DNA of 64,000 bases, from IMG/VR virus record IMGVR_UViG_3300028416_000004, positions 168,515 through 232,514 of that record; one strand, given 5' to 3'. A model generated the notes under the pieces. The model did no database searches. It saw only the letters and a list, made by a program, of their open reading frames with translations, and had not been told where the DNA came from. Position 1 is the stretch's first letter, and every line of letters starts with the position of its first letter. Both the position numbers and the translations under genes were made by a program. Below are positions 1-64,000 of the stretch, piece after piece.

Positions 1-1089
1 GGAGTTATAGAATCAGATATTCAAATTGATGAAAATTTATTATTAACAAGCTTAAGTTCTGTAACTGAGGATTTTAGGAATCAAATAATAAACACATTTT
101 CATTTAGAGTAAATCCAGATGATATAGGATTAACAAATGAACAATATCTAACAAAATACTTAAGACCTTCATTATCAATGGGTAAAAGAGCTTTAGTTGC
201 TCAAATTATAAAAATGATTTTTGGACCTAAAGAAAAAATAAACCCAGACTCAGAAGTTCAAGAAAAACTATTAAATGCTGCTGCTTGTGGAGAAAAGATG
301 TATTCTATTTCTAATAATCCAGGAGTAACTGAACAAGAATTAGAATATAATAGAGTTGAACTAAAAAGACAGTTAGAGGCTGGAAAAATTGAATTAATAG
401 TTTCTTGTCAAAAAGTTGAAATAAGCTTACCAGAAAATTTTGAAGATGAATTTGATTTAGTTTCTTCTGAAGACTTAGGAATATCTGAAAGCCAAAGACC
501 TAATCCAGCAGAATCTTTTACATTATTAAATAATTATGTAAAATCAGAAATGCAAAGACAAAGAAATGAAGAAGATTCTACACAAGTAAAACAAAGTTTT
601 TTTCAAATAGTTATTGAAAAAATAATGCAATATATAAGTGTTTCTTTATCTGTTAGTCCTGAAATGAATCAAGTATTTGGTGTTATAAATGCTGAGTTAA
701 TAAAAACTGGACAAGAACCTTTGAGCTCTAAAGAAATTTTATCAAGTCCTTGTGAAATTTGTGAATCTTGTAAAAGTGGAAATGAAAAAGATTTTGAGCA
801 AAAATCAGCATTTTCTAAGAGTATAATAAATTCTTTATATTCTATCGTTTTATCTATGCTTATAAGAAGGTTAGTTTCTGAAGCTAAATCAAAAATAGCA
901 AAATTAATACAAGAAAAAGCAAAAGAGAAAATCTTAAAATTAATAAAGAGACAAAAAGAACAATTTGACTTTTTAAAGAAAATTCAAAACGCTTCTGAAA
1001 AAGTTAGTAAAGCAACAGAATATAAAGAAAGGTTAAATTCTAGTGGATTAAAAGATGTTTTTAATTTTAGAAAAGAAGATAATCAATAA
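1..1089 (+). CDS. Hypothetical protein, 5'-truncated by the window edge (probable virion/baseplate-region protein)
   Basis: The frame of the 178..1089 ORF stays open back to position 1 (GVIESDIQIDENLLL...), so the true start lies upstream of the window. No recognisable domain. Confidence 0.75.
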   Translation, partial: GVIESDIQIDENLLLTSLSSVTEDFRNQIINTFSFRVNPDDIGLTNEQYLTKYLRPSLSMGKRALVAQIIKMIFGPKEKINPDSEVQEKLLNAAACGEKMYSISNNPGVTEQELEYNRVELKRQLEAGKIELIVSCQKVEISLPENFEDEFDLVSSEDLGISESQRPNPAESFTLLNNYVKSEMQRQRNEEDSTQVKQSFFQIVIEKIMQYISVSLSVSPEMNQVFGVINAELIKTGQEPLSSKEILSSPCEICESCKSGNEKDFEQKSAFSKSIINSLYSIVLSMLIRRLVSEAKSKIAKLIQEKAKEKILKLIKRQKEQFDFLKKIQNASEKVSKATEYKERLNSSGLKDVFNFRKEDNQ

Positions 1090-1104
1090 TTTATTTAAAT
1101 TTAA

Positions 1105-1112
1105 TATTTATA
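1105..1112 (+). promoter_or_regulatory. TATTTATA motif (candidate phage late-promoter element)
   Basis: Exact TATTTATA on the coding strand 3 nt before the ATG at 1116; the same motif precedes many other genes. Confidence 0.45.
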
Positions 1113-1115
1113 AAT

Positions 1116-1532
1116 ATGGGTTGTATAAAAGTTGATGATAAATTACAAAAATCTGAAGAGCTTTCTAAGTTTTTACTTTTTTTGTTTAAAGAGAATAGAG
1201 TAAAAATACCTAAGTTTAGTTTGTTTCAAATATTACTATCTAAATTTAGACCAGGCTTAGATAGTGATTCTATAAGTTCTGAAATTATATCAAAATTTGA
1301 AAAAATAGGAATTCCAACTGGACCTTTAGAGAATGGAACTCCAAATGTAATGGAAGAATATACTAAGCTTGTAACTAATGAAATAGTTGATGCTATTCAA
1401 AATGATATGAGAGTTGATATTGCGGTAGATTCAGGTATGAATGTTATATCTAGTGGAGCGAATGGAGGGGGTCCTCTTGTTGCAACTGGTGCTAATGTTG
1501 CACCTCATAGTGGAAGTGGATTAGCTACATAA
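1116..1532 (+). CDS. Hypothetical baseplate-region protein with Gly-rich C-terminus
   Basis: 138-aa ORF next to the gp5-like gene; C-terminus GANGGGPLVATG...GSG. Confidence 0.6.
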   Translation: MGCIKVDDKLQKSEELSKFLLFLFKENRVKIPKFSLFQILLSKFRPGLDSDSISSEIISKFEKIGIPTGPLENGTPNVMEEYTKLVTNEIVDAIQNDMRVDIAVDSGMNVISSGANGGGPLVATGANVAPHSGSGLAT

Positions 1533-1537
1533 ATATT

Positions 1538-1699
1538 ATGGAAGAGGTAACAAAAAGAAGTAAAACTCAAATTTTAAGAGAAATTCAAGAAACTGTAGAT
1601 GAATTTTTACAAAAAAAACAATTAGTTGAAAGTTTACTTGAAGAAATTGATAATTTAGAGTTAAAATATTATGAACTTCAAAAAGAAATAAAAAAATAA
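1538..1699 (+). CDS. Small coiled-coil hypothetical protein (53 aa, not in the ORF track)
   Basis: ATG at 1538 to TAA ending at 1699 (MEEVTKRSKTQILREIQETVDEFLQKKQLVESLLEEIDNLELKYYELQKEIKK); it fills the gap between 1532 and 1704. Confidence 0.7.
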   Translation: MEEVTKRSKTQILREIQETVDEFLQKKQLVESLLEEIDNLELKYYELQKEIKK

Positions 1700-1703
1700 T
1701 AAA

Positions 1704-2729
1704 ATGAGTTTAGATGGATTATCTGAAAATTTGAATATTATGGGAGGTCAATCTTCTGTGTTTGGAGATGCAACTCAAGGCAATAGGATAATATATTTGG
1801 GTAAAGTAATAAGTAATGAAGATGCTTCTAATATGGGAAGGCTTTTAGTTACTATAATAGATTTTGCTTCTGAAACTGGTATAGAACAACCAGGTAAAGA
1901 TAAAAATGATAATACTCCAAAAATGGCTTATCCATTAATACCTCAATTTGTAAATGTAATACCTAGAGTTGATGAATTAGTTTATGTATTTTTGGAAAAC
2001 CCTAAAGACCAAAGTTCTAGAAGGTTTTATGCAGGACCAATTAGAAGTGTAAAAAAAGCTCAAACAGAATTTGAAAGTACTTCTTCTTCTAATGAATTAT
2101 TTACTGTAAATACATTTTCTAGAGAAAATAAAAGTGTAGATGTACAAAATTTTATAATAAAAGATAATATTAGATTAGATGGTAAAAATAATGCTAATAT
2201 TGCTCTAAAGCCTAGAGAAGTTTTAATTACTGCTGGAGGTTTAAAAGATAATAGTTTTGAAAAAAATGAAAAAACAGAATGTTATATTCAAATAAAAGAT
2301 AATTTAGAACAAACTCGTGAAAAAATAGCTCGTTCTTCTTTGGATATAAATCAAAATATAATTACTAGAGACTCTTTTTCTCAAGCTAACATTGTAGCAT
2401 CCAATATAAATTTAATATCCTCAAATAAGTCTTCTAGAAAAAATAGAGCACTAGATGAAAATGGAAATCTAAAAGATTTATCTAATGTTGAGATAAATAC
2501 GAATCCAGATTTAGAAACTTATGGAGATTTAGCAAAAGAATTACATCCTTTAGTTTTAGGTGATGAATTGGTGAAACTTTTAAAGATTATAATTAGATTT
2601 TGTTTAAATCATAAACATACACCACAAGAAAAACCTTATGCTACAGTAGAAGAAATAAATCTTTTAAATGAATATTTATCTGATGAAAAAATACAAGAAA
2701 TTCTTTCAAAATCTGTAAGAACAAATTAA
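1704..2729 (+). CDS. Baseplate hub/central spike protein, gp5/VgrG-like OB-fold
   Basis: N-terminal YLGKVISNEDASNMGRLLVTI...AYPLIP...IPRVDELVYVFLEN matches the gp5 OB-fold pattern; C-terminal LVLGDEL...NHKHTP has the spike-tip HxH motif. Confidence 0.75.
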   Translation: MSLDGLSENLNIMGGQSSVFGDATQGNRIIYLGKVISNEDASNMGRLLVTIIDFASETGIEQPGKDKNDNTPKMAYPLIPQFVNVIPRVDELVYVFLENPKDQSSRRFYAGPIRSVKKAQTEFESTSSSNELFTVNTFSRENKSVDVQNFIIKDNIRLDGKNNANIALKPREVLITAGGLKDNSFEKNEKTECYIQIKDNLEQTREKIARSSLDINQNIITRDSFSQANIVASNINLISSNKSSRKNRALDENGNLKDLSNVEINTNPDLETYGDLAKELHPLVLGDELVKLLKIIIRFCLNHKHTPQEKPYATVEEINLLNEYLSDEKIQEILSKSVRTN

Positions 2730-4585
2730 GTTGTTCTTATTTTTAAATCTGCATCAGGATATCTAACTTCAAACATTGATAAAGGCGTTGAATATATAGT
2801 GTTATCAATTAAATTTATTAAAGTCTTTCTTATGTTATTAGAAGCACTAGAAGGTAATAGAGTTGTAGGTCCACTAGCTTGAGAAATTAAATTAGAAGAA
2901 TATAATCCTCCATCTAAATTGTAAACTCTTATTCCAGAAACATTTATTACACCTGGAACTTCTCTTAGGATATCTGTTAATTGAGAAATATAAACATGTT
3001 GTCCCATATCCCAATTGTCAATATTAAAATAATCTTTTAATTGTTGCAAACAAGTTACTTTAACTTCATTACTATTAAAACTTTTATCTGTAAGTAAATC
3101 TATTTCAAAAGATAAATTAACAACTTTTGCATCATTTATTTCTATAAAGTCATTGATAGCTCTATATTTAGAAAGATAGTTTACAAGATTATTTTTTAGT
3201 AAACTTAAAGAAGTTTCTGAAAGTTTTCCATTAGAATCTTTAGATAAAACATAAAGTTGAATTTTATTATCATTAACTCTTCCATTAATTCTAAAAGGAG
3301 CACCAAATTTGCCAGGTATCTGTTTTGCTCTTGCAATATAATCTTCAAGCGTTATACATCTTTCTTGAGCTGCAAAATTACTAGATGCAGCATATCTAAT
3401 TTCTTGAACATTAGGCAAACCTCGACCTCCTAATGCTGGAATAATATTAGTCCCTTTTGTTGAAGATAAGACAGAATCGTTAACTGTAGCATTAACTCCT
3501 TGTATTACAGCATTTATGTTTCCTATTTTATTTAAAACGTTTGTACCAACATTAGATTCTTCCCCGCCTCCTATTCTATATTTTATAAATAGAGTAGAGT
3601 CAGCAGGTAATTTTTCACCTAAAGAAGTATTATTTAATATTCTTTCATAACTAACTTGATTAGCACTATTTAATGCTAGACTATTTAAGTATTCAGCATA
3701 TGCATTAACATTTGGTGTACCACCTCCAAAAGTTAATTTACAAGAACCATCTGATAAAAATTCTTTTGTAAATCTTCTATTTACTTCAACCCATCTCCCA
3801 TAAGAAAAAGAACCAGTAGAAACCCCAGTATCTTCTAAGAAGATTTCATCTTCAGCTAAGTGGTCTACTTCGTAATATTTGTAATCAAAATTTTTATAAT
3901 CAGTATATGTTGGAGGAATGTTTATGTTAGTTCCTGGAAGAACTATAACATCTAAAATTTCTAAAATATTAGTTTGTGATAAAAACACCTCTAAAAATTC
4001 TGTTTCAGAATCTTCATCTGTGATAATTTTTTGTAAAGTTGTAGTTATACCAGCAACTGCAAATTCTCTTTTTGTGATATTATATCCTAATATATTTTGT
4101 GAAGCATCAAAAATTGGATTTATAATTCTATTAGTAACACCAGTTTCAGAAAAATCACTTGAAAAATCAACTTGATTAACAGTTTCAAAAGATTGGCCAT
4201 TCCCATCAAATCTAACTCCAGGTCTATAAATAGGCAAATATTGTTCGTCTGGTCCTGTAGAAATAGCTGGAACTCTAATAGTTATATCGACAAGAGTGGA
4301 GCTACCTCTAACTCCAGGTACTTTGTATCCTAAAGTTTTAGCTAATCTATAAGCTGAAGAAATTTCACTAACTCCATCTAAAAATAATTCATTAAATCTT
4401 TTATCTGTATAATAAGATAATAAATCAGAAACATAAGCAAGTAAGTCTACTAAAGCCATACCAGCACTTGTCACATTGAAATCTTGCCATTGTTTTGGAA
4501 AATAAACTTTTAAAACTTTTTCTATATCTTCTCTTATAGTGTTAAAATCTCTTTTAAGATAATCCTGCTTTTTTAATACTGGCAT
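2726..4585 (-). CDS. Baseplate wedge protein (T4 gp6 / baseplate J-like)
   Basis: Motifs RDFNTIREDI...WQDFNVTSAGMALVDLLAYVSDLLSYYTD, LAKTLGYK, YRIGGGEESNV and RCITLEDY are typical of gp6/J wedge proteins. Confidence 0.9.
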   Translation of the reverse strand: MPVLKKQDYLKRDFNTIREDIEKVLKVYFPKQWQDFNVTSAGMALVDLLAYVSDLLSYYTDKRFNELFLDGVSEISSAYRLAKTLGYKVPGVRGSSTLVDITIRVPAISTGPDEQYLPIYRPGVRFDGNGQSFETVNQVDFSSDFSETGVTNRIINPIFDASQNILGYNITKREFAVAGITTTLQKIITDEDSETEFLEVFLSQTNILEILDVIVLPGTNINIPPTYTDYKNFDYKYYEVDHLAEDEIFLEDTGVSTGSFSYGRWVEVNRRFTKEFLSDGSCKLTFGGGTPNVNAYAEYLNSLALNSANQVSYERILNNTSLGEKLPADSTLFIKYRIGGGEESNVGTNVLNKIGNINAVIQGVNATVNDSVLSSTKGTNIIPALGGRGLPNVQEIRYAASSNFAAQERCITLEDYIARAKQIPGKFGAPFRINGRVNDNKIQLYVLSKDSNGKLSETSLSLLKNNLVNYLSKYRAINDFIEINDAKVVNLSFEIDLLTDKSFNSNEVKVTCLQQLKDYFNIDNWDMGQHVYISQLTDILREVPGVINVSGIRVYNLDGGLYSSNLISQASGPTTLLPSSASNNIRKTLINLIDNTIYSTPLSMFEVRYPDADLKIRTT

Positions 4586-4603
4586 ATTGTGTTTGTTTAA
4601 TTA

Positions 4604-4990
4604 TTAAAATTCTCTTGGTATATTTAGTGTTACAGAATCTGTAACTCCAAAGAAAGTGTTTATTTTAAATACTATTTCTATTGTTAATAAATTAGTTTCT
4701 TCTTGTTCTGTGAAAAAAATTTTTACTATTGTTATTTGAGGAATAAATTCAGCAACCTTTTCTTCAATATCTTTTTGTAGTTCAGATTTTGTAAAATCAT
4801 CCAATGGCTCCATAATATAGTCGTATATTGGTGAAAAAAGAGTACTTCTCATAGGTCTTTGCCCTCTTCTTGTTGTCAATAAAGAAATTAAATCAGCCTT
4901 TAAAGCTTGTTCAGTTGTTTGGTTAGTATCAAATATACCACCTGTTGTTGTTTCTTTAAAAGGAAATTTAATATTTATACTATTAGCCAT
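4604..4990 (-). CDS. Baseplate wedge protein, gp25/GPW-like
   Basis: 128 aa; INIKFPF...LKADLISLLTTRRGQRPM...IYDYIMEPLD fits the gp25 family; adjacent to the gp6-like gene. Confidence 0.9.
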   Translation of the reverse strand: MANSINIKFPFKETTTGGIFDTNQTTEQALKADLISLLTTRRGQRPMRSTLFSPIYDYIMEPLDDFTKSELQKDIEEKVAEFIPQITIVKIFFTEQEETNLLTIEIVFKINTFFGVTDSVTLNIPREF

Positions 4991-5114
4991 TATGTTTTTT
5001 TATTATAAATAGTAAAGTCAAAAAAATTAAAGACTTTTTTAATGCACTATTTATGTTATATATAATAAATACTAATTAATATATATAATTTAAAATAAAA
5101 ATAAACTATAAAAT

Positions 5115-6521
5115 ATGGGAAGACTTAGAATTTATCCTGACAAAAATAACACAATAGCTTCTGGTTATTTCGAAAACTTTAACTCTGCCTATAATCCAGG
5201 TACTATATTGTGGTATGGGGGGTCTGGATTAAGAAATAGTATATCTAAATTTTTGATTCACTTTGATTTAGAAGAATTAAAAAATAAATTAAATTCTAAG
5301 GAGATAAATTCTGATTACATCTCTTCTTATAGACTTAAGATGACAAATGTAGTTCCAGACGGAAAATTGTTAGAAAGTGATTTTGAATTTGCTAGATTGG
5401 ACAAAAAAATAGCTTCTTCTTTTGATTTAATCGCTTTTCCTGTCAATAAAGAATGGGATGCTGGTAGAGGTTATGATTTAATGGGTCAAGAATATATAAA
5501 AACTACAAAAGGCGATACAAATTTAACTGGCTATTCAAATTGGAATCAAGCAACATCTATTACTTCTTGGGATGAGCCAGGAATTTTTATAAATCCTACA
5601 GCTTCAACAACTAATTATTCTATTCAACATTTTGATGTTGGAGACGAAGATTTAGATTTAGATATAACTAATATCGTAAAAGATTGGCTTAGTGGAGGTT
5701 CTGAAAATTATGGTTTAGCAATTTCTTATACAAGAGATTATGAATTAATTTCAGGATACACTAGGTATATGTCTAGATTTTATACTAAGCACACTAATAC
5801 AGCTTTTAAACCTTATATGGAAATTGTGTATGACAATCAAATAATAAGAGATGATAGATTAAGAGTAGCAAATAATAGAACTTCTAGGTTATTCTTAAAT
5901 TTATTTAGTGGAAATACATCGGCTAATTATTTTTCTGCTGGAACTGTTTCTATAAAAAACTCTGCTAATCAAGATGTTATAACTGGATTAACGCCAAACC
6001 AATTAACAAAAGGTGTGTATTATGTAGATGTTTTAATGACAGGTGCAACAAAAAATCAAATTTATAAAGATGTGTGGAATGATATAACATTTTCCCCAGG
6101 CATTGACAAACAATCTTTTGAACAAAAATTTCATATTTTAGGTAATTATTATACTAATTTTCCAAAAGAAATTAATCAATATGTAGTTGAGTTATATGGA
6201 ATATCTAATAATCAAATTCTTAAAAAAGGAGAATTGATAAGAATATATGCAGAAACTAGAGTTGAATATAGTACAAAAACTCCTAATGAATATTATGGTT
6301 TAGAATATAGATTAATCCATAATGAAATTACAGAAGTTATACCTTGGTCTTCTTTCAATTCAATAGTAATAGATGGTTGCACTAAAGAATTTATTGATTT
6401 AGACACTTCTTGGCTTTTATCTAATCAAAATTATAAGATTGAATTAAGAGTAAATGAACTAGGAACTAAAAGAGTATTGGATGAAACGGTTTATTTTAAG
6501 ATTTTCAATGAAAGAAATTAA
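5115..6521 (+). CDS. Virion structural protein with DNRLRE/CBM96-like domain
   Basis: FLIHFDL...LKM...W..G..YD...W...G...DLDITNIVKDWLSGGSENYGLAI...FKPYMEIVYD resembles the DNRLRE domain. Confidence 0.6.
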   Translation: MGRLRIYPDKNNTIASGYFENFNSAYNPGTILWYGGSGLRNSISKFLIHFDLEELKNKLNSKEINSDYISSYRLKMTNVVPDGKLLESDFEFARLDKKIASSFDLIAFPVNKEWDAGRGYDLMGQEYIKTTKGDTNLTGYSNWNQATSITSWDEPGIFINPTASTTNYSIQHFDVGDEDLDLDITNIVKDWLSGGSENYGLAISYTRDYELISGYTRYMSRFYTKHTNTAFKPYMEIVYDNQIIRDDRLRVANNRTSRLFLNLFSGNTSANYFSAGTVSIKNSANQDVITGLTPNQLTKGVYYVDVLMTGATKNQIYKDVWNDITFSPGIDKQSFEQKFHILGNYYTNFPKEINQYVVELYGISNNQILKKGELIRIYAETRVEYSTKTPNEYYGLEYRLIHNEITEVIPWSSFNSIVIDGCTKEFIDLDTSWLLSNQNYKIELRVNELGTKRVLDETVYFKIFNERN

Positions 6522-6575
6522 AATTCATTGACTTTTTTATTAAATTCCTTAAAATAACAATTATAAATATTCCAA

Positions 6576-9539
6576 ATGGCAGATATTATAAAAAAAATAA
6601 AAACCAATAAAGATGTAAATGTAATAACTTACTTTACGACAGTTGATGCGAGTTCAAAAGAAATTTTTGAAAAACTCAAAAATATTTCCAGTTTACCAAC
6701 TATAAATAGACAACTTAGAATTTGGGATACTATACAACAACAAGGAAAAGAAGCTTATGCAATAAAAGGAGCAAATAATAAAGTTGTTGAATTGTTAGAA
6801 ATGGTAGATGGTTCTTATTGTAAAAGAATACCTTTAACTAATGAATTTAAATTTTTATCTGAAGATGAAGAAAAGAATGTAGTTAAAGGTAAAGTTTTTT
6901 ATGCAAAACAAGATTATGTAAGACCATTAAAGAATGAAACTGTTGAAGAATTTATAGAACAAGCAATAGCTTACTCTGGAAATTCAGCATATTCAAATGT
7001 TTTTAATACAATTCAAAAAAAAACAGATTACTATGCTGACATAACTTTAAAAAGGAGTATAGATACACTCGATACTTTAAATGTCAAAAATAATCTTTTA
7101 TCTGAAGTACCAACTCAAGAGTCAGACACTGGTGTTGTATGTGGAACTTTAGTAGCTAGACAAAAAGTTTTAGATGAAAATGGAGAAAGAGCTTTAATTC
7201 CTTTGGCAAATGTTCCAATAGTTATTTTTAATCCTTCAGAAGAATTTCCTACATATACTTCTCAGGATGAAAATGGCAATAGAATAACTTTGAATGTCAT
7301 ACAAAATTCAGAACCAGAAGATTATTCAGATTTAAACTCTTATGTTTTAGATGTAGGTGTAGATAAGGCAAGAGAAGCTTTAGGGAGTAATGATGTTGGA
7401 GAGGAGTTTGATGGATTGAAACCTTTGTTAAAATCTGTTGAAAGTTTAAATTTACCTGAACATTATAAATATTCAACTATTACAAATGAAAAAGGAGAAT
7501 TTGTAATTCATGATGTACCTACTGGAAATCAAGTTTTATTATTTGAAGTAGATTTATTAAAACAAGGGATGAATAAAAGTGAAGTCGCCTTAAATTTCTT
7601 CCCATACACTAATGAAGAATTACCTAACATAGATAATGTACCTCATTTTTATTATAGGCAAATTCCAATCTCTGTAGTTTCTTCTTGGGGCGAATTTCAA
7701 ACTGGATTTACTGAAGTGAATATAACTTCTAATTTAGATATGAGAAAATGGTCTACTTTTTATGTATCTCCCATTTCTGTTGAAGATAATAATTTAGAAG
7801 AACTTTTTGCTTTAGGTAATTTTAGTAGATTAAATATTTTAGCTAAAGATATGACTAAAGAAGGATATCCTTTAACTACAGAAATAGTAGAAGTGGATGA
7901 TATTTTTTCTAGAGTTGAAAATCAAAGATTAGAGTGGTTTAATGAAAATAAATTTACTAAGTCACAGATTAATTTTAGTAAAAATAATTTTCAAACTTTT
8001 AAACTACCTGCTAATCTTTATGACCCAAATGGAATATCATCTAAAGATGGTGGAAGAACTAAATTAAATTCTAAAAAAGGTGTTTGGTTATGTTCTTATC
8101 AAATGAAAATGTATTACGAAGGAAATCCAGATGTTTATCGAACAACTGGATTTTTAAGAGATAAATTAGAAGAAAATGCTGTTCATTCAAGTCATTTTGA
8201 TGCTAATAGAGGTGTAGACTCTAATCCTTCTTCTGCTACTGGCAACGGATACAATACTTCTATCAACACTTTTCCATATGAAAGAACTTGGACAATAAAT
8301 TACCCAGAACCTTATAAAATACCTTCACTACCTATAGAATATAATGAAAAAGACTTCAATAATCAAGTTGAGCCTAGATATTTAGATGGTGATTTAGCTG
8401 GGTTTTATTATGGTCAAGAAGAATCAACAGGGTATGGACTTATGACTCCCTTAGAAGGAGGTGATGCTATATATAATAAATTTTCACAGACGATTACTAA
8501 AAGTAGAATATATAAATATGAAACAGATGTTTCTTGGCATGAAGAATATTCAAATGGATTTAGAAAATCACAACACTCTAATCTTTTTCAAGGTAAACAT
8601 TTTACTGTAAAAAGTGGAGAAAAGTATCAAAGAATAGAATGTGGATTTGCTTATTGGTTAAAACCAGAAGGTTGGGGTAGAATTAATAATCAAGGTTGGG
8701 GTGATATTATGTTAAATTCAGATATTAATTCAAATTATTCATCTTCAGACAATAAACTTATACCTCAATCTTATATAGGTGCAAATTATAGACAGAGTGA
8801 AAATTTATTATTAAAAATGGATAGCTCAATTTCTCCTTCATGGTTAAGACAAGGTGCTATTGATTTTTATAGAATTGTAGATGATTCTCCTCAATTTTTA
8901 GAAGAAAAAATACCATCACCAATTAAAAAGTATGGCAAAGTTGTAATTGAAAATATCTACACCAATAGAGAAAAGGCTATCTCTAGGCTTGAATTACGAA
9001 TAAGTAATAAAAAAAACTATAGAATGAGAATTTCACAAAATTCTGTTATTGAAATAACAAATAATGGTGCCATAAAATCTGAAATAACAGTTAATGGTGA
9101 TAAGAGACAAGTTGAACCAAAAAAATCTATCTCTTTTAATGTTGCATCTTATACTGAAATTACATTTACTTCAAATTTAGATTATGATATTCAAAAAAAT
9201 TCTTATGATACTTGTAATTATACATTTAAGTTTAAAAATAGTGAAATTAAGAAAGTAGACACTATAATTTATGATTATTATAACTTTACCTTAACAGCTG
9301 GTGAACAAACTCAAATACCAACTAGATATTTAGTTACGACAGTATATAGTGCTGAAGGTAATGTAAAAATCAAGAAAAAAGGAGTTAAGAAGTGTAAAAA
9401 AACATTCAATCAAGCAGGCACATATCAGATTAATGGTTTGATTTTTGAAAAAACTAAATCTTCATCAGCATTAAGCTTCACTTCATCACGAGTAGGTCAT
9501 GATTGTGCTGATGGTGGTATTAAAATTTTGAGAGTTTAA
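6576..9539 (+). CDS. Large virion structural protein with prealbumin/carboxypeptidase-regulatory-like domain
   Basis: 987 aa; YSTITNEKGEFVIHDVPTGNQVLLFEVD beta-sandwich motif; lies in the structural operon. Confidence 0.55.
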   Translation: MADIIKKIKTNKDVNVITYFTTVDASSKEIFEKLKNISSLPTINRQLRIWDTIQQQGKEAYAIKGANNKVVELLEMVDGSYCKRIPLTNEFKFLSEDEEKNVVKGKVFYAKQDYVRPLKNETVEEFIEQAIAYSGNSAYSNVFNTIQKKTDYYADITLKRSIDTLDTLNVKNNLLSEVPTQESDTGVVCGTLVARQKVLDENGERALIPLANVPIVIFNPSEEFPTYTSQDENGNRITLNVIQNSEPEDYSDLNSYVLDVGVDKAREALGSNDVGEEFDGLKPLLKSVESLNLPEHYKYSTITNEKGEFVIHDVPTGNQVLLFEVDLLKQGMNKSEVALNFFPYTNEELPNIDNVPHFYYRQIPISVVSSWGEFQTGFTEVNITSNLDMRKWSTFYVSPISVEDNNLEELFALGNFSRLNILAKDMTKEGYPLTTEIVEVDDIFSRVENQRLEWFNENKFTKSQINFSKNNFQTFKLPANLYDPNGISSKDGGRTKLNSKKGVWLCSYQMKMYYEGNPDVYRTTGFLRDKLEENAVHSSHFDANRGVDSNPSSATGNGYNTSINTFPYERTWTINYPEPYKIPSLPIEYNEKDFNNQVEPRYLDGDLAGFYYGQEESTGYGLMTPLEGGDAIYNKFSQTITKSRIYKYETDVSWHEEYSNGFRKSQHSNLFQGKHFTVKSGEKYQRIECGFAYWLKPEGWGRINNQGWGDIMLNSDINSNYSSSDNKLIPQSYIGANYRQSENLLLKMDSSISPSWLRQGAIDFYRIVDDSPQFLEEKIPSPIKKYGKVVIENIYTNREKAISRLELRISNKKNYRMRISQNSVIEITNNGAIKSEITVNGDKRQVEPKKSISFNVASYTEITFTSNLDYDIQKNSYDTCNYTFKFKNSEIKKVDTIIYDYYNFTLTAGEQTQIPTRYLVTTVYSAEGNVKIKKKGVKKCKKTFNQAGTYQINGLIFEKTKSSSALSFTSSRVGHDCADGGIKILRV

Positions 9540-9554
9540 TTTTAAAAAAAACTA

Positions 9555-11882
9555 ATGAAAGATAAAATAAAAATATTATTAGGTGAAAAAGATGTTTTTC
9601 CTCAAGTAAATAAAGATGTTTATATAAATTTAGAAATTTATAATTCACCTAATGAAATTAAAAAAGAGTTAGTTAATAATGACTTTAATGTAAGAGAACA
9701 ATTTAACAAAGAAAGAAGAGAATCTTTGAGATTTTGTATATATGGAACCTTAAATTCAATCTTTTCTGATACCAACAATTTATCGATAGAAATAAAAACT
9801 AATCATGAAGATTTGTTGTTTAGCCCAAGAATAGAACCTAATGCTAAATCTTCTGTTACACATAAAGTGTTATCAGCACCTTTATCAAAAAATAATAATT
9901 TATCTAAAAATATATTTAAAAAAAATAAAAGTTGTTTTAATTTTTTGTTTGAAATTAGCCCTGATATAAATAATTATGGAGAAACTAAAGTTTTAGAAGT
10001 TAAAATTATTGATGAGGAAAAAAATATTTTTGCCAATTTTGAGATACCATTTTTATTTTTCGATTCTGAAGGTAATTTTATTGATTTTGGTACAGAAACA
10101 GTTGATATAGATATAGACGGTAATGAACAAGTTGTAGAAAATGATTTTCCTTTTTTTTATGGAACTCATTGGATAAAACAAGAATTTAGTCTATCTAAAC
10201 CCCTCAAAATATCCCTAGTTAAATCTGAATTTGATAATTTAAATAATTTAACTGTAAACGAAAGAACGGGTGAAGTAAAGTTTTATGCTAAATTAGAAAC
10301 GCCTAGTTTATATGGGGTTGAAGAGGCTGAAATTTATATAGAAAGAGATGAGACTTTAAAAGACCCAAATGAAGATTTTGTTTTTGAAAATCAAATTTTA
10401 AAATGGGAAAAAGGAGAACAATTTAAAGAAGTTAATCTACAAGTTTTAGATGATTTATTTACGGAGGAAGATGAAAGAATTATTTTTGGTATTAAAAATC
10501 TAAAATATTCAGAAAAAGATATTAATTCTAATTTTGAATTAATCATAAAAAATGATGATTTACCATCTCCTATAGGGTTTGAAAGTAAGCAATTTGAAAT
10601 TACTTCTGGAGATAAATTGAATATATCATTAGAAGCAGACACTCCAATAAAAGGTATTAATCAAACTATAGATTTAATTTTAGATGATGTTAATAGTACA
10701 ATAATAATAGGAGAGGACATAGAGAATACTGGTACTATTGAAGACCCAGAATTTAGAAAGACCATACTTTTAAAAGAAGGTTTAGATTTATTTGAAATAG
10801 AAATAGATATAAAAGAATATTTTAATTATGGATTAGATAAAAAAGCTATTTTTAAATTAGAAAATCCTACTCAAAATATTAAAGTAAAAGATAATTTAAA
10901 ACAACTTAATTTAACTGTAAAAGATAAATCAGTAAAAAGATATACTACATACAAAATAGATAATGACCCTTTAAGAGGTCAAGGTATATTTAGATTGTCA
11001 TACCCTAGTCCTAAATTAGTGGGGGCTCCAATATCTTTTGCTAATACGAATCTGTATTCTCAATATAATGTAACTAACAACTTTACTTATAAAATTAATA
11101 TTATAAACGAAGGAGAAATTGTTTTATATGATAATAAATTAATTAATCCTGGGGAGGTTGTTACAAGTATAAGTTCAAGTGATGGATTTCAAAACTTTGA
11201 GTTTACATTACCTTCTAATTATTCTTTTGATAAACAAAATGTTTTTTATGAAAAATCAAAATATAAGTTTGTAATAACAGATATAGAAGATTCTTCTAAA
11301 ATACAAGTTATAAAAAATGATTACATAACTTTCGCAGATGTTAATATAGATTCTCAAGCATTAGATTCTTCACTTGATTTTTCTGGTAAAACTTATTATT
11401 TAACTTCAGAAATTTTAAAAATAAAAACTAGATTAGATTTAAATGGTGATTTAAAAAGTGAAAAGGCAATTTATGATATAATCAATAACGCTAAGATTAA
11501 CACAAGTGATAATTTAACTGTAATTAAGCAAAAATTAAGAGATGCAGGTTATTATAAAAAAAATACGTTTACATTTTTGAATAATAAATTTGATGAAAAT
11601 AAAATAACTTCCACAGCAAATAGTATATTGAATTTTATTAGTAAATATCCAACCTTTGAAATACCTAACTTTTTTACTCCTTCAGATGAAATTAGTAGTT
11701 TCTCTATAGATTGCAAAATAAATGGTTTATTAATATTAAGTAAATTATTTAGCAAAACATCAGCAGTTACTAAAGTTAATAATATTAAATTTGAAGAAAA
11801 TCCTATAAAATATACTTATTTTAAAGAAGTAGATGGTAGTAATTATACATTAATGCCAGTAGAACCATTAAATAATTATTAG
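9555..11882 (+). CDS. Virion structural protein with Calx-beta-like domain
   Basis: EDFVFENQILKWEKGEQFKEVNLQVLDDLFTEEDERIIFGIKN matches the Calx-beta pattern. Confidence 0.6.
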   Translation: MKDKIKILLGEKDVFPQVNKDVYINLEIYNSPNEIKKELVNNDFNVREQFNKERRESLRFCIYGTLNSIFSDTNNLSIEIKTNHEDLLFSPRIEPNAKSSVTHKVLSAPLSKNNNLSKNIFKKNKSCFNFLFEISPDINNYGETKVLEVKIIDEEKNIFANFEIPFLFFDSEGNFIDFGTETVDIDIDGNEQVVENDFPFFYGTHWIKQEFSLSKPLKISLVKSEFDNLNNLTVNERTGEVKFYAKLETPSLYGVEEAEIYIERDETLKDPNEDFVFENQILKWEKGEQFKEVNLQVLDDLFTEEDERIIFGIKNLKYSEKDINSNFELIIKNDDLPSPIGFESKQFEITSGDKLNISLEADTPIKGINQTIDLILDDVNSTIIIGEDIENTGTIEDPEFRKTILLKEGLDLFEIEIDIKEYFNYGLDKKAIFKLENPTQNIKVKDNLKQLNLTVKDKSVKRYTTYKIDNDPLRGQGIFRLSYPSPKLVGAPISFANTNLYSQYNVTNNFTYKINIINEGEIVLYDNKLINPGEVVTSISSSDGFQNFEFTLPSNYSFDKQNVFYEKSKYKFVITDIEDSSKIQVIKNDYITFADVNIDSQALDSSLDFSGKTYYLTSEILKIKTRLDLNGDLKSEKAIYDIINNAKINTSDNLTVIKQKLRDAGYYKKNTFTFLNNKFDENKITSTANSILNFISKYPTFEIPNFFTPSDEISSFSIDCKINGLLILSKLFSKTSAVTKVNNIKFEENPIKYTYFKEVDGSNYTLMPVEPLNNY

Positions 11883-11900
11883 TGAGATATATTTATATAT

Positions 11901-12221
11901 ATGAAAGAGACTTATCAATATAAAATAAGATTAAATGTCACTCCTTTTGGGGGAATAAAAACTAGTACTGGTTTAATTTCAGATGCTTATGATAAAGACT
12001 TTTATATAAATATCCCAGTATACAAGACACATAATTTAGAGGGATATGTAAATGTTGACATTGACCCGTCAAGAGCTACTATGGAAAGACAATTTATAAA
12101 TCCTTTTTTTATAGAATTAGGTTTTTTTGAAAATGTAGAATCAGTATTGAGTTCAAATACAAGTTCCGACAATTCCATACAAATTAAAGCTCAAAATTAC
12201 GGAATAGATATTAATAAATAA
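11901..12221 (+). CDS. Hypothetical protein (structural operon)
   Basis: 106-aa ORF with TATTTATA at 11890-11897. Confidence 0.6.
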   Translation: MKETYQYKIRLNVTPFGGIKTSTGLISDAYDKDFYINIPVYKTHNLEGYVNVDIDPSRATMERQFINPFFIELGFFENVESVLSSNTSSDNSIQIKAQNYGIDINK

Positions 12222-12223
12222 AA

Positions 12224-13054
12224 ATGTTAAAGTATAAAATAGTAATAAAACCAGTAAATCTATCAGATGCTACAATAGAAAATAACTTTAGCGTTACAAA
12301 TGGTTATTTAGTTTATGATAATTCTAAAGTTGAACAAGGAGTTTTGGTTGATGAGTTTAATGTTCAACAATTTTTAGAAGACCCCAACAATTCTGTTGTT
12401 GTCGAAAAATTCAAAAAATACCTTAGAGAATATACTAATGAATTAGAATTTAATGAAATATTTTATAAACCAAAAAAAGTAGCTCCAATACTTAATGATT
12501 TTTATAATGAAGAAATTAGATTTAACTCTGAAGCAAATCCAGCATTAATAACTGATGCAATAAAAGATACAGAGGTTATATATTATCAAAATAATAATTA
12601 CGACTTTTTAAGTAATCAAAGAATGTCTTTTGAAAATAAATCTTTATTATTTGAGTCTTTAAGTGCTAATACAGAATATAAAGATTACTATATTGATTTT
12701 AAAGTTGATTTAAATAAAAGCCTTATAGGCAATAATGATTATTCAAATTATATCAAAGATTATAAGGAAGATGATATTGTCTATAAAAATTCTTTTGTAA
12801 ATTTAAATGATAAAGTTAATCCATTTGAGTTTTGGACAAATGAAAAAAATACAAAAAAATGGATTACAAGTCCAGAAAATACTGAAGAAATAAGAGTTCA
12901 AGATTTTGAAAATATAGCTTTAAAATTCGAACAACAAGCAGAAGCTGTAAAAGACAAGAATAGCATCGAATTTGCAACTCTAAATAACAAAGCAATACAA
13001 GCTAGAAAAGTTGCTGATTTAGAAAGAGCTAAATTGAATAGAAAAACAAATTAA
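12224..13054 (+). CDS. Hypothetical protein (structural operon)
   Basis: 276-aa ORF starting 2 nt after the previous stop. Confidence 0.65.
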   Translation: MLKYKIVIKPVNLSDATIENNFSVTNGYLVYDNSKVEQGVLVDEFNVQQFLEDPNNSVVVEKFKKYLREYTNELEFNEIFYKPKKVAPILNDFYNEEIRFNSEANPALITDAIKDTEVIYYQNNNYDFLSNQRMSFENKSLLFESLSANTEYKDYYIDFKVDLNKSLIGNNDYSNYIKDYKEDDIVYKNSFVNLNDKVNPFEFWTNEKNTKKWITSPENTEEIRVQDFENIALKFEQQAEAVKDKNSIEFATLNNKAIQARKVADLERAKLNRKTN

Positions 13055-13114
13055 CAATTTAATAAAACTTTAAAAATATTTTTAATTTATTATATTTATA
13101 TTAAACGATAATTT

Positions 13115-13993
13115 ATGAGTGTAGGTATATACGGTACGAAAAAGTTGGCAGACATAACATCAGATGATGTAGATGTTTTATATGCATATAGTCCTAGTAG
13201 AGAAGATTTAGGAGAAGTTACTTTTAAACCTTTATATAATGCTATTAATGAAAGTGATTTACTTAAAATGATTGGAGTTGATGGTATGTATAAGTTAAGA
13301 TTGCCTGCCGATATTTTTAATAAAATAGGTTTTTACTCCTTAATGATAAAACCTAAAACTTTTCAAGTTACAATAAGAGATTGTTCATATGTAGTTACAG
13401 AAGATGAGACTGGTGTGCAATTATCCAAAAAAGGTGTAGTTATACCTGCGGCACAATTTAGAAAAACTAATGGACTAGTTGGTTGGTCTGTTGAATATAT
13501 AGGTGCTGATGGGAGAAAGATAAAAAATTTAAATAGAATAATAACAAGTAGCGATTTAGTAAGTCCTTCTGTAAATACAACAACTGTTAATAGGGGTGCT
13601 ACAACTTATAATTTAGATAGCACTGGAAGTAATTTATTTTTAACCTTAACGCCTGATGAAGGAAGTATAGTTTCTGGGGGTGGTGCAGCTAATTTAGGAG
13701 ATGCTGGACAGGTTATTTTATTGTCTAACACTTATTTTGACCCTATTTCAATAGAAGTTGAAATGGTAGAACATGATGTTCAAACTTTATCTTATGCTCT
13801 TTATGGTAATACCACTAGAGATAATGAAACTGGTACATTAACATATTATGATGAAAATAATAATATTTATAGACAATATAATTTATTTACACAGAAAAAA
13901 CAGTTCTCTCAAGGTAGTATAGATATTCGTCAAATAAGAGACAATATAAATTTCAATCAAGATTTTCAAACAATAACTCAAGGTTTAAAATAA
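13115..13993 (+). CDS. Hypothetical protein, probably structural
   Basis: 292-aa beta-rich ORF with TATTTATA at 13093-13100. Confidence 0.65.
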   Translation: MSVGIYGTKKLADITSDDVDVLYAYSPSREDLGEVTFKPLYNAINESDLLKMIGVDGMYKLRLPADIFNKIGFYSLMIKPKTFQVTIRDCSYVVTEDETGVQLSKKGVVIPAAQFRKTNGLVGWSVEYIGADGRKIKNLNRIITSSDLVSPSVNTTTVNRGATTYNLDSTGSNLFLTLTPDEGSIVSGGGAANLGDAGQVILLSNTYFDPISIEVEMVEHDVQTLSYALYGNTTRDNETGTLTYYDENNNIYRQYNLFTQKKQFSQGSIDIRQIRDNINFNQDFQTITQGLK

Positions 13994-14037
13994 AATATTT
14001 TTTTTCTTTTTAAGAATATATTTTAATATTTATATAT

Positions 14038-14673
14038 ATGAAAAAGAAAGTTAAAAAGTTAGAATTAAAAAAATTGATTCAAGAGTATAATTATTTGTTG
14101 ACAGATGAAACTTATAAACAAGAAGTTGTTTCTGAAACTAAATCTGATTTCCTTAAAGAAGTTCATAATAAAAGAGTTGATTTAGGTTTAATAAAAGATG
14201 AACCGTACACTCCAGAAAATGATAACAATAACAATAAAAAGGAAGAAGGAAGTAAAGGTGAAGAAGGGAATGAAGCAGAAGATAATAAACAAAACTCTAA
14301 TAGTGAAGACGAAATAACAAATGATTCAAACAAAAAAGAAAAATCACCTAAAGTTAAAAAAATATACAGAGAAATTGTAAAAAAAACCCACCCAGACAAA
14401 GACAAAACAGAAAAGTATATAGATTTATATAAAGAAGCAACTTCTGCATATGAAAAAAACGATATAGTAGCCCTAATATTTATTTGTTCTAAATTAGATA
14501 TTGAAATTGATTTAGAAGAAGATGATATAGGAAGTATAACTTTAGCAATTAAAGAAAAGAAAAAAGAACTACAAAATATAGAAATGTCTTATTTGTGGTT
14601 ATGGTATAATTCTAAAACACAAGAACAAAGAGATAAAGTGGTAGAATTGTTTATAAGTAAAAATGTCAAATAA
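14038..14673 (+). CDS. J-domain (DnaJ-like co-chaperone) protein
   Basis: KVKKIYREIVKKTHPDK...LYKEATSAYEK is helix II, the HPD loop and helix III of a J-domain. Confidence 0.8.
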   Translation: MKKKVKKLELKKLIQEYNYLLTDETYKQEVVSETKSDFLKEVHNKRVDLGLIKDEPYTPENDNNNNKKEEGSKGEEGNEAEDNKQNSNSEDEITNDSNKKEKSPKVKKIYREIVKKTHPDKDKTEKYIDLYKEATSAYEKNDIVALIFICSKLDIEIDLEEDDIGSITLAIKEKKKELQNIEMSYLWLWYNSKTQEQRDKVVELFISKNVK

Positions 14674-14730
14674 AAAATTGCATCATACTTTATTATAAAT
14701 AAATCATAATATTTATAATAAAAAATTATT

Positions 14731-15468
14731 ATGGCTTTATTAAATTTTATTATGGTGGTATTACCACCTGTTGTTTATAGTGGAATAATCTATTTAACAT
14801 CACCATACAAATCTATCAGCTTGACTAAATCATTACAATATCTAATTGGAGGTATTTTATCTATACCTTTAGTGATGTTATTTAATTTACTATTACCTTA
14901 TAAATCAGACTTATTAACCAGTCCATTTGTTTTCTGCTTTTTCGAAGTTGCACCACATGAAGAAATATCTAAATTATTAGTTTATTTTATTATATATAAA
15001 ATAATGGATAAACAAAAATCAAAACACCCAATAGGTACAATGTTTTATATGGGAATGGTTGGTCTAGGCTTTGCTATGATTGAAAATGTACAATACTTAT
15101 GTAGGTTTGGCGAAAAAATATTATTTATAAGAAACTTTACATCAACATTTGCTCATATGATATTCGGTATGTTTACAGGTTATTGGATATCTTTAAGTAA
15201 AATTAAAATAAATAAATATAGCACTAGGTCTGTATTTGATATTGTTATGTCTAGTAAACAAAAAATTAGGTTTTTTGTGTATGTGATGATTGGTTTAATG
15301 TGTGGTATTGGTTATCATGGGTTATGGAATTATAATTTAACTGTTTCAGGCAAATCAGCACCATCAATAATGATTTTAATGTTGTTTATAGGTTTAATTA
15401 GTTCAAAGTTTGCTTCAAACAATCTTAGAAACAAAAAAAATATAAATCAAGAAAATGAATATAATTAA
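14731..15468 (+). CDS. prsW: PrsW-family intramembrane glutamic/metalloprotease
   Basis: Multiple transmembrane segments and all family motifs: EEISK, GLGFAMIEN, AHMIF and YHGLWN. Confidence 0.9.
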   Translation: MALLNFIMVVLPPVVYSGIIYLTSPYKSISLTKSLQYLIGGILSIPLVMLFNLLLPYKSDLLTSPFVFCFFEVAPHEEISKLLVYFIIYKIMDKQKSKHPIGTMFYMGMVGLGFAMIENVQYLCRFGEKILFIRNFTSTFAHMIFGMFTGYWISLSKIKINKYSTRSVFDIVMSSKQKIRFFVYVMIGLMCGIGYHGLWNYNLTVSGKSAPSIMILMLFIGLISSKFASNNLRNKKNINQENEYN

Positions 15469-15494
15469 ATAACTATAAAGCCAAAAAATAAATT

Positions 15495-16055
15495 ATGGAA
15501 AATTTAGAACAAATTTTAAATGAAATATATAACCAAACACCATATTTAGAGTATCAAAATAAAACAGAATTTAAAAAAGAATACCCAGCAACATATGGTG
15601 AAGTAACAAAACAATCCACAAATGCTATTGTAAACCAATTCAAAAAACACTTCAATCAAGATACAATATTTTATGACTTAGGTTGTGGGTTAGGAAAAAT
15701 GGTAATACATGTTGCTTTACAATATAACCCTAAAAAATCTTGTGGTATTGAGTTATCAAAAGAAAGAATAAAGGGAGCAAATGATTTAAAAGAAAAACAT
15801 TGTAAAGACAATAAAATTATTTCTTTTATTGAGGGTGATTTCTTTGATAATAATTTTAGTGATGCTACCGTTATTTATGTAGATAACACCGCTATGTCAC
15901 ATGATATTACAAAAAAGATTATTGATAACTTATCGAAAGGTTGTTTATTTATTTGTAGAAAAAAACCACATTTTATTGAAACTGAGGAACTTAGTGCAGA
16001 TAGATTTAAAACTGGGTATAAAAAACCAGATATACATTTTTTAATAAAAGAATAA
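15495..16055 (+). CDS. DOT1-like class I SAM-dependent methyltransferase
   Basis: YGEV, FYDLGCGLGK, CGIELS, FIEGDF and ATVIYVDN follow the DOT1 motif order. Confidence 0.75.
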   Translation: MENLEQILNEIYNQTPYLEYQNKTEFKKEYPATYGEVTKQSTNAIVNQFKKHFNQDTIFYDLGCGLGKMVIHVALQYNPKKSCGIELSKERIKGANDLKEKHCKDNKIISFIEGDFFDNNFSDATVIYVDNTAMSHDITKKIIDNLSKGCLFICRKKPHFIETEELSADRFKTGYKKPDIHFLIKE

Positions 16056-16061
16056 AAAAAT

Positions 16062-16907
16062 ATGAAAGATTTAATAAAACTTTATGAAAACTTTTGTTTT
16101 TTAAAGGAAATCCCTTTTAAATTAGATGATAGTGTTAATAGTTATGATGACACAACTCTTTTTTGTCCAGCTGGTATGCAACAATTTAAAGACAAATTTA
16201 AAAATCCTGATAACACCACAATAGCAAATATACAATCTTGTATTAGGTTAAATGATTTAGAAGAAATCGGTGATGGTACCCATATGTTACACTTTAGAAT
16301 GATTGGTTTGTTTTCTTTCGGTAAAATGACACTTAATGAGGCTGTTGATTTTTGGGTGGATTTTATTAAAGACTTCTTAGGTATAAAGATTGATTATGTT
16401 ACTATTCACCCAGATAAATTTGATACTTGGAAATGGTTATATGAACGTCATAAAATACCAATTAAATTAGATAGTGAATGTATTTGGTCAGATGGTGAAA
16501 TGGGTGGTTATTGCACCGAGTTTTATCATGATGATGTTGAAATTGGTAATATCGTAAATACAATGGATAAGTTTATTGATGTTGGTTTTGGATTCTCTAG
16601 AATTAATGATATTATTAATGGTAAGAACGAATTAACAAAAAATGATATATTGAGTGATGCTATCAATAAGATTATTGAAGCTGGTTTTAAACCTGGTCCA
16701 CAAAAACAAGGATACGTGCTTAGGAGACTTTTAAGGCAACTTTATAAGGGTGGTGGTAGTATTGAACATCCATTCTTCACAAAAGAGGTTGAGAGACAAG
16801 AAAAGGCTAAAGTAAGATATGAAAGGCTTAAAATTAAACATCGTGACAAACCAAAAGAATGGTGGTTTGATACACATGGAATTGATTTAGATGAAATGGA
16901 GGATTAA
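16062..16907 (+). CDS. Truncated alanyl-tRNA synthetase-like protein (catalytic core only)
   Basis: TLFCPAGMQQFK, QSCIR.NDLEEIG, FRMIGLFSFG, EIGNIV, IDVGFGFSRI and GYVLRRLLR match the AlaRS N-terminal domain; only 281 aa, with no editing or C-Ala domain. Confidence 0.85.
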   Translation: MKDLIKLYENFCFLKEIPFKLDDSVNSYDDTTLFCPAGMQQFKDKFKNPDNTTIANIQSCIRLNDLEEIGDGTHMLHFRMIGLFSFGKMTLNEAVDFWVDFIKDFLGIKIDYVTIHPDKFDTWKWLYERHKIPIKLDSECIWSDGEMGGYCTEFYHDDVEIGNIVNTMDKFIDVGFGFSRINDIINGKNELTKNDILSDAINKIIEAGFKPGPQKQGYVLRRLLRQLYKGGGSIEHPFFTKEVERQEKAKVRYERLKIKHRDKPKEWWFDTHGIDLDEMED

Positions 16908-16925
16908 AAACCCTCCATTTTTTTT
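16894..16925 (+). terminator. Intrinsic terminator between convergent genes
   Basis: AAATGGAGG (16894-16902) pairs with CCTCCATTT (16912-16920), followed by a T-run. Confidence 0.75.
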
Positions 16926-16926
16926 A

Positions 16927-18147
16927 TTATAACAAATTAAAATAGTTGTTTGTAGTAGGGTCGTATTTTAATTCAGAACTATTTCCACCATTAAATAAAT
17001 TATGGATTAATTTATCGTATGTTTTTGATATTAATGGGTTTGATACATGATATCTCCATAAAGATTGTTTATTACGTTCCTTATAGTATTCCAGATTTTT
17101 ATCGTGGTTTTCCAATATCCAGTTTAACATTTCACCACCTTTTCTTGAATCTGAGTTTTCATAATAATAACCTATATCTTTACACATTGGTGCGTTATGT
17201 AATACAGGATAACCCATATACGCAACATCCAAATAAAGATAGTTTAATGGGTTCATAATTTGATGAGAAACAACAATATCCAAAAACTGAGATACAACAT
17301 AAGAAGTTTGATATCTATGTTCCATTGTTACTTTTTTGTCCTTATATAAGTCCAAACTTTTAATAATTGATATGAATGGTGGATTTTTATCCAAACCACC
17401 TTTTTCGTGTTTTCCGTTTGTTATCATCAACTTATCAATCTTATTTTTACCAATTTCTGTACGATAAGATTCTTCTGCAATTAAAGTTGGTATAACAGCG
17501 GTTTTAACCATATTTAAGTTTGGTTCCATAATACCAATAACCTTCTTTTCTTTTGTTGGGTCGTATCTATGGTCTTTTTTATATTTTCCTTCTTTGCTTA
17601 ATTTATTGATTGAGTTTAGGGATGAATCCAAGAAACTATTATCCCATAAGAAAGGTACACTTATTGCGTTTGTTCTATAAAGTGTTTTAAAGTAACCACT
17701 ATTATTATAATCTTGTTGTGGCACATACCAAACTTCATCAACACCTTCATCAACAATATGTGGCTTTCCTTCTTTAAATAACATCTCTTCAATGAATAAA
17801 ACATAATTGTTACCACACTTATAATTAATAACTTTATTGGTTGGTTTTTGTTTCTTAAAATCTTTAATTGTTTCGTTTGATATTTGTGCTCCCATGGATA
17901 TAATTAAATCCATTTCTCTGTATTTATCTTTTAATAACGAAACATTAATTCCATCGAAGTGTTTTGGTGGGTTATTTAAATCAATATCCAACGTATTCAA
18001 TAAATAAATTTGATAATTCTTTTTTGATTTTTTTAATAGGTTAATCATCATAAGGATGTTTAGTTTCATCCCATTTGTCCACATTGATTCTTTTATATCG
18101 TTTAATGCTATGGTAATACCTATTTTTATATTTTCTGTATCCATCAT
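16927..18147 (-). CDS. DUF2827-like putative glycosyltransferase-fold protein
   Basis: IGITI...WTNGMKLN, IGIMEPNLNMVKT and NPLNYLYLDVAYMGYPVLHNAPMCKDIGYYYE match DUF2827 as recalled (no search run). Confidence 0.7.
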   Translation of the reverse strand: MMDTENIKIGITIALNDIKESMWTNGMKLNILMMINLLKKSKKNYQIYLLNTLDIDLNNPPKHFDGINVSLLKDKYREMDLIISMGAQISNETIKDFKKQKPTNKVINYKCGNNYVLFIEEMLFKEGKPHIVDEGVDEVWYVPQQDYNNSGYFKTLYRTNAISVPFLWDNSFLDSSLNSINKLSKEGKYKKDHRYDPTKEKKVIGIMEPNLNMVKTAVIPTLIAEESYRTEIGKNKIDKLMITNGKHEKGGLDKNPPFISIIKSLDLYKDKKVTMEHRYQTSYVVSQFLDIVVSHQIMNPLNYLYLDVAYMGYPVLHNAPMCKDIGYYYENSDSRKGGEMLNWILENHDKNLEYYKERNKQSLWRYHVSNPLISKTYDKLIHNLFNGGNSSELKYDPTTNNYFNLL

Positions 18148-18380
18148 ACTATTCTTGGTTTTTTTGTGTTTTTATAGATATCAGAGTTAAATTTCTTCAA
18201 GTCATCTAATGAAATATTTAGTTTTTTTCTCCACTTTGTTATAACGTGTTCGTAACCATTATTATATAACTCACATTCTTCTAAAACTGGGTTATCAACA
18301 CCTACTTCATCTATATCATAAGATGGGTCCGAAATTAAATATAAATCTCTTGTTATCTTATAATAAATATCTTTTTCCAT
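18144..18380 (-). CDS. Small hypothetical protein
   Basis: 78-aa ORF whose stop overlaps the DUF2827 start by 4 nt. Confidence 0.6.
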   Translation of the reverse strand: MEKDIYYKITRDLYLISDPSYDIDEVGVDNPVLEECELYNNGYEHVITKWRKKLNISLDDLKKFNSDIYKNTKKPRIV

Positions 18381-18418
18381 AACTTTTAAACCTTTAAAAA
18401 TAAATATAAGGGAATAAA

Positions 18419-18446
18419 AAAAGGTCTAAATAATTTTAGACCTTTT
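18419..18446 (-). terminator. Intrinsic terminator closing the adhesin cassette array
   Basis: AAAGGTCTAAA-TAAT-TTTAGACCTTT hairpin with an A-run on the + strand (U-tract on the minus transcript), just after the 18466 stop. Confidence 0.75.
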
Positions 18447-18465
18447 ATATTGTTTTTTTTATTTA

Positions 18466-19152
18466 TTATAATCCAAATCTTCCTTTGGTTGTGTTATAAT
18501 TTTGTAATACTTCACTATCTGTTAACGCTCTATTGTAAATTAAAGTATTACCAATTTTTTTATCACTAGCAACATAACTACCACCTGGATAACTATTAAT
18601 AGATATACCTTGTGTTGTTTGTGCTTGACTACTAGAATTAGAAGACCCAAACAAAACTCCATTATGATATAGTGATACTGTAGATGTACCATTATAAGTA
18701 CCAACTATATTGTGCCAATTACCATCTTCTAAATCTGTTTTTAATATTTTAGGGGTTGCAGTACCATAAAAAAACTGTATACCACTATTCTCATAAAACC
18801 AGTATGTTCTAGAGTTAATACCTAAACCCTTACTTAATAAAACTTTATTATTAGATAATAAATTGAATTTAACCCACATAGAAACTGAAACAGAGATGGT
18901 ATTTAAAGAATCTGAATTTGATATTGAAACATAATCATTCACACCATCAAATGACACAATTCCTCCATTATCAGTTAAGTATGTTACACCATTGGTTAAT
19001 GTACCATCATTATTATTTGATGTTAAATCATTCCAAATAGTACCTGTACCTGGATATGATAATGTATTTCCTGCATCTAAATGTAACACTAACCCATCTG
19101 TTATTATATTTGATGTTTGTCTTGGTCTCACCCCTACTCTTGTTTGTGCCAT
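18466..19152 (-). CDS. LamG/concanavalin A-like lectin-domain protein (putative receptor-binding or decoration protein)
   Basis: GLVLHLDAG...SYPGTGTIWNDL, FDGVNDYV, SVSMWVK, WHNIVGTY and IYNRALTDSEV. Confidence 0.85.
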   Translation of the reverse strand: MAQTRVGVRPRQTSNIITDGLVLHLDAGNTLSYPGTGTIWNDLTSNNNDGTLTNGVTYLTDNGGIVSFDGVNDYVSISNSDSLNTISVSVSMWVKFNLLSNNKVLLSKGLGINSRTYWFYENSGIQFFYGTATPKILKTDLEDGNWHNIVGTYNGTSTVSLYHNGVLFGSSNSSSQAQTTQGISINSYPGGSYVASDKKIGNTLIYNRALTDSEVLQNYNTTKGRFGL

Positions 19153-19175
19153 AATATTTTGTTTTTTAATTTATA

Positions 19176-19835
19176 TTATTTTTGTTTTCCGTTTCCTGAA
19201 TTGTATAGTTGTGATACTTCTGTTGGTGTTAGTTCTCTGTTCCAAATACCTATTTCATCCATATTACCATTTAAGAATTGACTAGATGTTCTCCTACTTA
19301 ATATAAAACCATTTACAAAACCCAAAGATGTACAATCAGTGAATGTTGTTGTACCAGCAGAAATTAAATTACCATCCATATACATATTTAATAATTTAGT
19401 TGACTCATTCCAAGCGAAAGCAACATGTCTCCAAACATTATTACCTATAGTTAAACTTTGTGATAAATAACCCCCATTTGTTTTGAATGCGTATAAAATT
19501 ATTGATGTAAATTGGAAAGTAAAACCCATAGACCCATTTGAACCGAAATTAGGTGTTTGAAAAAAACAGGCCGTACCTGTATTATTTTTATACACCCATC
19601 CACTTACCGTAAAATCTCCAGTAATACCAACATCACCTGTGTATTGTACATAATCATTAACACCATCAAACTTAAATCCTTGATTAATTTTACCTGTGTC
19701 ATATGTTGTTCCATTAATTAATGTTAAATCGTGTCCATTCCCTGTTTGGTCTATTGGTGTTCCATCAGCTCTATAATAAGCCAATAATCCATCCCATATA
19801 CCAGGTCTTCTAACCCCCACTCTTGTTTGTGCCAT
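19176..19835 (-). CDS. LamG/concanavalin A-like lectin-domain protein
   Basis: FDGVNDYV, FTVSGWVY, WRHVAF, LYMDG-like MYMDG and GNMDEIGIWNRELT. Confidence 0.85.
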   Translation of the reverse strand: MAQTRVGVRRPGIWDGLLAYYRADGTPIDQTGNGHDLTLINGTTYDTGKINQGFKFDGVNDYVQYTGDVGITGDFTVSGWVYKNNTGTACFFQTPNFGSNGSMGFTFQFTSIILYAFKTNGGYLSQSLTIGNNVWRHVAFAWNESTKLLNMYMDGNLISAGTTTFTDCTSLGFVNGFILSRRTSSQFLNGNMDEIGIWNRELTPTEVSQLYNSGNGKQK

Positions 19836-19879
19836 TTTTTATATTGTTTTAATTTTATTTGTTATTTTTAAAGAAAAAA

Positions 19880-19905
19880 AAAGGGTTTAAATAAATAAAC
19901 CCTTT
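19880..19905 (-). terminator. Intrinsic terminator-like hairpin
   Basis: AAAGGGTTTA-N6-TAAACCCTTT 10-bp stem with an A-run on the + side. Confidence 0.65.
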
Positions 19906-19922
19906 GTTTAATCTTTTAATTT

Positions 19923-20129
19923 TTAGATTACCTCTTCAGTTGATGTCCATTCAGGTCCTTCACAAATTGTAATCATTTCTTCTTTTGTGTAATCTGTGAA
20001 TGAATCACCTTCAACGATGAATTTTGTTCCATCGATTGACTTTCTTACTGTATCAGCTGTTGAATAACCTGTACATAATGAAAAGTCGAATGTTGTAATC
20101 TCTGCGATGTCTTTAATTGCGTATCCCAT
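19923..20129 (-). CDS. Small acidic protein (putative fibre partner/chaperone)
   Basis: 68 aa; RKSIDGTKF...EW pattern; lies between adhesin genes. Confidence 0.65.
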   Translation of the reverse strand: MGYAIKDIAEITTFDFSLCTGYSTADTVRKSIDGTKFIVEGDSFTDYTKEEMITICEGPEWTSTEEVI

Positions 20130-20222
20130 TTTTTTTGTTTTTAATTAATTATTTGTTATTTTATTCAATTATAAATATCTACCAATTTTTAATAATAGAG
20201 ATATTTATATTTTTTTTTTTTT

Positions 20223-21656
20223 TTAAATTCCACCACCATCGGTGATTGTCCATAAATCACTTAAAATTAAGTTTGATTTTGCTGCTTCAGCTGGACTTCC
20301 TATTGTGTATTTGGACGTACCAAAGTTAACAGACAAACCACTTACGGGGTTAAGTGCGTTCCATGCAACTAATAACTTATCATATTCAGTTGTTGTTATA
20401 GTTGAACCTCTTAGGAAATCTTTCATATTAGAAACAGTAGATATATCCCAAGTGTCTAATCCAACAACATCACACACACCTAAACCATAAAATGGTTCAT
20501 ACATAATAACTGGTCCAGATGTTCTTATTGTAATACCTGTAACATCAATATAATCAGCACCACACCCATTAAACATACCAGCGTATCTATTACCAAATGT
20601 TGTACAATTACTTAAATCCCAACCACTTACATTTAATGATGTTAAATTAACTGTGGGTGAGAAGGTATTAGATGTTGAAGTGACTTGAGAAACATCCCAT
20701 CCTGTTAAATCTAAATCGCCTGATATACCACAACCACGGAACATACCAATAATATTAGTGAATGGTACTGTTATATCTTCAATACCAGTTATTGTGGTTA
20801 AATTAGGTGTAGCTTGGAAGGTACTTGAGAAATTAACACCTAGTGTTCTAAAAGTAACTCCACTTACATCAACAGAAGTCAATGATATGTTATAGTAGAA
20901 CATTTGTCTGAAATCACTACAATTAGATAAATCCATTCCTGACATATCTAAAGATGTTAATGATGTACAACCTCTAAAAGTTTGGTACATAGTATATACT
21001 TTAGAAGTGTTAAGTGTGTTAAACCCTGTTACTGTAGTTAATGAGGTACAATTATAAAATACCTCTCTAAATTGAACATTTGAAGTTGTGTTTAATTTAC
21101 ATCCAGTAAAATCTATTGAAGTTAATGATGTACAAGATTGGAAACCACCAGTATAACCCCAACCAAAAGAAGTACAAGAAGTTAAATCCCAACCAGCTAA
21201 AGACATTGTGGTTAATGATGTACAACCATTAAAAGCATTTGCTAATGTATTAACTAATGATGTATTTGGAATATCTGTGGCATAAATTTCTAAATTACTA
21301 CACCCTTGGAAAGAAGTACCCATACTTCTCCATTCATTATAACCCCACTGATTAACTGACATCAATTTTTCTCTATCAGTACCATTAAATTTAGGCCAAG
21401 GTAAATTACCTAAGACTTTAATTGTATAAATTCCTGGTGTTGAATAGACGTGAGTTAAATCAGTATCATTATATGATGTAATTGTTGATGTTGTACCATC
21501 ACCCCACTCAATCGTTGCATTATAAACACCTAAATTTCCAGCACCTAAAATAAATGTATCACTCGCACTACCAGCATTTTCAGTGTTTATTGTAAATATA
21601 AATTTTCTTTTTTCCAAGGAACCATCTTTGATTCCAACTCTTATCTGTGCTGCCAT
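20223..21656 (-). CDS. DUF285/BspA-like leucine-rich-repeat surface protein with N-terminal PKD-like domain
   Basis: IEWGDG...THVYSTPGIYTIKV (PKD-like), VNQWG, and repeated ~25-aa units (F..CTSLT.LD.SGWD.S.V). Confidence 0.8.
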   Translation of the reverse strand: MAAQIRVGIKDGSLEKRKFIFTINTENAGSASDTFILGAGNLGVYNATIEWGDGTTSTITSYNDTDLTHVYSTPGIYTIKVLGNLPWPKFNGTDREKLMSVNQWGYNEWRSMGTSFQGCSNLEIYATDIPNTSLVNTLANAFNGCTSLTTMSLAGWDLTSCTSFGWGYTGGFQSCTSLTSIDFTGCKLNTTSNVQFREVFYNCTSLTTVTGFNTLNTSKVYTMYQTFRGCTSLTSLDMSGMDLSNCSDFRQMFYYNISLTSVDVSGVTFRTLGVNFSSTFQATPNLTTITGIEDITVPFTNIIGMFRGCGISGDLDLTGWDVSQVTSTSNTFSPTVNLTSLNVSGWDLSNCTTFGNRYAGMFNGCGADYIDVTGITIRTSGPVIMYEPFYGLGVCDVVGLDTWDISTVSNMKDFLRGSTITTTEYDKLLVAWNALNPVSGLSVNFGTSKYTIGSPAEAAKSNLILSDLWTITDGGGI

Positions 21657-21658
21657 AA

Positions 21659-21880
21659 TTATTCTGTTATTTCTTCTTCTTCATTGTTATCAACATCAAT
21701 TCCATAAACATTTAATAACTCTGTTTTCCAAGATGTTTCATCATCGAATATTGTGTGATTCGGTAAACCTGTTTCGGTTTGTTGTGGTGGGTCAGTTTTT
21801 CCGTAGTGAACAATTGAATTATCTTCATTTGTTGCAATCCACCATTTTTCATTCATTTCTGTTTTTGTTACTATTATCAT
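21659..21880 (-). CDS. Small acidic protein, translationally coupled to the DUF285 gene
   Basis: 73 aa with an acidic tail; its stop is 2 nt before the 21656 start. Confidence 0.65.
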   Translation of the reverse strand: MIIVTKTEMNEKWWIATNEDNSIVHYGKTDPPQQTETGLPNHTIFDDETSWKTELLNVYGIDVDNNEEEEITE

Positions 21881-21908
21881 AATTTATTTTTTTATATAAA
21901 TATCATAT

Positions 21909-21933
21909 AAAAAGGGAGATATTCACCTCCCTT
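21909..21933 (-). terminator. Intrinsic terminator after BspA-like gene 2
   Basis: AAGGGAG-N8-CTCCCTT hairpin; the + strand A-run is a U-tract on the minus transcript. Confidence 0.75.
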
Positions 21934-21942
21934 CATTTTTTT

Positions 21943-22056
21943 TTATTAAACCGTTACAGTCCATCCTTTTGATGTTGCTATAGCAATATCTTCAGGAGTT
22001 AAATCAGCTGTACCAGGGTTATACCTAACATCTATTGTTTGAGATGTTGCGTTACC
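21943..22056. repeat. 114-bp perfect direct repeat, copy 1 (3' end of BspA-like gene 2)
   Basis: Identical by eye to 24501-24614 (offset 2558). Confidence 0.9.
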
Positions 22057-24144
22057 TAGGTTGTTAAATATGTTTATTAAAGCCAATCTAGACAATTTGT
22101 TTGTATTATAACTATGTGATTTAGTTAAACCAAAAATATTAGATTCAGATAATTCAAAATTACTTCTTAACATAAGGTTAGCACTTGTTACGTTAGACAT
22201 ATCTAAACTACCAATTTTTCTTAGTTCTATACACCTGTCAAAAGTATAAGTCACATTTGTCGTTAAAGAAAAATCCAAATCAGGAATAATTTCAATTTTA
22301 CTAGAATTAAATAAATAATGTAAATTTGATTGTGAATTACTTGTATTGATTTGTGGTATAGTTTTTAAACCTGTACCTATAAACATTGCGTATATATTTG
22401 CACTATCTGTGTTAAAGTCTGATGGTAATTCTCTTAATGATGAACAACTATGGAACATATAACTCATATTTGAAACACCTGAAGTATTAATTAAACCATT
22501 TGGAAATCCTTCTAATGAACTACAATATATAAACATATAGAATGTTGTAGTACAATTTTGTAAATCTAATAATGGTAAGTTTTTTAAATTACTACATCCT
22601 TGGAAAACATTACTTAAAACTGTTGCAGATGAAGTATCTAAACCAGTAACAGTTTCTAAACTACTACAATTTAAAAACATTTTATTCATAGTAGTCACAT
22701 TACCAGTGTTTTGTAAATTAACTTCTTTTATCTTATTACTACCATCAAACATTTGTATTGTACTTGTACAAGAAGTTAAATCCAATGATATTTTTTCTAA
22801 TGAAGAACAATCTTTAAACATATAATCACATTTCGTTGAGTTTGAAGTATCAAACCCTTCAGGTAATTCTAATATACCTGAATTAAAAAACATATATTGC
22901 ATATTTGTAACACTGTCTGTGTTTAATAAATGTATTTTTCTTAAAGATGAACAATAACCAAACATACCATACATATTTGTACAACCACTAGTATCAAAAT
23001 CTTTAGGTATTTCTAATAACGAATTACAACTATGAAACATATAACCCATATTTGAAACACCAGATGTGTTAATTAAACCATTTTCAAATCTAACAATAGA
23101 AGAACAACGAACAAACATATAGTATGCTGTAGTACAAGAAGTAAAATCTATTTGTGGTACATCAATTAAACTAGAGCAACTTTCAAATAAATTACTTAAA
23201 TTTGTTGCAGATGAAGTATCTAAACCTGTTACAGTTTCTAAACTACTACAACCTTTAAACATTTTATTCATGTTTGTCACATTACCAGTATTTTGTAAAT
23301 TAGCTTCTTTTATCTTATTACTACCCTCAAAAATTTGTACTGTATTTGTACAAGAAGTTAAATCTAACGATATTTTTTCTAATGAAGAACAATTTTTAAA
23401 CATACTACCACATTCCGTTAGGTTTGAAGTGTCAAAATCAGATGGTAACTCTATTAAATTAGAACACCCATTAAACATACTAGTACCATTTGTAATGTTT
23501 GTCATATCAAATGATACCAATTTTTTAATTTTTGAATTAACAAAAAGACTAGTCGCATTAGTTATACTATGTGAACCAATAAATTCGATTTGTTCCATTT
23601 TTTTATGGTACGCACTCCCAGGTCTAAAAATACTTATATTTTGACCAGCTATTTTAACATCCAAAATATTAGAATAAGTAGCTACGTTTAATTCAGATTG
23701 ATAAGCGTAAGCTAAATCAAATTTAGTTAATGCACCTGGTACTTGTGGTGTTATTTTAACAATTACTTGTCTATATCCTTCAGATGTTAATGTTGACTCA
23801 TCAAGGTCTTCCCAATTCAATACATGATTTACTCTGTGAGTCGCACTTGTTTTTGATATACCATCATAATTAATAATGTTTCCATCACCCCAATCAACAG
23901 TAAAATCATCATTAACTGCAAAACCAACATAACTTGGTGTGTTTTCATATACACTAACCAACATGTAAACAACTTCATCACCATTATTAACTTCAGGCAA
24001 CGTTAACCAATCACTTGGTCTCACATAAGTATCATTAAATGTTGTTGTTTTTTCATATGTATAATTTAATTTATTATATCTTACCGTAGCATTCGGTAAG
24101 TACATATATTTTGGGGCTTGAACCCCTCCTACTACTTGTGCCAT
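21946..24144 (-). CDS. BspA/DUF285-like leucine-rich-repeat adhesin, paralog 2
   Basis: 732 aa; DWGDG beta-domain followed by ~23-aa MF..CSSL..L..LDTS..TNM repeats; paralog of 24504..26726. Confidence 0.85.
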   Translation of the reverse strand: MAQVVGGVQAPKYMYLPNATVRYNKLNYTYEKTTTFNDTYVRPSDWLTLPEVNNGDEVVYMLVSVYENTPSYVGFAVNDDFTVDWGDGNIINYDGISKTSATHRVNHVLNWEDLDESTLTSEGYRQVIVKITPQVPGALTKFDLAYAYQSELNVATYSNILDVKIAGQNISIFRPGSAYHKKMEQIEFIGSHSITNATSLFVNSKIKKLVSFDMTNITNGTSMFNGCSNLIELPSDFDTSNLTECGSMFKNCSSLEKISLDLTSCTNTVQIFEGSNKIKEANLQNTGNVTNMNKMFKGCSSLETVTGLDTSSATNLSNLFESCSSLIDVPQIDFTSCTTAYYMFVRCSSIVRFENGLINTSGVSNMGYMFHSCNSLLEIPKDFDTSGCTNMYGMFGYCSSLRKIHLLNTDSVTNMQYMFFNSGILELPEGFDTSNSTKCDYMFKDCSSLEKISLDLTSCTSTIQMFDGSNKIKEVNLQNTGNVTTMNKMFLNCSSLETVTGLDTSSATVLSNVFQGCSNLKNLPLLDLQNCTTTFYMFIYCSSLEGFPNGLINTSGVSNMSYMFHSCSSLRELPSDFNTDSANIYAMFIGTGLKTIPQINTSNSQSNLHYLFNSSKIEIIPDLDFSLTTNVTYTFDRCIELRKIGSLDMSNVTSANLMLRSNFELSESNIFGLTKSHSYNTNKLSRLALINIFNNLGNATSQTIDVRYNPGTADLTPEDIAIATSKGWTVTV

Positions 24145-24184
24145 AATTTTTTATTTTTTTAATTAATTTGTTATTGTTTTTTTA

Positions 24185-24415
24185 TTATAATGTAGTTTCT
24201 TCTTCTGAAATATTATCTTCTTCTTCCTCTTCAGGTTTATTGAATATATCAATAAATCCTTCAGGTTCATCATCATACCATTTCCATCCATCAACTGGAT
24301 AGTTGTATGTATCTTTTTGTTCTTTTAATAAAGAATAATCACCATTATACACCGCATTCGGTGCATAATACCAACCTTCTTCGGTTTCTTTGTAAAATCC
24401 TAGTTTTAATTCCAT
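24185..24415 (-). CDS. Small acidic aromatic-rich partner protein, copy 2
   Basis: 76 aa; near-identical to 26756..26980 (FYKETEEGWYYAPNAVYNGDYSLLKEQKDTY). Confidence 0.75.
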   Translation of the reverse strand: MELKLGFYKETEEGWYYAPNAVYNGDYSLLKEQKDTYNYPVDGWKWYDDEPEGFIDIFNKPEEEEEDNISEEETTL

Positions 24416-24461
24416 TTTTCTTTTTTTTATTTTTTAATTTGTTATTTTTTTTATAAATATG

Positions 24462-24490
24462 AAAAAAGAGAGGGAGAATACCCCCTCTTT
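24462..24490 (-). terminator. Intrinsic terminator after BspA-like gene 1
   Basis: AGAGGG (24469-74) pairs with CCCTCT (24483-88); the A6 on + is a U-tract on the minus transcript. Confidence 0.75.
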
Positions 24491-24500
24491 AATTATTAAA

Positions 24501-24614
24501 TTATTAAACCGTTACAGTCCATCCTTTTGATGTTGCTATAGCAATATCTTCAGGAGTTAAATCAGCTGTACCAGGGTTATACCTAACATCTATTGTTTGA
24601 GATGTTGCGTTACC
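24501..24614. repeat. 114-bp perfect direct repeat, copy 2 (3' end of BspA-like gene 1)
   Basis: Identical by eye to 21943-22056. Confidence 0.9.
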
Positions 24615-26726
24615 CAAGTTGTTGAAAATGTTAACTAATTCAGTTCTAGATAACTTACCATGAAGATAAGTATGTGATTTAGTTAAACCATATATATCAG
24701 ACTTACCAATACCATAGTTATTTCTGAACATATTTGTTGCGTTAGTTACAGATGAAAAATCCAAACTACCTATTTTTCTAAGTCTTGAACAATAACCAAA
24801 CATTTCTCTACTATCTGTAATATTGGAAGTATCCAAATCAGGAATTTCTTCAATACCTGATTGTCTAAACATATAATAACCACTAGTTATATTTGAAGTA
24901 TTAATAGATGGTATTGTTTTTAAATTAGATGTTGTTTGAAACATATAAAGCATATTTGTTGCACTATCTGTATTAAAATCAGATGGTATTTCTATTAAAT
25001 TTGAACAATAACCAAACATACTTTGCATATTCGTTACACCTGATGTATTAATTATATCATTATCAAATCTTATGATTGAATTACACCCATAAAACATACT
25101 TGAAGTCCTTGTACAACTTTGTAAGTTAATTTTAGGTAAATCCATTAATTTATTACAACCATAAAACATTTGATGTGTTATTGTCATTGAACTTGTATCT
25201 AAACCAGTTATTTTAACTAAGTTTGAACAGCCGTAAAAAGCATCTTGTCCACTTGTTACATTGGATGTATTTATTAAATTAATTTCTCTTATCTGAGAAG
25301 AATTTTTAAACATATTGTGCATACTTGTACAACTAGATAAGTCTAATGTTGGTAACGTTTTTAATTTATAACAATGCGAAAACATCTCTCCAGCGTGTGT
25401 TATATTAGAGAAATCTAAATCAGGAATTTCTTCAATATCTGCTTGTCTAAACATATAATAACCACTAGTTATATTTGAAGTATTTAATAAAGGTATTCTT
25501 CTTAAAGAACTACATTTATTAAACATATAAGTCATATTTGTTGCACTAGATGTATCAAAATCTTTAGGTATTTCTATTAAATTTGAACAATGACCAAACA
25601 TACCTTGCATATTCGTTACACCTGATGTATTAATTATATCATTATCAAATCTTATGATTGAATTACACGCATAAAACATACTTGAAGTCCTTGTACAACT
25701 TTGTAAGTTAATTTCAGGTAAATCCATTAATTTATTACAACCATAAAACATTTGATGTGTTATTGTCATTGAACTTGTATCTAAACCAGTTATTTTAACT
25801 AAGTTTGAACAGCCGTAAAAAGCATCTTGTCCATTTGTTACATTGGATGTATTTATTAAATTAATTTCTCTTATCTGAGAAGAATGTTTAAACATATTTT
25901 GCATACTTGTACAACTTGTCAAATCTAATGTTGGTAATTTTTCTAATGAACTACAATACGCAAACATGTCATATACATTTGTTAAACTTGTTAAATCCAT
26001 ATCTTCTGGTAACTCTATTAATTTAGTACATTGTCTAAACATATAATAACCATTAGTGATATTAGACATATCTAAAGAAACTATTTTTTTAATAGTTGAA
26101 CCATTAAACATACTGTTACTAGCCACAATACTATTTGAACCAACAAACTCAAATTGTTCGAATTTTGGGTTATTACCACCACCAACTTTTAAATAATTGA
26201 TGTTTTGTCCAGCCATTTTCATATCCAAAAGACCTGAAAGACCTACACCACCATATACACCATTAAGCATTGATTGATAGAATGATTGATTATTGAAATG
26301 AGTTAAACCACCAGGAACTTGTGGTGTGATTTTAACAATTGCTTGTCTATATCCTTCTGATGTTAATGTTGATGGGTCAATGTCATCCCAATTTATTGAA
26401 TAACCTGTTTTACCATCAACAGCATTCACACTTGTACTATTTTGGTCATAATTAATAATATTTCCATCACCCCAATCAACAGTATAATCACCTCTAACTG
26501 AGAATACGATACTATTTGGGTTATTTTCATAAATTGCAACCAACATGTAAATTACTTCATCACCTTCATTTACCGCTGGTAAATCCAACCAATCCGCTGG
26601 TCTTGTATAAGTTTTGTATGGTGTTGTATCGATTGGATAATTATAATTTAATTTATTATATCTTACCGTAGCGTTAGGTAAGTAAATATATTTAGGTGCT
26701 TGTACACCTCCTACTACTTGTGCCAT
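24504..26726 (-). CDS. BspA/DUF285-like leucine-rich-repeat adhesin, paralog 1
   Basis: 740 aa; same N-terminus (MAQVVGGVQAPKY) and C-terminus as 21946..24144; LRR-like repeats. Confidence 0.85.
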   Translation of the reverse strand: MAQVVGGVQAPKYIYLPNATVRYNKLNYNYPIDTTPYKTYTRPADWLDLPAVNEGDEVIYMLVAIYENNPNSIVFSVRGDYTVDWGDGNIINYDQNSTSVNAVDGKTGYSINWDDIDPSTLTSEGYRQAIVKITPQVPGGLTHFNNQSFYQSMLNGVYGGVGLSGLLDMKMAGQNINYLKVGGGNNPKFEQFEFVGSNSIVASNSMFNGSTIKKIVSLDMSNITNGYYMFRQCTKLIELPEDMDLTSLTNVYDMFAYCSSLEKLPTLDLTSCTSMQNMFKHSSQIREINLINTSNVTNGQDAFYGCSNLVKITGLDTSSMTITHQMFYGCNKLMDLPEINLQSCTRTSSMFYACNSIIRFDNDIINTSGVTNMQGMFGHCSNLIEIPKDFDTSSATNMTYMFNKCSSLRRIPLLNTSNITSGYYMFRQADIEEIPDLDFSNITHAGEMFSHCYKLKTLPTLDLSSCTSMHNMFKNSSQIREINLINTSNVTSGQDAFYGCSNLVKITGLDTSSMTITHQMFYGCNKLMDLPKINLQSCTRTSSMFYGCNSIIRFDNDIINTSGVTNMQSMFGYCSNLIEIPSDFNTDSATNMLYMFQTTSNLKTIPSINTSNITSGYYMFRQSGIEEIPDLDTSNITDSREMFGYCSRLRKIGSLDFSSVTNATNMFRNNYGIGKSDIYGLTKSHTYLHGKLSRTELVNIFNNLGNATSQTIDVRYNPGTADLTPEDIAIATSKGWTVTV
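24830..25940. repeat. Intragenic tandem duplication with 582-nt (194-aa) period
   Basis: For example 25025 aligns to 25607 and 24841 to 25423; a ~330-bp core differs at only about 5 positions. Confidence 0.85.
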
Positions 26727-26755
26727 AATTTTCTATTTTTTTAATTAATTTGTTA

Positions 26756-26980
26756 TTATAATTCACCTTCAGGTGTTTCTTCAGTTATTTCTTCTTCAGG
26801 TTTATTGAATATATCAATAAATCCTTCAGGTTCATCATCATACCATGACCACCCATCCGTTGGATAAGTGTAGGTATCTTTTTGTTCTTTTAATAAAGAA
26901 TAATCACCATTATACACTGCATTTGGTGCATAATACCAACCTTCTTCGGTTTCTTTGTAAAATCCTGGTTTTGTTTCCAT
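26756..26980 (-). CDS. Small acidic aromatic-rich partner protein, copy 1
   Basis: 74 aa; paralog of 24185..24415 (offset about 2565). Confidence 0.75.
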   Translation of the reverse strand: METKPGFYKETEEGWYYAPNAVYNGDYSLLKEQKDTYTYPTDGWSWYDDEPEGFIDIFNKPEEEITEETPEGEL

Positions 26981-27012
26981 TTTTCTTTTTTTTTATTTTT
27001 TAATTTGTTATT

Positions 27013-27591
27013 TTATAGTTTTATTAACACATCATGAGTAATTAATCGAATTAATTTTGTTGTTTCAGGGTTATTTTTATGTGTTTTTCTTATAGAAGAA
27101 TAAAACCCCATTCCAGACCAAGCATATTCAACCAATATTCCGTTTGGTTTTAACTCATCAACAATTTTTTGATACATACCCATCAATTCATTTTCATTCT
27201 TAAATGGTGTGTAACAATAAACAATATCATATTTACCATAATTATGATTCATAATATCATCAACATACAAATCGATATTATTATCCCAATAACCTTTTAG
27301 GTTTTTATTAAAAAAATCAACATACTCTTTATACTTCTCAACACCAAAAAAATTAAAAGTTTTGTCCTCAAATTTTTTGGATTCAATATAAAAGTTATAC
27401 ATCATTGTACCCAAACCAAATCCAGCATCACATACGTTAAATGTTGTTTTTGATGGTGTTAAATTTATCATTCTGGGAAAAATATTTTCGAATTGGGTTG
27501 TTGTTGGTTCGATATAATACCACTCATTGGTGTTATCAACAAAATCATTATTGTTTAATTCTTGTGATTTTATTTTATATTCTTTTTTCAT
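27013..27591 (-). CDS. Class I SAM-dependent methyltransferase
   Basis: VCDAGFGLG (motif I), FFGVEK, YVDDI and YDIVYCY. Start placed at Met 27591 because the listed ATG at 27627 lies inside a terminator hairpin. Confidence 0.75.
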   Translation of the reverse strand: MKKEYKIKSQELNNNDFVDNTNEWYYIEPTTTQFENIFPRMINLTPSKTTFNVCDAGFGLGTMMYNFYIESKKFEDKTFNFFGVEKYKEYVDFFNKNLKGYWDNNIDLYVDDIMNHNYGKYDIVYCYTPFKNENELMGMYQKIVDELKPNGILVEYAWSGMGFYSSIRKTHKNNPETTKLIRLITHDVLIKL

Positions 27592-27604
27592 AAGTGTTAA
27601 AAAT

Positions 27605-27640
27605 AAAAAGAGGGAGGAGTATTTCATCCTCCCCTTTTTT
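27605..27640 (-). terminator. Intrinsic terminator after the long fibre gene
   Basis: GGGAGGA (27612-18) pairs with TCCTCCC (27627-33), flanked by A- and T-runs. Confidence 0.8.
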
Positions 27641-27694
27641 GTTTATGTATTAAATTAATAATACATTGGTTTTAGTTTAATCTAGGGTTGTAGA

Positions 27695-30445
27695 TTATGC
27701 TAATGGAGTAAAGTTACCATAATAATCAGGGTTTACAGCAATTGCTTCTTGTCCGTAAATCACAACTGATGCTCCAGTTTCAGGTGCTACATTGAACGTG
27801 AAGGTACCTTGAGTGTTACCTTTAGCATCTACTACTGAACTGAAAGTATAATCAACATCTCTTTCTTGTAATAAACCATTTAAGTAGATTGCTCCACTTC
27901 CATTAATTAATACACTGAAATCTACAGTTACACCATCTCCGACTGCACTATTTAAAATCACAAACTTCCCGACATTAACAGCGTTTAAAATCATAGATTT
28001 GATTTCAACTAATGCTCCGTTAACACCATCTTTGATAGCTTGGTCGATTGAGTTTTGAACTGAAATCTCAGCAGATAACACAACTTCTAATGAAGCGTCA
28101 GCAGCAAGTCTTGCAGCTTTCTCTACAGAGTCAGCAGCTTCGAATGCAGCTGTTACAGCAGCGTCACCAGCAATTCTTGCGTTTTGTTCAGCTAAGTCAG
28201 CAGATTCTCTAGCAGCAACTTCAGTTGAGATATCAGCGTTTACTTTAGCTTCTAATGAAGCGTCAGCAGCTTCTCTAGCAGCAACTTCAGTTGAGATATC
28301 AGCGTTTACTTTACCTTCTAGTGAAGCGTCAGCAGATTCTCTAGCAGCAACTTCAGTTGATAAAGCAGCGTCATTACTCAATACGTAAGAAGCAAATGCT
28401 TGGTCGTTTTCAGTATCAACAGAGTTGATTAGTGTTACGATTTCAGCAAATGAATCTTTATCAGCATCAGAAGCCTCTAAGATAGCATCAATTCTACTTT
28501 TTTCAGTAGATACTTTAGCCTCTAATGAAGCGTCTCCTGAAACTCTCGCTGATTCTTCAGCAGATACGTCAGCATCGATTTTAGCTTCTAATGAACCATC
28601 AGCAGCAACTCTTGAACTAGCTTCAGAACTGATTGCAGCTTCTCTAGCAGCAACTTCAGTAGAGTATTCAATAGCGTGAGTTGATTCCTCAGTAGACAAT
28701 CTTAATTCTAATGAAGCATCAGCAGCAGCTCTAATACTAGCTTCAGCAGATACGTCACCTGTTACAGTAGCATCAAAGTTATCTAAAATTCCTTTAGTAA
28801 TGAATGATAAAGCATCATATCCAGCTAAACTATCTGGTTGAACACCAGCTTTGTTTAAACCTTCGAATGTTCTTTCTCCAGCTGTACCTTCAGCAATAAC
28901 ATCTTTCATTCTAATGTTGTTATCACCATCAACTTCGATTGTTACATCATCAGTTAAAGGTAATGCATCGATTTCAGCTTCCAATGAAGTATCACTAGCT
29001 AAACGAGTTGATTCTTCAGCATCTAATTCACTAACAACTTCTGCGAATGAATCGATTGAGTTTAAGTCAGTGTTAGCGATGATTGAAGAAACCTCACTTG
29101 ATAATACTGTAGCGATTGAATCTTCAGCTTCAGTAGCTCTTGAAATCTCAGCAGCTAATGCAACATCTAATGAACCATCAGCAGCAATTCTTGCAGCTTC
29201 TTCACTAGCTATAGATTCATTTAAATCCTTAGACTCAAGTTCGATTTTTTCATTTAATGAAGCATCAGCAGATACTCTTGAACTTACTTCAGATTCGATA
29301 GCTGTATCATGCTGAGCATCTTTAGCTGTAGCTCTAGCTATCTCAGCGTTTAATTCATTTTGAAGGTCAGTATCTGTATTTATCGCTCTAGTTATTTCGT
29401 CATCGATTTTAGCTTCTAATGAACCATCAGTAGCAATTCTTGCAGATTCTTCAGCTGACATGTCAGCATCGATTTTAGCTTCTAATGAACCATCAGCAGC
29501 AATTCTTGCAGATTCTTCAGCTGACATGTCAGCATCGATTTTAGCTTCTAATGAAGCGTCAGCAGCTTCTCTAGTAGCTTTCTCTACAGAGTCAGCAGCT
29601 TCGAATGCAGCCGTTACAGCAGCATCACCAGCAATTCTTGCGTTTTGTTCAGCTAAGTCAGCAGATTCTCTAGCAGAAACCTCAGTTGAGATATCAGCGT
29701 TTACTTTACCTTCTAATGAAGCGTCACCTGAAATTCTTGAAGATACTTCAGTTGATAAAGCAGCATCATTAGATAATACATAAGATGCAAATGCTTGGTC
29801 ATTTTCAGTATCAACAGAGTTGATTAATGTTACGATTTCAGCGAATGAATCTTTATCAGCATCAGAAGCCTCTAAAATAGCATCAATTCTACTTTTTTCA
29901 GTAGATACTTTAGCCTCTAATGAAGCGTCTCCTGAAACTCTCGCTGATTCTTCAGCAGATACGTCAGCATCGATTTTAGCCTCTAATGAAGCGTCTCCTG
30001 AAACTCTCGCTGATTCTTCAGCAGATACGTCAGCATCGATTTTAACTTCTAATGAACCTTCAGCATCTTTAGCTCTAGTAGTTTCATCACTGATTGATGT
30101 CTCTAATGAACCTTCAGCATCTTTAGCTCTAGCAACTTCAGCATCGATAGCTGCATCATGTTCAGCATCTTTTGCTTCAGCTCTAGCAACTTCAGCAGCG
30201 ATTTCAGCATCATGTTCAGCATCTTTTGCTTCAGCTCTACTCTTCTCGTTGGTAATTGCTTGTTCTAAATTTTGTAAGTCGTCAACTAACCCAGGTAAAT
30301 CTGATTTCTCAATACCAATTGGTCTTAAAATTTCAGCATCAGTCAATTTACCGTCTGATTGTTTATTTAAGATAATCCTAGTTCCACCTGTAAAATTGTT
30401 TGTTGGCTCTACTGGTGCTTCTAATAAAAATAATCTATTTTCCAT
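27695..30445 (-). CDS. Long repetitive coiled-coil tail fibre/whisker-like protein
   Basis: 916 aa Ala/Glu/Ser-rich 18/21/22-aa repeats (EESAR.AAD.SLEAKID), DSFAEIV motifs, and a C-terminal IYLNGLLQ..DY..F..AP..G domain also seen twice in 31808..32521. Confidence 0.7.
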   Translation of the reverse strand: MENRLFLLEAPVEPTNNFTGGTRIILNKQSDGKLTDAEILRPIGIEKSDLPGLVDDLQNLEQAITNEKSRAEAKDAEHDAEIAAEVARAEAKDAEHDAAIDAEVARAKDAEGSLETSISDETTRAKDAEGSLEVKIDADVSAEESARVSGDASLEAKIDADVSAEESARVSGDASLEAKVSTEKSRIDAILEASDADKDSFAEIVTLINSVDTENDQAFASYVLSNDAALSTEVSSRISGDASLEGKVNADISTEVSARESADLAEQNARIAGDAAVTAAFEAADSVEKATREAADASLEAKIDADMSAEESARIAADGSLEAKIDADMSAEESARIATDGSLEAKIDDEITRAINTDTDLQNELNAEIARATAKDAQHDTAIESEVSSRVSADASLNEKIELESKDLNESIASEEAARIAADGSLDVALAAEISRATEAEDSIATVLSSEVSSIIANTDLNSIDSFAEVVSELDAEESTRLASDTSLEAEIDALPLTDDVTIEVDGDNNIRMKDVIAEGTAGERTFEGLNKAGVQPDSLAGYDALSFITKGILDNFDATVTGDVSAEASIRAAADASLELRLSTEESTHAIEYSTEVAAREAAISSEASSRVAADGSLEAKIDADVSAEESARVSGDASLEAKVSTEKSRIDAILEASDADKDSFAEIVTLINSVDTENDQAFASYVLSNDAALSTEVAARESADASLEGKVNADISTEVAAREAADASLEAKVNADISTEVAARESADLAEQNARIAGDAAVTAAFEAADSVEKAARLAADASLEVVLSAEISVQNSIDQAIKDGVNGALVEIKSMILNAVNVGKFVILNSAVGDGVTVDFSVLINGSGAIYLNGLLQERDVDYTFSSVVDAKGNTQGTFTFNVAPETGASVVIYGQEAIAVNPDYYGNFTPLA
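28110..29995. repeat. Nested intragenic repeats (63/66-nt units; ~450-bp block duplicated at 1395/1461-nt offset)
   Basis: 28411 aligns to 29806 (offset 1395) and 28116 to 29577 (offset 1461); 63-nt tandem units at ~29403-29540 and ~29900-30050. Confidence 0.85.
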
Positions 30446-30726
30446 TTGTTTTTTTAATTATTATGTTTTATTCTACACTCTTTCGTGTCGTTTTTGGCAT
30501 ATACATAATTAATTTAAATATAAAATAGGATTATAAATATAAATGATTAAAAACTATTAAAATATTTTTATACAAAAAAATATTTATTAAAAGTTTTTTT
30601 TAATATAAATGTGAAATAAATCTTCAAATTTTGTTTGAGAGATTTCTTGATATAATATATAAATTTAAATATTTGAGCCTTGGAAGCTCATTGCAATTAA
30701 TAAATATAAAGAAAAAAAAATAAAAA

Positions 30727-31464
30727 CTATTTTTTAACATTTTTTAACAAATAATCTACCTTGTTTATTTTCTTTAAAATATATAAACCTCTAATTTTAA
30801 AAAACTTATTACAATATTCTAAAAAACTTTCATATGTTTTAAATTTGTTAAATTTAGGAATGTTATATGATTGTAAAATATTAAATTCTTTTTTACATTT
30901 TTTATTTTTAAAATTTTCAACTTTGAAATCTAACATTTTTTTTATTTCATTTTTATAATAAAAATTATTGTCAAAAAAATGATTTTCTAAAAAAGAAGGT
31001 ATTTCTAATTTTGTTGAATAATAAAAAAAGCGAATAACTTTTATTAAGTTAGGTATTTTACTTTTGTCTGTTGTTAATAATTTTTGAAAATCTTCAGTAT
31101 ACAACTCTTTAACTTCTTTACTTTCTTTAATTGGTTTACCTCCATTTTTATAAATGCACCAATCAACATAAATATGTTTTAACTCATGTAACAAAGAATC
31201 AACTGTTAAATTATTTACATTCAAAGTAAGATAAGATATATATTCATTTTTGTCTTTATGGAATCCAGATTTATCATGTAAATACTCATTCAATTGACCT
31301 AACTCAATAATAATTTTATCTACACCAAAATTTTCATATATACCTTTTAAGGATTTAATGTCTATGATTAGTTTTTCATTAATATTATCTTCAGAATAAT
31401 AGTTTGATATTTCTTCTACAATAAAATCTGTTAAATTTTTAACTACTAAAGATATTCCTAACAT
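30727..31464 (-). CDS. Hypothetical protein with HExxH zincin-like motif
   Basis: LLHELKHIY preceded by a beta-strand; 245 aa. Confidence 0.55.
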   Translation of the reverse strand: MLGISLVVKNLTDFIVEEISNYYSEDNINEKLIIDIKSLKGIYENFGVDKIIIELGQLNEYLHDKSGFHKDKNEYISYLTLNVNNLTVDSLLHELKHIYVDWCIYKNGGKPIKESKEVKELYTEDFQKLLTTDKSKIPNLIKVIRFFYYSTKLEIPSFLENHFFDNNFYYKNEIKKMLDFKVENFKNKKCKKEFNILQSYNIPKFNKFKTYESFLEYCNKFFKIRGLYILKKINKVDYLLKNVKK

Positions 31465-31496
31465 AATAACAAAAAATTAATATGTTATAATCTTAA

Positions 31497-31721
31497 TTAA
31501 AGGTTATAAATAAGATTTTTTAAATTTTTGATTGAATTTGTATAAGACAAAGGTTTACAGTTTCCTTCTTCAGTTAAATAAAGATTAACTAAATTTAATA
31601 ATTCTTCAGTTTCATCAAAAATAAAAGAAACTTTATTCTTATTTTTTTCAACCGAAATTTTTTGGTTGTTCAACTTTAAGAAAGCTGCTAAATATAAATC
31701 GTTTGTTTTGTACTTATTCAT
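31497..31721 (-). CDS. DUF5659-like small protein
   Basis: YKTNDLYLAAFLKL...KVSFIF pattern as recalled for DUF5659. Confidence 0.6.
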   Translation of the reverse strand: MNKYKTNDLYLAAFLKLNNQKISVEKNKNKVSFIFDETEELLNLVNLYLTEEGNCKPLSYTNSIKNLKNLIYNL

Positions 31722-31807
31722 GTTTCAATTATTTTATAGTTCTCATTTTTGCGTTATTAATAAATATGATTTTTTTTTTTATTTTATGATTTATATTAAT
31801 TTTATTT

Positions 31808-32521
31808 TTAAAAAAATCTATAAGTACATTTTATTCTAGAATCTTTTAAAGGTGGGTATTTGAATATAATTTGATTATCAACAATTTCATAATCATAATC
31901 TTGACTATCATCTTGTAGTAATCCATTTACATAAACATGTTCAGAGTTTATTTCAGGTAGATTTTGTAATAAAAATATATTATTAAATCCATCAGCAACC
32001 CCTTCTGGTATTTCTTTGTCTGAAATTTGAAGTTCTGGGGAGATTTTTTCTATTAGTCTATAAGTACATCTAACTTTTGAACCTAAATAAGGTGCTTTTC
32101 TAAATGTTATAACATTTCCGAATATAGTATAATCATTTTCTTCTCCTGGGTCTTGTAAAGCTCCATTTAGATAAACATGCTCAGAGTTTTCTTGTGGTAT
32201 TTGAGATAATATAAATTCTCTATTTATACCATTAACTATCCCAGTAGGTATCTCTTTATCTAAAAAGCTTTTTTCGTCTTTATTGTCTATTGATAGGGGT
32301 TGCCAATCAGTAGTGGTAAAGTTCCAATCAACATCTTTTAGAATATAAAAAGAATTACTTTCTAAAATATACACCATCATCCCAGACTTTCGTCTCTCTG
32401 CTGGTAAACTATTTAATTGAAATGCACTATTAAGAACAGCATAAGAACCAACATCCATAGGTGTAGCATATATGTTGTTGTTTAAAATGTTCCTACTATT
32501 ATATGTAATTAAAGATGGCAT
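31808..32521 (-). CDS. Tail fibre-associated protein with two repeated beta domains
   Basis: N-terminal LPAERRKSGMMVY; two copies of G..NG.N..F.L...P...SEHVY.NG.LQ...DY.I..N.I.F...P...S...CTY. Confidence 0.65.
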   Translation of the reverse strand: MPSLITYNSRNILNNNIYATPMDVGSYAVLNSAFQLNSLPAERRKSGMMVYILESNSFYILKDVDWNFTTTDWQPLSIDNKDEKSFLDKEIPTGIVNGINREFILSQIPQENSEHVYLNGALQDPGEENDYTIFGNVITFRKAPYLGSKVRCTYRLIEKISPELQISDKEIPEGVADGFNNIFLLQNLPEINSEHVYVNGLLQDDSQDYDYEIVDNQIIFKYPPLKDSRIKCTYRFF

Positions 32522-32548
32522 ACTAATAAATAGTAAATTTTTAATTTA

Positions 32549-33592
32549 TTAACCTCTAATTAACCGAATCCATACATTATCTGCAACTGCTGTAAACCAA
32601 TAATTCGCATTAAAGTAAGCTTGACCTTGATATGTATCTAATATTGTAGGACCTACATATACACCATTAATATCCCAATTTGTAGAATTATCTAATAAAG
32701 ATATGTTATAAGCTGACAATATATAAGCATCTAAAATTGGAATCTCTTCAACTGTACCTCCAGTTGGTGTTGAAGTACCTACGACTGATTTCCCTGTTAA
32801 ATTTTGAAACTTTTCAAATGTAACACTTTGAGGTTGTATAGTTGTACGACCTGAATAATTAATAAAAACATCACCAATAACATCTACAGCTTGAGGATTG
32901 TTAGTTTGGTCTCCAATAAATATTTGCGCTTGATTTATGGAAGGTAAAGGTGTTAAAGCTCCTATTGGAGCAAATAAATTAGATAAATCAGTAGAACCTG
33001 AAGAAATTACCCCAGAAACTTCAAAATCACCATTAATAGTTAATCCTGTAAATTCATCTATAACAACTTCTAAAATGGAAGAATCACTCTTAGATAAAGT
33101 TAATTTATTCGCATTATCATATGTTAAACCATTAGTAAATACATCAGAACCAATTGTAGAAAAAATATTATACAAATCAGTTCCTGCAGAGTAAATTACT
33201 CCACCATTTTCAGCTAACCTAGCATTTTCCGTGTATAAAGAATTACTCTTATTAGCATTTATGTTAACACCTCCAGCAATTACCGTATTATAAATATTAT
33301 CGTCAATAGTATTACTTAACCCTCCTAATATTGCTGAATAATCAGAATTAGAACCTATAGCATTAGTTAAACCTCCTAATACTGCTGAATAATCACCTCC
33401 AGCATCACTATTGGAATTTTTTAAAACAACTGAATTGTTACCACTACCAACTTCAAATAAGCTTAATGTACTTCCACTACCTAATACAACACTATCAATC
33501 TCACGCTTCAATGTACGCAAATTAACAGCATCCTTATCATACTTGGGGTCTGATAAATTTAATCCTCTTCCGTTTTTAAAATCGTTTGACAT
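32549..33592 (-). CDS. Tail fibre-like protein with YadA-head-like repeats
   Basis: NLSDPKYDKDAVN neck-like motif; GDYSAVLGGLTN / SDYSAILGGLSN repeats. Confidence 0.65.
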   Translation of the reverse strand: MSNDFKNGRGLNLSDPKYDKDAVNLRTLKREIDSVVLGSGSTLSLFEVGSGNNSVVLKNSNSDAGGDYSAVLGGLTNAIGSNSDYSAILGGLSNTIDDNIYNTVIAGGVNINANKSNSLYTENARLAENGGVIYSAGTDLYNIFSTIGSDVFTNGLTYDNANKLTLSKSDSSILEVVIDEFTGLTINGDFEVSGVISSGSTDLSNLFAPIGALTPLPSINQAQIFIGDQTNNPQAVDVIGDVFINYSGRTTIQPQSVTFEKFQNLTGKSVVGTSTPTGGTVEEIPILDAYILSAYNISLLDNSTNWDINGVYVGPTILDTYQGQAYFNANYWFTAVADNVWIRLIRG

Positions 33593-33608
33593 ACTATTAA
33601 ATATTTAT

Positions 33609-34742
33609 TTAACTAATGTATTCCGTATCACAATCAGTTGACCCATAATCATCTAAACTGGTAATAAATTTACCTATTGTATCATGTTTAGTTACAACCC
33701 AACAATCTAATCCAACATCTGAACCAAAATATGTAAATTCAATTACAGTTCCTCTTTTTAAATTAAAATCATCACTAGAAGCATTTGCATTTGTCAATTC
33801 AATTCCAGTACTATCTCCAATACCATAAAAAATAGAAGTATTATATGTTATATTTACTGATATATATTCTTTAAATGTATTTGAATTCCGCATATTAGCA
33901 ATAATTATAACATCTCCTGTATTTCCTGTTGTAGGTAAAAAGTTTTTATTTGTAGGATTTGATTGAAATAATGAATAAAATTTATTTACTTCTAAAACTA
34001 TTGAGTTACTTAAATTTTCTCCTGTTAAGTTTATGAAATTAGTATCGTATTCTTTTTGGTTTACATCACCATTAGACTCTAAAGTTAAAACATTTGTTAG
34101 GTTATTATCATTAGATATATTATTAATATTTAACTTTGAAACATATACCATATCATCATCATAAAGATTAGTCATTGAAGAACCTCCTAAAATCGCACTT
34201 TTATTACCAAGACATTTTAAATCATACAATGTACTTGTAGAAGAATTTATAAATGAATAATCTCCATCTATTTGAACATATTGACCAGATGCAAAAGAGT
34301 AATCTCCATAAGTTAAAGTTCTATTATTTATACTAGTCGAACAAGCTCCAGAAGAAATACTTAAATTATTTAATGACAAAGAATAATTTCCATAAGATTT
34401 ACACTCATCATTAGATGTAAAAGAATAATCTCCAAATGATGTAGTTTTATTTCCTTGTGCAAAAGAATAATTACCAATAGCAGTTGTTTGATGTCCAGAA
34501 GCAAAAGAATAATCACCACCAGCAACATTTTTATATCCATTAGAAAAAGAAGTATTTCCAGATGAAAAATTATCATTACCAGCAGCAAATGAATAATTAG
34601 CAGATGCTAAATTTCCAGTTGAATTATCGGCTATTATTGAATAATTTCCAGTACTAGCACTCCACAAAGAGGTCAAACCAGATAGACTATTAATTTTAAT
34701 TCTACCTTCATTTATATTATCTCCACTTAATATTAAATCCAT
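33609..34742 (-). CDS. Tail fibre-like trimeric protein (gp9/gp10-like N-terminus, YadA-head-like 14-aa repeats)
   Basis: SGDNINEGRIKIN; repeated G.YSFA.G..T.A. Confidence 0.7.
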   Translation of the reverse strand: MDLILSGDNINEGRIKINSLSGLTSLWSASTGNYSIIADNSTGNLASANYSFAAGNDNFSSGNTSFSNGYKNVAGGDYSFASGHQTTAIGNYSFAQGNKTTSFGDYSFTSNDECKSYGNYSLSLNNLSISSGACSTSINNRTLTYGDYSFASGQYVQIDGDYSFINSSTSTLYDLKCLGNKSAILGGSSMTNLYDDDMVYVSKLNINNISNDNNLTNVLTLESNGDVNQKEYDTNFINLTGENLSNSIVLEVNKFYSLFQSNPTNKNFLPTTGNTGDVIIIANMRNSNTFKEYISVNITYNTSIFYGIGDSTGIELTNANASSDDFNLKRGTVIEFTYFGSDVGLDCWVVTKHDTIGKFITSLDDYGSTDCDTEYIS

Positions 34743-34757
34743 ATTTTTTTATTTTGT

Positions 34758-35852
34758 TTATTGAATTCTAGATTTAAAAAAATCATAATGCTCAGTTCTT
34801 AAATTACTAACAAAATTATTTATAACCCAGAAATAATTTGATGAATTATAATAAAAGAAAGTTAATTCGATATATTCATATTCATATAAATATAAAGATT
34901 TATTATCAATTTTTTTTGGAACATCATTAAAATAAGATAAATATACATTAGGAGGAAAATATAAACGAGTAACACTACTTTCATCACTAACTAATTTTAT
35001 TTTTTTTCCAAAATCTGAAGAATTAGAAGTAGGCATTGTAAAAGTATTATAATTACCAACTTGATAAGTTCCATTTGTCTTGCTAACATATCCATTATTT
35101 AAGGTTATATTAATATTTTGTCCTGTTATGTGATTCCAAACAAAAAAAGATGAAGGAATTACCAAATCTTTCGTTATGACATTTCCATTTAAATCTATAG
35201 ATAAAACTTTTGTTGGAGGAGAAGAAATGTCTTCTACTGTATCTATTTTAACAGAAGGAACATATACAGTATCATCACTCCCCCCAGTTATATTTTCACC
35301 TCCAATAATAGCACTTCTATCACCTGTTATTAATGAATTTTTTGAATAAACAAAAGAATAATCGCCAATAGCAGATGAATTATAACCACTTGCAAAAGAA
35401 TAATTTCCAGAAGCAATTGTCTGATATCCAGAAGCAAAAGAATAATCACCAATAGCAGTTGTTTGATATCCAGAAGCAAAAGAATAATCACCAATAGCAG
35501 TTGTTTGATATCCAGAAGCAAAAGAATAGTTTCCTATGGCAGTTGTTTGTAATCCAGAAGTAAAAGAAAAATCTCCAATTGAACTACCACTCTCTCCTGT
35601 TGCAAAAGAATAATCTCCATCAGCACTTACATTTTTACCATAAGCAAAAGAATATAATCCATTAGATTTGCTTTTTAGACCTCCAGCAAAACTATAGTCA
35701 TTTGAAGATATATTATTTGTATCATTTATAGATATAATTGAATTGTTACCAGTAGTAGAACTCCAAATATTAGAATCCCCAGAAAAATTTTCATTTATTT
35801 TATCTACAGCTTCAAAAGTTGTATCGCTTGTTAATATGTAATTAAAACTCAT
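34758..35852 (-). CDS. Tail fibre-like trimeric protein (gp9/gp10-like N-terminus, YadA-head-like 14-aa repeats)
   Basis: SDTTFEAVDKINENF; tandem GDYSFASGYQTTAI. Confidence 0.7.
   Translation of the reverse strand: MSFNYILTSDTTFEAVDKINENFSGDSNIWSSTTGNNSIISINDTNNISSNDYSFAGGLKSKSNGLYSFAYGKNVSADGDYSFATGESGSSIGDFSFTSGLQTTAIGNYSFASGYQTTAIGDYSFASGYQTTAIGDYSFASGYQTIASGNYSFASGYNSSAIGDYSFVYSKNSLITGDRSAIIGGENITGGSDDTVYVPSVKIDTVEDISSPPTKVLSIDLNGNVITKDLVIPSSFFVWNHITGQNINITLNNGYVSKTNGTYQVGNYNTFTMPTSNSSDFGKKIKLVSDESSVTRLYFPPNVYLSYFNDVPKKIDNKSLYLYEYEYIELTFFYYNSSNYFWVINNFVSNLRTEHYDFFKSRIQ
35350..35570. repeat. 42-bp coding tandem repeat (about 5 units)
   Basis: GCAAAAGAATA recurs at 35392, 35434, 35476 and 35518; the same unit occurs at 34459-34517 in the neighbouring paralog. 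Confidence 0.85.
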
Positions 35853-35869
35853 AATTTTTATATCTTTTT

Positions 35870-37054
35870 TTAAATAAATCTATCACTCAATAAAGCATCA
35901 AAACCCGTTGTTGAATTATATTTTTGAAAATTTTGCAATGTTGTTATATTTGAAATTACCCATTTTATTCCTGAACTAATATTAATACAAGTAAATTCAA
36001 CAGTTTCATAAATAAATAATTGAAAATTCTTAGTATTACCATATGTATATGTATTACTTGTTATTAATGTATCATTCAATTCATCTTTTCCTCCACCTAA
36101 AACTATTAAATCTAAAGCTCCTATAACTTTTATTTTAACACCACTTGTATTTGGCATAAAAGACAAAATTCTTACAGAATCTCCAATTGAAGCAGTAGTA
36201 GGTAATCTTAAGGTGTAAGCAACTGATGGAGATGATAATTCATTAATTATATAAGAAGAGTTTATATTAAGATTTCTAGTAATAGGTTGACCATTTATTT
36301 GTTGCCAATTTTTATAGTTATCAATACCATCGCCAGGTAAACTTGTTTTTTCTACATTTTTAGTAGTTGTATTATAAACTAAAACATCACTACTAGAAGA
36401 ATTACCAGTAACTGTTTGAATGTTTAAGTATGGTACATATACAGTTTTTGGAGAATTTGCACTTATATTTTGTCCACCTAAAATTACACTATAACTAGCA
36501 GACGAACTTAAGGATGAGTATGGAGAACAAAAAATAGATGAATATAATCCATCATTTACATTATTTAATCCACCAAATATATTAGAACCTCTTGAATTTG
36601 AAGTAGAGTTATAACCTTGTAAATAAATGACACCACCTGAAGAAGTTATAACATTATTTGCTCCTATACAAAAATTTTCAGAATAATTAACTGTATCTCC
36701 TAAACCAACTGTATTTCCTGAACCATAAATTACACTCAACTTACTAGTTGAAATATTATTTTGTCCATATAAAGAATTATAGTCTTTTACTGAATTGTTA
36801 TTTTTACCAATCAAAAAACTTGAATTGTTACCAGTTAAATTTTGACCATAAATAAATGAATAATCACCATTAGATAATGAGTTTTCGCCACCAACAACAC
36901 TATATTCTCCTAATGATTCATTATTAGTGGAATTATTTGCTACTATAGAATAAGAACCAGTACCAGCAGTCCATAAAGACAAATTATTATATATATTATT
37001 AATTTTTTGTCTTCCTTCTTCTAATGTATCTCCTGTGTTTATTATATTTGACAT
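35870..37054 (-). CDS. Tail fibre-like trimeric protein (gp9/gp10-like N-terminus, beta-helix repeats)
   Basis: TGDTLEEGRQKINNIY; LWTAGTGSYSIV shared with its paralogs; G.N/S repeats. Confidence 0.7.
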   Translation of the reverse strand: MSNIINTGDTLEEGRQKINNIYNNLSLWTAGTGSYSIVANNSTNNESLGEYSVVGGENSLSNGDYSFIYGQNLTGNNSSFLIGKNNNSVKDYNSLYGQNNISTSKLSVIYGSGNTVGLGDTVNYSENFCIGANNVITSSGGVIYLQGYNSTSNSRGSNIFGGLNNVNDGLYSSIFCSPYSSLSSSASYSVILGGQNISANSPKTVYVPYLNIQTVTGNSSSSDVLVYNTTTKNVEKTSLPGDGIDNYKNWQQINGQPITRNLNINSSYIINELSSPSVAYTLRLPTTASIGDSVRILSFMPNTSGVKIKVIGALDLIVLGGGKDELNDTLITSNTYTYGNTKNFQLFIYETVEFTCINISSGIKWVISNITTLQNFQKYNSTTGFDALLSDRFI

Positions 37055-37064
37055 ATTTTAAATT

Positions 37065-38594
37065 TTAAATAAATATTTGACTACCAACATTTCCAAATGT
37101 AGTACCCGTATTACCCCAATATAAATTCAATGCATAATCTACCCCTGATGCAGTAGCTTTATTCATATAAGTTCCAGTATATGTTTGATAATAAGGATGA
37201 GTTATTACTACTGCTAAATTACCACCTTGTACATTATTAATTGTATAAGAGCCATTCACATCTGTTGTTGCTGAAAATAAAGTACCAGCACCACCACCAA
37301 GAGCTTGATTAATTTCATCTGCAATTACATTTTCATAAGGTGCATCAACTCCTAATTCTACATCTGCGTTAGCACTAACTACAATAAAAATAACAGTAGC
37401 ACCAGTAATCGGACTTCCAACTAATCCTGAAGGGTCACCAGGAGCATAATCTTGATAAATTCCACCAGAAATATTAAATATTCCAGCTGAAGCAGTAAGA
37501 GCTTGTTCACTTCTTCCCCAAGTGGTAACATTTTGTTTTACTCCAAAAATGTTAGTAATTTCTTTAGTATTACCTATTCTGTATAAGAAGAAAGTATCTG
37601 GAGAAAGTGGTGTAGAATAAGTTCTAATAAAATCAGGTACTCCTTCTTGTTTTGGAATTCTAAAAATTGTCCCACCAGTAAATGCTGTATCATTAACATC
37701 ATAAGTTACTTGTAACCTATAATAATCTCCATCAGAAACGTTATTAAAACTGAATATTGGAGAAAATGTATCTAAAGTACCTACAACACTAGGTTGGTCG
37801 CTTATAACATCTATATTAGGTTTTTGAGGAGCAACAAAATAAGTAAAAAGAGCACCATGTGAAGTTATTCCAGAAAATTTTCCTTTATTTATTGTTTCTG
37901 CGTTCCTACTTGTTTCTACTAAAAAGTCTCCACTGTCACTTAAACCTGATAAGGTTATATTTGTTGCAACTCCACCACTTAAAATTTGATATCCTCCCAA
38001 ACTCTTATCTCTTTCTAAAGGAAATTCATATCTTGTATCTATGAAATATTGAGCTTTATCTTCTAAGAGTGGTTGTGCAAATTGATTTTCTGGTTTTATT
38101 ATAAACGGTAAATCTAACGTATAATTTGGTAAAGTTACAGTTGAACCAGTATCATATAGTGTAATTAAAGGGTTTTCTAATATTTCAGAAATAGTATCTG
38201 TTGTTATTGTTTCTGCGGTTGCTCCTATTGTAGTTGCAGAATCTGGTAAAATCTCATCTCCTTCTATATCAAAGTTGTTAAAAACTGTATTGTATGTAGG
38301 GAAATCTAACTTATAAATATCATATATAGTTTTCGTAATAGCACTAAATGATGATGTGTTTGCAGTATAAGTATAAAATATTTGTTTTTGATTGTTTATA
38401 TTAACTGAAATCCCATCTATGACTTGATTGTAAAAATCAAATGTTGCACCCTGTAAACTAAAAAGTGGTACTGGGAAAGTTTTTGGCTCTAAGATAGGTT
38501 CATAAATATAAGGTATATGATTTTGAATAAAAACTTGAGAAATACCATCATTTTCACCAATTGTTCTAGATACTATTTGTTTATTTAATGACAT
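37065..38594 (-). CDS. Virion structural protein with C-terminal carboxypeptidase-regulatory-like domain
   Basis: ATTDVNGSYTINNVQGGNLAVVITHPYY; located in the tail module. Confidence 0.55.
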   Translation of the reverse strand: MSLNKQIVSRTIGENDGISQVFIQNHIPYIYEPILEPKTFPVPLFSLQGATFDFYNQVIDGISVNINNQKQIFYTYTANTSSFSAITKTIYDIYKLDFPTYNTVFNNFDIEGDEILPDSATTIGATAETITTDTISEILENPLITLYDTGSTVTLPNYTLDLPFIIKPENQFAQPLLEDKAQYFIDTRYEFPLERDKSLGGYQILSGGVATNITLSGLSDSGDFLVETSRNAETINKGKFSGITSHGALFTYFVAPQKPNIDVISDQPSVVGTLDTFSPIFSFNNVSDGDYYRLQVTYDVNDTAFTGGTIFRIPKQEGVPDFIRTYSTPLSPDTFFLYRIGNTKEITNIFGVKQNVTTWGRSEQALTASAGIFNISGGIYQDYAPGDPSGLVGSPITGATVIFIVVSANADVELGVDAPYENVIADEINQALGGGAGTLFSATTDVNGSYTINNVQGGNLAVVITHPYYQTYTGTYMNKATASGVDYALNLYWGNTGTTFGNVGSQIFI

Positions 38595-38595
38595 A

Positions 38596-41160
38596 TTAAT
38601 CTGGATAAATTATTGGAGTTAAATTTCTAACAACTTGTTGATATTGCACTTGTTTAATTTCTTCTTCATATACTTTTGTGTTTGAATTAATTAAGTTTGT
38701 ACTTGGATTAACCTTCTCAGACAATGTAACTCTAAAATCAGAAATGTCAATATTTACCTCTGGTTTATTTGAAATATTTGCTGTAAAATTGTTTGAATTT
38801 ATAGAAGGGTCAAAATTATTAGAAATACTAACAGTAAAATCAGAAGTCTGCACTGTAGGCTCAAGAACTAAAGGTAAATCAACTTTAAACTCTGAACCAT
38901 CATTTATACCTGGTTTATAAATAAATCTATGTCTATTAAATTCAGTATTTCCATATGTTGTTCCATATGTCGATATTATGCTAGTGGAAGGAACTAAAAA
39001 AGGTACTAAATCTTGAAAGTTTCTTTCTAATAAACTTAAAAATTTATCTAACTTCTTAAATGTTAACCTATTTGAATTTTGATTATTAGTCCATAACATA
39101 TAAGTTATGTATATTTTTTTCAAATCTTTATAGGTACCTGTGGTTCCATTTTGCCAATCTTTTGTTTTTCTATTTCTTGGGTCTACATTGTTTTTGTAAA
39201 TATAATCTAACCATTCATATATGGTTATTCCTGACATATTATTTGGAACAATAGTATTTACATCTTCAACTTGCCAATCAAAAGGTACAGTTAATCCTGA
39301 GAAATAATAAGAAGTTGAACCCCAATTCCACCAACCATACCCTAACTCATACCAATCCATAACATCACACTCGATAGCTCTAGATGGTCTTAAGTCTACA
39401 TTTATTTCTTTGGAATTTACAATACTTCTAGTATTTCCTGTTTTAGTCTTTAAGTTATCAACTCTTTTTAAAGGGTCATACTCTGTACCTAACCCATCTA
39501 TAAAGCTTTGACCATTACCTCTACCTAGACCTCCAATTTGAAAAATTTGAGAATTTACATCTGGATAACCATCATTATTTATGATATTACCATTTTCATC
39601 AAATGCAAGAGCATCATTTAAATCTCTTGAACTAATTTCATCAAAAAGGTTAGCTGGTATAAAAGATTCTGGTTCATTACTATTTTCTATAGTAAAAGTA
39701 TTTGGGTCAAATACATCAGTTTCTCCTATATTTAAATCAAGACTTCTTGTTACCTTTTTAACATCATAAACAAATTCTTCTAAATTAAAAAGACATTTAG
39801 GCGCACCTATTAATTTAAAAATAAAACTTATAGCATCTCTAGTACCTCTTTTTTTATAGAGCCAAACTATGTTTACCATAATTCTTCTCCACAATTCTAA
39901 GTTATATTCTTCGAATGATTTATTAGATGAATCAAATTCTCCTGCTAGATAATCTATTACATTTTCTGAATTAAAGGCATTCGGCAATTTAGCCCCTAAC
40001 ATATTAGCTAGTCGTACTAAAAATTTATTTGGTACACTTTCAGAACCATCATAGCTAACAGAATGAGCATAAGCAATACCGTCTATATATTGTTTAATTG
40101 AATCAAATTGCTCAGCATATACAGTTGTTAATTTTCTATAGGCTTTATCTTGAGAATCTAAATCTATAAAATTCTCAGGAAGCATAGTTCTTAGCATTAT
40201 GTTAGTTTTCTCTTCATCTATATATCTTGCAACTTCTAATATATTTTCTACATAAGAATCAAAAGAGTTTCCATAACTATCAGGAGCAAAACCATCAATC
40301 GTCTTTGGCCATTCAAATATTTTTCTTTCATAAGTGCCTATTTCGCTATTCGGAACTAAAAAAGTACCATCATAAATAATTTGCCTCTCCAGATTTGGTA
40401 AAGTTCTTTTAAATTGACCCACTCTTTCTCTAGTAGGTCTTATATATAAAGGATAATTAAAACTACTTAAACTAACAGACTCTTGAGGTAATAAAATACC
40501 ATCTATTGTAAATTGCAAATATTGATTCAAAGAATAACTATAAGAAGTTATTTTATGAATTTCGTTCATAAATGTATTACCAGTACCAAGATTTTGAGAA
40601 TCTCCACTTAACTGTATAGCAAAAGAACTAGTTTCATTAAATAAATCTATTTGTGATTCTGATTGTTCAGACCTACCAGAAACATATAAAATGTCACCTT
40701 GATTAGTTATTGATGAAAAAGCTATTTTAAATGTTGAAGTATTTTGTATAACATCATGAGAATAATCATAAATAGTCACTCCACTATTAATAGATTTTGA
40801 AAGAAAAGCATAAGGGAACGTGTCTATTATATTATTTATTGCATTAGCTACTTTAGTATAAAAAGAACCGAAATAAGCATAACTTGTAGCGTCCTCTGGC
40901 TTTAAATTTAATTCATTTGATTTTGTTGTTATTACTTTAATAATATCAAAATCAGCTGTTTTTGTATTTTCTAAAGTTGCATAAGAACCATAAGAAAGAG
41001 TAGACCCACTAATATTATCTATAAAAGGATTTACTGTATTATTTTCTAATCTAAAAGTACCAAAAGTAAAAGTAGATTCAGAGCCTGTTGCTGCAAATCT
41101 CGTATCTCTACCTGGCGTAGGTCTGATGTCTAAAGTTGTTCCGCTATCTATTGATGTCAT
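38596..41160 (-). CDS. Baseplate wedge/tail protein (P2 gpI / T4 gp7-like motif)
   Basis: LVRLANMLG...WRRIMVNIVWLYKKRGTRDAISFIFKLIG matches the tail protein I-like Y..KGT..AI motif. Confidence 0.65.
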   Translation of the reverse strand: MTSIDSGTTLDIRPTPGRDTRFAATGSESTFTFGTFRLENNTVNPFIDNISGSTLSYGSYATLENTKTADFDIIKVITTKSNELNLKPEDATSYAYFGSFYTKVANAINNIIDTFPYAFLSKSINSGVTIYDYSHDVIQNTSTFKIAFSSITNQGDILYVSGRSEQSESQIDLFNETSSFAIQLSGDSQNLGTGNTFMNEIHKITSYSYSLNQYLQFTIDGILLPQESVSLSSFNYPLYIRPTRERVGQFKRTLPNLERQIIYDGTFLVPNSEIGTYERKIFEWPKTIDGFAPDSYGNSFDSYVENILEVARYIDEEKTNIMLRTMLPENFIDLDSQDKAYRKLTTVYAEQFDSIKQYIDGIAYAHSVSYDGSESVPNKFLVRLANMLGAKLPNAFNSENVIDYLAGEFDSSNKSFEEYNLELWRRIMVNIVWLYKKRGTRDAISFIFKLIGAPKCLFNLEEFVYDVKKVTRSLDLNIGETDVFDPNTFTIENSNEPESFIPANLFDEISSRDLNDALAFDENGNIINNDGYPDVNSQIFQIGGLGRGNGQSFIDGLGTEYDPLKRVDNLKTKTGNTRSIVNSKEINVDLRPSRAIECDVMDWYELGYGWWNWGSTSYYFSGLTVPFDWQVEDVNTIVPNNMSGITIYEWLDYIYKNNVDPRNRKTKDWQNGTTGTYKDLKKIYITYMLWTNNQNSNRLTFKKLDKFLSLLERNFQDLVPFLVPSTSIISTYGTTYGNTEFNRHRFIYKPGINDGSEFKVDLPLVLEPTVQTSDFTVSISNNFDPSINSNNFTANISNKPEVNIDISDFRVTLSEKVNPSTNLINSNTKVYEEEIKQVQYQQVVRNLTPIIYPD

Positions 41161-41343
41161 TTAAAATACTTTAATGATAAATATTTAGTTATAAAAAAAC
41201 TTATATAAATAAATTTTATTTTTTTTTAATACTATATTTATTTCTATAGGAAAGAAATATTTTTTTAAAGTAAACAAATAAAAGTTTACTTTAAAACTTT
41301 TAAAGTTATATTATAAAAAATTCCTAAAAAGAGTAAATAGAAA

Positions 41344-43404
41344 ATGGGATATATTTTAAATGAACCTAAAACTTTTATAAACGTCAAATTAACTGATGTT
41401 GGGAGAAGACAATTGTCTTTGGGTAACTTAACTTTTGTTAGTGCTGTTTTATCTGATAGAGAAGTTGATTATTCTATTGATAGAGGAAATCCTATGAGAT
41501 ATGACATTTCTAATAATAGAATCTTATCTCCTTTAGATGATAATCCTATTATTTCAACTAATTTTGATGGTTCACAGCCTATAACTTTAGAGGGAAATCA
41601 ATTAGTTTCATCTAAACAATTTTCAACAGGAGCTACTGAAAGTTATGGTTTTTTTACTGGAACGACAAGTTTAACTGCAACTACAGCTGTAGACACTTCT
41701 AAGTTGTTGGGGTCAAACACTATAACTTATGCAACCTCTCCAATTGATGGAGGTTATACAGTTACTTTAGATAATCTGTCACCTAGTGATTATTATCCGA
41801 ATGCAGGAGATTTGGTTTATATTCCTTGGGAGCCAATACAAAATAGTGGTAAAACATATTCTGGTAATATAATAGATACAGTTAATCCAACAGTTGGTTT
41901 ATGGTATAGAGTGACTAGTACAAATGGAAGTACTGACATTAGTTTAGATAGACCAATACCAGATTTTGGGGGGGTGGTTTCTACTTCACAAATAATTAAT
42001 GCATACTTTTATCCATTTAATGGAGGAGAAAATTATTACGGAACTGGAACAACTGTAAACCCTTCTTTATGGAATATGAATATAGTAAGGACTCAATCAG
42101 TTGTTGGTAGACCTTTAAATGTTGTTAGCGGTTATACTTCTTATGGTTCTATAGAATATAATGGAACTAAACAATATCTTGGTTTTACAGGAGATACTCA
42201 AGCTGTTGGTATTTTACATTACACAAATGAATTTACAGGTAATACTTATGCTGAACAACTTTTAGAGAAAACAGTTAGAATTGATTTGCCTAATGTTATG
42301 TGGCATAATATATCAGGAGATAATGGAAAAACTCTTTCTTATGGTCTTACTTTATATGATATAGATGGAGATACTGAAATTGATGATTTTAGCAATACAA
42401 CTTATAGAAATTTAAAGGATGGAGTAACTAGTTCATCTAATGTGGTTGGTAGAGTTTATCACAAATTAAAAATAGCAGTCATAACAGACCCAGAGTTACT
42501 TAATTCATTAACTTATAAGTCTAATAGAAATTACACAATACCTCCATTGAATATTTCAACTATAGGAGTTCCTAAATATCCCTTAACTACTTCTCAAGCT
42601 ACTGGTTTAGTTAAATCTGGAAAAACTTATTTTGTAACTTATTTAACGGAGAGTGAATCAACATTTTCAGCAACTTCCCCAGACACTACTTTTGGATATC
42701 CAAAATCATTACATTGTGGATATATTCAAAAATTAAATGGACAAGTTGATGATTCAGGTAATTATCAATATTTATCTGCTACTTTTCCAACAAACACTTT
42801 TCCTTATCTTAGAAATAGTCAAGATATGTTATCTTCTTCTTCTTATTCAGGTACTGGATGGAATGCTAATAAAGTACAACTTTTAGTGGCAGAAGTAGAT
42901 GACCCAAATGCGGTAGCAACTATTGAAGATGTGAATTCGAATAGTTGGAAACTTATTTCAAATGGAGTTGGTAATGGTATTTATACAGGTAGCACTTCTG
43001 ATAATACAATAGATGCTAGAGATTTAAACGCATTTCAATTTATTATTTCTCAAGAAGATTATGATAGTGGTACAACTTATGTTTTAGATAATATTTTCAC
43101 TGATAATTCTGACCACTCTACAACTGGTCTCACATTTGGAGATGAATCCTTTTTGTTTGGTAATTTAAAATCAGACATAATGGCAACTACTTACAAAACA
43201 GTTATTACTACTTTTGCAAAAAACGATTCTTTCAATAGTTCTATAAATGGTTCTTTTGATGATACTTTAGATAGTGATACATACATAACAGAAGTTGGAA
43301 TATTAGATGGAGAAGGTAATTTAGTAGCTGTAGGAAAACCTACATATCCAATCAAAAAAAATGAAGGAAGATTTTTAACATTTCAATTACAAATAGACTT
43401 TTAA
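41344..43404 (+). CDS. Baseplate/tail-collar-fibre-like protein (DUF3751-like ends)
   Basis: N-terminal KLTDVGRRQL and C-terminal YITEVGILDGEGNLVAVGK..PI.K. Confidence 0.6.
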   Translation: MGYILNEPKTFINVKLTDVGRRQLSLGNLTFVSAVLSDREVDYSIDRGNPMRYDISNNRILSPLDDNPIISTNFDGSQPITLEGNQLVSSKQFSTGATESYGFFTGTTSLTATTAVDTSKLLGSNTITYATSPIDGGYTVTLDNLSPSDYYPNAGDLVYIPWEPIQNSGKTYSGNIIDTVNPTVGLWYRVTSTNGSTDISLDRPIPDFGGVVSTSQIINAYFYPFNGGENYYGTGTTVNPSLWNMNIVRTQSVVGRPLNVVSGYTSYGSIEYNGTKQYLGFTGDTQAVGILHYTNEFTGNTYAEQLLEKTVRIDLPNVMWHNISGDNGKTLSYGLTLYDIDGDTEIDDFSNTTYRNLKDGVTSSSNVVGRVYHKLKIAVITDPELLNSLTYKSNRNYTIPPLNISTIGVPKYPLTTSQATGLVKSGKTYFVTYLTESESTFSATSPDTTFGYPKSLHCGYIQKLNGQVDDSGNYQYLSATFPTNTFPYLRNSQDMLSSSSYSGTGWNANKVQLLVAEVDDPNAVATIEDVNSNSWKLISNGVGNGIYTGSTSDNTIDARDLNAFQFIISQEDYDSGTTYVLDNIFTDNSDHSTTGLTFGDESFLFGNLKSDIMATTYKTVITTFAKNDSFNSSINGSFDDTLDSDTYITEVGILDGEGNLVAVGKPTYPIKKNEGRFLTFQLQIDF

Positions 43405-43424
43405 AAAAAATAAAATAAAAATAT

Positions 43425-44114
43425 ATGGGAGCAATAGCATCAGCAGATACAGTTTACGCCACAGCTTATTTAACAGAGATAGGAAGGCAATATTTATTTC
43501 AAGATAACAATCATCCTAGGTTTGTCGAACTTTCAGATGGTACAAAAATAGATAGATTAAAAATAGAAAGATTCTCTTTGGGAGATGCTGACGTAAATTA
43601 TAAAATTCCTTATAATTTAGAATCAGGACAAGTGCCAGATTTATCAGGAGAAAATGAAGGAAATATAACTGGAGCAAAAGGAAGAGCTTTAAAATATTTA
43701 ATTTCTCCAAATGAATCTGTTTTAGGAGATGGAGATGAAAGTTTAGAATATACAACTAGTCAAGGAGATATTACAGTTGATTTAAATAAAGATTTAAGTA
43801 AGATACCAACAGTATTCACTCAAGAATTATTAACTCTTTTAGATGAAGAGCCTACTCTAGAATCTACTTATGAATTACTTCCAAAGAATTTTGGAGAAAA
43901 TCAAGTTAAAGACAATGAATTGATTATTAATTTGAAAGAAGCTACAGAAACTACACCAGGTTATAGAATAAGAATACTATATCCTACAATAGAAGATGAC
44001 AATAATGTTTGTACAATTCAATTTGAAAAATCAAACATCCTTAAAACAACTAAAAAAGCTTTTCAAAAAGCTTCTTCTATCAAAACTCCTCAAAGTTTTG
44101 GAACAAAATTATAA
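43425..44114 (+). CDS. Baseplate protein with tail-collar-fibre-like N-terminal motif
   Basis: AYLTEIGRQYL...ERFSLGDADVNY resembles the N-terminus of 41344..43404. Confidence 0.55.
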   Translation: MGAIASADTVYATAYLTEIGRQYLFQDNNHPRFVELSDGTKIDRLKIERFSLGDADVNYKIPYNLESGQVPDLSGENEGNITGAKGRALKYLISPNESVLGDGDESLEYTTSQGDITVDLNKDLSKIPTVFTQELLTLLDEEPTLESTYELLPKNFGENQVKDNELIINLKEATETTPGYRIRILYPTIEDDNNVCTIQFEKSNILKTTKKAFQKASSIKTPQSFGTKL

Positions 44115-44124
44115 ATAATAAATT

Positions 44125-44550
44125 ATGAACAAAAATAATATAAGCCCAGCAAGAAAAACCGCAACAGACTTTGTTAAAACACCTTTAACTAGAAGGTTAG
44201 GTCCACAAGTTGCAACAACTTCAACACAAAGCAAAACTCCTTTACAAGATGTTATTGATGAAGGAAATATGGAAATTTCTTATAATGATTGGCAAGTAAT
44301 GGACCAATTTGATGAAGGGTTAAGGCAAGCACTTATAAAGTGGGTAGATACAACTAAAGAAGGCAGACAAGTATTGAGTCCTACTGGTTCAACAAGAAGT
44401 AAAACAATAGATTTTCAGTTTTACGGAAATCCATCTAATGATTTAGTAGGTGCTGGTGATATTGGTGAATTTAAATTAGAATTTAAATATACAAGAAAAA
44501 TAATAGCACCTCAATCTATTGGTGCTGCTGATAATATTTTAACTAGATAA
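44125..44550 (+). CDS. Hypothetical protein
   Basis: 141-aa ORF in the structural operon. Confidence 0.6.
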   Translation: MNKNNISPARKTATDFVKTPLTRRLGPQVATTSTQSKTPLQDVIDEGNMEISYNDWQVMDQFDEGLRQALIKWVDTTKEGRQVLSPTGSTRSKTIDFQFYGNPSNDLVGAGDIGEFKLEFKYTRKIIAPQSIGAADNILTR

Positions 44551-44575
44551 ACAAACAAATAAATAAAAAAATAAA

Positions 44576-45727
44576 ATGATTGCAGATTCAAGATTTACAA
44601 AAAAGGTAGATTCATATGTGGCTTTACAAAGAGAAAGTTCAAGAATCAAAAGTGTCTTTGAAGAAAATTTAAAATTTACTCTTTGCGATAGAACAAGCTT
44701 AACAAATAATAAAGGTAATTATTTTACATCATTCAATTTGCCTTATAAAGAAAGTAAGTTTCCTACAACAAGTAGAGTTTCAGAAGTATTTCCTGAATTA
44801 CAGCAATTAAATGTAGACCAAGCAGTAATTGTTCCTATACCTGCAGATAGTTATAGTGAATTTATAGATGGTAGAACAATTGAAATGACAGTTCCAGTTA
44901 CAGGTAGTACTACTCCTGGTGAGCTTTCTGGTGTCACTTTGTATTCAAGTACATACACAGCTACAAAACCTTTAAAGAGAGAATCTAATGTTTTATTAGG
45001 GGATAATATTGTATTTTTATTTTCAGATGATATAAATAAACCTTATTCAGGTAAAACTAGAAATGAATTGGGAGATGCTATAGATAATTCTTCTTCTACT
45101 TCTTGGAATCCAACTGGAGAATATAAAGATAGACCAGGTGCAACTTCTTATTCAGAAGTAAAAGATTTTTATAATACTGACCAAAGAACAAATGGTAATT
45201 ATGCAGTTTCAGTTACTGCTGGTTATCCAGATGGTAGAGATGGTTATAATTACGATGTACCATGTGGGTTTGCAGTATTAGATAAAGGTTACGTTGTTAT
45301 AACTCATCCTCAAATTGTAAACAACATTCCTTGGAGTTCAGGTTTTACAGAAAGTGGTTCACCTTATACTGGTATTGATGTTGATGATAAAACAAATATT
45401 TATTTCACTGGTAATAGTCTTTCTAATAATTCTTTAGAAGGAGCTATACTTTCTTATCAAGATGTAGACACTTCTTTTAAGATGACTTCTGTTTGTATAG
45501 CTATGCCTCAAGAGTTTTTTATATCAAATAACCCAACTTGGGATAAAGAAAAAGCTATATCTCAATTAAATAGTGCAACTCCAATAGTTAATTATGATGA
45601 TATATATATAACTGAAGTCGGTTTATATAATGCATTTGGAGAATTAATTGCAGTAGCGAAAATGAGTGAACCTGTTTTGAAAACTTATGTAAATGCAGTT
45701 ACTTTTGAGATTAATTTAGAAATGTAG
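44576..45727 (+). CDS. Baseplate protein with tail-collar-fibre-like C-terminal motif
   Basis: SNNPTW...IYITEVGLYNAFGELIAVAKMSEPVLK resembles the C-terminus of 41344..43404. Confidence 0.6.
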   Translation: MIADSRFTKKVDSYVALQRESSRIKSVFEENLKFTLCDRTSLTNNKGNYFTSFNLPYKESKFPTTSRVSEVFPELQQLNVDQAVIVPIPADSYSEFIDGRTIEMTVPVTGSTTPGELSGVTLYSSTYTATKPLKRESNVLLGDNIVFLFSDDINKPYSGKTRNELGDAIDNSSSTSWNPTGEYKDRPGATSYSEVKDFYNTDQRTNGNYAVSVTAGYPDGRDGYNYDVPCGFAVLDKGYVVITHPQIVNNIPWSSGFTESGSPYTGIDVDDKTNIYFTGNSLSNNSLEGAILSYQDVDTSFKMTSVCIAMPQEFFISNNPTWDKEKAISQLNSATPIVNYDDIYITEVGLYNAFGELIAVAKMSEPVLKTYVNAVTFEINLEM

Positions 45728-45748
45728 AATAATAACAAAAAAATATAC

Positions 45749-45779
45749 AAGCCTTCTTTATAGAAGGCTTTTTTTTTTT
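45749..45779 (+). terminator. Intrinsic terminator ending the structural operon
   Basis: AAGCCTTCT-TTAT-AGAAGGCTT followed by a T-run. Confidence 0.85.
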
Positions 45780-45823
45780 GAAATTACTATTTATTTTTTA
45801 ATTAAAAAACATATATTATACTT

Positions 45824-45846
45824 TGAGTTTATATTTGCAAAACTCA
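45824..45846 (+). promoter_or_regulatory. Bacteroidota-type -7 element (TATATTTG) inside a 7-bp inverted repeat
   Basis: TATATTTG at 45830-45837; TGAGTTT (45824-30) and AAACTCA (45840-46) arms; no clear -33 TTTG at the expected spacing. Confidence 0.45.
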
Positions 45847-45864
45847 TATTAAAAATACGAAAAA

Positions 45865-46449
45865 ATGACTTTAGGACTAGATATATCTACAACTGTAATT
45901 GGCATAGCTTTATTTGATAAAAATGATAAACTTTGTAATTTAGAATATATAAAATTCAAACCTAAAACAAATCTGTTTCAAAGGTTAGATGATTTTGTTG
46001 AACATTTTGAACAATTAAGTTTAGCTATAAATTTAGAAAATGGAGAAAATAAATTAGAACACATATCAATAGAAGAACCTTTAAAAGCTTTTAAAGGAAA
46101 GTTTTCAAATGCAGAAACTATACAAAAACTTACTACTATGAATGCATTTATTAGTTCTTATTTGTATAGAAAATTTAAAATAGAACCTAGATATTATAAT
46201 GTTAACACTGCTAGAAAAACTGCATTTCCTAGTTTAGTTATTCCAAAAAGTGCTACCAATAAAAAATATTTAATTTGGGAAAAAGTTGTAGAAAAAGAAC
46301 CTCAAATAAATTGGAAATACTCAAAAAAAACTCACAAGCTTATGGATGAAAATTTTGATATGTCTGATGCTTATGTTGTGGGTTATGCTGATATTGTAAC
46401 TAGAAATATAACTAATAAAAATCTCAATAAAGAAAAAGAAATAAAATAA
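45865..46449 (+). CDS. RuvC-like Holliday junction resolvase
   Basis: LGLDISTT..G, SIEEP and DMSDAY acidic RNase H-fold catalytic motifs. Confidence 0.8.
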   Translation: MTLGLDISTTVIGIALFDKNDKLCNLEYIKFKPKTNLFQRLDDFVEHFEQLSLAINLENGENKLEHISIEEPLKAFKGKFSNAETIQKLTTMNAFISSYLYRKFKIEPRYYNVNTARKTAFPSLVIPKSATNKKYLIWEKVVEKEPQINWKYSKKTHKLMDENFDMSDAYVVGYADIVTRNITNKNLNKEKEIK

Positions 46450-46450
46450 A

Positions 46451-46482
46451 ATTGTTTTAAAAATAATTTTACACTATATTTG
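46451..46482 (+). promoter_or_regulatory. Bacteroidota primary-sigma promoter upstream of primase
   Basis: ATTG (46451-54)-N20-TATATTTG (46475-82) versus consensus TTTG-N19-21-TAnnTTTG. Confidence 0.6.
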
Positions 46483-46499
46483 TTTCCACAAACATATCT

Positions 46500-47543
46500 A
46501 TGGAAAACAATAAGCAAGTTGTACTGAATATTTTAGAAAGAATTTTAGGTTCTCCTAAAAGAGATGGAGAACTTAAAGAATATGAATTTAATTGCAAGAC
46601 TAAAGTTTGTATAAATGATGAAGATAAATACAATCTTGCTTATAACTCCAAGAGTAATATATTTCACTGTTGGAAATGTAGATATAAAGGTCATGTCTCT
46701 AAGTTGATTTCAGATTATGGCAATCAGGAAGATTTAAGAAGATTAAATTTAGTTTTACCAACAACAAAATCTTTCCAGAAAAAACAAAAACCAGAAGAGT
46801 ATAGCGATTTAGTAACTTGTTCTTTACCAGAAGGTTTTAAATATTTGTCCAAAAAGAGTAATTCTAAATATTATAAGTCAGCAGTTAAATATATGCTTTC
46901 TGAAAGAGGTTGGACTTGGGATAAGATTAAAAAATACAATATAGGATATACTGAAAATTTAGGAGATAGAAAATATAGAATTATATTCCCCTCTTATAAT
47001 GAACGTGGTCAAGTTAATTATTATGTAGGAAGGTCTTATTATGGTTTAGTTAAACCAAATTATATGGGACCACCAAAAGAAGAAGTGGCAAGAGTTGATA
47101 TTATTTTTAATTCTAAAAATATTAATTTTGATATACCTGTTTTTTTAGTCGAAGGAGTTTTTGATATGGCTTCAATTTATAATGCACTTCCTATGTTAGG
47201 TAAGGAACCTGCAAATGTAATAATTAAAAAATTTGTAGAACACAACACTAGAGTTGTTCTATGTTTAGATGAAGACGCATTAGTTGATAGTATTCAAATT
47301 TATAATAAACTAACTTCATATGGATTAAAAGTATATTTTGTTGAAATTCCAGATGACATTGATAATTATCTTAAAAAATATGGTAAAAATGCTACAATAA
47401 ATTTATTGAAAATGTCTAGAGATGAAAATTTTCAAAAAATATTCCATGAATTTTCTATTAATTTTAATAAACAAGATAATGAAATAGTTGATGTAAATAA
47501 AGTAAGACAAGAATGGCAAATATTAAAAAAAACAAATCTTTAA
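46500..47543 (+). CDS. DNA primase (Zn-binding domain plus TOPRIM)
   Basis: C..C / FHCWKC zinc-binding domain, RIIFP...GR, VEGVFD and LDEDA TOPRIM motifs. Confidence 0.9.
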   Translation: MENNKQVVLNILERILGSPKRDGELKEYEFNCKTKVCINDEDKYNLAYNSKSNIFHCWKCRYKGHVSKLISDYGNQEDLRRLNLVLPTTKSFQKKQKPEEYSDLVTCSLPEGFKYLSKKSNSKYYKSAVKYMLSERGWTWDKIKKYNIGYTENLGDRKYRIIFPSYNERGQVNYYVGRSYYGLVKPNYMGPPKEEVARVDIIFNSKNINFDIPVFLVEGVFDMASIYNALPMLGKEPANVIIKKFVEHNTRVVLCLDEDALVDSIQIYNKLTSYGLKVYFVEIPDDIDNYLKKYGKNATINLLKMSRDENFQKIFHEFSINFNKQDNEIVDVNKVRQEWQILKKTNL

Positions 47544-47555
47544 ATAATTAATATA

Positions 47556-50500
47556 ATGAGTAAAGTTACAATTAAAAATTCAATAGCACATTTATCTGAT
47601 ATTCATATTAGATACGGAAGTAGGCATCAAGAATATAGAGAAGTTTTTGAAGAAACTATAAAAGATTTAAAAAAACAAAAGCCTAGAAGGATAGCTTTAA
47701 CTGGAGATTTATTTCATATTAAAATAACTCTTTCTCCAAAAGCTGTACAGTTAGCTGGTTGGTTTTTAAAAGAATTGTCTAAAATAGCACCAGTTGATTT
47801 AATTTTAGGTAATCATGATTTAAATCTACAATCTTTAGACCAAGGTAATGCAATTGAACCAATAATTGATTTAGTTAATGGCGGTTATATTGTAGAAAAA
47901 GATGCAAAAGACTTACCTATACACGTAGGTGAAGGAAATGGTATTTTCTTTTTTTTACATAGTGGTTTTTACAATATTGAAGATGATATTGTTTACGGTA
48001 TTTATTCTTGTCTGGATGATGAAATATTAACTCTAAGTAAGAAGGATAAAAACAAAACTTATATTGCTATGTATCATGGGCCCATTTATGGCTCTAGAGG
48101 AAATAATGGTTATGAGTTACATTCTAATGAATATATGATGAAGTTAAGTAGCTTTAATAACTTCGATATAGTCATGTTAGGAGATATTCATGAACACCAA
48201 GCTTTTTCTTTAAAAGATTCTTCTATTGAAAATGTAGCTTATCCTGGGTCTTTAATACAGCAAGATTATGGTGAAAGTATTGATAAAGGTTATATTATTT
48301 GGAATTTAGAAACTAAAAAGTTTGAAAGAAAATTTATACCTAATAACTATGGATTTTCTAGTTTACACATTTCAAAAGGAGAATTGTTTGAAGAAAGGTT
48401 AGAAGATTTAAAATTATCTAATAATCCTAAAAAAACAAAAGTTTCTATTGTATGGGAGGAATATGAAGAAAATTATTCTGTTGAAAAAGAAAAGCAAATA
48501 GAAAAGTTTATTAAAAACAAATATGGTTGTGAAATTATCAATATTGATTGTAAATATATAAGTAAAGAAGATGAGATTGACGAATTATCTATTGATGATG
48601 ACATTGATTATTCGAATACAGATGAATTTGAAGATTTATTAAAAGAATTTGTTGAAAATAGTGAATATGATAATGAAGAAGAAGTTTTAGAGTTATCAAG
48701 AAAAATAGATGAAGAATTAAATTATTTAATAACTAAAGGTAAAAAATGGTTTTTAGATAGTTTAGAAGTATGGAATTTATTTGGTTTCCCTTCAGAGAAA
48801 ACTACATTTGATTTCAATAAAATGACTAGTGTAACTGGTATTTTCGGTAAAAACTTTAGTGGTAAAACAAACATCATTAGAGCTTTAGTTTGGATTGCTT
48901 ACAGAAAAATATTAGGCGGTGGAGAACCATATAGATTAACTAATATGTACACCAAAGATGATAAAGCTGGTGGTAGAATTTATTTAACTATAGATTCTCA
49001 AAAGTACTATATTGAAAGAACTGTAAAAGTTAAAACTAAAAAAGATGGCACTTATGATGTTTCATATGGGGTTGAATATAAAGTTTTAAAAACTGATGAG
49101 GAAGGTAAAGAGAAGTGGGTTTCTATAGATTCCGAAAAAGCTGCAACAGAAAAAAAAGAAAGAAATAATATTATAATTGATTCTATAGGTACATTTGATG
49201 ACTTCACTAAAATTGTTTTACAAGCTCAAGGGGGTGAGGGTAACTTTTTAGATATGAGTCAACAACCTAAAAATGATTTAATCAACAAATATTTAGGGCT
49301 TGAAATTTTTAGGGATAGGTACGAATTTGCTAAAAAGACTTTTAACGACATAAAAGCAAAGCAGAAATTTTTAGGAAGCTCTAAAGAACATCAAGAATCT
49401 ATAGAAAAAGAAAAAGAATCAATTAAAAGTAACAAAACTTCACTAAAACAATATCAAGATGAAAAGTTAGATACTGAAAAATTAGTTGAAAATCAAGAAG
49501 GTGAAATATTAGAGTTAACAAAAACTTTAATAAAAGTAGAAGAAACAAAATATAAAGATGTAGATTCAGCAAATAAAATTATAGAAAAAACAAAAGAAAA
49601 AATAGATAACAATAATAGTTCTCAAAAGGATTTGACAGATTGGTTGTCTATTAATTATAAGAAAGAAATCCCTCAAGATAATGTTCTTACGGTTAGTGAA
49701 ATTGAAAGAAAATTAAAAGAAGAAAGGTCATTTTTTGAAACAGAAAAAAAAGAATATAATTCTATAATGAGTTGGGTTGAAGAGAATCCTAAACAAAAAG
49801 AGATAGATGTAAAACCTTTAAATTCTAAAATATTAGAAATAGAATCTGCCTTGTCTAAATTAAGAGATAAGTTAGAAATATCTAAAGGTAAAAAATGTCC
49901 TACTTGTGGAAATGTAGAACAAAAAGCTGATTTAGAATTAGAAAAAAAATGCACTTCAGATATTGAAAGAGGGGAAATCTCTTTAAAAAACAAGAATATT
50001 GAATTAAAAAATGCTGAAGATATAGTTTCTCACAATATAACTTTTGATAAAAAACAAAATAAATTAGGTTCAATAAAAAACTCACTAAAAGAAAGGAAAA
50101 TAAAAATTGATAACCTTAAAGAATCTTTGGAAACTTCTATGAAAATAGATGATATAAAGAAGCATAATAATTTAGTTGAATCGAAAAGTAAGGAATTAGA
50201 AAATTTAAAAAATGAAAACTTATCATTAAATAAAGAATTAGAAAGTGTAGAAAAAGATATTTCCATTTTAGAGACAAATAAAAATTCAATTGAAAGTAAT
50301 AAAGATATAAATTTAAAAATAAAACTTTATGAAGATGAAAAGAAGTCTTTAAAATTAATAATTAATCAATTGAACGATAAATTAACTTCTATTAAATCAG
50401 AAATTAGAATATCAGAAAATAATATAGAAAATTTAGAAGAAAAGTTAGAAGTTATCAAAAAAGCTGAATCTTCATTTAGTAAATACGCTATATATTTACA

Positions 50501-51056
50501 AGCAGTACATAGAGATGGTATACCTGCTAGAATTATTAAGAAAAAACTTCCTGTTATAAATTATAAAATAAATTCTATTTTGAAAAATTTAGTAGATTTT
50601 AAAGTAGAATTAACTATAAAGAGTAATGGAGACATTAAAGAATTTTTCTATTTCAACTCTTTGGAAAGAGATGGTCTTCCAATGTCTATGGCTTCTGGTG
50701 CACAAAAGTTTATTGGTAGTGTTGCTATAAGGGATTCATTGCATTTTGTAAGTTCTTTAACTAAACCATCTTTATGTATTATTGATGAAGGTTTTGGTTC
50801 TTTAGATGATGATTTAACTATTGCTATGCAATCTGTTTTTTATTACTTAAAAGATAAATATAAAAACATATGGATTATTACTCACAAAAATGAAATTAAA
50901 GATTTCGTTGATAATATAATACAAGTTTCAAAGGATAGAAGAATGTTAACTGATGAACAAATGAAAGATAATCCGAAAGCTGGTATTTCAGTTTTTGATT
51001 TAAGTCATTCAAGTAATAAAGGTGAAGTTAATAAAGTAAAAGAATTAGTCCATTAA
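47556..51056 (+). CDS. Mre11-Rad50 (SbcD-SbcC; T4 gp47-gp46-like) nuclease-ATPase fusion
   Basis: Phosphoesterase motifs HLSDIH, GDLFH, GNHD and LGDIH; Walker A GKNFSGKT; zinc hook CPTC; signature MASGAQ; Walker B IIDEGFGSLD; H-loop ITH; all in one 1166-aa frame. Confidence 0.92.
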   Translation: MSKVTIKNSIAHLSDIHIRYGSRHQEYREVFEETIKDLKKQKPRRIALTGDLFHIKITLSPKAVQLAGWFLKELSKIAPVDLILGNHDLNLQSLDQGNAIEPIIDLVNGGYIVEKDAKDLPIHVGEGNGIFFFLHSGFYNIEDDIVYGIYSCLDDEILTLSKKDKNKTYIAMYHGPIYGSRGNNGYELHSNEYMMKLSSFNNFDIVMLGDIHEHQAFSLKDSSIENVAYPGSLIQQDYGESIDKGYIIWNLETKKFERKFIPNNYGFSSLHISKGELFEERLEDLKLSNNPKKTKVSIVWEEYEENYSVEKEKQIEKFIKNKYGCEIINIDCKYISKEDEIDELSIDDDIDYSNTDEFEDLLKEFVENSEYDNEEEVLELSRKIDEELNYLITKGKKWFLDSLEVWNLFGFPSEKTTFDFNKMTSVTGIFGKNFSGKTNIIRALVWIAYRKILGGGEPYRLTNMYTKDDKAGGRIYLTIDSQKYYIERTVKVKTKKDGTYDVSYGVEYKVLKTDEEGKEKWVSIDSEKAATEKKERNNIIIDSIGTFDDFTKIVLQAQGGEGNFLDMSQQPKNDLINKYLGLEIFRDRYEFAKKTFNDIKAKQKFLGSSKEHQESIEKEKESIKSNKTSLKQYQDEKLDTEKLVENQEGEILELTKTLIKVEETKYKDVDSANKIIEKTKEKIDNNNSSQKDLTDWLSINYKKEIPQDNVLTVSEIERKLKEERSFFETEKKEYNSIMSWVEENPKQKEIDVKPLNSKILEIESALSKLRDKLEISKGKKCPTCGNVEQKADLELEKKCTSDIERGEISLKNKNIELKNAEDIVSHNITFDKKQNKLGSIKNSLKERKIKIDNLKESLETSMKIDDIKKHNNLVESKSKELENLKNENLSLNKELESVEKDISILETNKNSIESNKDINLKIKLYEDEKKSLKLIINQLNDKLTSIKSEIRISENNIENLEEKLEVIKKAESSFSKYAIYLQAVHRDGIPARIIKKKLPVINYKINSILKNLVDFKVELTIKSNGDIKEFFYFNSLERDGLPMSMASGAQKFIGSVAIRDSLHFVSSLTKPSLCIIDEGFGSLDDDLTIAMQSVFYYLKDKYKNIWIITHKNEIKDFVDNIIQVSKDRRMLTDEQMKDNPKAGISVFDLSHSSNKGEVNKVKELVH

Positions 51057-53563
51057 TCGTTTGTTTCTGGATTATCATAAGGTTGTTCTAAGTCTCTAGC
51101 ACCAGATTCTCTAAATCTTCTGACTTTAGATTTAAAATCACCTTCTTCTTTTTGTTTTTGAATTAATTCATCTTGGTATTTTTTTGCTTTTGACAAGTCA
51201 AAATTTACTTCTACTGTATTCATTCCTTTATCATTAGGGTTGTATTTATCTGGATTAAAATTGAAGAAATTTCCAGTAAACCACATTCCTCTAATGTTAT
51301 CAGCTTTAAAAAGTCGCCAAACATTCTTAGCTTCTGCGCTACGAATGTTGGTGCTTTTAGCTTCAGATTCTGATTGACCTATTGTGTGTACAGCTCTTAT
51401 GACACGATTACCAGCTCTTGAAATTCCCATAGCTACAGGATAAATCAATCTATATTTACCTGAAGGAGCTTTCATTTCATCACCTTTGTATAAAATTCCA
51501 ACTTCTCTACCTTGTGTTATTGCTTGAGTCATTAAATCTAAATTAAATGGAACTCTTGTGTTACTAGCTGAAAAAGGGTTAGAAGATTCTGTTAAAATTT
51601 TTTCATTATTAGAAAGTACACTTTGTAATTCTCCCCTTATTAATTTTCTAATTTCTGATAATTGATTTTTTTTAATATCTTCAATTTCTCTTAATTCTAT
51701 TACGTTAGGGTTGTATATTATAATATGTTTAGAGTTTTCTCTATTTACAATGACTCCATCAATTCCCAATTTAACACAATTTCTTACAAATTCAACACTA
51801 TCATACCTATAAGCTTCAATCCATATTTGAAGTAACACATCTTTTTCATTGTCATTATATTCATAAGCTGAATCAACCATCATTTCAATTCCAGTTTCAA
51901 TATTTGGAGACCAGTTACTAGTAGTTATTTCTAGTCTTGGTGACATTTTAACTAATTGAATTAATAAATCTCTATTAATATCTTTTTCCTCAGATTCATC
52001 AAATAAAATTTTTGGTGAAACCCTAACTTCATAAACATAACCTCCATCAGCATAACCTAAAGCTTCTTCGTATGAAGTTGTAAAATAAACCCCAGGACCT
52101 TCTTGGTCTGTTGCTTCTTCTGCACCAACAAATTCATCTGTAAATTTTTTAATTTTATGTGGAGAACCATGATAAACAATAAAACTTTCGTTTTCAGTAA
52201 CCTCTTTCATTAAATCATTTTCATTTATAGATTTATCATCAATATCAAATGCTTTAATTTTCCCTTCACTATCAACCCCTAAATTATCAGGTTTTATATC
52301 GCTTGCTTCAATGCCTAAATATCTATATGCTCTATTTATGTCATCAATATCATCAATAAATTTAATCATTTCTTCATCTAAATCTAATTCAGAAGTATCC
52401 AAATTATCTAAATATTGAATAGGTAAACCTTGTTCGCTTAATAAGTCTTCAAGTTGGTAAAACATATCTTCTATACTATAATCCTCCTCCAGTCTTTCCA
52501 TTATAATATAACACTTACCATCTATTACATCCGCAAAATAAAAATCAACAAATCCTTTTAGGGCTGGTATGTTTTTGTTAACTAATTTTTTTGCTAACTC
52601 AAACTCGCTTTTAGATGATGTTATTTTTAAAACTCTACTTTCATCTATTATATAAGCATTTCCAAAGTCACCAGAACCAACAAAAGATAAATCATCTGGG
52701 TTTATGTTTTGCTCTTTATAAAAACTTTCTAAATTAGATTCTTTTAAAGTGCTTTCATTTGTATAACTAGTATCAACCTTAGTATAATAACCTTTATATT
52801 TTTCTATATCTTCTTTAACTAAATTTACACATACCTTTTCTTCACCAGCAGCTATTGCAGACATAATTCTATGGTGACCATCTCTAAGTTGAACTGTAAA
52901 TGAACCTAAATCTCCATCTTGATTTTCGATAGCTTTTTTAATTTTGGTTTCAATATCTATAAATTCATTAAATGTATTATAATCTTCCTCCTCTTTAAAA
53001 TCTTCACCATCAGAATCTCTTTCTAAATCATAAAACTCTTTTTTTAATTGTTCTAAAGATTTAATATTTTCTATTAAGCTAAATTTGTTTTCAATAAAAA
53101 AATCATCTACTTCAGTTAAACTTGTGTAATTTTCATCTGGGATATATGTTTCATTCCCTATATATTCATCTAAGTCACTATCCCCTACACTATAAGGCTC
53201 TTTAACACCATCATAATCTACCTCAAATCTATTATTAAAACTAGCTATTTGATGTTCTTTTATTTCTTGAAAGTTTACTACATTCCCATAAGCATAAGAA
53301 CATTCTATTTCTACATTTTCTTCACTGTTCTTAATTAAGTTAGTTAAAAAATCCATTTTATCAGAATCATATATATTCCCCCACATTCCTTCAACTTGAT
53401 TTTTATTTACAACAATCATTTGATAAGAATCTCCATACCAAGTAACTTGTCTTCCTATGTATTCCGCAGAATTTTCTTTTATATCATCTGAAAGTTTATT
53501 TGAAAAATATTCTTCTTCAAATAAAACACTAAAAGTCTCTCTAATTATATTTCTTATATTCAT
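51053..53563 (-). CDS. Polyvalent multidomain protein: ParB-like, protein-kinase-like, ADP-ribosyltransferase-like and WYL-like domains
   Basis: DGHHR (aa 228-232); GSGDFG/VLK/DIKPDN/FD (aa ~294-441); VYHGSP...GPGVYFT..YEEALGYA...DGVIV (aa ~463 onward); C-terminal R.IYP...IRAV...WRLFKADNI. Confidence 0.75.
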   Translation of the reverse strand: MNIRNIIRETFSVLFEEEYFSNKLSDDIKENSAEYIGRQVTWYGDSYQMIVVNKNQVEGMWGNIYDSDKMDFLTNLIKNSEENVEIECSYAYGNVVNFQEIKEHQIASFNNRFEVDYDGVKEPYSVGDSDLDEYIGNETYIPDENYTSLTEVDDFFIENKFSLIENIKSLEQLKKEFYDLERDSDGEDFKEEEDYNTFNEFIDIETKIKKAIENQDGDLGSFTVQLRDGHHRIMSAIAAGEEKVCVNLVKEDIEKYKGYYTKVDTSYTNESTLKESNLESFYKEQNINPDDLSFVGSGDFGNAYIIDESRVLKITSSKSEFELAKKLVNKNIPALKGFVDFYFADVIDGKCYIIMERLEEDYSIEDMFYQLEDLLSEQGLPIQYLDNLDTSELDLDEEMIKFIDDIDDINRAYRYLGIEASDIKPDNLGVDSEGKIKAFDIDDKSINENDLMKEVTENESFIVYHGSPHKIKKFTDEFVGAEEATDQEGPGVYFTTSYEEALGYADGGYVYEVRVSPKILFDESEEKDINRDLLIQLVKMSPRLEITTSNWSPNIETGIEMMVDSAYEYNDNEKDVLLQIWIEAYRYDSVEFVRNCVKLGIDGVIVNRENSKHIIIYNPNVIELREIEDIKKNQLSEIRKLIRGELQSVLSNNEKILTESSNPFSASNTRVPFNLDLMTQAITQGREVGILYKGDEMKAPSGKYRLIYPVAMGISRAGNRVIRAVHTIGQSESEAKSTNIRSAEAKNVWRLFKADNIRGMWFTGNFFNFNPDKYNPNDKGMNTVEVNFDLSKAKKYQDELIQKQKEEGDFKSKVRRFRESGARDLEQPYDNPETND

Positions 53564-53578
53564 AATAATTAAATAGGT

Positions 53579-54730
53579 TTACTTCTTTTTTTTCTTTTTA
53601 TTTAGTGATTCTTGAGCTTTTTTCCACAAACTCTCATCAGATTGTCTAGCTTTTCCTTTACCTGTTATAAAGCTATTAACTCTTCCCATAGCCCATTGGT
53701 TTTGAGAAACTCCAGACCTATGACCAGTTCTCCAAGCAGCCATACCTTTATCATGAACTTGTTTTAAAATATAATATGGTATACCTGTTTTTTCTGATTT
53801 GTTTTCTAAAGCTTTTTTTGTGTTACTTGAAACACTCTTAGATTCATCAATTTTATTATGACTACTAGGCATTATTGAAATTCCGTATTTTTTATTTAAT
53901 ATTTTTTCTAAAGTTATAGGTATTAACATAGATATTGAACCCATAGCCATAATTGCAACTATTTTTGCTATATCTTTTGCTTGTTCTTTTAGAAATTTTA
54001 TTTCCTTTTCAGAAACTTCTTGTTTTGATAATATTTTTTTACAAATTTTAAAAGCTTCTTTAGTTTCATCTTTTTCTCTTAATGCTATTTCTTTAAATTT
54101 GTTAAAAGATTGTTTTAGTCTTTCTTTTATTTTATCTTTTTTATCATTTAAAATTTCAACATTTTCACCATACATTTTATGGTATGCTTTAGTTGATGAA
54201 CTTGTTTTGGTTTTTTCTCCTTTATCTGCCTCCCATTGTTTTGTATATGCTTTTGGGTTTGAATGATGTTTTTTTGCAAACTTGTCAATTTCTTTTTTCA
54301 TTTGAGCTCTTTTTTTAGAAGATTTAGAAGTTAGATATTTACCTGGTACTTTTATTCCCTTTTTTGTTCTGGAATCTTTTCCTCTTTCTTCTAAAGAAAT
54401 CTGTAAACTATCAGATATGATTTCTTTTAAATTATCAACTTTATTTAAGTTCAATTTATAAATTTTAATTTCTAAATTCCCATCACCCTTAATTAGTCTA
54501 TGAAATTGTTCTGACTCAATTAATATAGGTTCATTAATATTTAAATTCTTAGGAAGTTCATCATCTAATTGTATTTTCCAATCACTTTCATGTAAAGGTA
54601 TTATTATTCTATCTTCAGCATCTCTATGCCAAACTAATTCTTCATTTTTTAATTCTTTTGAGAATGTTCTAATTACAAACTTTCCATCTTTTTGTTCTTT
54701 AAAAGGAAATTTATTTTCTTCTGAATTCAT
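53579..54730 (-). CDS. Multidomain protein: N-terminal cupin-like domain, C-terminal DUF5824-like domain
   Basis: LVWHRD.EDR...WKIQLDDELP...FHRLIKG (cupin-like); TKTSSSTK and GMAAWRTGHRSG..Q.QWAMGRVNSF (DUF5824-like as recalled). Confidence 0.6.
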   Translation of the reverse strand: MNSEENKFPFKEQKDGKFVIRTFSKELKNEELVWHRDAEDRIIIPLHESDWKIQLDDELPKNLNINEPILIESEQFHRLIKGDGNLEIKIYKLNLNKVDNLKEIISDSLQISLEERGKDSRTKKGIKVPGKYLTSKSSKKRAQMKKEIDKFAKKHHSNPKAYTKQWEADKGEKTKTSSSTKAYHKMYGENVEILNDKKDKIKERLKQSFNKFKEIALREKDETKEAFKICKKILSKQEVSEKEIKFLKEQAKDIAKIVAIMAMGSISMLIPITLEKILNKKYGISIMPSSHNKIDESKSVSSNTKKALENKSEKTGIPYYILKQVHDKGMAAWRTGHRSGVSQNQWAMGRVNSFITGKGKARQSDESLWKKAQESLNKKKKKK

Positions 54731-54749
54731 AATTTTTTTTAATTATTTT

Positions 54750-55370
54750 TTACCACCATTTTCCACTTCCACTTAAACCTAACATTTTTGCATATCTAGG
54801 CAATCTACAAGACCAATATCCTGGTGTAGTTTTGTCATTTTTTTGTTCACAATTATGTCTATCAGCAAATCTTTTTCTTGCTTCTGGGTCTCGAAGTTTT
54901 ACTGCTAGTTTGCCTCCACCTTCTTTTGCACCAAATGAAACTTTTTGAATCTTTTTAGTTTTAGGATTTCTAACATAAACATAAAATTTTTTTGAACCAC
55001 CTCTTTTTGGTTTGTTTAACTTTATGTTTTTATTATTTTTTTTACCCTCTTCTAAATTTTCTTCATATTCTTCAAATGGTAAATCTAACACCACTTTTTC
55101 CCCCTCAAATATGCCAAAGTAACCTGCGTCACTTTTTATTAACTCTTCATCTTTTTCGCACAATAAAACTGAATTAGAATTATAAAGTTCTCTGACTTCA
55201 TTTATTAATTTCAAATGTTTGTTAGATGCGTATCTATAAATTGAATTCGATATGCCTAATTTGTTTTCTAGGTGATAATTTAAACTTTCACTTATAACAT
55301 TTTTAGACTCTTTAAGAATTATATTTTCCTTAAATTCAACCTCTAATATTTCTGAAATAAACTTTTTCAT
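54750..55370 (-). CDS. Phage-type hypothetical protein with basic Cys/His C-terminal domain
   Basis: KKFYVYV.NPKT..I.KVSFG...RKRFADRHNC...KTTPGYWSC. Confidence 0.65.
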   Translation of the reverse strand: MKKFISEILEVEFKENIILKESKNVISESLNYHLENKLGISNSIYRYASNKHLKLINEVRELYNSNSVLLCEKDEELIKSDAGYFGIFEGEKVVLDLPFEEYEENLEEGKKNNKNIKLNKPKRGGSKKFYVYVRNPKTKKIQKVSFGAKEGGGKLAVKLRDPEARKRFADRHNCEQKNDKTTPGYWSCRLPRYAKMLGLSGSGKWW

Positions 55371-55420
55371 TTATGCTTTTAATAACTATTAAATAAATAG
55401 TTATAAATTTATAAACATAG

Positions 55421-56032
55421 TTAAAATGAATTGTTTTTTAGGTTTGGAAAATTTTTCCAATTATAATCTCTTTTTGATTTATTGAATTTTTTACTTAAAT
55501 ACTTAACTTCACTTTTATTTAAGTCATTTTCATCTGCAGTTTCATCTGCTTTGTCGGAAAAAGTTTTTTGAGTTTTAACATCATAGTTTGAATCAAACCA
55601 AAATCTATCTTCTTCTGGGTTATATTCTTTTTTAAAATCTTCAGAATTAAAAATTTGATTAAAAATATCCATATATATATTAGATACTGAATAATTATCT
55701 GTAGATTTAGGGCCTACATTTTCTTTTACTGATTTTTTGTTTTTTTTTGATGCACAATGAGCTTTTTGGCTAAACCCTTTAGGGTTATTACAATTTATTG
55801 AATTTTTATATTTTTGACTCCAAGCTTCATCAAGACTTCCATACTTGTCAATCATCCATTTTTTTAACTCTTCAATATTAAACTTTTTATTTTCAGAATC
55901 ATACCCACAAGTATGGCAAAGGTATGGATTTTTATCTTCTTTCTCTTTTTCCCAACTATGAAAACAATTATCACAAACAATCATCCCAGAAAGTTCTTTT
56001 AATCTTTTTTTATATTCTTCATTTAAAATCAT
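55421..56032 (-). CDS. Hypothetical protein with Zn-ribbon and WSQKYK..INCNNPKGFSQKAHC module
   Basis: CDNC...CHTC ribbon; second Cys/His module; N-terminal RLKELSG motif. Confidence 0.65.
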   Translation of the reverse strand: MILNEEYKKRLKELSGMIVCDNCFHSWEKEKEDKNPYLCHTCGYDSENKKFNIEELKKWMIDKYGSLDEAWSQKYKNSINCNNPKGFSQKAHCASKKNKKSVKENVGPKSTDNYSVSNIYMDIFNQIFNSEDFKKEYNPEEDRFWFDSNYDVKTQKTFSDKADETADENDLNKSEVKYLSKKFNKSKRDYNWKNFPNLKNNSF

Positions 56033-56035
56033 AGC

Positions 56036-56401
56036 TTATTTTTTTGTAATTTTAATAAAGTCATCTACAATTTCAACTTTAAAGTCAGAAGGAGAAATGT
56101 TTTCAAAATAAATCTTATAAAATTCTAATGGATTTTTGTTATAATCTAAACTTTTTACTTCTTTTGTTTTATTTTTTTTAGAATCTTTATCTTCCCATGT
56201 TATCAAATTCTTTTTTGTGGAATTTTTATAGAATTCTACTTCATCTATAAATTGCCATTTCTTATCTCCTTTTTTCCTTTTATAAAAAACATCACCACCA
56301 ATGTTACGAACTTGATAATCATAGTTGTTAAGGTTATCATTTTCTAACATTATCCCAGATAAAAATTTAATTCTATTTGTATATGATTCAGATAATTTCA
56401 T
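56036..56401 (-). CDS. Hypothetical protein (RIKFLSG motif)
   Basis: 121-aa ORF with the upstream late-type motif at 56423-56430. Confidence 0.6.
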   Translation of the reverse strand: MKLSESYTNRIKFLSGIMLENDNLNNYDYQVRNIGGDVFYKRKKGDKKWQFIDEVEFYKNSTKKNLITWEDKDSKKNKTKEVKSLDYNKNPLEFYKIYFENISPSDFKVEIVDDFIKITKK

Positions 56402-56476
56402 ACTATTTAATCTAAAGTTTATTATAAATATTAATAAACTTTACTTTTGTGATTGTTTTATTAAATTGTTTTCATA

Positions 56477-56767
56477 ATGCACACTAGGAGACAAATAATT
56501 AAGAATCAAAAAGACTTTTTATATGAAATTAAAAAATCTTTAAATAAAGAATTTAATAATTCAAAACAAGAATTGTTAAATATAGAAACAGATGATAAGG
56601 AAATAATAGATGCTAAAAATATTTTAGAATCTAAATTTAAAAATGTCAAAATCGAAAAAGAAATAAATAAGTTTTTTATAAATGAAAATAACATTTATCC
56701 CAAATATTATGTTTGGTGGGATGAGATTAATGAAAAAGTAGAAATATTTTTATATGAAATCAAATAG
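56477..56767 (+). CDS. Hypothetical protein
   Basis: 96-aa ORF with a TACTTTTG -7-like element at 56442-56449. Confidence 0.55.
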   Translation: MHTRRQIIKNQKDFLYEIKKSLNKEFNNSKQELLNIETDDKEIIDAKNILESKFKNVKIEKEINKFFINENNIYPKYYVWWDEINEKVEIFLYEIK

Positions 56768-57092
56768 AAAGAATACAGAAAATGTTTTAATAGACCTATC
56801 ATATATGGGTTCTATGAATCAATTTGAAGAATTTTATGGTTTTTCAGTTACATACCAAGAATTAGAACAACAAAGTTATGTTGAATTTAAAGATATAATG
56901 TTTGAAAATATTAATCCTAAAATAAAATTTAGAAAATATGGAAGATTTGGTAACATATTGACTGTTAGAGCTGAAATGTATCAAGAAGAAATACAAAAAT
57001 TTGAAGAATTAATACAAAATAATAAGATTAAAACTATTTATGACTGGATAGTGAAAGATGTTACAATTTTAAAAGAAGAAGATTATGAGTGA
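56754..57092 (+). CDS. Hypothetical protein
   Basis: 112-aa ORF overlapping both neighbours by a few bases. Confidence 0.6.
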   Translation: MKSNRKNTENVLIDLSYMGSMNQFEEFYGFSVTYQELEQQSYVEFKDIMFENINPKIKFRKYGRFGNILTVRAEMYQEEIQKFEELIQNNKIKTIYDWIVKDVTILKEEDYE

Positions 57093-57789
57093 AAAAGGAG
57101 ATGCTAAAAAAGAAATGATGGATAGGTTTACTTCAATGGGCATACCTAAACCAGTAAAGCCGATTTCAAACCCCACTGTTACGCCTAAAAATACAGAAAT
57201 GGCCTCTAAAATGGAACAGATTAGGAATGGAGGTTTAAAAAATAACTTTAAACAGTTTATAGATAAATCTGAAAAAGTTTCACATTCACCATCGGCTATA
57301 CCAGTTCCTAAAGTTGGAAAAAATCCAAATGAAAAAGCTAAAAATGTACCTAATTTAAAAAGTTACTCTTCATCTTCAAGTTCTGAAGCTTCTATGTTAG
57401 AGAATATGATGTATGGAGATAGTAATGTAGCTGTAAGTACACAAAATGGTGAAATAGGTAATTATGGTCCTACAAGTACAAACACTAGACAATTGTTACA
57501 ACAGAGATTGTCAGAGAAGAAAAGTCAAGTAAATGAAAATAGCTATCAATCTGAAGAATTTTTACATTACAATTCTGATAGTAATATAACTGATGCAGAG
57601 TTAACTGAAAAAATTACAGAAATTGCTAAAAAAGTCTCAAGAGAAATGATTAAAAAAGTCATTTTGGAATTATCTGATTCTAAAGGTGGATTAGTTATTG
57701 AAAGTAAAAATGTTAAAAAAGCAGAAGTTATCGCAAAAAATAAAGTTAAAATAGACGGTAAAGTTTATAAATTAAGTTTAGATAAGTAA
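57085..57789 (+). CDS. Hypothetical protein
   Basis: 234-aa ORF. Confidence 0.65.
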   Translation: MSEKGDAKKEMMDRFTSMGIPKPVKPISNPTVTPKNTEMASKMEQIRNGGLKNNFKQFIDKSEKVSHSPSAIPVPKVGKNPNEKAKNVPNLKSYSSSSSSEASMLENMMYGDSNVAVSTQNGEIGNYGPTSTNTRQLLQQRLSEKKSQVNENSYQSEEFLHYNSDSNITDAELTEKITEIAKKVSREMIKKVILELSDSKGGLVIESKNVKKAEVIAKNKVKIDGKVYKLSLDK

Positions 57790-58211
57790 TGATGAAAACT
57801 AATTATGATATAAATTCTGAATTAATAAAAAATAAATTTTTTATTTCTGTTGAATTAAAATATAAAGATAGCTTTTTTGATGATAAATATAATTTAAAAG
57901 GATTTGTAAGTGAAAATAAAATAACCTTTTCTGTATACAAAAATAAAAAACAAATGGAAAAGGCATCTTTTGTTTTAGAAGAGAGTTTAGATAACAATAC
58001 TTTTTTGAAAGAGTTAAGTGATAGTATAAAAGATTATGATTTAATGGAAGATTTCAAAAAGAATCATTTCAATGATTTTTCTAAAGAATTATCCGAATAT
58101 ATTAAGAAAGATAATTCATCTATTATTTTGAATAACAAGCTAGTAGAAGGTTATAAAACAAAAATGCAATCAGTAGCTGGAATAAGGGGTGTCAATCAAA
58201 GTTTAAGATAA
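57789..58211 (+). CDS. Hypothetical protein (C-terminal KMQSVAGI motif)
   Basis: 140-aa ORF coupled to the previous stop (TAATG). Confidence 0.6.
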   Translation: MMKTNYDINSELIKNKFFISVELKYKDSFFDDKYNLKGFVSENKITFSVYKNKKQMEKASFVLEESLDNNTFLKELSDSIKDYDLMEDFKKNHFNDFSKELSEYIKKDNSSIILNNKLVEGYKTKMQSVAGIRGVNQSLR

Positions 58212-58212
58212 T

Positions 58213-59163
58213 ATGTTGATAAAAAAAGGTGACAAAGGAAAAAAAGTAAAAGAAATACAAAAGGCATTAGGTTTAAAAGATGATGGTATTTTCGGTTCAA
58301 ATACCGAAAGAGCTGTTAAAAAATTTCAAAAAGAAAATAGCCTTAAAGATGATGGTATTGTAGGTAAAAAAACATATCAAAAACTCCTAAAGTTAGATAC
58401 AGACAGACAAGGTTTTGATGATTCTAATGATACAGATAATAAATTAAATTATTTAGGCTCTTATGAAACGAGTTTAGGGTTAAAAATAGATAAGGCATAT
58501 TTGGACTCTGATGAATATGTTAAAGATTATGGTAAAATAGAACCAGAAAGTTTCTTTATACATCATACAGCTGGGTGGAATAACCCTTATAGTACAATTA
58601 ATAGTTGGAATATAGATGCTAGAGGGAGGATTGCTACACAATTTTGTATAGGTGGAACTAGCATAAAAAATGGAGATGATACATATAACGGAAAAGTTGT
58701 AGAGTGTTTTCCAAATAACTATATAGGTTGGCATTTAGGTAAAGTTGGAAATTTTAGTGTTTCTAAAAAATCAGCAGGAGTTGAAATTAATAATTTTGGA
58801 TACGTAACAAAGAAAGGTAATAAATTTTATAATTATGTAAATATTGAAGTACCTGAAGAAATGGTTTGTGATTTAGGTTATAAATTTAGAGGTCATCAAT
58901 ATTGGCATGCTTACACTAAAGAACAGATAGATTCTTTAAGGTTGTTAATAAATCATGTTTCAGAAATATACCCTAAAATAGATGTTAAATCAGGTTTAAC
59001 TAAATTATTAAAAGATGGTGTAGAACCTAAAGAAGCATTTGATTTTAATGAAGAAGCTTATAATGGTAGGATAAAAGGTTTATGGTCTCATACAAATGTG
59101 AGAAAAGATAAATTTGATATGTACCCTTGCCCTATGTTAGTTGAAATGTTGAGAAACTTATAA
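58213..59163 (+). CDS. Endolysin: peptidoglycan-binding domain plus N-acetylmuramoyl-L-alanine amidase (Amidase_2)
   Basis: IKKGDKG..VKEIQKALG...DGIFG..TERAVKKFQ...DGIVG..T (PG_binding_1); FIHHTAG, GVEINN and SHTNVRKDKFD zinc-amidase motifs. Confidence 0.9.
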   Translation: MLIKKGDKGKKVKEIQKALGLKDDGIFGSNTERAVKKFQKENSLKDDGIVGKKTYQKLLKLDTDRQGFDDSNDTDNKLNYLGSYETSLGLKIDKAYLDSDEYVKDYGKIEPESFFIHHTAGWNNPYSTINSWNIDARGRIATQFCIGGTSIKNGDDTYNGKVVECFPNNYIGWHLGKVGNFSVSKKSAGVEINNFGYVTKKGNKFYNYVNIEVPEEMVCDLGYKFRGHQYWHAYTKEQIDSLRLLINHVSEIYPKIDVKSGLTKLLKDGVEPKEAFDFNEEAYNGRIKGLWSHTNVRKDKFDMYPCPMLVEMLRNL

Positions 59164-59196
59164 TCAATAGTTAATTTTTAATTCATATTTATTAAT

Positions 59197-59406
59197 ATGG
59201 AAAATATATATGTTATATCAGAATCTAACAATAAACCTTTATCTAAAACTGAGATTAAAAAAATTATACAATCTGAATTAGAAAAGGCTTTTAAAAAGTC
59301 TAACATTTTAAATAAAGAAGATGTTAGAAAAATTGTTAAAGATATGATGATTAAGCAGTATAAGTTTTTCTGGGAAAAGAAAAGTTTTTGGGCAAATAGC
59401 ATTTAG
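59197..59406 (+). CDS. Small hypothetical protein
   Basis: 69 aa with TATTTAT at 59186-59192. Confidence 0.6.
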   Translation: MENIYVISESNNKPLSKTEIKKIIQSELEKAFKKSNILNKEDVRKIVKDMMIKQYKFFWEKKSFWANSI

Positions 59407-59407
59407 T

Positions 59408-59620
59408 ATGAATAAAAAAGAATTAAAAGATTTAATAGATTTAGAAGTTTCTAAAGTTTTTGCTGATATGGTTTATAAAGAACCTAAAGAAGAACCTAAA
59501 GAAGAACCTAAAGAGGAAAATAGTAACAACAATATGATTCAAACTAAAAAAGTAGGTTTAACTGAAGAAGAGTTAGATGAAATATTGTTTTACGGAGGAA
59601 AAAAAGAAAAAGAAGATTAA
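59408..59620 (+). CDS. Small acidic hypothetical protein with KEEP repeat
   Basis: 70 aa; 12-bp repeat AAGAACCTAAAG x3 at ~59478-59513. Confidence 0.55.
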   Translation: MNKKELKDLIDLEVSKVFADMVYKEPKEEPKEEPKEENSNNNMIQTKKVGLTEEELDEILFYGGKKEKED

Positions 59621-59621
59621 G

Positions 59622-60122
59622 ATGGCAACAAACATTACAACAGCAGAAGTGAAAGAATTGCAAAAACAATTTATTGAAAAAATTGGAGATTATGCAGTTA
59701 AATTTGATGATATTTCTCTTTATAAAGGATATAGTGGACAAGATGCAGTTTTTTCTGGTAAAATATTATTAGAGAAAGATTATAGTATATCTTGGTCTTT
59801 TTCTCTTGTGGATGGAATAAAAATATTAGAAGCTAATTTTGTTATTAACGATAAAAATAGAAATATATTACAAAATCTACAAGATATTTATCAAATATTT
59901 TATGAAAAATTTAATCAATTAATAAGAGATATTGAGATAGATTCAGATGTGGAAGGTTTAAGTGATGAAAGGATTAATATGACACAATCTTCAGAGGAGG
60001 AAAGTTCTCAAGAAGAAGAGGAAGAAAATATGTCAATAACAGAATCTAGATTAGTAAAAAATAGAGCTAAGTTAATTAATTCTAGTTATGAAAGAATGAA
60101 AAAATTATCAGGAATTAAATAA
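59622..60122 (+). CDS. Hypothetical protein (C-terminal RMKKLSGI motif)
   Basis: Start moved from 59577 to Met 59622 (MATNIT) to avoid overlapping the upstream gene. Confidence 0.65.
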   Translation: MATNITTAEVKELQKQFIEKIGDYAVKFDDISLYKGYSGQDAVFSGKILLEKDYSISWSFSLVDGIKILEANFVINDKNRNILQNLQDIYQIFYEKFNQLIRDIEIDSDVEGLSDERINMTQSSEEESSQEEEEENMSITESRLVKNRAKLINSSYERMKKLSGIK

Positions 60123-60142
60123 AAAAACAAAAATTATAAAAC

Positions 60143-60178
60143 AAAAAAAAACGCTCACTTAAATGGGCGTTTTTTTTT
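60143..60178. terminator. Bidirectional intrinsic terminator
   Basis: A-run, ACGCTCA-N6-TGGGCGT, T-run between convergent genes. Confidence 0.8.
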
Positions 60179-60193
60179 GTTTTATATAGATAA

Positions 60194-60547
60194 TTAGTTT
60201 TTAATTATCTTCCAACTTTCTAGAGGGTTAGTTTCATATTTTAAAGGTGTCTCTCTATAAATTATAAATTTAAAACTCCTTCCAGGATTAAGAGTATCAT
60301 TACCTTGAATTTTTATGTAATCTCCATCTTTTAACTTTTCGCTTTCAGCAGCGTCAACTATTTTAAATAAATCATCTAATTGTCTTTCCATTTTAATAGT
60401 CACACCTTCAAAATTTAAAATGACAGTTTCACCTGGCTTACTATCAAAAATACTTTCTGAAGAAGTAGGATTTTCTTTTACATGAGAAGTCATTTCTTCG
60501 TATGATTCTCTTATTAATTGTCTTATTAGTTCTTTAGTAATTTTCAT
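60194..60547 (-). CDS. Hypothetical protein (ELIRQLIRES motif)
   Basis: 117 aa with the late-type motif at 60577-60584. Confidence 0.6.
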   Translation of the reverse strand: MKITKELIRQLIRESYEEMTSHVKENPTSSESIFDSKPGETVILNFEGVTIKMERQLDDLFKIVDAAESEKLKDGDYIKIQGNDTLNPGRSFKFIIYRETPLKYETNPLESWKIIKN

Positions 60548-60622
60548 TTTTATTTATTTTATAAAAAAATCTTTATTATAAATATTAGGTTTTTTTGTTT
60601 TTTATTTATAAATTGCATAATT

Positions 60623-62521
60623 ATGACTTCAAATACAATTATTATTACAAAACTCAAAACAAATTATAAAATAGAATATAATTTTAGAAAAAATTTGAGT
60701 GACTTCATAAAAAGTTTTCCAGAAGACCAAAGGAAAATACAAGTAGAATATATACAAAATTCAGACGGTAGTACGTATGAAAATTGGTATAGAATAGTTT
60801 CTTCTGGATATATAGGTAAAGTTGTATCTTTTATAAAAGATAATGGTTTTCCATTTAAGTTTACTAATTTAACAAATGAAGAAGTTGAAGAATTAAGAAA
60901 AGAGTTTGAAAAGAGACAAGAATCTTTACTTAAAGCTTTATCTATGAAAACTGAAAATATAGATACTTCTCATATTGATTTTTCTTTTATGAATATAGAG
61001 CCATATGAATACCAAAAGAAAGCTGCTGTTTTTTTTGACACTTGTAATGGAAAAGCCTTACTTGGAGACCAACCAGGGGTAGGAAAAACTGCCTCTGCTA
61101 TGACTTACGCTGCTTGGAAAAAAAAGAAGACTCTAATAGTTTGTCCAGCAAACTTAAGACTTAATTGGAGGAGTGAAATACTTAAGTTTACTAAAGAGAA
61201 GGCGTTTGTTTATAAGTGGAAACCAACAAAAAAGTCAAAGAAAATAAATCACTCAAAAGATGAATCTATGTTCCACATAATAAGTTATAGTTCATTAGAC
61301 ACTTATATAACTATAGAGATGTCTCACAAATGTAAAAATGTATTTTGTGGCTGGAGTGAAAGAAATAGTAAAAAAAGATACAAAGATAAAGTTTGTCCAA
61401 GTTGTGGTGTTAGGAATATGGTAAATTCAAGAGCTACAAAAAATATATCCTTCACCCCAGACAAAGAAGGTCATCAATTGAATCCAAAAGATTATGAAAT
61501 ATTAATAATGGATGAAGCTCACTACATTAAAAACGACTCTGCAGATAGAACTAAATTAGCAAAGAAAACTTTAAAAGAAATACCTCAAAGATTATTATTG
61601 ACAGGCACAGCAATAAAAAGTAGACCATATGAATTTTATTCTTTGTTGAATTTTTTATATCCAGAAGAATGGAGTAATGCTCATTCATTTGGAATGAGGT
61701 ATTGTGCTGCAGAAAAGAATAATTTTGGATGGGATTATTCAGGTGCTTCTAATTTGGATGAATTATTTGAAAAGATTTCACCTTTCTTCTTGAGAAGATT
61801 AAAAAAAGATATATTAAAACATTTACCCCCAAAAACATATACAGTAATACCTATAGAGCTTAGTTCTTCTGAAATGTCTGAATATAACAAAATAAAAAAA
61901 GGAATTAAAGAAGAAATGAGTCAAGATGATAAAAATGCAGACAATAGAATGAATCACTTGACTAGGATTCAAAAGTTAAAAATGTTTACATCTGAAATAA
62001 AAATGAAAAAAGCTTTTGAGTTTATTCAAGATATCATAGATGGAGATGAAAAAGTTGTAGTATTTACTCAATATAAAAGTATTTCATATGAGGTAGTAAG
62101 CAAATTTGGAGACAAAGCAGTTGTTTTTAATGGAGATATAAATGCTAACAAAAAAGAAGAAGCAGTAGAAGCTTTTATGGATGATAAAAATATAAAGGTT
62201 TTTTCTGGTACAATTGGAGCGGCAGGTGTAGGAATAACTTTAACCTCTGCTAGTATTTCAATTTTTATAGACCAACCTTGGACTAGTGCTGATAGAGAAC
62301 AAGCAGAAGATAGAATACATAGAGCTTCTTCAAAAGCGGATAAAATACAAATAATTAGATTGGTCTGTCAAGATACTATAGATGAAGATATCGAAAAGTT
62401 GTTAAATCAAAAATCTTCAATTTTATCTAAAGTGTTAGATGGAAAAGAATTTGAGGAAACAGTAGAAGTTAAAGATGGTAGTATTTTTAATGATTTAGTA
62501 AGTTTGTTATATAATTCTTAA
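60623..62521 (+). CDS. SNF2/SWI2-family (SF2) helicase/annealing ATPase with Zn-finger insert
   Basis: LGDQPGVGKT, DEAH, LLTGT, LRRLKKDI, AAGVGITL and QAEDRIHR motifs; C.{4}C...C..C insert. Confidence 0.9.
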   Translation: MTSNTIIITKLKTNYKIEYNFRKNLSDFIKSFPEDQRKIQVEYIQNSDGSTYENWYRIVSSGYIGKVVSFIKDNGFPFKFTNLTNEEVEELRKEFEKRQESLLKALSMKTENIDTSHIDFSFMNIEPYEYQKKAAVFFDTCNGKALLGDQPGVGKTASAMTYAAWKKKKTLIVCPANLRLNWRSEILKFTKEKAFVYKWKPTKKSKKINHSKDESMFHIISYSSLDTYITIEMSHKCKNVFCGWSERNSKKRYKDKVCPSCGVRNMVNSRATKNISFTPDKEGHQLNPKDYEILIMDEAHYIKNDSADRTKLAKKTLKEIPQRLLLTGTAIKSRPYEFYSLLNFLYPEEWSNAHSFGMRYCAAEKNNFGWDYSGASNLDELFEKISPFFLRRLKKDILKHLPPKTYTVIPIELSSSEMSEYNKIKKGIKEEMSQDDKNADNRMNHLTRIQKLKMFTSEIKMKKAFEFIQDIIDGDEKVVVFTQYKSISYEVVSKFGDKAVVFNGDINANKKEEAVEAFMDDKNIKVFSGTIGAAGVGITLTSASISIFIDQPWTSADREQAEDRIHRASSKADKIQIIRLVCQDTIDEDIEKLLNQKSSILSKVLDGKEFEETVEVKDGSIFNDLVSLLYNS

Positions 62522-62550
62522 AAAAAATAAAAAAAAAAAATAAAAAAATA

Positions 62551-62581
62551 TTTGTTTTTTTGTAATGAACAATTAAATTTG
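62551..62581 (+). promoter_or_regulatory. Bacteroidota primary-sigma promoter driving the tRNA cluster
   Basis: TTTG (62551-54)-N19-TAAATTTG (62574-81), a full consensus match. Confidence 0.75.
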
Positions 62582-62627
62582 TCGTTATATAATAAAAAGC
62601 TCTTTGAAATAATGGAGATAATTAAAA

Positions 62628-62702
62628 GCTCCCATCGTCTATCGGTTAGGACATCAGGTTTTCATCCTGAAAAGCGGGGTTCGATTCCCCGTGGGAGTAC
62701 CA
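62628..62702 (+). tRNA. tRNA-Glu (TTC), CCA encoded
   Basis: Acceptor GCTCCCA/TGGGAGT; anticodon arm TCAGG-TTTTCAT-CCTGA; T-arm GCGGG-TTCGATT-CCCGT-like; ends ACCA. Confidence 0.92.
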
Positions 62703-62749
62703 CTTGTTTTTAATTTCATTATCACAAATAAGTGAAATATATAATATAT

Positions 62750-62821
62750 TGCGTGAAAGTGTAAAAGGTTGCATGGGACGCTCATAACATCTACGGGGTG
62801 GTTCGAATCCACAACACGCTA
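62750..62821 (+). tRNA. Degenerate tRNA with CAT anticodon (Met-like; possibly a pseudo-tRNA)
   Basis: Cloverleaf with CTCATAA loop and GGTTCGAATCC T-arm, but mismatches at 1:72, 7:66, 30:40 and 49:65, A at position 8, and no CCA. Confidence 0.55.
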
Positions 62822-62870
62822 CAAAGATTTAGAGTAATTAACTAAATCTTGTCTAGTTCGAAATAGACGA

Positions 62871-62944
62871 TTGAATATAGTGTAAGAGGCACGGAAAAAG
62901 GTAATACGGACTCAAGATTAAGGTTCGATTCATTATTATTCAAC
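62871..62944 (+). ncRNA. tRNA-like element lacking a foldable anticodon arm
   Basis: TTGAATA/TATTCAA acceptor-like stem, TA-GTGT..GCAC D-arm, GGTTCGATTC T-loop; the 25-nt middle has no stem. Confidence 0.45.
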
Positions 62945-63160
62945 TAGTGAGTAAGAGGTGCTCATAGAGTTTGTAGGTAACTCCACAACAAAACCTTCCC
63001 CCAAAGTCTCATGTAGGGTTATGAGTGAGGTATGTGGAATCAGGGCGGAAAGTCCTCCTACCCCCACATTAAGGACTGACGTTTTCAGTGGGTAAGACCA
63101 ACAGGTTTTAGAAAAAGGAAAAAACCGATATATCTAGCATATGTAATCTCAATATGTGAC
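62945..63160 (+). ncRNA. Unassigned structured RNA candidate A
   Basis: GC-richer intergenic stretch with several stems and a loop-bulge pairing GTAGG/CCTAC (see findings). Confidence 0.5.
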
Positions 63161-63164
63161 ATTT

Positions 63165-63238
63165 GCACCCATAGCTCAGCTGAATAGAGCAATTCACTTC
63201 TAATGAATAGGTCCCAGGTTTGAATCCTGGTGGGTGTA
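63165..63238 (+). tRNA. tRNA-Arg (TCT)
   Basis: GCACCCA/TGGGTGT acceptor; ATTCA-CTTCTAA-TGAAT anticodon arm; CCAGG-TTTGAAT-CCTGG T-arm. Confidence 0.9.
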
Positions 63239-63424
63239 CTAAAAAAAGTGATAAGTTCCAAACAAATAATTAGCTCTACCAGGGCACAAATCCGTGTGAG
63301 GTTATCTAATGTGAGGAATTTCTTTTAATATCACACCTATACATAGGTCGAAAAGATATATAAAAAATGGATTTATTTAATACTAGTCAAAATAAATTGT
63401 TTATATTAAAAGATAGCTTTTTAA

Positions 63425-63498
63425 GGTCCTTTAACTCAGTTGGTTAGAGTAACTGACTCATAATCAGTAGGTCGATGGTTCGAGTCCATCAAGGACCA
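63425..63498 (+). tRNA. tRNA with CAT anticodon, most likely Ile2 (lysidine-modified)
   Basis: GGTCCTT/AAGGACC acceptor with C4-G69 and C5-G68 (TilS determinants in E. coli); ACTGA-CTCATAA-TCAGT arm. Confidence 0.85.
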
Positions 63499-63512
63499 CA
63501 TATTAAACTAGT

Positions 63513-63785
63513 CTCCAGAAACTTCTTTTATGTAAAGCCTAAGTTGCTAAGGTAAGAATGATAGCAGTTTCTCACAATCGATTAAGCACTACATGACAAT
63601 TGTGAGGATGTAGTAATAAACTTGCATAATAAGAAGTTTCAAATGGAGTATTTCACATTGTCGGTTTGGTGGATGTGATACACGACCCTTAGACGTAAGG
63701 GCTACTCTTAATAATAAGTTGTAATCGCCCAGGGTAACGGGGACAACCAATATAGAGAAAAGCAGTTAAAATCTGTAGGCCGACA
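63513..63785 (+). ncRNA. Unassigned structured RNA candidate B (pseudoknotted domain plus multibranch domain)
   Basis: Long-range stems 63513-35/63622-48 and 63659-68/63776-85; H-type pseudoknot at 63571-63614. Confidence 0.65.
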
Positions 63786-63799
63786 CATTATTTATAAAC

Positions 63800-63873
63800 T
63801 CCTCCTTAGTTCAGTTGGTTAGAACATTTGACTGTTAATCAAAGGGTCCTTGGTTCGAGTCCAAGAGGGGGAG
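63800..63873 (+). tRNA. tRNA-Asn (GTT)
   Basis: TCCTCCT/AGGGGGA acceptor with G73; TTTGA-CTGTTAA-TCAAA arm; CTTGG-TTCGAGT-CCAAG T-arm. Confidence 0.92.
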
Positions 63874-64000
63874 CTTTTTTTTTTTAAAAAAATGTTAAAT
63901 ATATTTATTCTTTTTTTTACGATTATTTCTTTTAATAAACTTTATACCTCTAGAATATTTTTCTCTATGCCTAATCATAGCGTTTTTCATTCTTAAATCT

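What the first reader, a model, noticed from the sequence alone, without database searches (positions are those of the whole stretch)
51053..60547. Cluster of unrelated proteins sharing two short helical tags (RxKxL[SA]G[IM] and [IL][RK]x[LI]IxE): candidate capsid-packaging signals
Seen: LNEEYKKRLKELSGM (56032 N-terminus), LSESYTNRIKFLSGI (56401 N-terminus), LVEGYKTKMQSVAGI (57789 C-terminus) and YERMKKLSGI (59622 C-terminus). Also IRNIIRE and IRKLIRGE (53563), ELIRQLIRES (60547), EIKKIIQSE (59197) and LKEIISDS (54730). These tags sit at termini or linkers next to LxE motifs, and several of the genes carry the late-type TATTTAT motif. Known: T4 internal proteins use a short cleavable capsid-targeting sequence. 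Inference: a modular zip-code that loads diverse cargo into the prohead.
Basis: partly seen in the sequence, partly recalled or inferred. Interest (0 to 1): 0.68.

Follow-up and report, generated by a model that had tools for sequence, protein, structure and literature searches.

The report
Scaffold-like capsid-loading tags on phage proteins
A marine jumbo phage related to T4 puts two short, portable peptide tags on many unrelated proteins. One tag copies the tail end of the phage's own head-scaffolding protein, so the tags most likely load these proteins into the capsid for injection with the DNA.

Summary
The window is the last 64 kb of a 232.5 kb seawater phage genome with a T4-type major capsid protein and prohead protease.

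- **Motif 1** (R-x-K-x-L-[SA]-G-I) occurs 7 times in 250 ORFs, always within 15 residues of a terminus (shuffles give 0.4).
- **Motif 2** ([IL][RK]x[LI]IxE) occurs 10 times, 8 of them N-terminal.
- **Link to the head:** one motif 1 copy is the conserved C-terminus of the scaffolding protein, and the protease has a related C-terminal tail.
- **Conservation:** tags persist in orthologues that share only 30-37% identity in the rest of the protein.
- **Co-variation:** the tag variant follows the scaffold variant between clades.
- **Cleavage sites:** tags are flanked by T4-type hydrophobic-x-Glu sites.
- **Swapping:** one AAA_33 kinase family carries motif 1 at the N-terminus, motif 2 at the N-terminus, or both at the C-terminus in different phages. 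A WYL-like module that is free-standing and tagged in relatives is fused into this window's 836-aa polyvalent ADP-ribosyltransferase protein.
- **Reach:** the tag is present in the cultured Flavobacterium phage immuto but absent from T4, S-PM2, Syn9 and HTVC008M.

My reading is prohead cargo-loading tags, analogous to the T4 capsid-targeting sequence, acting by scaffold mimicry. Packaging, cleavage and the receptor are inferred, not shown.

The parts
56342..56401 (-). N-terminal motif 1 tag (residues 3-17) followed by I-M-L-E (residues 17-20) of the 121-aa ORFan 56036-56401
   Evidence: (profile 23.6 bits). No Pfam or PHROG family. Only near-identical orthologues in the large protein collection.
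55982..56032 (-). N-terminal motif 1 tag of the 203-aa protein 55421-56032 (Cys-rich body)
   Evidence: (24.3 bits). No hydrophobic-x-E directly after this tag.
58140..58184 (+). C-terminal motif 1 tag (residues 118-132) of the 140-aa protein 57789-58211, preceded by L-V-E
   Evidence: Orthologue G001_408432 is 29.5% identical in the body and keeps a C-terminal tag.
60087..60119 (+). C-terminal motif 1 tag of the 181-aa protein 59577-60122 (alternative start 59622)
   Evidence: Orthologue G001_410209 is 33% identical and keeps a C-terminal tag. Third-ranked of 250 ORFs (after the phage's own scaffold and g150915) with a profile built only from relatives' scaffold C-termini.
53537..53563 (-). 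N-terminal motif 2 tag of the 836-aa polyvalent protein 51053-53563
51629..51652 (-). Internal motif-2-like segment (residues 638-645) in the linker before the C-terminal WYL-like module of the 836-aa protein
   Evidence: In alignment A3 it occupies the position that the N-terminal motif 1 tag holds in five free-standing homologues of the module.
51701..52183 (-). ART-PolyVal ADP-ribosyltransferase domain (residues 461-621) of the 836-aa protein: cargo
   Evidence: Pfam PF18760, 36.5 bits against a cut-off of 31.2. phrog_25279, 2e-28. In G001 this domain is a separate 247-aa ORF, 42.6% identical.
51122..51589 (-). C-terminal module (residues 659-814) of the 836-aa protein, with a weak WYL/Sm-like fold: cargo
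   Evidence: 52% identical (E 2e-48) to a free-standing protein that carries an N-terminal motif 1 tag in L145; homologues also in G001, G003, G002 and L147. Model pLDDT 58. Weak fold matches to CapW, PafBC, DriD and BrxR at E about 0.01.
60503..60547 (-). N-terminal motif 2 tag of the 117-aa protein 60194-60547
   Evidence: 15.7 bits. Orthologues in G001 (70% identical) and G003 (52%) keep a motif-2-like N-terminus.
54407..54430 (-). Weak internal motif-2-like segment (residues 101-108) at the junction of two modules of the 383-aa protein 53579-54730 (DUF5824 at the C-terminus)
   Evidence: Residues 9-114 and 114-369 match two different G003 proteins. DUF5824 at 3e-17. Below profile threshold, so tentative.
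59251..59277 (+). Weak motif-2-like segment (residues 19-27) in the 69-aa ORF 59197-59406
   Evidence: Not N-terminal and below profile threshold. Tentative.
59420..59446 (+). Weak motif-2-like N-terminus (residues 5-13) of the 70-aa ORF 59408-59620
14059..14085 (+). N-terminal motif 2 tag of the 211-aa protein 14038-14673, elsewhere in the window
   Evidence: Weak DnaJ hit below the Pfam cut-off.

Best explanation
These are prohead cargo-loading tags of a T4-type head.

The phage builds its head around an acidic gp22-like scaffold. The last ~20 residues of that scaffold (L-Y-E-x..R-M-K-x-L-A-G-I) form a conserved docking helix. Diverse non-structural proteins carry a ~15-residue copy of that helix at the N- or C-terminus (motif 1). 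Others carry a second amphipathic N-terminal helix (M-K-I-x-K-x-E-L-x-x-I-I-x-E-E, motif 2), which they share with the small core proteins encoded in the head module. Through these tags the proteins co-assemble with the scaffolding core inside the growing shell.

After shell completion the gp21-type serine protease cuts after Glu in hydrophobic-x-Glu sites. Such sites lie on the cargo side of most tags, and the same kind of site (M-L-N-E60) lies at the capsid protein's expected maturation point. This frees the mature cargo in the head, to be injected with the DNA.

Cargo includes ORFans, AAA_33 kinases, ParB-like and WYL-like modules and a polyvalent ADP-ribosyltransferase protein. [quoted passage not shown]

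Shown: the motifs, their statistics, their terminal position, conservation, swapping, identity with the scaffold C-terminus, clade co-variation, the flanking site and the T4-type head genes.
Inferred: binding to the capsid protein or core, cleavage, packaging and injection.
For: 1. T4-type head module just upstream of the window. Genome 140633-142192 is Gp23 (PF07068, 3e-75). 143731-144375 is Peptidase_S77 (2e-33). An acidic 478-aa protein lies between them.
2. That scaffold ends in motif 1, and the motif is conserved in all relatives examined. It reads ..Y-E-S-x-E..R-M-K-x-L-A-G-I in the close clade and ..Y-E-N-P-Q-F-K-R-M-K-D-L-M-S-K in the distant clade. It is also present in the cultured Flavobacterium phage immuto, Microcystis phage Mel-JY01 and huge phage LR756508.
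3. A profile built only from relatives' scaffold C-termini ranks three tagged cargo proteins 2nd to 4th of 250 ORFs.
4. The protease C-terminal tail carries a related motif in the matching clade variant.
5. The 189-aa acidic protein g150915 has motif 2 at the N-terminus and motif 1 at the C-terminus. Motif 2 also heads the gp67/68-position proteins in several relatives.
6. Three whole related genomes carry 4-10 motif 1 hits each, 19 of 21 terminal. They show 7-14 N-terminal motif 2 hits where about 2 are expected.
7. A DNA pattern for Y-K-x-R-L-x-E-L-A-G-I, scanned over all of IMG/VR with no positional constraint, gave 5 hits. The four inspected all start at residue 5-7 of an ORF, right after a Met; the fifth lies in the G002 contig and was not checked separately.
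8. Orthologues 30-37% identical in the body keep the tag.
9. Modular swaps. An AAA_33 kinase family has motif 1 at the N-terminus (L144), motif 2 at the N-terminus (G001_165649), or both at the C-terminus (G002_308384). The WYL-like, ART and kinase-like modules are separate ORFs in G001: the WYL-like and kinase-like ones carry tags, while the 247-aa ART ORF has no tag and lies 7 nt downstream of a tagged 983-aa ORF. All three are fused in the window's 836-aa protein.
10. Co-variation. A-type tags number 6, 10, 2 and 6 in the four A-scaffold genomes and 0 in the B-scaffold genome. In capsid-gene flanks the counts are A5/B0 (close clade) against A0/B15 (distant clade).
11. Hydrophobic-x-E flanks the tags. 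Alignment A1 has an invariant E60 in the capsid protein, paralleling T4 gp23 F-L-T-E65.
12. Literature. The T4 CTS loads unrelated internal proteins into the core and is cleaved (PMC3012670, PMC9958956, PMC5694885). Phage polyvalent proteins are expected to be packaged, as T4 Alt is (PMC5512222).
Against: - There is no virion proteomics or any other experiment for this phage or a close relative.
- The receptor is unknown.
- Some tags lack an adjacent hydrophobic-x-E (8 of 21 N-terminal, 4 of 11 C-terminal).
- Motif 2 is not on the scaffold itself, so its link to the head rests on head-module neighbours, the co-tagged 189-aa protein and interchange with motif 1.
- About 7% of ORFs would be cargo, more than is known for T4.
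- A few strict-regex motif 2 hits on large proteins may be chance (for example 775 aa at 9555-11882).
- The one whole distant-clade genome shows only 2 cargo-type tags.
- The A and B regexes were written after seeing the data.
- The internal copies are weak.
Confidence: 0.7

Rival explanations
1. The tags are docking helices for some other common partner, not the prohead. Candidates are a phage chaperone or co-chaperone, a membrane or replication compartment, or a tail or baseplate assembly factor. On this view the scaffold and protease use the same partner for folding or delivery.
For: The receptor was not identified. One motif 2 protein (14038-14673) has a weak DnaJ-like hit. Tagged genes are scattered over the genome, not only in the head module.
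Against: The only tagged proteins with a known role are prohead components: the scaffold, the protease tail and the head-module core proteins. Tags are flanked by the prohead-protease type of site. Cargo types match known packaged effectors (PMC5512222).
Confidence: 0.12
2. The tags are mainly substrate-recognition or degron elements for the gp21-type protease, giving timed activation or destruction, without any role in packaging.
For: Hydrophobic-x-E sites adjoin most tags. Motif 2 itself ends in I-I-x-E. T4 core proteins begin with similar L-I-x-E strings.
Against: In T4-type phages the protease is active only inside the completed prohead (PMC9958956), so a substrate must already be inside. 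A third of tags lack the site. The 10 residues upstream of the site are conserved far beyond what a three-residue site requires.
Confidence: 0.08
3. The shared strings reflect common descent (paralogous N- or C-terminal domains) or amino-acid bias in an AT-rich genome, with no shared function.
For: The genome is 27% G+C, so Lys, Ile, Asn and Glu are common, and N-termini often start M-K.
Against: Shuffles that keep the composition of the terminal 30 aa give 0.08 (motif 1) and 0.56 (motif 2) against 7 and 11 observed. There is no similarity beyond the tag. The same tag occurs at N- and C-termini and is swapped within one family. It is conserved to phages whose capsid protein is only 34% identical.
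Confidence: 0.02

Closest known systems
T4 capsid-targeting sequence (CTS) of internal proteins IPI-III and Alt (Mullaney and Black 1996; reviewed in PMC3012670, PMC9958956, PMC5694885)
   Same: A short (10-20 aa) terminal peptide shared by otherwise unrelated proteins. It occurs in a phage with gp23, gp21 and gp22-type head genes, and ends at a hydrophobic-x-Glu site for the prohead protease. Cargo is diverse host-directed proteins, including an ADP-ribosyltransferase.
   Different: - There is no sequence match: the tag profile finds nothing in T4.
- There are two interchangeable tags rather than one.
- Motif 1 works at either terminus.
- Motif 1 is a copy of the scaffold's own C-terminal motif, whereas the T4 CTS is said not to be shared with other core proteins (PMC9958956).
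- There are many more candidate cargoes, roughly 15-25 per genome.
C-terminal coat-binding helix of phage scaffolding proteins (P22, phi29, 80alpha), and its mimicry by the SaPI protein CpmB (from my own knowledge; not re-read here)
   Same: A conserved short C-terminal helix on an otherwise variable, acidic, helical scaffold. Another protein copies that helix to enter the same procapsid.
   Different: That the T4-type scaffold uses its C-terminus to bind the shell is not established. Here the helix is copied onto many enzymes and ORFans as cargo, not onto a rival scaffold, and it is also used at N-termini.
Encapsulin cargo-loading peptides (from my own knowledge)
   Same: Short terminal peptides, at the C- or N-terminus, that are sufficient to load diverse enzymes into an HK97-fold shell. 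They are modular and transferable.
   Different: Encapsulins have no scaffold, protease or DNA, and the sequences are unrelated. Here the cargo would be released by proteolysis and injected.
Long cleaved propeptides of ejection proteins in giant phages phiKZ, 201phi2-1 and SPN3US (PMC5694885)
   Same: A jumbo phage with many internal head proteins that are processed after Glu. Paralogues there share conserved N-termini that are proposed to act like a CTS.
   Different: Those propeptides are 80-130 aa long and lineage-specific, and no gp22-like scaffold is known there. Here the tags are about 15 aa and tied to a recognisable scaffold.
Polyvalent proteins of phages and conjugative elements (PMC5512222)
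   Same: The 836-aa protein combines a ParB-like motif, a kinase-like region, ART-PolyVal and a further module. Such proteins are predicted to travel with the DNA.
   Different: That paper links phage packaging mostly to MuF or portal fusions. Here the address would be a short tag, and the modules exist as separately tagged proteins in relatives.

Membership tests
T4-type capsid-targeting sequence (functional class) | Short terminal peptide shared by otherwise unrelated proteins of one phage | tested here: met
T4-type capsid-targeting sequence (functional class) | Phage assembles a T4-type prohead: gp23-type capsid protein, gp21-type protease, scaffolding core | tested here: met
   PF07068 at 3e-75 and PF03420 at 2e-33, with an acidic 478-aa protein between them.
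T4-type capsid-targeting sequence (functional class) | Tag is bounded by a prohead-protease site (cleavage after Glu in hydrophobic-x-E) | tested here: met
   At sequence level only: 13 of 21 N-tags (p = 8e-9) and 7 of 11 C-tags (p = 0.005). Cleavage itself is untested.
T4-type capsid-targeting sequence (functional class) | Sequence similarity to the T4 CTS (M-K-T-Y-Q-E-F-I-A-E, as I recall it; not read from a tool or paper here) | tested here: not met
   The motif 1 profile finds nothing in T4, S-PM2, Syn9 or HTVC008M. Motif 2 resembles the T4 core N-termini only in form. So this is an analogue, not a member by homology.
T4-type capsid-targeting sequence (functional class) | Tag is sufficient to encapsidate a foreign protein and is removed in the head | not testable with these tools
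   Needs reporter fusions and virion mass spectrometry.
gp22-like prohead scaffolding protein (the 478-aa protein at genome 142222-143658, outside the window) | Encoded between the prohead protease and the major capsid protein; acidic; variable length with conserved ends | tested here: met
   Same position in about 80 relatives; Asp+Glu fraction 0.22-0.31; conserved N- and C-termini.
gp22-like prohead scaffolding protein (the 478-aa protein at genome 142222-143658, outside the window) | Sequence homology to T4 gp22 | tested here: inconclusive
   No Pfam or PHROG family. The T4 gp22 C-terminus is unlike motif 1.
Polyvalent protein (836-aa ORF 51053-53563) | Several unrelated effector domains in one polypeptide, including a domain typical of the class | tested here: met
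   ART-PolyVal is above the Pfam cut-off. The modules match separate proteins in G001. A ParB-like D-G-H-H-R motif and a kinase-like G-x-G-x-x-G ... D-I-K-P-D-N are seen in the sequence. Kinase matches to solved structures are not significant (E 0.2-0.7).
Encapsulin cargo-loading peptide | Shell is an encapsulin (no portal, tail or packaged genome) | tested here: not met
   This is a tailed phage with a T4-type head. It is a functional analogy only.

The most novel reading that the evidence does not exclude
A whole lineage of 'far-T4' phages (marine and freshwater, 160-520 kb) uses a portable two-tag address system in which cargo proteins mimic the scaffold's docking helix. This would let 5-9% of the proteome be packaged and injected, and would let new effectors be recruited simply by acquiring a 15-residue tag at either end. 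That would be a natural phage counterpart of encapsulin cargo-loading peptides, and would give a concrete mechanism for how proteins are sorted into a T4-type scaffolding core.
Probability: 0.5. Interest if true: 0.78.

Novelty: new variant of a known kind. Interest (0 to 1): 0.66.

Why it matters
A recent T4 head review says that how proteins are sorted into a T4-type scaffolding core 'remains mysterious' (PMC9958956). Here comparative data point to a specific, testable mechanism: mimicry of the scaffold's C-terminal helix, followed by release at a flanking protease site.

- **Annotation.** The tags give a sequence-only way to predict the injected proteome of hundreds of uncultured jumbo phages. 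That set is mostly ORFans, which are prime candidates for counter-defence and host-takeover functions.
- **Evolution.** They show how polyvalent proteins can be built from, and broken into, separately addressed modules.
- **Tools.** They offer short tags for loading foreign proteins into phage heads.
- **Testability.** The tag is present in the cultured Flavobacterium phage immuto, so the idea can be tested at the bench.

Tried and rejected
- **Complex prediction** of the capsid protein (alignment A1) with residues 1-40 of the 121-aa tagged protein returned 'no answer' (score 0.01). It is evidence neither for nor against.
- **T4 late promoter TATAAATA:** 137 copies genome-wide, about as expected from base composition (my estimate, about 146), and not upstream of tagged genes. 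Rejected as a shared feature.
- **Pfam and PHROG scans** of about 35 tagged proteins gave almost nothing. The hits were AAA_33, ART-PolyVal, DUF5824 and a weak PcfJ match.
- **The word-indexed protein search** on the 121-aa protein (region 1-40) found only near-identical orthologues, so it says nothing about how widely the tag is distributed.
- **Megablast of the region against GenBank phages** gave only one spurious 41-bp hit.
- **Literature search** for tag strings (for example 'QELAGI') found nothing relevant. No paper on Mel-JY01 is held in the library.
- **Searches against solved structures** for the 836-aa protein gave only non-significant kinase hits.
- **The exhaustive profile search** was not run. 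A 20-column profile cannot reach significance against 1.8 billion proteins, and no claim here rests on absence of relatives.

Full report
**Setting.** The window is the last 64 kb of a single 232,514-bp virus record with 27% G+C. Seawater metagenomes from 16 studies hold this stretch nearly word for word, and so do contigs of some RNA runs. The record is a tailed phage:
- an endolysin (PG_binding_1 + Amidase_2) lies at 58213-59163;
- there are four tRNAs;
- about 25 kb upstream of the window lies a T4-type head module. It has a Gp23 capsid protein (PF07068, 3e-75), a Peptidase_S77 prohead protease (2e-33), and a 478-aa acidic protein between them in the gp22 position.

The nearest GenBank relatives by capsid protein are distant (29-46% identity over the aligned part): Flavobacterium phage immuto, Microcystis phage Mel-JY01, two 'huge phage' assemblies and Rhodothermus phage RM378. 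IMG/VR holds at least 599 relatives.

- Across 250 ORFs, the motif 1 regex hits 7 times, always within 15 residues of a terminus. Whole-protein shuffles give 0.40 hits (0.04 terminal).
- Strict motif 2 (exact regex) hits 10 times, 8 at the N-terminus, against 1.9 and 0.27 in shuffles.
- When only the terminal 30 residues are shuffled, so that terminal composition is kept, motif 1 gives 0.08 against 7 observed. A slightly relaxed motif 2 regex gives 0.56 (maximum 5 in 1000) against 11 observed.
- The tagged proteins share nothing else.

Three motif 1 copies lie outside the window, in or beside the head module. One is the C-terminus of the scaffold. Another is on a 189-aa acidic protein that has motif 2 at its N-terminus and motif 1 at its C-terminus.

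**The link to the head.** The scaffold's C-terminal motif is conserved in every relative examined.
- In the close clade (capsid protein 67-82% identical) it reads Y-E-S-x-E..R-M-K-x-L-A-G-I.
- In a distant clade (43-49% identical) it reads Y-E-N-P-Q-F-K-R-M-K-D-L-M-S-K.
- It also ends the scaffold-position proteins of immuto (mis-annotated there as 'DNA polymerase phi-like'), Mel-JY01 and LR756508.
- A profile made only from nine relatives' scaffold tails ranks three cargo proteins of this genome 2nd to 4th of 250 ORFs.
- The protease's C-terminal tail carries a related string in the matching clade flavour..R-M-K-K-L-M-G.. in the distant clade and ..K-L-x-K-L-A-G/S.. in the close clade.
- Motif 2 heads the small proteins encoded between portal and protease in this phage and in several relatives.

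**The tags behave as portable modules under selection.**
- I fetched three whole relatives of 222, 372 and 519 kb. They carry 10, 4 and 7 motif 1 hits, of which 9, 3 and 7 are terminal, on different proteins. They carry 14, 14 and 7 N-terminal motif 2 hits where about 2 are expected.
- A DNA pattern for Y-K-x-R-L-x-E-L-A-G-I, scanned across all of IMG/VR, returned five places. The four I inspected all start at residue 5-7 of an ORF, directly after a Met; the fifth lies in the G002 contig and was not checked separately. The search had no knowledge of ORFs.
- Orthologue pairs that are only 30-37% identical in the body keep the tag at the same end.

Tags also move within families.
- An AAA_33 P-loop kinase family has motif 1 at the N-terminus in one phage, motif 2 at the N-terminus in another, and a motif-1-like string followed by motif 2 at the C-terminus in a third. 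In the two members scanned, the Pfam domain spares the tags.
- A ~200-aa module is free-standing with an N-terminal motif 1 tag in five phages. In this window it is fused as residues 659-814 of the 836-aa protein.
- The kinase-like and ART modules of the same 836-aa protein are separate ORFs in the 519-kb relative. The kinase-like ORF carries an N-terminal motif 2 and lies next to the protease gene. The 247-aa ART ORF has no tag of its own and lies 7 nt downstream of a 983-aa ORF with an N-terminal motif 1 tag.
- The window's cluster is syntenic with G001 402.9-412.0 kb.

**Co-variation.** Terminal A-type tags (..R-x-K-x-L-A/S-G) number 6, 10, 2 and 6 in the four genomes whose scaffold ends in the A-type motif. 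They number 0 in a 251-kb genome whose scaffold ends in the B-type motif. B-type terminal tags (E..R-I-K-x-M-M) number 0, 0, 1 and 0 in the A-type genomes, against 2 in the B-type genome.
- In capsid-gene flanks the counts are A5/B0 (close clade, 234 ORFs) and A0/B15 (distant clade, 1171 ORFs). The distant-clade set includes five tandem ORFs that end in ..N-E-I-R-R-I-K-E-I-M-K.
- I wrote these regexes after seeing the data, so this is supportive rather than decisive.
- The tag profile matches nothing in T4, S-PM2, Syn9 or HTVC008M, but gives two significant hits in immuto (E 1e-5 and 8e-5). Both begin M-K-K-Q-I-L-S-E-Q-F-x-R-M-Q-x-L-A-G-I-I-T-E.

**Cleavage logic.** T4 gp21 removes N-terminal peptides from the internal proteins, Alt, gp23 and gp24, and it cuts after Glu (PMC9958956, PMC5694885).
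- T4 gp22 starts M-L-K-E-Q-L-I-A-E, gp67 starts M-E-G-L-I-E, and gp23 is cut after F-L-T-E65.
- In the capsid-protein alignment here, an invariant Glu60 sits in M/L-L/I-N-E at the corresponding place.
- 13 of 21 N-terminal motif 1 tags are followed within six residues by hydrophobic-x-E, typically ..A-G-I-L-x-E (p = 8e-9).
- 7 of 11 C-terminal tags are preceded by such a site (p = 0.005).
- Motif 2 itself ends in I-I-x-E.

**Cargo.** Most tagged proteins are ORFans. The recognisable ones are:
- AAA_33 kinases;
- ParB-like D-G-H-H-R proteins;
- a kinase-like region;
- an ART-PolyVal domain;
- a module whose low-confidence model (pLDDT 58) weakly resembles the WYL/Sm domains of the defence regulators CapW and BrxR (E about 0.01).

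This fits the picture of packaged, injected host-directed proteins (PMC5512222, PMC3012670).

**Conclusion.** Packaging, cleavage and the receptor remain inferred. The one complex prediction gave no verdict. Relative to the T4 CTS this is an analogue, not a homologue, with several new properties: two tags, either terminus, scaffold mimicry, many cargoes and lineage-wide spread. I therefore rate it a new variant of a known kind.

Noticed in passing
window 51122-51589 (-), residues 659-814 of the 836-aa protein; homologues L137:2938-3615, L091:16434-17144, L110:10296-11066: A conserved ~160-aa module (R-V-P-F-N ... G-Q-S-E ... W-R-L-F) has no Pfam or PHROG family. Its low-confidence model weakly matches the WYL/Sm-like domains of the defence regulators CapW, BrxR, PafBC and DriD. 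A packaged WYL-like protein could act as a decoy for host defence signalling, but this is speculation.
   Followed up: partly
whole genome; in the window for example upstream of 54750-55370, 56036-56401, 57085, 60194-60547 and 60623: A promoter-like box, T-rich ... (A/C)TATTTAT(A/T) in sense orientation, is 6.5-fold enriched 15-70 nt upstream of start codons. It precedes 82 of 250 genes, including the scaffold and protease genes. It is unlike the T4 late box TATAAATA. Its timing class is unknown.
   Followed up: partly
L154:4707-5948 (MW353176.1, immuto35A_203): The scaffold-position protein of Flavobacterium phage immuto is annotated in GenBank as 'DNA polymerase phi-like protein'. By position, acidity (Asp+Glu 0.23) and its C-terminal motif it is the head scaffolding protein.
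   Followed up: yes
L025:12458-15921 (-) (IMGVR_UViG_3300010354_000434): Five tandem ORFs of 163-282 aa in a distant-clade phage all end in the same B-type tag (..L-N-E-I-R-R-I-K-E-I-M-K). They look like an expanding cassette of tagged cargo just downstream of the capsid gene.
   Followed up: no
window 47556-51056 (+): A 1166-aa ORF directly abutting the region looks like a fused Mre11-like phosphoesterase plus Rad50/SbcC-like ATPase, the T4 gp47/gp46 functions in one polypeptide. This is judged from sequence motifs only.
   Followed up: no
window 55421-58211: Contigs of several seawater metatranscriptome runs hold 71-78% of the sampled words of this stretch, so the tagged-gene cluster is probably transcribed in situ.
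   Followed up: no
genome 139028-140503 (-), L001:11028-12503: A 491-aa homing/HNH-type endonuclease gene (phrog_3339, 7e-77) sits immediately downstream of the major capsid gene, much as segD follows gene 23 in T4.
   Followed up: no
G001 178592-182293 (-) (L153): In the 519-kb relative, a 983-aa ORF with an N-terminal motif 1 tag is followed 7 nt later by a 247-aa ART ORF homologous to residues 462-654 of the window's polyvalent protein. This is either a split polyvalent gene or a two-gene form of it.
   Followed up: partly

Follow-up and report, generated by a model that had tools for sequence, protein, structure and literature searches.

A four-module polyvalent-type protein encoded by a marine jumbo phage: modules, fusion history and proposed role

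The locus and its neighbourhood

The gene described here belongs to a marine jumbo myovirus (27.5% GC, with relatives of up to 411 kb) that also encodes a T4-like baseplate wedge protein. It lies in the 64-kb stretch of DNA that was analysed as a whole, referred to below as the window. The genes at the locus are as follows:

47556 to 51056, plus strand: SbcD and SbcC fused into one 1166-aa protein, the convergent neighbour and the synteny anchor with a 411-kb relative
51053 to 53563, minus strand: the polyvalent effector gene, an ORF of 836 aa with an ATG start
53579 to 56401, minus strand: four co-oriented genes upstream of the effector gene, encoding 383, 206, 203 and 121 aa

The effector gene is the last in a block of five tightly packed minus-strand genes running from 56401 to 51053, with gaps of 15, 19, 50 and 3 nt for the four upstream genes, and its stop codon overlaps that of the fused SbcCD gene by 4 nt. 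A sequence-only reading of the same DNA had already given the coordinates and length of this ORF correctly, and the strand has now been established as minus; the motifs and the three linker strings that it quoted are all present in the protein. There are no internal stop codons in the 836-aa ORF. The genomic context consists of replication and recombination genes (SbcCD, primase and RuvC) along with small accessory or unknown genes, and no head genes were found beside the effector gene, making this a non-structural neighbourhood.

A scan for sigma-70-type promoters revealed no enrichment (34 sites vs 43 expected). The sequence TATAAATA is over-represented (40 occurrences vs 23.5 expected), but as a candidate expression-timing signal it was dropped: its orientation upstream of genes is inconsistent, it is missing from the coding strand upstream of the effector operon, and the genome is only 27.5% GC.

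Modules of the protein

Independent homologues map four separable modules, which are designated A to D from the N-terminus and are joined by three linkers:

52775 to 53563, minus strand: module A, aa 1-263, with a ParB-like core (72 homologues, family alignment, AF2 model)
52868 to 52882, minus strand: the DGHHR motif of module A, aa 228-232, at the centre of a strand-motif-helix unit common to ParB-like nucleases
52715 to 52774, minus strand: A-B linker, aa 264-283, DTSYTNESTLKESNLESFYK; the standalone members of the A family have their C-terminus immediately ahead of it
52223 to 52714, minus strand: module B, aa 284-447, a minimal protein-kinase-like domain (family profile, invariant columns)
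52178 to 52222, minus strand: B-C linker, aa 448-462, ENDLMKEVTENESFI, preceding the ADP-ribosyltransferase (ART)
51692 to 52177, minus strand: module C, aa 463-624, an ART of the polyvalent H-Y-D clade (PF18760, phrog_25279, alignment)
51569 to 51691, minus strand: C-D linker, aa 625-665 (alignment to the leaders of standalone D proteins)
51119 to 51568, minus strand: module D, aa 666-815, a WYL-like SH3/Sm-type beta-barrel at the level of predicted fold (71 homologues, AF2, Foldseek)
51056 to 51118, minus strand: C-terminal tail, aa 816-836 (...EQPYDNPETND), disordered in the model

The module A family comprises uncharacterised, mostly standalone proteins of 251-281 aa (72 homologues). In the AF2 model (pLDDT 87.7) a short, low-confidence N-terminal helix at aa 3-16 is accompanied by an alpha/beta body, a helical insert of acidic character and, at the C-terminus, a core of the ParB/Srx type. 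In the family alignment G229, H231 and R232 are invariant and D228 and H230 nearly so; the invariant R232 corresponds to the active-site Arg of the strand-(D)GxxR-helix core in ParB/Srx proteins. An hhalign comparison between the family and five annotated ParB-like nucleases aligns 33 columns with a probability of 95.2% (E 2.7e-8), and PHROG 21912 matches aa 215-249 (E 0.01). Pfam yields no match for module A in the 33 family members scanned, and ParB is not recovered; the GNAT matches in these scans came from fused partner domains and were set aside. Single-sequence Pfam and PDB searches with modules A, B and D produced nothing usable, and the A- and D-family profiles retrieved only spurious matches among PDB sequences (mevalonate kinase, S100 proteins and an exported protein). 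Searched globally with Foldseek, the confident model of module A matched nothing in PDB or BFVD at a significant level (best E 0.24-0.33), and ParB/Srx proteins dominate its weak local matches. Sequence comparison thus confirms module A as ParB-like for the 33-residue core only.

Module B carries the motifs GSGDFG (296-301), VLK (311-313), DIKPDN (422-427) and AFD (438-440), and its catalytic set is intact and colinear, with the Gly loop at G296-G301, K313 in beta3, E320 in alphaC, D422, N427 and the DFG-equivalent D440. Across 62 standalone members there is no variation at G298, G301, K313, D422, N427 or D440, and conservation at E320 is at least 90%. The family is large (1231 representative clusters), and with its profile 756 PDB sequences are matched at E<=1, the best of them at 8e-6; all 60 of the matches listed are kinases. 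A Pkinase match is found in 16 of the 62 family members, although module B itself scores 10.6-11.2 bits against the canonical PF00069 cutoff of 31.7, and Atlas TM values are 0.56-0.83. The domain stops about 7 aa past the DFG Asp, with no activation segment or C-lobe helices; the family profile ends 6 positions after DFG, and the standalone members terminate there as well. The C-terminal subdomain is therefore wholly lost while the active site is kept, as in Kinase-PolyVal, but PF18762 itself shows no match to module B at E<=1 and appears as an Atlas look-alike at rank 39 only. A kinase lacking the C-lobe may require a partner or be regulatory.

Module C is matched by ART-PolyVal (PF18760, Tox-ART-HYD2 clade) over aa 461-621 with an E of 1e-8 and 36.5 bits, against a gathering cutoff of 31.2, and by phrog_25279 with an E of 2e-28. 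The H-Y-D active site is defined by H in strand 1, Y in strand 2 and D in strand 5 (PMC5512222), and the corresponding triad H465/Y493/D602 is invariant in seven sequences, including three from cultured jumbo phages. The motifs are YHGS at 464-467 and GPGVYFTTSYEEALGYA at 489-505. Standalone homologues of about 198 aa include CBB_455, GAP32_436 and XaC1_303.

Standalone homologues of module D (71 sequences) are 159-250 aa long, and the module has many invariant basic residues. In the AF2 model the core has a pLDDT of 82-95, and Foldseek places PafBC, CapW, BrxR and DriD among the top matches with probabilities of 0.84-1.00, at a best E of 8e-3, which is marginal, and TMq values of 0.28-0.35. 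Atlas TM is about 0.4 against bacterial WYL regulators and 0.6 against viral clusters in which 13-15% carry WYL. Pfam WYL (PF13280) does not match module D, and of the 34 family members scanned it picks up one, at E 0.033. The predicted structure thus supports a WYL-like assignment at the fold level only. The tail that follows has a motif, 'EQP..NPE', that is conserved in many D-family members.

The four domain calls of the sequence-only reading, for which it had suggested profile and Foldseek searches, fared unequally: the ART is upheld by Pfam above the gathering score and the kinase by its family profile, whereas the ParB-like call holds by hhalign for the 33-residue core and the WYL-like call by Foldseek at a marginal E, failing in Pfam.

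Fusion history, linkers and leaders

A full-length copy of the effector from another sample, in an independent Logan assembly, is 94% identical and has the same architecture and neighbourhood. Between the two copies dN/dS is 0.10 for module A, 0.17 for B, 0.14 for C and 0.03 for D, values that show purifying selection on each of the four modules. The 411-kb syntenic relative (L002) is colinear with the window across 40-62.5 kb, at 37-72% amino-acid identity; at the effector locus it has only a 223-aa D gene, and its module A homologue lies about 93 kb from that gene. Another relative, A+B+D, is without exactly aa 449-634, the ART cassette. Because all four modules also occur as standalone proteins elsewhere, these two relatives identify the gene as a Rosetta-stone fusion of four accessory genes, with the independently folding modules joined head to tail. 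Module D is the original gene at the locus; upstream of it A, B and C were gained, and the ART acts as a clean cassette.

Architectures among the relatives are promiscuous, including A+B+D, X+A, X+B, B+C, GNAT+A and PolyA_pol+C, and the kinase-then-ART order is repeated in two proteins, P0004 and P0178, the latter combining kinase, ART and GNAT. The partner domains in the related multidomain proteins modify proteins or RNA. Since each module functions by itself in other phages, the fusion may add nothing mechanistically.

The linkers preserve some of this history. Residues ~636-660 of the C-D linker (SEIRKLIRGELQSVL...) can be aligned with the leader that opens standalone D proteins, 'M.LSESYK.RL.ELAGI', and on this alignment the linker is a relic of the standalone D gene's N-terminal leader. 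An 'hh(K/R/N)ES'-like stretch, as in the A-B linker, also precedes module B in other proteins; the B-C linker motif 'h-x-E-h-T-E-(G/N)' is likewise found before the ART in metagenomic fusion proteins, while standalone ARTs of jumbo phages show no more than a loose resemblance to it at their N-termini. The A-B and B-C linkers are flexible junctions with short leader-like motifs common to other module-bearing proteins. Relative to the second copy, the A-B (dN/dS 0.45) and C-D (0.54) linkers evolve faster than the domains; the B-C linker has 0 nonsynonymous and 2 synonymous differences.

At least six accessory families, unrelated to one another, start in marine jumbo-phage contigs with a leader of the form 'M-h-(L/T/S)-(S/E)-E-x-Y-K-x-R-L-x-E-L-(A/S)-G-I'. 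The same portable leader as in D-family proteins opens two of the four co-oriented genes upstream of the effector, and looser 'hh(R/K)E' N-termini cluster in the window at 51-60.5 kb. Two degenerate DNA scans of IMG/VR for the leader returned 2 and 5 loci, numbers too small to show how it is distributed. It is doubtful that the leader and the 'hh(R/K)E' N-termini are a portable sorting signal, such as a capsid-targeting or ejection tag cut by a maturation protease, in which case the 836-aa protein would be concatenated cargo released as separate enzymes.

Proposed role and comparison with known systems

We give roughly even odds (a probability of about 0.5) to the reading that this is a polyvalent-type host-manipulation or counter-defence protein, fused from four accessory genes and acting as one polypeptide in the infected cell. 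Working as a single chain, its minimal kinase would phosphorylate, and its H-Y-D ART would ADP-ribosylate, host and possibly phage proteins. The ParB/Srx-type core may give NTP-dependent DNA binding or nicking, and the WYL-like barrel may bind a nucleic-acid or nucleotide ligand, tethering or gating the enzymes. We are inclined to think that it is made in the cell and need not be cleaved, rather than being delivered in the virion.

It is rather unlikely that the effector is instead packaged and injected intact and uncleaved, like N4 vRNAP or the transferred ArdC and TraC1, and acts in the first minutes of infection. Iyer et al. (2017) predict that phage polyvalent proteins are packaged and delivered with the DNA, several being transferred unprocessed (PMC5512222); the ART, kinase and ParB repertoire fits that class, and jumbo phages commonly carry ejection proteins. 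The effector nevertheless has neither a contextual tie to head or portal genes nor a virion-association domain, and at this locus the syntenic relative has retained just the small D protein.

Mechanistic neutrality, with four independent and uncoupled activities co-translated after stop loss between cassettes, would agree with the standalone occurrence of all modules, the promiscuous architectures and the clean indel of the ART. We regard it as unlikely, given that the 836-aa architecture is kept at a dS of 0.2 in the second sample under strong purifying selection and that the kinase-then-ART order recurs in distant proteins.

The sequence-only reading had favoured a head-packaged precursor that would enter the prohead, be divided into four enzymes by a T4-type prohead protease cleaving after (L/I/V)-x-E in each linker, and then be injected along with the DNA. 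In T4, Alt and the internal proteins are indeed packaged via short N-terminal targeting sequences that are removed after (L/I)-x-E (PMC9026906), the marine phage has its T4-like baseplate wedge protein, each linker has at least one [LIV]-x-E motif, the effector N-terminus (MNIRNIIRE...) and the portable leader of its neighbours resemble short amphipathic tags ending in h-x-E, and the B-C linker has no nonsynonymous change between the two copies. The proposed enrichment of the motif at module boundaries did not hold up, however: the effector contains 22 [LIV]-x-E vs 19.7 expected from composition, and the three linkers hold 4 vs 2.0 expected, which is not significant (binomial P=0.13). Constraint on the protein is lowest in the A-B and C-D linkers, the C-D linker is leader-derived, no peptidase, MuF or portal domain was found in the effector or in ten related multidomain proteins, and the gene context is non-structural. 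No prohead protease was detected among the 40 window ORFs scanned, the head genes lying outside the 64-kb window, and the cultured-phage ART homologue CBB_455 is not named among the MS-identified virion proteins in the CBB paper and its supplements, an indirect indication. Cleavage and injection of the separate enzymes is accordingly considered improbable. Finally, an assembly or frameshift artefact joining separate genes, for which only the general chimerism of metagenomic contigs could be cited, was rejected on the identical architecture and neighbourhood in the independent Logan assembly, a related A+B+D protein from a JGI sample, and the continuous frame with codon-level purifying selection across the junctions.

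The gene illustrates how a polyvalent protein is built, with standalone genes and their own short leaders being concatenated at a conserved locus and cassettes gained or lost cleanly. It also reveals three large unnamed phage families (the DGHHR ParB-core family, the minimal kinase and the WYL-like family) and connects them in function with an ADP-ribosyltransferase. Should host defence or transcription be what the modules act on, these would be candidate new counter-defence enzymes. The WYL-like module, above all, may serve the phage as a sensor of nucleic-acid or nucleotide signals, or as a sponge for them.

Each module has recognisable counterparts. The ParB/Srx superfamily (Osa, sulfiredoxin and ParB) has the same strand-DGHHR-helix-strand core as module A (VQLRDGHHRIMSAIAAGEEKVCVNL vs RLADGHHRFAAAIDLGYEAVPVLV), but beyond the 33 columns aligned with ParB-like nucleases the remaining ~220 residues are without a detectable counterpart. 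Like Shigella OspG and the phage T7 kinase, module B has a core of ~170-200 aa with the Gly loop, Lys, catalytic Asp/Asn and DFG Asp and a reduced C-lobe, and its Atlas look-alike clusters carry PF22303 (OspG_kinase) and PF27024 (Phage_T7_kinase); direct sequence matching to either kinase gives nothing significant, and module B differs in ending ~7 residues after the DFG Asp. The WYL domains of PafBC, DriD, CapW and BrxR give the best superposition for the predicted barrel of module D which, unlike those sensors, has no HTH or WCX partner domain and fails Pfam WYL; in relatives it is encoded on its own, as a phage protein of ~200 aa that bears a leader and an acidic tail. T4 Alt is, like module C, an ADP-ribosyltransferase of a phage whose presumed targets are host proteins, although Alt belongs to the R-S-E clade and module C to the H-Y-D clade. 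T4 Alt and the internal proteins share with the effector an h-x-E within short N-terminal segments, but T4-like packaging or processing of the effector is unsupported, and the h-x-E frequency is at chance level.

The closest comparison is with the polyvalent proteins of phages and conjugative elements described by Iyer, Burroughs, Anand, de Souza and Aravind (2017), which combine H-Y-D ARTs, kinases without the C-terminal subdomain and ParB-like domains (PMC5512222). The earlier statement that the domain combination is unlike any described system was consequently too strong, while its polyvalent framing and its domain calls stand. The packaging prediction of Iyer et al. would contradict our leaning to intracellular synthesis. 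The effector differs from their class in several respects: no connection with the machinery that delivers DNA (MuF, portal, virion genes, peptidase or T4SS) was found in it, in the ten related multidomain proteins or in its neighbours; its kinase is not recognised by Pfam Kinase-PolyVal; its ParB-like part belongs to a different, much elaborated family that is not demonstrably DdrB-like; the WYL-like module is its only part outside the published polyvalent repertoire; and its source is a marine jumbo phage, whereas Iyer et al. emphasise other lineages. Common to both are the H-Y-D ART, a Ser/Thr-type kinase that has lost the C-terminal subdomain and kept its active site, a ParB/Srx-type domain, and promiscuous domain shuffling with standalone cassettes in related genomes. 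With four modules in one phage polypeptide, where the class is recognised by at least two conflict-type effector domains, the effector is a further example of the known polyvalent protein class.

The reading frame and its parts

The positions at which the sequence-only reading placed a multidomain protein (window 51053..53563) do hold a single unbroken 836-aa ORF with no internal stop, which lies on the minus strand. The motifs quoted in that reading are all found in its product.

Motif positions in the 836-aa protein
aa 228-232: DGHHR
aa 296-301: GSGDFG
aa 311-313: VLK
aa 422-427: DIKPDN
aa 438-440: AFD
aa 464-467: YHGS
aa 489-505: GPGVYFTTSYEEALGYA

A database search returned a 94% identical full-length copy from another sample (P0001), together with proteins that match subsets of the sequence only.

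Proteins matching part of the 836-aa sequence
P0002: aa 1-448 joined to aa 599-834, without the ADP-ribosyltransferase (ART)
P0003: aa 2-263 as the C-terminus
P0005, P0006, P0008, P0009 and P0013: aa about 279-448 as the C-terminus
P0010 to P0012: aa about 452-630 with poly(A)-polymerase/CCA-type nucleotidyltransferase domains

Searched alone, module A (ParB-like, aa 1-263) and module D (WYL-like, aa about 636-836) are abundant as standalone proteins in marine metagenomes, the former mostly of 251-281 aa and the latter of 159-250 aa (mostly 197-245). An exhaustive profile search with module B, the minimal kinase, gave 1231 representative clusters at E<=0.001; many homologues are standalone (170-200 aa) and others lie inside giant proteins of up to 4512 aa. 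Module C, the ART, also stands alone: CBB, GAP32 and XaC1, all cultured jumbo phages, have it as a hypothetical protein about 198 aa long. Judged by these sequence comparisons, the four modules are real and separable.

Two metagenomic polyvalent proteins join the modules in other combinations. P0178 (1124 aa) has a minimal kinase, then ART-PolyVal, then GNAT, and P0011 (1308 aa) has a weak GNAT match followed by ART-PolyVal and PolyA_pol/CCA-adding domains.

Identity of the four modules

The ADP-ribosyltransferase-like call is borne out: module C scores 36.5 bits against Pfam ART-PolyVal (cutoff 31.2) and matches PHROG 25279 with an E value of 2e-28, and H465, Y493 and D602 are invariant in an alignment with homologues. 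These residues fit H-Y-D, the active-site configuration of the polyvalent ART clade according to Iyer et al. (PMC5512222).

Module B is, as its family profile and catalytic residues indicate, a protein-kinase-like domain, in agreement with the earlier call. Across 62 diverse standalone members seven columns are invariant. Apart from T315, they make up the catalytic set: both glycines of the loop, K313 (beta3 Lys), D422 (catalytic Asp), N427 and D440 (Asp of the DFG). At least 90% of these members also keep E320, the alphaC Glu. The family profile matched 756 PDB sequences at E<=1 (best 8e-6), protein kinases making up all 60 of the 60 matches listed among them, and 16 of the 62 members singly match Pfam Pkinase (best 5e-8). 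Atlas look-alikes belong to kinase families only (Phage_T7_kinase, Pkinase, APH, Kinase-PolyVal and OspG_kinase), with structural TM values of 0.56-0.83. Because the domain ends about 7 residues past the DFG Asp, as it does in standalone members, it has neither an activation segment nor C-lobe helices. Kinases lacking a C-lobe, OspG for example, depend on a partner. Polyvalent-protein kinases with such a truncation were described by Iyer et al. (PMC5512222), and the Pfam Kinase-PolyVal model does not match the window sequence of module B.

The AF2 model of module A is confident (pLDDT 87.7), but neither PDB nor BFVD gave a significant match to its fold as a whole. Its weak matches, which include sulfiredoxin, Osa, ParB, Noc, PadC and viral 'ParB/Sulfiredoxin' entries, are dominated by ParB/Srx proteins, which align over 25-50 columns in the DGHHR region, with an rmsd of about 1 Å in many cases. 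Almost all genes found by tblastn with aa 189-263 are annotated 'ParB-like nuclease domain protein' and have the signature 'DGHHR..A.I..G...V.V' in common with module A, and a profile-profile comparison with ParB-like nucleases gave a probability of 95.2% and an E value of 2.7e-8 over 33 columns. From this signature and profile match, module A therefore has a ParB/Srx active-site core. The ParB-like call holds for these 33 columns around DGHHR; no counterpart was detected for the rest of the module, whose remaining ~220 residues are a family-specific elaboration.

The model of module D has a confident beta-rich core, with the WYL domains of PafBC, CapW, BrxR and DriD as best PDB matches (probability 0.84-1.00, best E value only 8e-3), and the Atlas comparison agrees. 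Pfam WYL does not detect the module, and 'WYL-like', as read from the predicted structure, is a fold-level assignment only.

Site of action, fusion history and linkers

The preferred reading, given a probability of about one half, is that of a polyvalent-type host-takeover or counter-defence protein acting as one polypeptide. Which modules are present, that their active sites are intact, how the fusion arose and that selection acts on it are shown by the data; substrates, inter-module coupling and site of action are inferred. The single chain combines two protein-modifying enzymes, the minimal kinase and the H-Y-D ART, with the ParB-type module A as a putative NTP/DNA module and a WYL-like barrel that may bind a ligand and tether or gate the enzymes.

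The sequence-only reading had instead proposed head packaging and injection, which find no support in domain content, gene context or the CBB virion data. MuF, portal and peptidase domains are absent from the 836-aa protein and from ten related multidomain proteins; the latter have GNAT, ART and nucleotidyltransferase as their partners. The gene is the last of a tightly packed five-gene block adjoining replication and recombination genes, a non-structural context, and the baseplate and fibre genes of the window lie at 2-38 kb. The ART homologue CBB_455 appears in the CBB annotation table only and is not named among the MS-identified virion proteins. Packaging keeps a low but real probability, as short N-terminal tags suffice for head targeting in T4 Alt and internal proteins (PMC9026906). 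Injection of the intact protein is rated unlikely. Promoter motif scans gave nothing informative.

Other features of the window and its relatives
Window 18466-19835 (-), 21946-26726 (-), 33609-37054 (-): tandem paralogous virion or fibre-like genes
Window 47556-51056 (+): SbcD (metallophosphatase) and SbcC (AAA_23/SMC-like) in one 1166-aa protein
Window 53579-54730 (-): gene directly upstream of the 836-aa ORF, 383 aa, DUF5824-type C-terminus (annotation of the relative L001; PHROG 3041, 28338)
L002:9222-9995: its 257-aa version in the 411-kb relative
Window 60623-62521 (+): SNF2 helicase, 632 aa, without LAGLIDADG/Hom_end insertion
L001:16-2970 (-): SNF2 helicase of the 94%-identical relative, 984 aa, with LAGLIDADG/Hom_end matches
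Window 62628-63874 (+): tRNA cluster (Glu-TTC, Arg-TCT, Met-CAT, Asn-GTT)
L002:1-1078 (-), L004:18883-20142 (-): TnpB-like (Cas12f1-like_TNB) genes, 419 aa, at least two in the 411-kb relative

The SbcD-SbcC fusion is kept in relatives (L001, 1166 aa; L002, 1144 aa), and the L001 SNF2 matches suggest an intein or homing-endonuclease insertion. The two versions of the gene directly upstream of the 836-aa ORF share only their N-terminal ~100 residues, a further case of modular remodelling in the block. Among the virion or fibre-like paralogues, two start with MAQTRVGV and two with MAQVVGGVQAPKY; PHROGs 24074/8510 and 9915/22899 are common to them, and three adjacent genes (364-394 aa) have similar N-termini. 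The window holds 40 TATAAATA sites against 23.5 +/- 5.4 expected (e.g. 6562, 14694, 44110, 56423, 60577 and 60603), several of them 7-56 nt upstream of starts; those between the structural genes of the minus-strand block lie on the opposite strand.

Window 40-62.5 kb has a colinear counterpart in the 411-kb JGI contig L002 (Ga0645785_00067), amino-acid identity being 37-72%. Where the window has the 836-aa gene, L002 has a standalone D gene only (223 aa), convergent with the fused SbcCD, and its A homologue lies ~93 kb away. In P0002, '...AFDIEDKSINE' runs straight into 'VSEIRK...', and this direct junction marks aa about 449-634, the ART plus a short leader of its own, as a clean cassette indel. 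Selection, measured between the window and P0001 copies (dS 0.2), is purifying on every module (dN/dS 0.10 for A, 0.17 for B, 0.14 for C and 0.03 for D), with more relaxed linkers (0.45 for A-B and 0.54 for C-D, from small counts). Synteny, the P0002 junction and selection show that the fusion is real and functional, and that it is recent compared with the locus. Neutral co-translation of the modules, which would suit their standalone occurrence and the clean ART cassette, is somewhat less likely still than injection.

A precursor cut into separate enzymes had been proposed from clustered [LIV]-x-E motifs at the module boundaries. The protein has 22 such motifs (19.7 expected from composition), its three linkers have 4 (2.0 expected, P=0.13) and its densest 20-aa stretch has 3. 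On these counts, the linker clustering is not beyond chance. The cleaved-precursor model is rated improbable. The C-D linker aligns to 'M.LSESYK.RL.ELAGI', the leader of standalone D proteins; the 'h-x-E-h-T-E-(G/N)' of the B-C linker also precedes ART in other proteins, as an 'hh(K/R/N)ES' stretch does module B. On these alignments, at least the C-D linker descends from an N-terminal leader, the other two sharing short leader-like motifs.

The D-type leader is portable (consensus 'M-h-(L/T/S)-(S/E)-E-x-YK.RL.EL(A/S)GI'): in marine jumbo-phage contigs it stands at the N-terminus of proteins from at least six families that are unrelated to one another. Its bearers include three A-family members, a Cys-rich 203-aa protein, a 126-aa protein (372-kb contig) and a 179-aa P-loop protein (102-kb contig).

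Loci of the portable leader
Window 55421-56032 (-), 56036-56401 (-): ORFs headed by the leader
Window 51581-51661 (-): relic, the C-D linker
L002:7783-8136; L004:10001-10804; L011:6282-6662 (-); L012:2740-3279: loci on other contigs

Only this leader could bring a model with targeting or processing back into consideration. Separately, 'hh(R/K/N)E' occurs within the first 25 residues of 7 of the 51 window ORFs (about 3% expected), five of them in a 9.5-kb small-accessory-gene block at window 51053-60547. An artefact can practically be dismissed, given the full-length P0001 in another sample.

Relation to known polyvalent proteins

The polyvalent class and three of the four domain types found here were described in 2017 (PMC5512222), and a jumbo-phage survey by the same group noted ARTs and polyvalent proteins (PMC7824862). 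The earlier claim of a combination unlike any described system therefore goes too far: the 836-aa protein belongs to this class and its domain combination is not categorically new. It draws on three large families that have no Pfam family of their own and, compared with the polyvalent proteins of PMC5512222, adds a WYL-like module unlisted there.

What the first reader, a model, noticed from the sequence alone, without database searches (positions are those of the whole stretch)
62945..63160. Structured RNA candidate A with a loop-to-bulge pseudoknot, between tRNA genes
Seen, by manual pairing: CCTT 62994-97 / AAGG 63071-74 encloses hairpin CTCAT 63008-12 / ATGAG 63021-25 and stem ATGTGG 63032-37 / CCACAT 63064-69, capped by AGGGC-GGAAA-GTCCT. 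The first hairpin's loop GTAGG (63013-17) is exactly complementary to the bulged CCTAC (63057-61). Further hairpins: TGAG/CTCA, GAGTT/AACTC, ACTGA/TCAGT and GGTTTT/AAAACC. It is far more GC-rich than other intergenic DNA and has no ORF. Known: phage tRNA arrays host ncRNAs such as GOLLD and theta ribozymes; this one matches neither pattern by eye.
Basis: partly seen in the sequence, partly recalled or inferred. Interest (0 to 1): 0.68.

Follow-up and report, generated by a model that had tools for sequence, protein, structure and literature searches.

The report
New structured RNA in phage tRNA arrays
The GC-rich spacer is a real gene for a roughly 220-base, heavily knotted RNA that sits between tRNA genes in more than a hundred giant phages from water samples, belongs to no catalogued RNA family, and has no known job yet.

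Summary
Candidate A (window 62945-63164, + strand) is real. It is a diverged but intact member of a conserved family of structured RNAs about 220 nt long. I found full-length members in at least 116 IMG/VR viral contigs, always inside tRNA arrays and on the tRNA strand, usually 1-3 nt from a tRNA on each side. There is one copy per genome in jumbo and huge phages of 175-465 kb. A covariance model built from 12 homologues, without the window, hits the window full length at 61.7 bits (E about 2e-16). On 80 members, 95.7% of cells in 55 proposed pairs are standard pairs and 47 pairs show compensatory change. The window copy keeps 52 of 55 pairs, 22 of them changed on both sides. The fold has eight helices, two covariation-supported pseudoknots, a loop-loop contact joining the 5' and 3' hairpins, and a tertiary pair. 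No Rfam 15 family, GenBank phage or paper I could search matches it. The most likely reading is a stable trans-acting RNA cut out of the array transcript by tRNA-processing enzymes. Its function is unknown.

The parts
62945..63164 (+). Whole RNA gene, about 220 nt, from just after the upstream tRNA-like element to the base before tRNA-Arg
   Evidence: Model R1, built without the window, matches 62940-63165 full length at 61.7 bits, E about 2e-16. The boundaries follow the family rule that a tRNA abuts each side.
62948..62964 (+). H1: 5' hairpin, 62948-52 paired with 62960-64, loop AAGAGGT
   Evidence: 5 of 5 pairs are standard in the window. 4 of 5 pairs have compensatory changes in the family and 99.3% of cells are paired.
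62967..62983 (+). H2: hairpin GAGTT 62967-71 / AACTC 62979-83, loop 62972-78
   Evidence: 98.3% of cells are paired in the family. Four window pairs are changed on both sides relative to the consensus.
62975..62996 (+). PK1: the H2 loop AGGT 62975-78 pairs with ACCT 62993-96
   Evidence: Found by mutual information; it was not part of the model's structure. 99.3% of cells are paired and all 4 pairs are compensatory in the family. In the window 3 of 4 pairs are changed on both sides.
62998..63018 (+). PK2: CCC 62998-63000 pairs with GGG 63016-18 in the H3 loop
   Evidence: It was not part of the model's structure. 91.9% of cells are paired and all 3 pairs are compensatory in the family. All 3 window pairs are standard and changed on both sides.
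63006..63031 (+). H3: variable hairpin.
   Evidence: All 7 pairs are compensatory in the family, with up to 5-6 pair types each. The window register is ambiguous. Strain variant 63028 A>T would break one pair of the model's register.
63034..63067 (+). H4: closing stem GTGG 63034-37 / CCAC 63064-67, extendable in the window to 63032-37/63064-69. It encloses H5
   Evidence: The second H4 pair (A4 alignment columns 161/227 = window 63035/63066) shows GC 31, UA 28, AU 13 and CG 7 in the family, and 95.3% of cells are paired.
63042..63063 (+). H5: nested hairpin. It contains the segment CCTACCC 63057-63, which has no counterpart in the homologues
   Evidence: All 4 pairs are compensatory in the family. 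At least three alternative registers exist in the window.
63089..63100 (+). H6: short stem 63089-91/63098-100 capped by the near-invariant loop GTAAGA 63092-97, with T63093-A63097 paired
   Evidence: The stem covaries. The loop pair is UA in 42 members and GC in 35, with no exception. The linked strain changes 63089 T>C and 63101 A>G in run X12 are compatible with a compensatory change in an extended stem (my inference).
63102..63127 (+). H7: C63102-G63127 plus GGTTT 63104-08 / AAACC 63122-26, with an A-rich loop
   Evidence: 95.8% of cells are paired and 4 pairs are compensatory.
63095..63133 (+). Tertiary pair A63095 (H6 loop) with T63133 (strand joining H7 and H8)
   Evidence: AU in 38 members, UA in 33 and other in 9 across the family. 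A single pair that switches together with a subfamily is the weakest of the contacts.
63138..63158 (+). H8: 3' hairpin, CATAT 63138-42 with 63152-56 (all Watson-Crick) or 63154-58 (model register). The loop carries the conserved AATCTC
   Evidence: 98.5% of cells are paired and all 6 pairs are compensatory in the family. Four window pairs are changed on both sides.
62955..63150 (+). Loop-loop contact: H1 loop GAGGT 62955-59 with H8 loop ATCTC 63146-50
   Evidence: 99.7% of cells are paired over 80 members and it was not in the model's structure. It is mostly invariant, with G-U one-sided changes and one compensatory case. Whether the contact is within one molecule or between molecules is unknown.
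62872..62944 (+). Upstream tRNA-like element that sets the 5' boundary
   Evidence: ARAGORN calls it only at a lowered threshold. It has homologues in other arrays that carry the family.
63165..63239 (+). tRNA-Arg (TCT) that sets the 3' boundary
   Evidence: ARAGORN, and Rfam tRNA at 65.9 bits.

Best explanation
Candidate A is an intact gene for a structured non-coding RNA of about 220 nt. It belongs to a conserved RNA family that is not in Rfam 15. Jumbo and huge tailed phages of aquatic habitats carry the family as a single copy inside their tRNA arrays.

Shown:
- family membership
- the fold: eight helices, two internal pseudoknots, and a contact between the loops of the first and last hairpins
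- the position between tRNAs on the tRNA strand
- presence of the array in RNA libraries.

Inferred:
- The RNA is transcribed with the tRNAs from the promoter-like block at 62566-62593.
- It is released with defined ends by the enzymes that mature the flanking tRNAs: RNase P at the 5' end of tRNA-Arg, and a 3'-processing nuclease such as RNase Z at the upstream tRNA-like element.
- It then acts in trans as a compact, closed, pseudoknotted particle that binds a partner or assembles with itself. It does not act as a cis regulator.

My sub-confidences are about 0.95 for family membership and real structure, about 0.7 for biogenesis through tRNA processing, and about 0.5 for a trans-acting binding or assembly role.
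For: **Membership**
- R1, built from 12 homologues without the window, hits 62940-63165 full length at 61.7 bits.
- The window keeps 52 of 55 family pairs, 22 of them changed on both sides.

**Structure**
- 95.7% of cells are paired, against 79.9% in shuffles and 33-50% when partners are slid.
- 47 of 55 pairs are compensatory.
- The covariation score is 0.402, against 0.130 in shuffles.
- The pseudoknots and the loop contacts were not in the model, so the alignment is not fitted to them.

**Family size**
- Full-length members occur in at least 116 loci.

**Context**
- A same-strand tRNA starts 1-3 nt after the RNA in about 50 of 80 loci.
- A tRNA ends about 3 nt before H1 in about 40 of 80 loci.
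- The flanking tRNAs differ from locus to locus.
- There is one copy per genome in 6 records of 175-465 kb.
- No protein gene is a conserved neighbour.

**Expression**
- In RNA library X6 one contig at depth 46 spans 62630-63865, that is tRNA-Glu to tRNA-Asn, with depth 0 on both flanks.

**Precedent**
- The T4 rnaC and rnaD genes lie next to tRNA-Arg.
- GOLLD and ROOL lie near phage tRNA islands (PMC12286853).
Against: - There are no raw reads, so no RNA ends, no strand information and no discrete species have been shown.
- The ends of the X6 contig coincide with homopolymer runs that also break assemblies.
- The window copy scores lowest of all full-length members but one, and H3 and H5 have ambiguous registers.
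- The closest relatives of this phage lack the RNA. One strain has 62701-63164 deleted. So the RNA is dispensable.
- Nothing found here points to a partner or an activity.
Confidence: 0.6

Rival explanations
1. It is a ribozyme that acts on tRNA precursors. It would either cleave itself at a junction with a neighbouring tRNA, as a functional analogue of theta/HDV-like ribozymes, or act in trans on tRNAs like a small RNase P.
For: - Its complexity is at ribozyme level: 8 helices, 2-3 pseudoknots and many invariant unpaired bases.
- It abuts tRNAs strictly on both sides.
- The terminal loop contact would bring the two flanking tRNA ends together (inference).
Against: - There is one copy in arrays of up to 26 tRNAs, and the neighbouring tRNAs differ from locus to locus, so it cannot serve each tRNA in cis.
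- The 3' tail before the tRNA varies in length and sequence.
- No HDV-like, RNase P or other ribozyme model matches at E <= 10.
Confidence: 0.15
2. It forms an RNA-only multimer, as ROOL and GOLLD do. The complementary loops of H1 (GAGAT) and H8 (ATCTC) would pair between molecules to build rings or cages.
For: - The two loops are complementary in 99.7% of cells.
- ROOL and GOLLD share the tRNA-island context and assemble through kissing loops (PMC12286853).
Against: - Covariation cannot tell pairing within one molecule from pairing between molecules.
- At 220 nt it is far smaller than ROOL or GOLLD.
- There is no experimental datum.
Confidence: 0.15
3. The reader's fold is the working structure in this phage: the H3 loop GTAGG 63013-17 pairs with CCTAC 63057-61, and CCTT/AAGG encloses the domain.
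For: - The complement is exact.
- CCTAC lies in a segment found only in this lineage, so a lineage-specific contact cannot be excluded.
Against: - Such a complement arises in 34% of shuffles.
- It competes for G63016-17 with PK2, which covaries across the family and is intact in the window.
- CCTT overlaps PK1.
- The model can place CCTAC inside the H5 loop.
Confidence: 0.08
4. It is inert debris: decayed tRNA genes, an intron remnant or imported GC-rich DNA.
For: - tRNA-like remnants lie just upstream.
- Relatives carry group I introns in tRNA genes.
- Folding energy is ordinary.
Against: - It is a full-length match to a conserved family, with 22 compensatory pairs.
- There is no tRNA or group I signal at E <= 10, although the same search finds both in relatives.
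Confidence: 0.02

Closest known systems
GOLLD and ROOL RNAs (Rfam; PMC12286853)
   Same: Both are orphan, highly pseudoknotted RNAs of phages and prophages, often beside tRNA islands. They have no partner protein gene, and loop-loop contacts are conserved.
   Different: - There is no model match at E <= 10.
- This RNA is about 220 nt, against about 500-800 nt or more.
- The helices and conserved motifs are unrelated.
- Multimer formation has not been tested here.
Phage T4 species 1 and 2 RNAs (rnaC, rnaD)
   Same: They are small stable RNAs of unknown function encoded directly next to tRNA-Arg in a phage tRNA cluster. From my own knowledge, they are matured together with the tRNAs.
   Different: - They are 139 and 119 nt long.
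- R1 with filters off finds nothing above 3.1 bits in the T4 cluster.
Theta (minimal HDV-like) ribozymes of gut phages
   Same: They are small structured RNAs placed right next to phage tRNA genes (from my own knowledge of the 2024 description; not re-read here).
   Different: - The covariation-supported fold is not the nested double pseudoknot of HDV-like ribozymes.
- It is four times longer.
- It occurs once per array.
- No HDV-family model matches.
Group I introns in phage tRNA genes
   Same: They are structured RNAs of similar size in the same arrays of related phages (L009 80.8 bits, L007 60.9 bits).
   Different: - This RNA lies between genes, not inside a tRNA.
- There is no RF00028 match at E <= 10.

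Membership tests
   61.7 bits, E about 2e-16, model positions 1-223.
   39 of the 42 helix pairs are standard in the window. The 3 failures are one each in H2, H5 and H8.
   4 of 4, 3 of 3 and 5 of 5 pairs are standard in the window, and 6 of them are changed on both sides.
   Present at 63090-99, 63102-29 and 63145-50.
   tRNA-Arg starts at 63165. A tRNA-like element ends at 62944.
GOLLD / ROOL | Match to the Rfam covariance model | tested here: not met
   No match at the gathering score or at E <= 10, either for the window or for the strong member L090.
Theta / HDV-like ribozyme | Nested double-pseudoknot topology with P1 starting at the cleavage site next to the tRNA | tested here: not met
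   The family fold has a different topology, and no HDV-family match appears at E <= 10. There is no theta-specific model in my tools.
Theta / HDV-like ribozyme | Self-scission | not testable with these tools
   This needs an in vitro cleavage assay.
Group I intron | Match to RF00028 and insertion within a host gene | tested here: not met
   No match at E <= 10. The same model finds introns in L009 and L007. ARAGORN with intron search finds no split tRNA.
tRNA / tRNA pseudogene | Cloverleaf detected by the Rfam tRNA model or by ARAGORN | tested here: not met
   Nothing is found within 62945-63164, even at E <= 10 or at the lowered ARAGORN threshold.
T4 rnaC / rnaD | Sequence and structure homology | tested here: not met
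   R1 with filters off scores at most 3.1 bits on the T4 cluster.

The most novel reading that the evidence does not exclude
The family is a new functional class of catalytic or self-assembling RNA that giant phages deploy alongside their tRNA sets. One possibility is a ribozyme or tRNA-binding RNA that acts on tRNAs, for example in the contest with host nucleases that target tRNAs. Another is a small RNA-only ring or cage built through the H1-H8 loop contact.
Probability: 0.2. Interest if true: 0.9.

Novelty: new variant of a known kind. Interest (0 to 1): 0.75.

Why it matters
Large structured RNAs with several pseudoknots are rare. Most classes whose function is known are ribozymes, riboswitches or cores of RNA-protein machines.

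This class has more than a hundred members and a fold already well defined by covariation. It has a clear genomic rule: one copy, between tRNAs, in jumbo and huge phages. It is absent from Rfam 15, from GenBank phages and from the papers I could search.

It adds a compact third example to the unexplained link between phage tRNA islands and ornate RNAs such as GOLLD and ROOL. At about 220 nt it is small enough for quick biochemical and structural work. If it acts on tRNAs or assembles on its own, it would bear on what phage tRNA arrays are for.

Tried and rejected
**Searches that found nothing**
- Rfam at the gathering score and at E <= 10 on the window and on a strong member: nothing.
- blastn against GenBank phages with the window, L077 and L090 members: nothing beyond short chance hits.
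- blastn and nhmmer against 21 viral and 31 metagenome loci found through the neighbouring SNF2 helicase: only identical copies. R1 on five whole records of the nearest relatives: none.
- The 16-mer GGGCGGAAAGTCCTCC: only the same phage plus chance hits.
- A genome contigs pattern scan: two short MAG contigs that are family members and two chance hits. No host can be inferred from this.
- Four literature searches and three papers read: no description found. The supplements of PMC10690425 are not held, so overlap with its 8,495 unnamed candidates cannot be excluded.

**Ideas tested and dropped**
- An RNase P-like reading of GGAAAGTCC: the motif is absent from the homologues and there is no RNase P match.
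- A split or intron-bearing tRNA: ARAGORN with introns gives only spurious antisense calls.
- Local similarity to the relatives' introns, or to the other spacers of the window: z <= 1.7.
- A remnant of a coding gene: the six-frame translation shows nothing.
- A partner protein nearby: the best cluster occurs in 15 of 81 loci.

**What led to the family**
The lead came from read laying. An RNA-library contig matched only 63050-63123 in a foreign context, and this suggested the pattern that found the family.

Full report
**Setting**

The window is the last 64 kb of a 232.5-kb IMG/VR virus record, 88% complete. The same phage appears as a 240.9-kb metagenome contig. Runs from 18 studies hold the stretch or part of it, sea water in most of the listed runs and marine sediment in some. 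The phage has a baseplate wedge protein and an SbcC-like nuclease and about 27% GC.

Candidate A lies downstream of an SNF2 helicase gene, 60623-62521, in a + strand array. The order of the array is:
- a promoter-like site at 62566-93, inside a block conserved in relatives
- tRNA-Glu 62628-62702
- two tRNA-like elements, 62750-62821 and 62872-62944
- candidate A
- tRNA-Arg 63165-63239
- a 185-nt spacer
- tRNA-Met
- a 300-nt spacer
- tRNA-Asn.

**Checking the observation**

GC reaches 46-50%, against 11-26% in other intergenic DNA. There is no + strand ORF.

The single sequence gives no statistical support for the drawn fold. RNAfold z-scores are -0.55 on the + strand and -1.23 on the - strand, and no sub-piece is exceptional. 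A perfect 5-nt complement to the GTAGGGTT loop appears in 34% of shuffles.

**Known families**

Rfam 15 reports only the four tRNAs at the gathering score. At E <= 10 it reports nothing meaningful inside 62945-63164. The same library finds group I introns in tRNA genes of related phages: L009 at 80.8 bits and L007 at 60.9 bits. So a group I intron here would have been seen. ARAGORN with intron search finds no split tRNA.

**Nearest relatives lack it**

Fifty-two loci were fetched through the helicase. Only copies identical over the candidate contain it. In phages whose helicase is 76-90% identical, the conserved promoter block runs straight into tRNA-Arg, or follows a tRNA-Ile. R1 finds nothing in five of their records.

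Logan contigs laid on the array showed three things:
- In RNA library X6, one contig at depth 46 covers 62630-63865 exactly, with zero depth on either flank. The contig ends also coincide with homopolymer runs, and contigs cannot show RNA ends.
- There are strain variants, and there is a form in run X18 in which 62701-63164 is replaced by 14 nt.
- A 697-nt RNA-library contig matches only 63050-63123 and is otherwise unlike the window.

**Finding the family**

That last contig suggested a conserved module. The pattern GGGTAAGACCARCAGGTT found homologues in unrelated viral contigs.

Model R1 was built from 12 homologues with a hand-derived nested structure and without the window. It finds a full-length member of about 215-240 nt in at least 116 loci, one of them carrying an insertion (274 nt). 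It hits the window at 62940-63165 with 61.7 bits, E about 2e-16, over model positions 1-223.

**Structure**

These counts are on 80 distinct members (alignment A4).

| Measure | Nested model, 37 pairs | With added contacts, 55 pairs |
|---|---|---|
| Cells forming standard pairs | 96.3% | 95.7% |
| Pairs with compensatory change | 33 | 47 |
| Covariation score | 0.384 | 0.402 |
| Score in shuffles | 0.107 | 0.130 |
| Score with slid partners | about 0.05 | about 0.045-0.07 |

Mutual information then revealed contacts that were not in the model, so the alignment is not fitted to them:
- **PK1:** the H2 loop pairs with the strand after H2. 99.3% of cells are paired and all four pairs are compensatory.
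- **PK2:** the strand before H3 pairs with the H3 loop. 91.9% of cells are paired and all three pairs are compensatory.
- **H6 hairpin:** a short covarying stem under the near-invariant GTAAGA loop, including a loop pair that is UA in 42 members and GC in 35.
- **H7 extension:** an extra C-G pair.
- **Tertiary pair:** a single pair between the H6 loop and the strand before H8, AU in 38 members and UA in 33.
- **Terminal loop contact:** the loops of H1 (GAGAT) and H8 (ATCTC) are complementary in 99.7% of cells. They are mostly invariant, with G-U changes and one compensatory case.

The loop pair plus a distant pair from the third loop base resembles a T-loop. That is a resemblance from memory, not a test.

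**The window copy**

The window keeps 52 of the 55 pairs, and 22 of them differ on both sides from the family's commonest pair. These include four in H2, three in PK1, three in PK2 and four in H8. That pattern fits a long-diverged copy under selection for structure, not a decaying one. Coordinates are in the parts list.

- H1, H2, H4 and H7 are right.
- H5 is right in kind, but its register is ambiguous in the window.
- H3 corresponds to CTCAT/ATGAG or to a shifted 7-pair version.
- The enclosing CCTT/AAGG helix overlaps PK1 and has no family counterpart.
- ACTGA/TCAGT has no family counterpart, and strain variant 63088 G>A with 63089 T>C breaks it.
- The pseudoknot partner CCTAC lies in a segment present only in this lineage. 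The family partner of that loop is upstream, and in the window it is intact: CCC 62998-63000 with GGG 63016-18.
- A lineage-specific H3-H5 contact cannot be excluded, but nothing supports it.

**Context**

- Members sit on the tRNA strand.
- A tRNA begins 1-3 nt after the RNA in about 50 of 80 loci.
- A tRNA ends about 3 nt before H1 in about 40 of 80 loci.
- In other loci a tRNA-like element that ARAGORN misses abuts the RNA.
- The neighbouring tRNAs vary: Asp, Ser, Pro, Gly, Met, Arg, Leu, Ile and others. Arrays reach 26 tRNAs.
- Six phage records of 175-465 kb, one complete and one 98% complete, hold exactly one copy each.
- No protein family is a regular neighbour. The best is an RNase H-like PF04308 protein in 15 of 81 loci, and a cyclic-phosphate-processing receiver domain occurs in 7.

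**How it most likely works**

Shown: a conserved, single-copy, complex fold, placed between tRNAs, and present in RNA libraries.

Inferred: it is co-transcribed with the array. RNase P cutting at the downstream tRNA, together with 3' processing of the upstream tRNA or tRNA-like element, gives it defined ends. The H1-H8 contact closes the molecule.

- A free-standing RNA with no downstream ORF is not a riboswitch.
- One copy among many varied tRNAs argues against a cis-processing role.
- That leaves a trans-acting particle: a binder or decoy, a self-assembling RNA, or a trans ribozyme.
- I favour the non-catalytic options, but only moderately.
- Its absence from close relatives and the deletion strain mark it as an accessory gene that moves with modules of the tRNA array. 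The tRNA-like elements upstream of it have homologues in other arrays that carry the family.

**Novelty**

- No Rfam match, even for a strong member.
- No GenBank phage match.
- Only two short MAG contigs among 185,579 species genomes.
- No homology to T4 rnaC or rnaD, which share the context.
- No description in the literature I could search.
- By context it is the same kind of thing as GOLLD, ROOL and the T4 species RNAs. By sequence and fold it is a new class.

**Limits**

- The alignment was made by the model whose nested helices it then supports.
- Members are related, so the shuffle controls overstate significance.
- The pattern scans were capped and biased towards conserved motifs.
- No raw reads were available.

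Noticed in passing
window 62750-62821 and 62872-62944: Two non-canonical tRNA-like elements lie here. The first has a CAT anticodon-like loop and scores 20 bits on the Rfam tRNA model. The second is called by ARAGORN only at a lowered threshold, as 'Val-TAC'. They are not simple debris: homologues lie in other arrays that carry the RNA family (L072 5180-5252 at 81%, L206 4637-4779 at 74%).
   Followed up: partly
window 63240-63424: The spacer between tRNA-Arg and tRNA-Met is about 80% identical to the stretch just upstream of tRNA-Met in related phages (L012 8942-9127, L048 6942-7127). This may be a second conserved non-coding element.
   Followed up: partly
window 63500-63799: A 300-nt spacer with 33-45% GC lies between tRNA-Met and tRNA-Asn. 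It has no Rfam match and no homologue among the loci fetched.
   Followed up: partly
L009 10108-10344; L007 8298-8493: Related phages carry group I introns inside tRNA genes. L009 has one in tRNA-Met at 80.8 bits. L007 has one in the anticodon loop of tRNA-Arg at 60.9 bits, and its exons match the intact gene of L005.
   Followed up: yes
window 62701-63164: There is a presence/absence polymorphism. A contig in marine-sediment run X18 joins tRNA-Glu to tRNA-Arg through 14 other bases and so lacks the tRNA-like elements and candidate A. Another X12 contig joins a tRNA-Glu-like sequence to 63120 onwards.
   Followed up: partly
L077 about 7400-7528, L073, L078, L080, L084 (just upstream of the RNA): A tRNA-like gene of about 110-190 nt has a perfect acceptor stem and T arm (…CAGGTTCGAATCCTGTCCTGACTACA) and a large insert. 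ARAGORN does not call it. It directly precedes the RNA in many loci.
   Followed up: no
L089 3320-3593 (also L092, L100): One family member is 274 nt long and carries an insertion of about 50 nt near its 5' end.
   Followed up: no
L082 209-365 (-): A permuted tmRNA gene (Rfam RF04321, 76 bits) lies on a viral contig that also carries the RNA family.
   Followed up: no
L136 5630-6079; L091 1767-2294: Genes linked to RNA repair recur near these tRNA arrays. A cyclic-phosphate-processing receiver domain (PF20274) occurs in 7 loci and an RNase H-like PF04308 protein in 15 loci.
   Followed up: partly
window 63088, 63089, 63101: In run X12 the only allele seen has G>A, T>C and A>G at these three sites. 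The changes at 63089 and 63101 would turn a U-A pair into C-G in an extended H6 stem, if A63100 is bulged out (my inference).
   Followed up: partly
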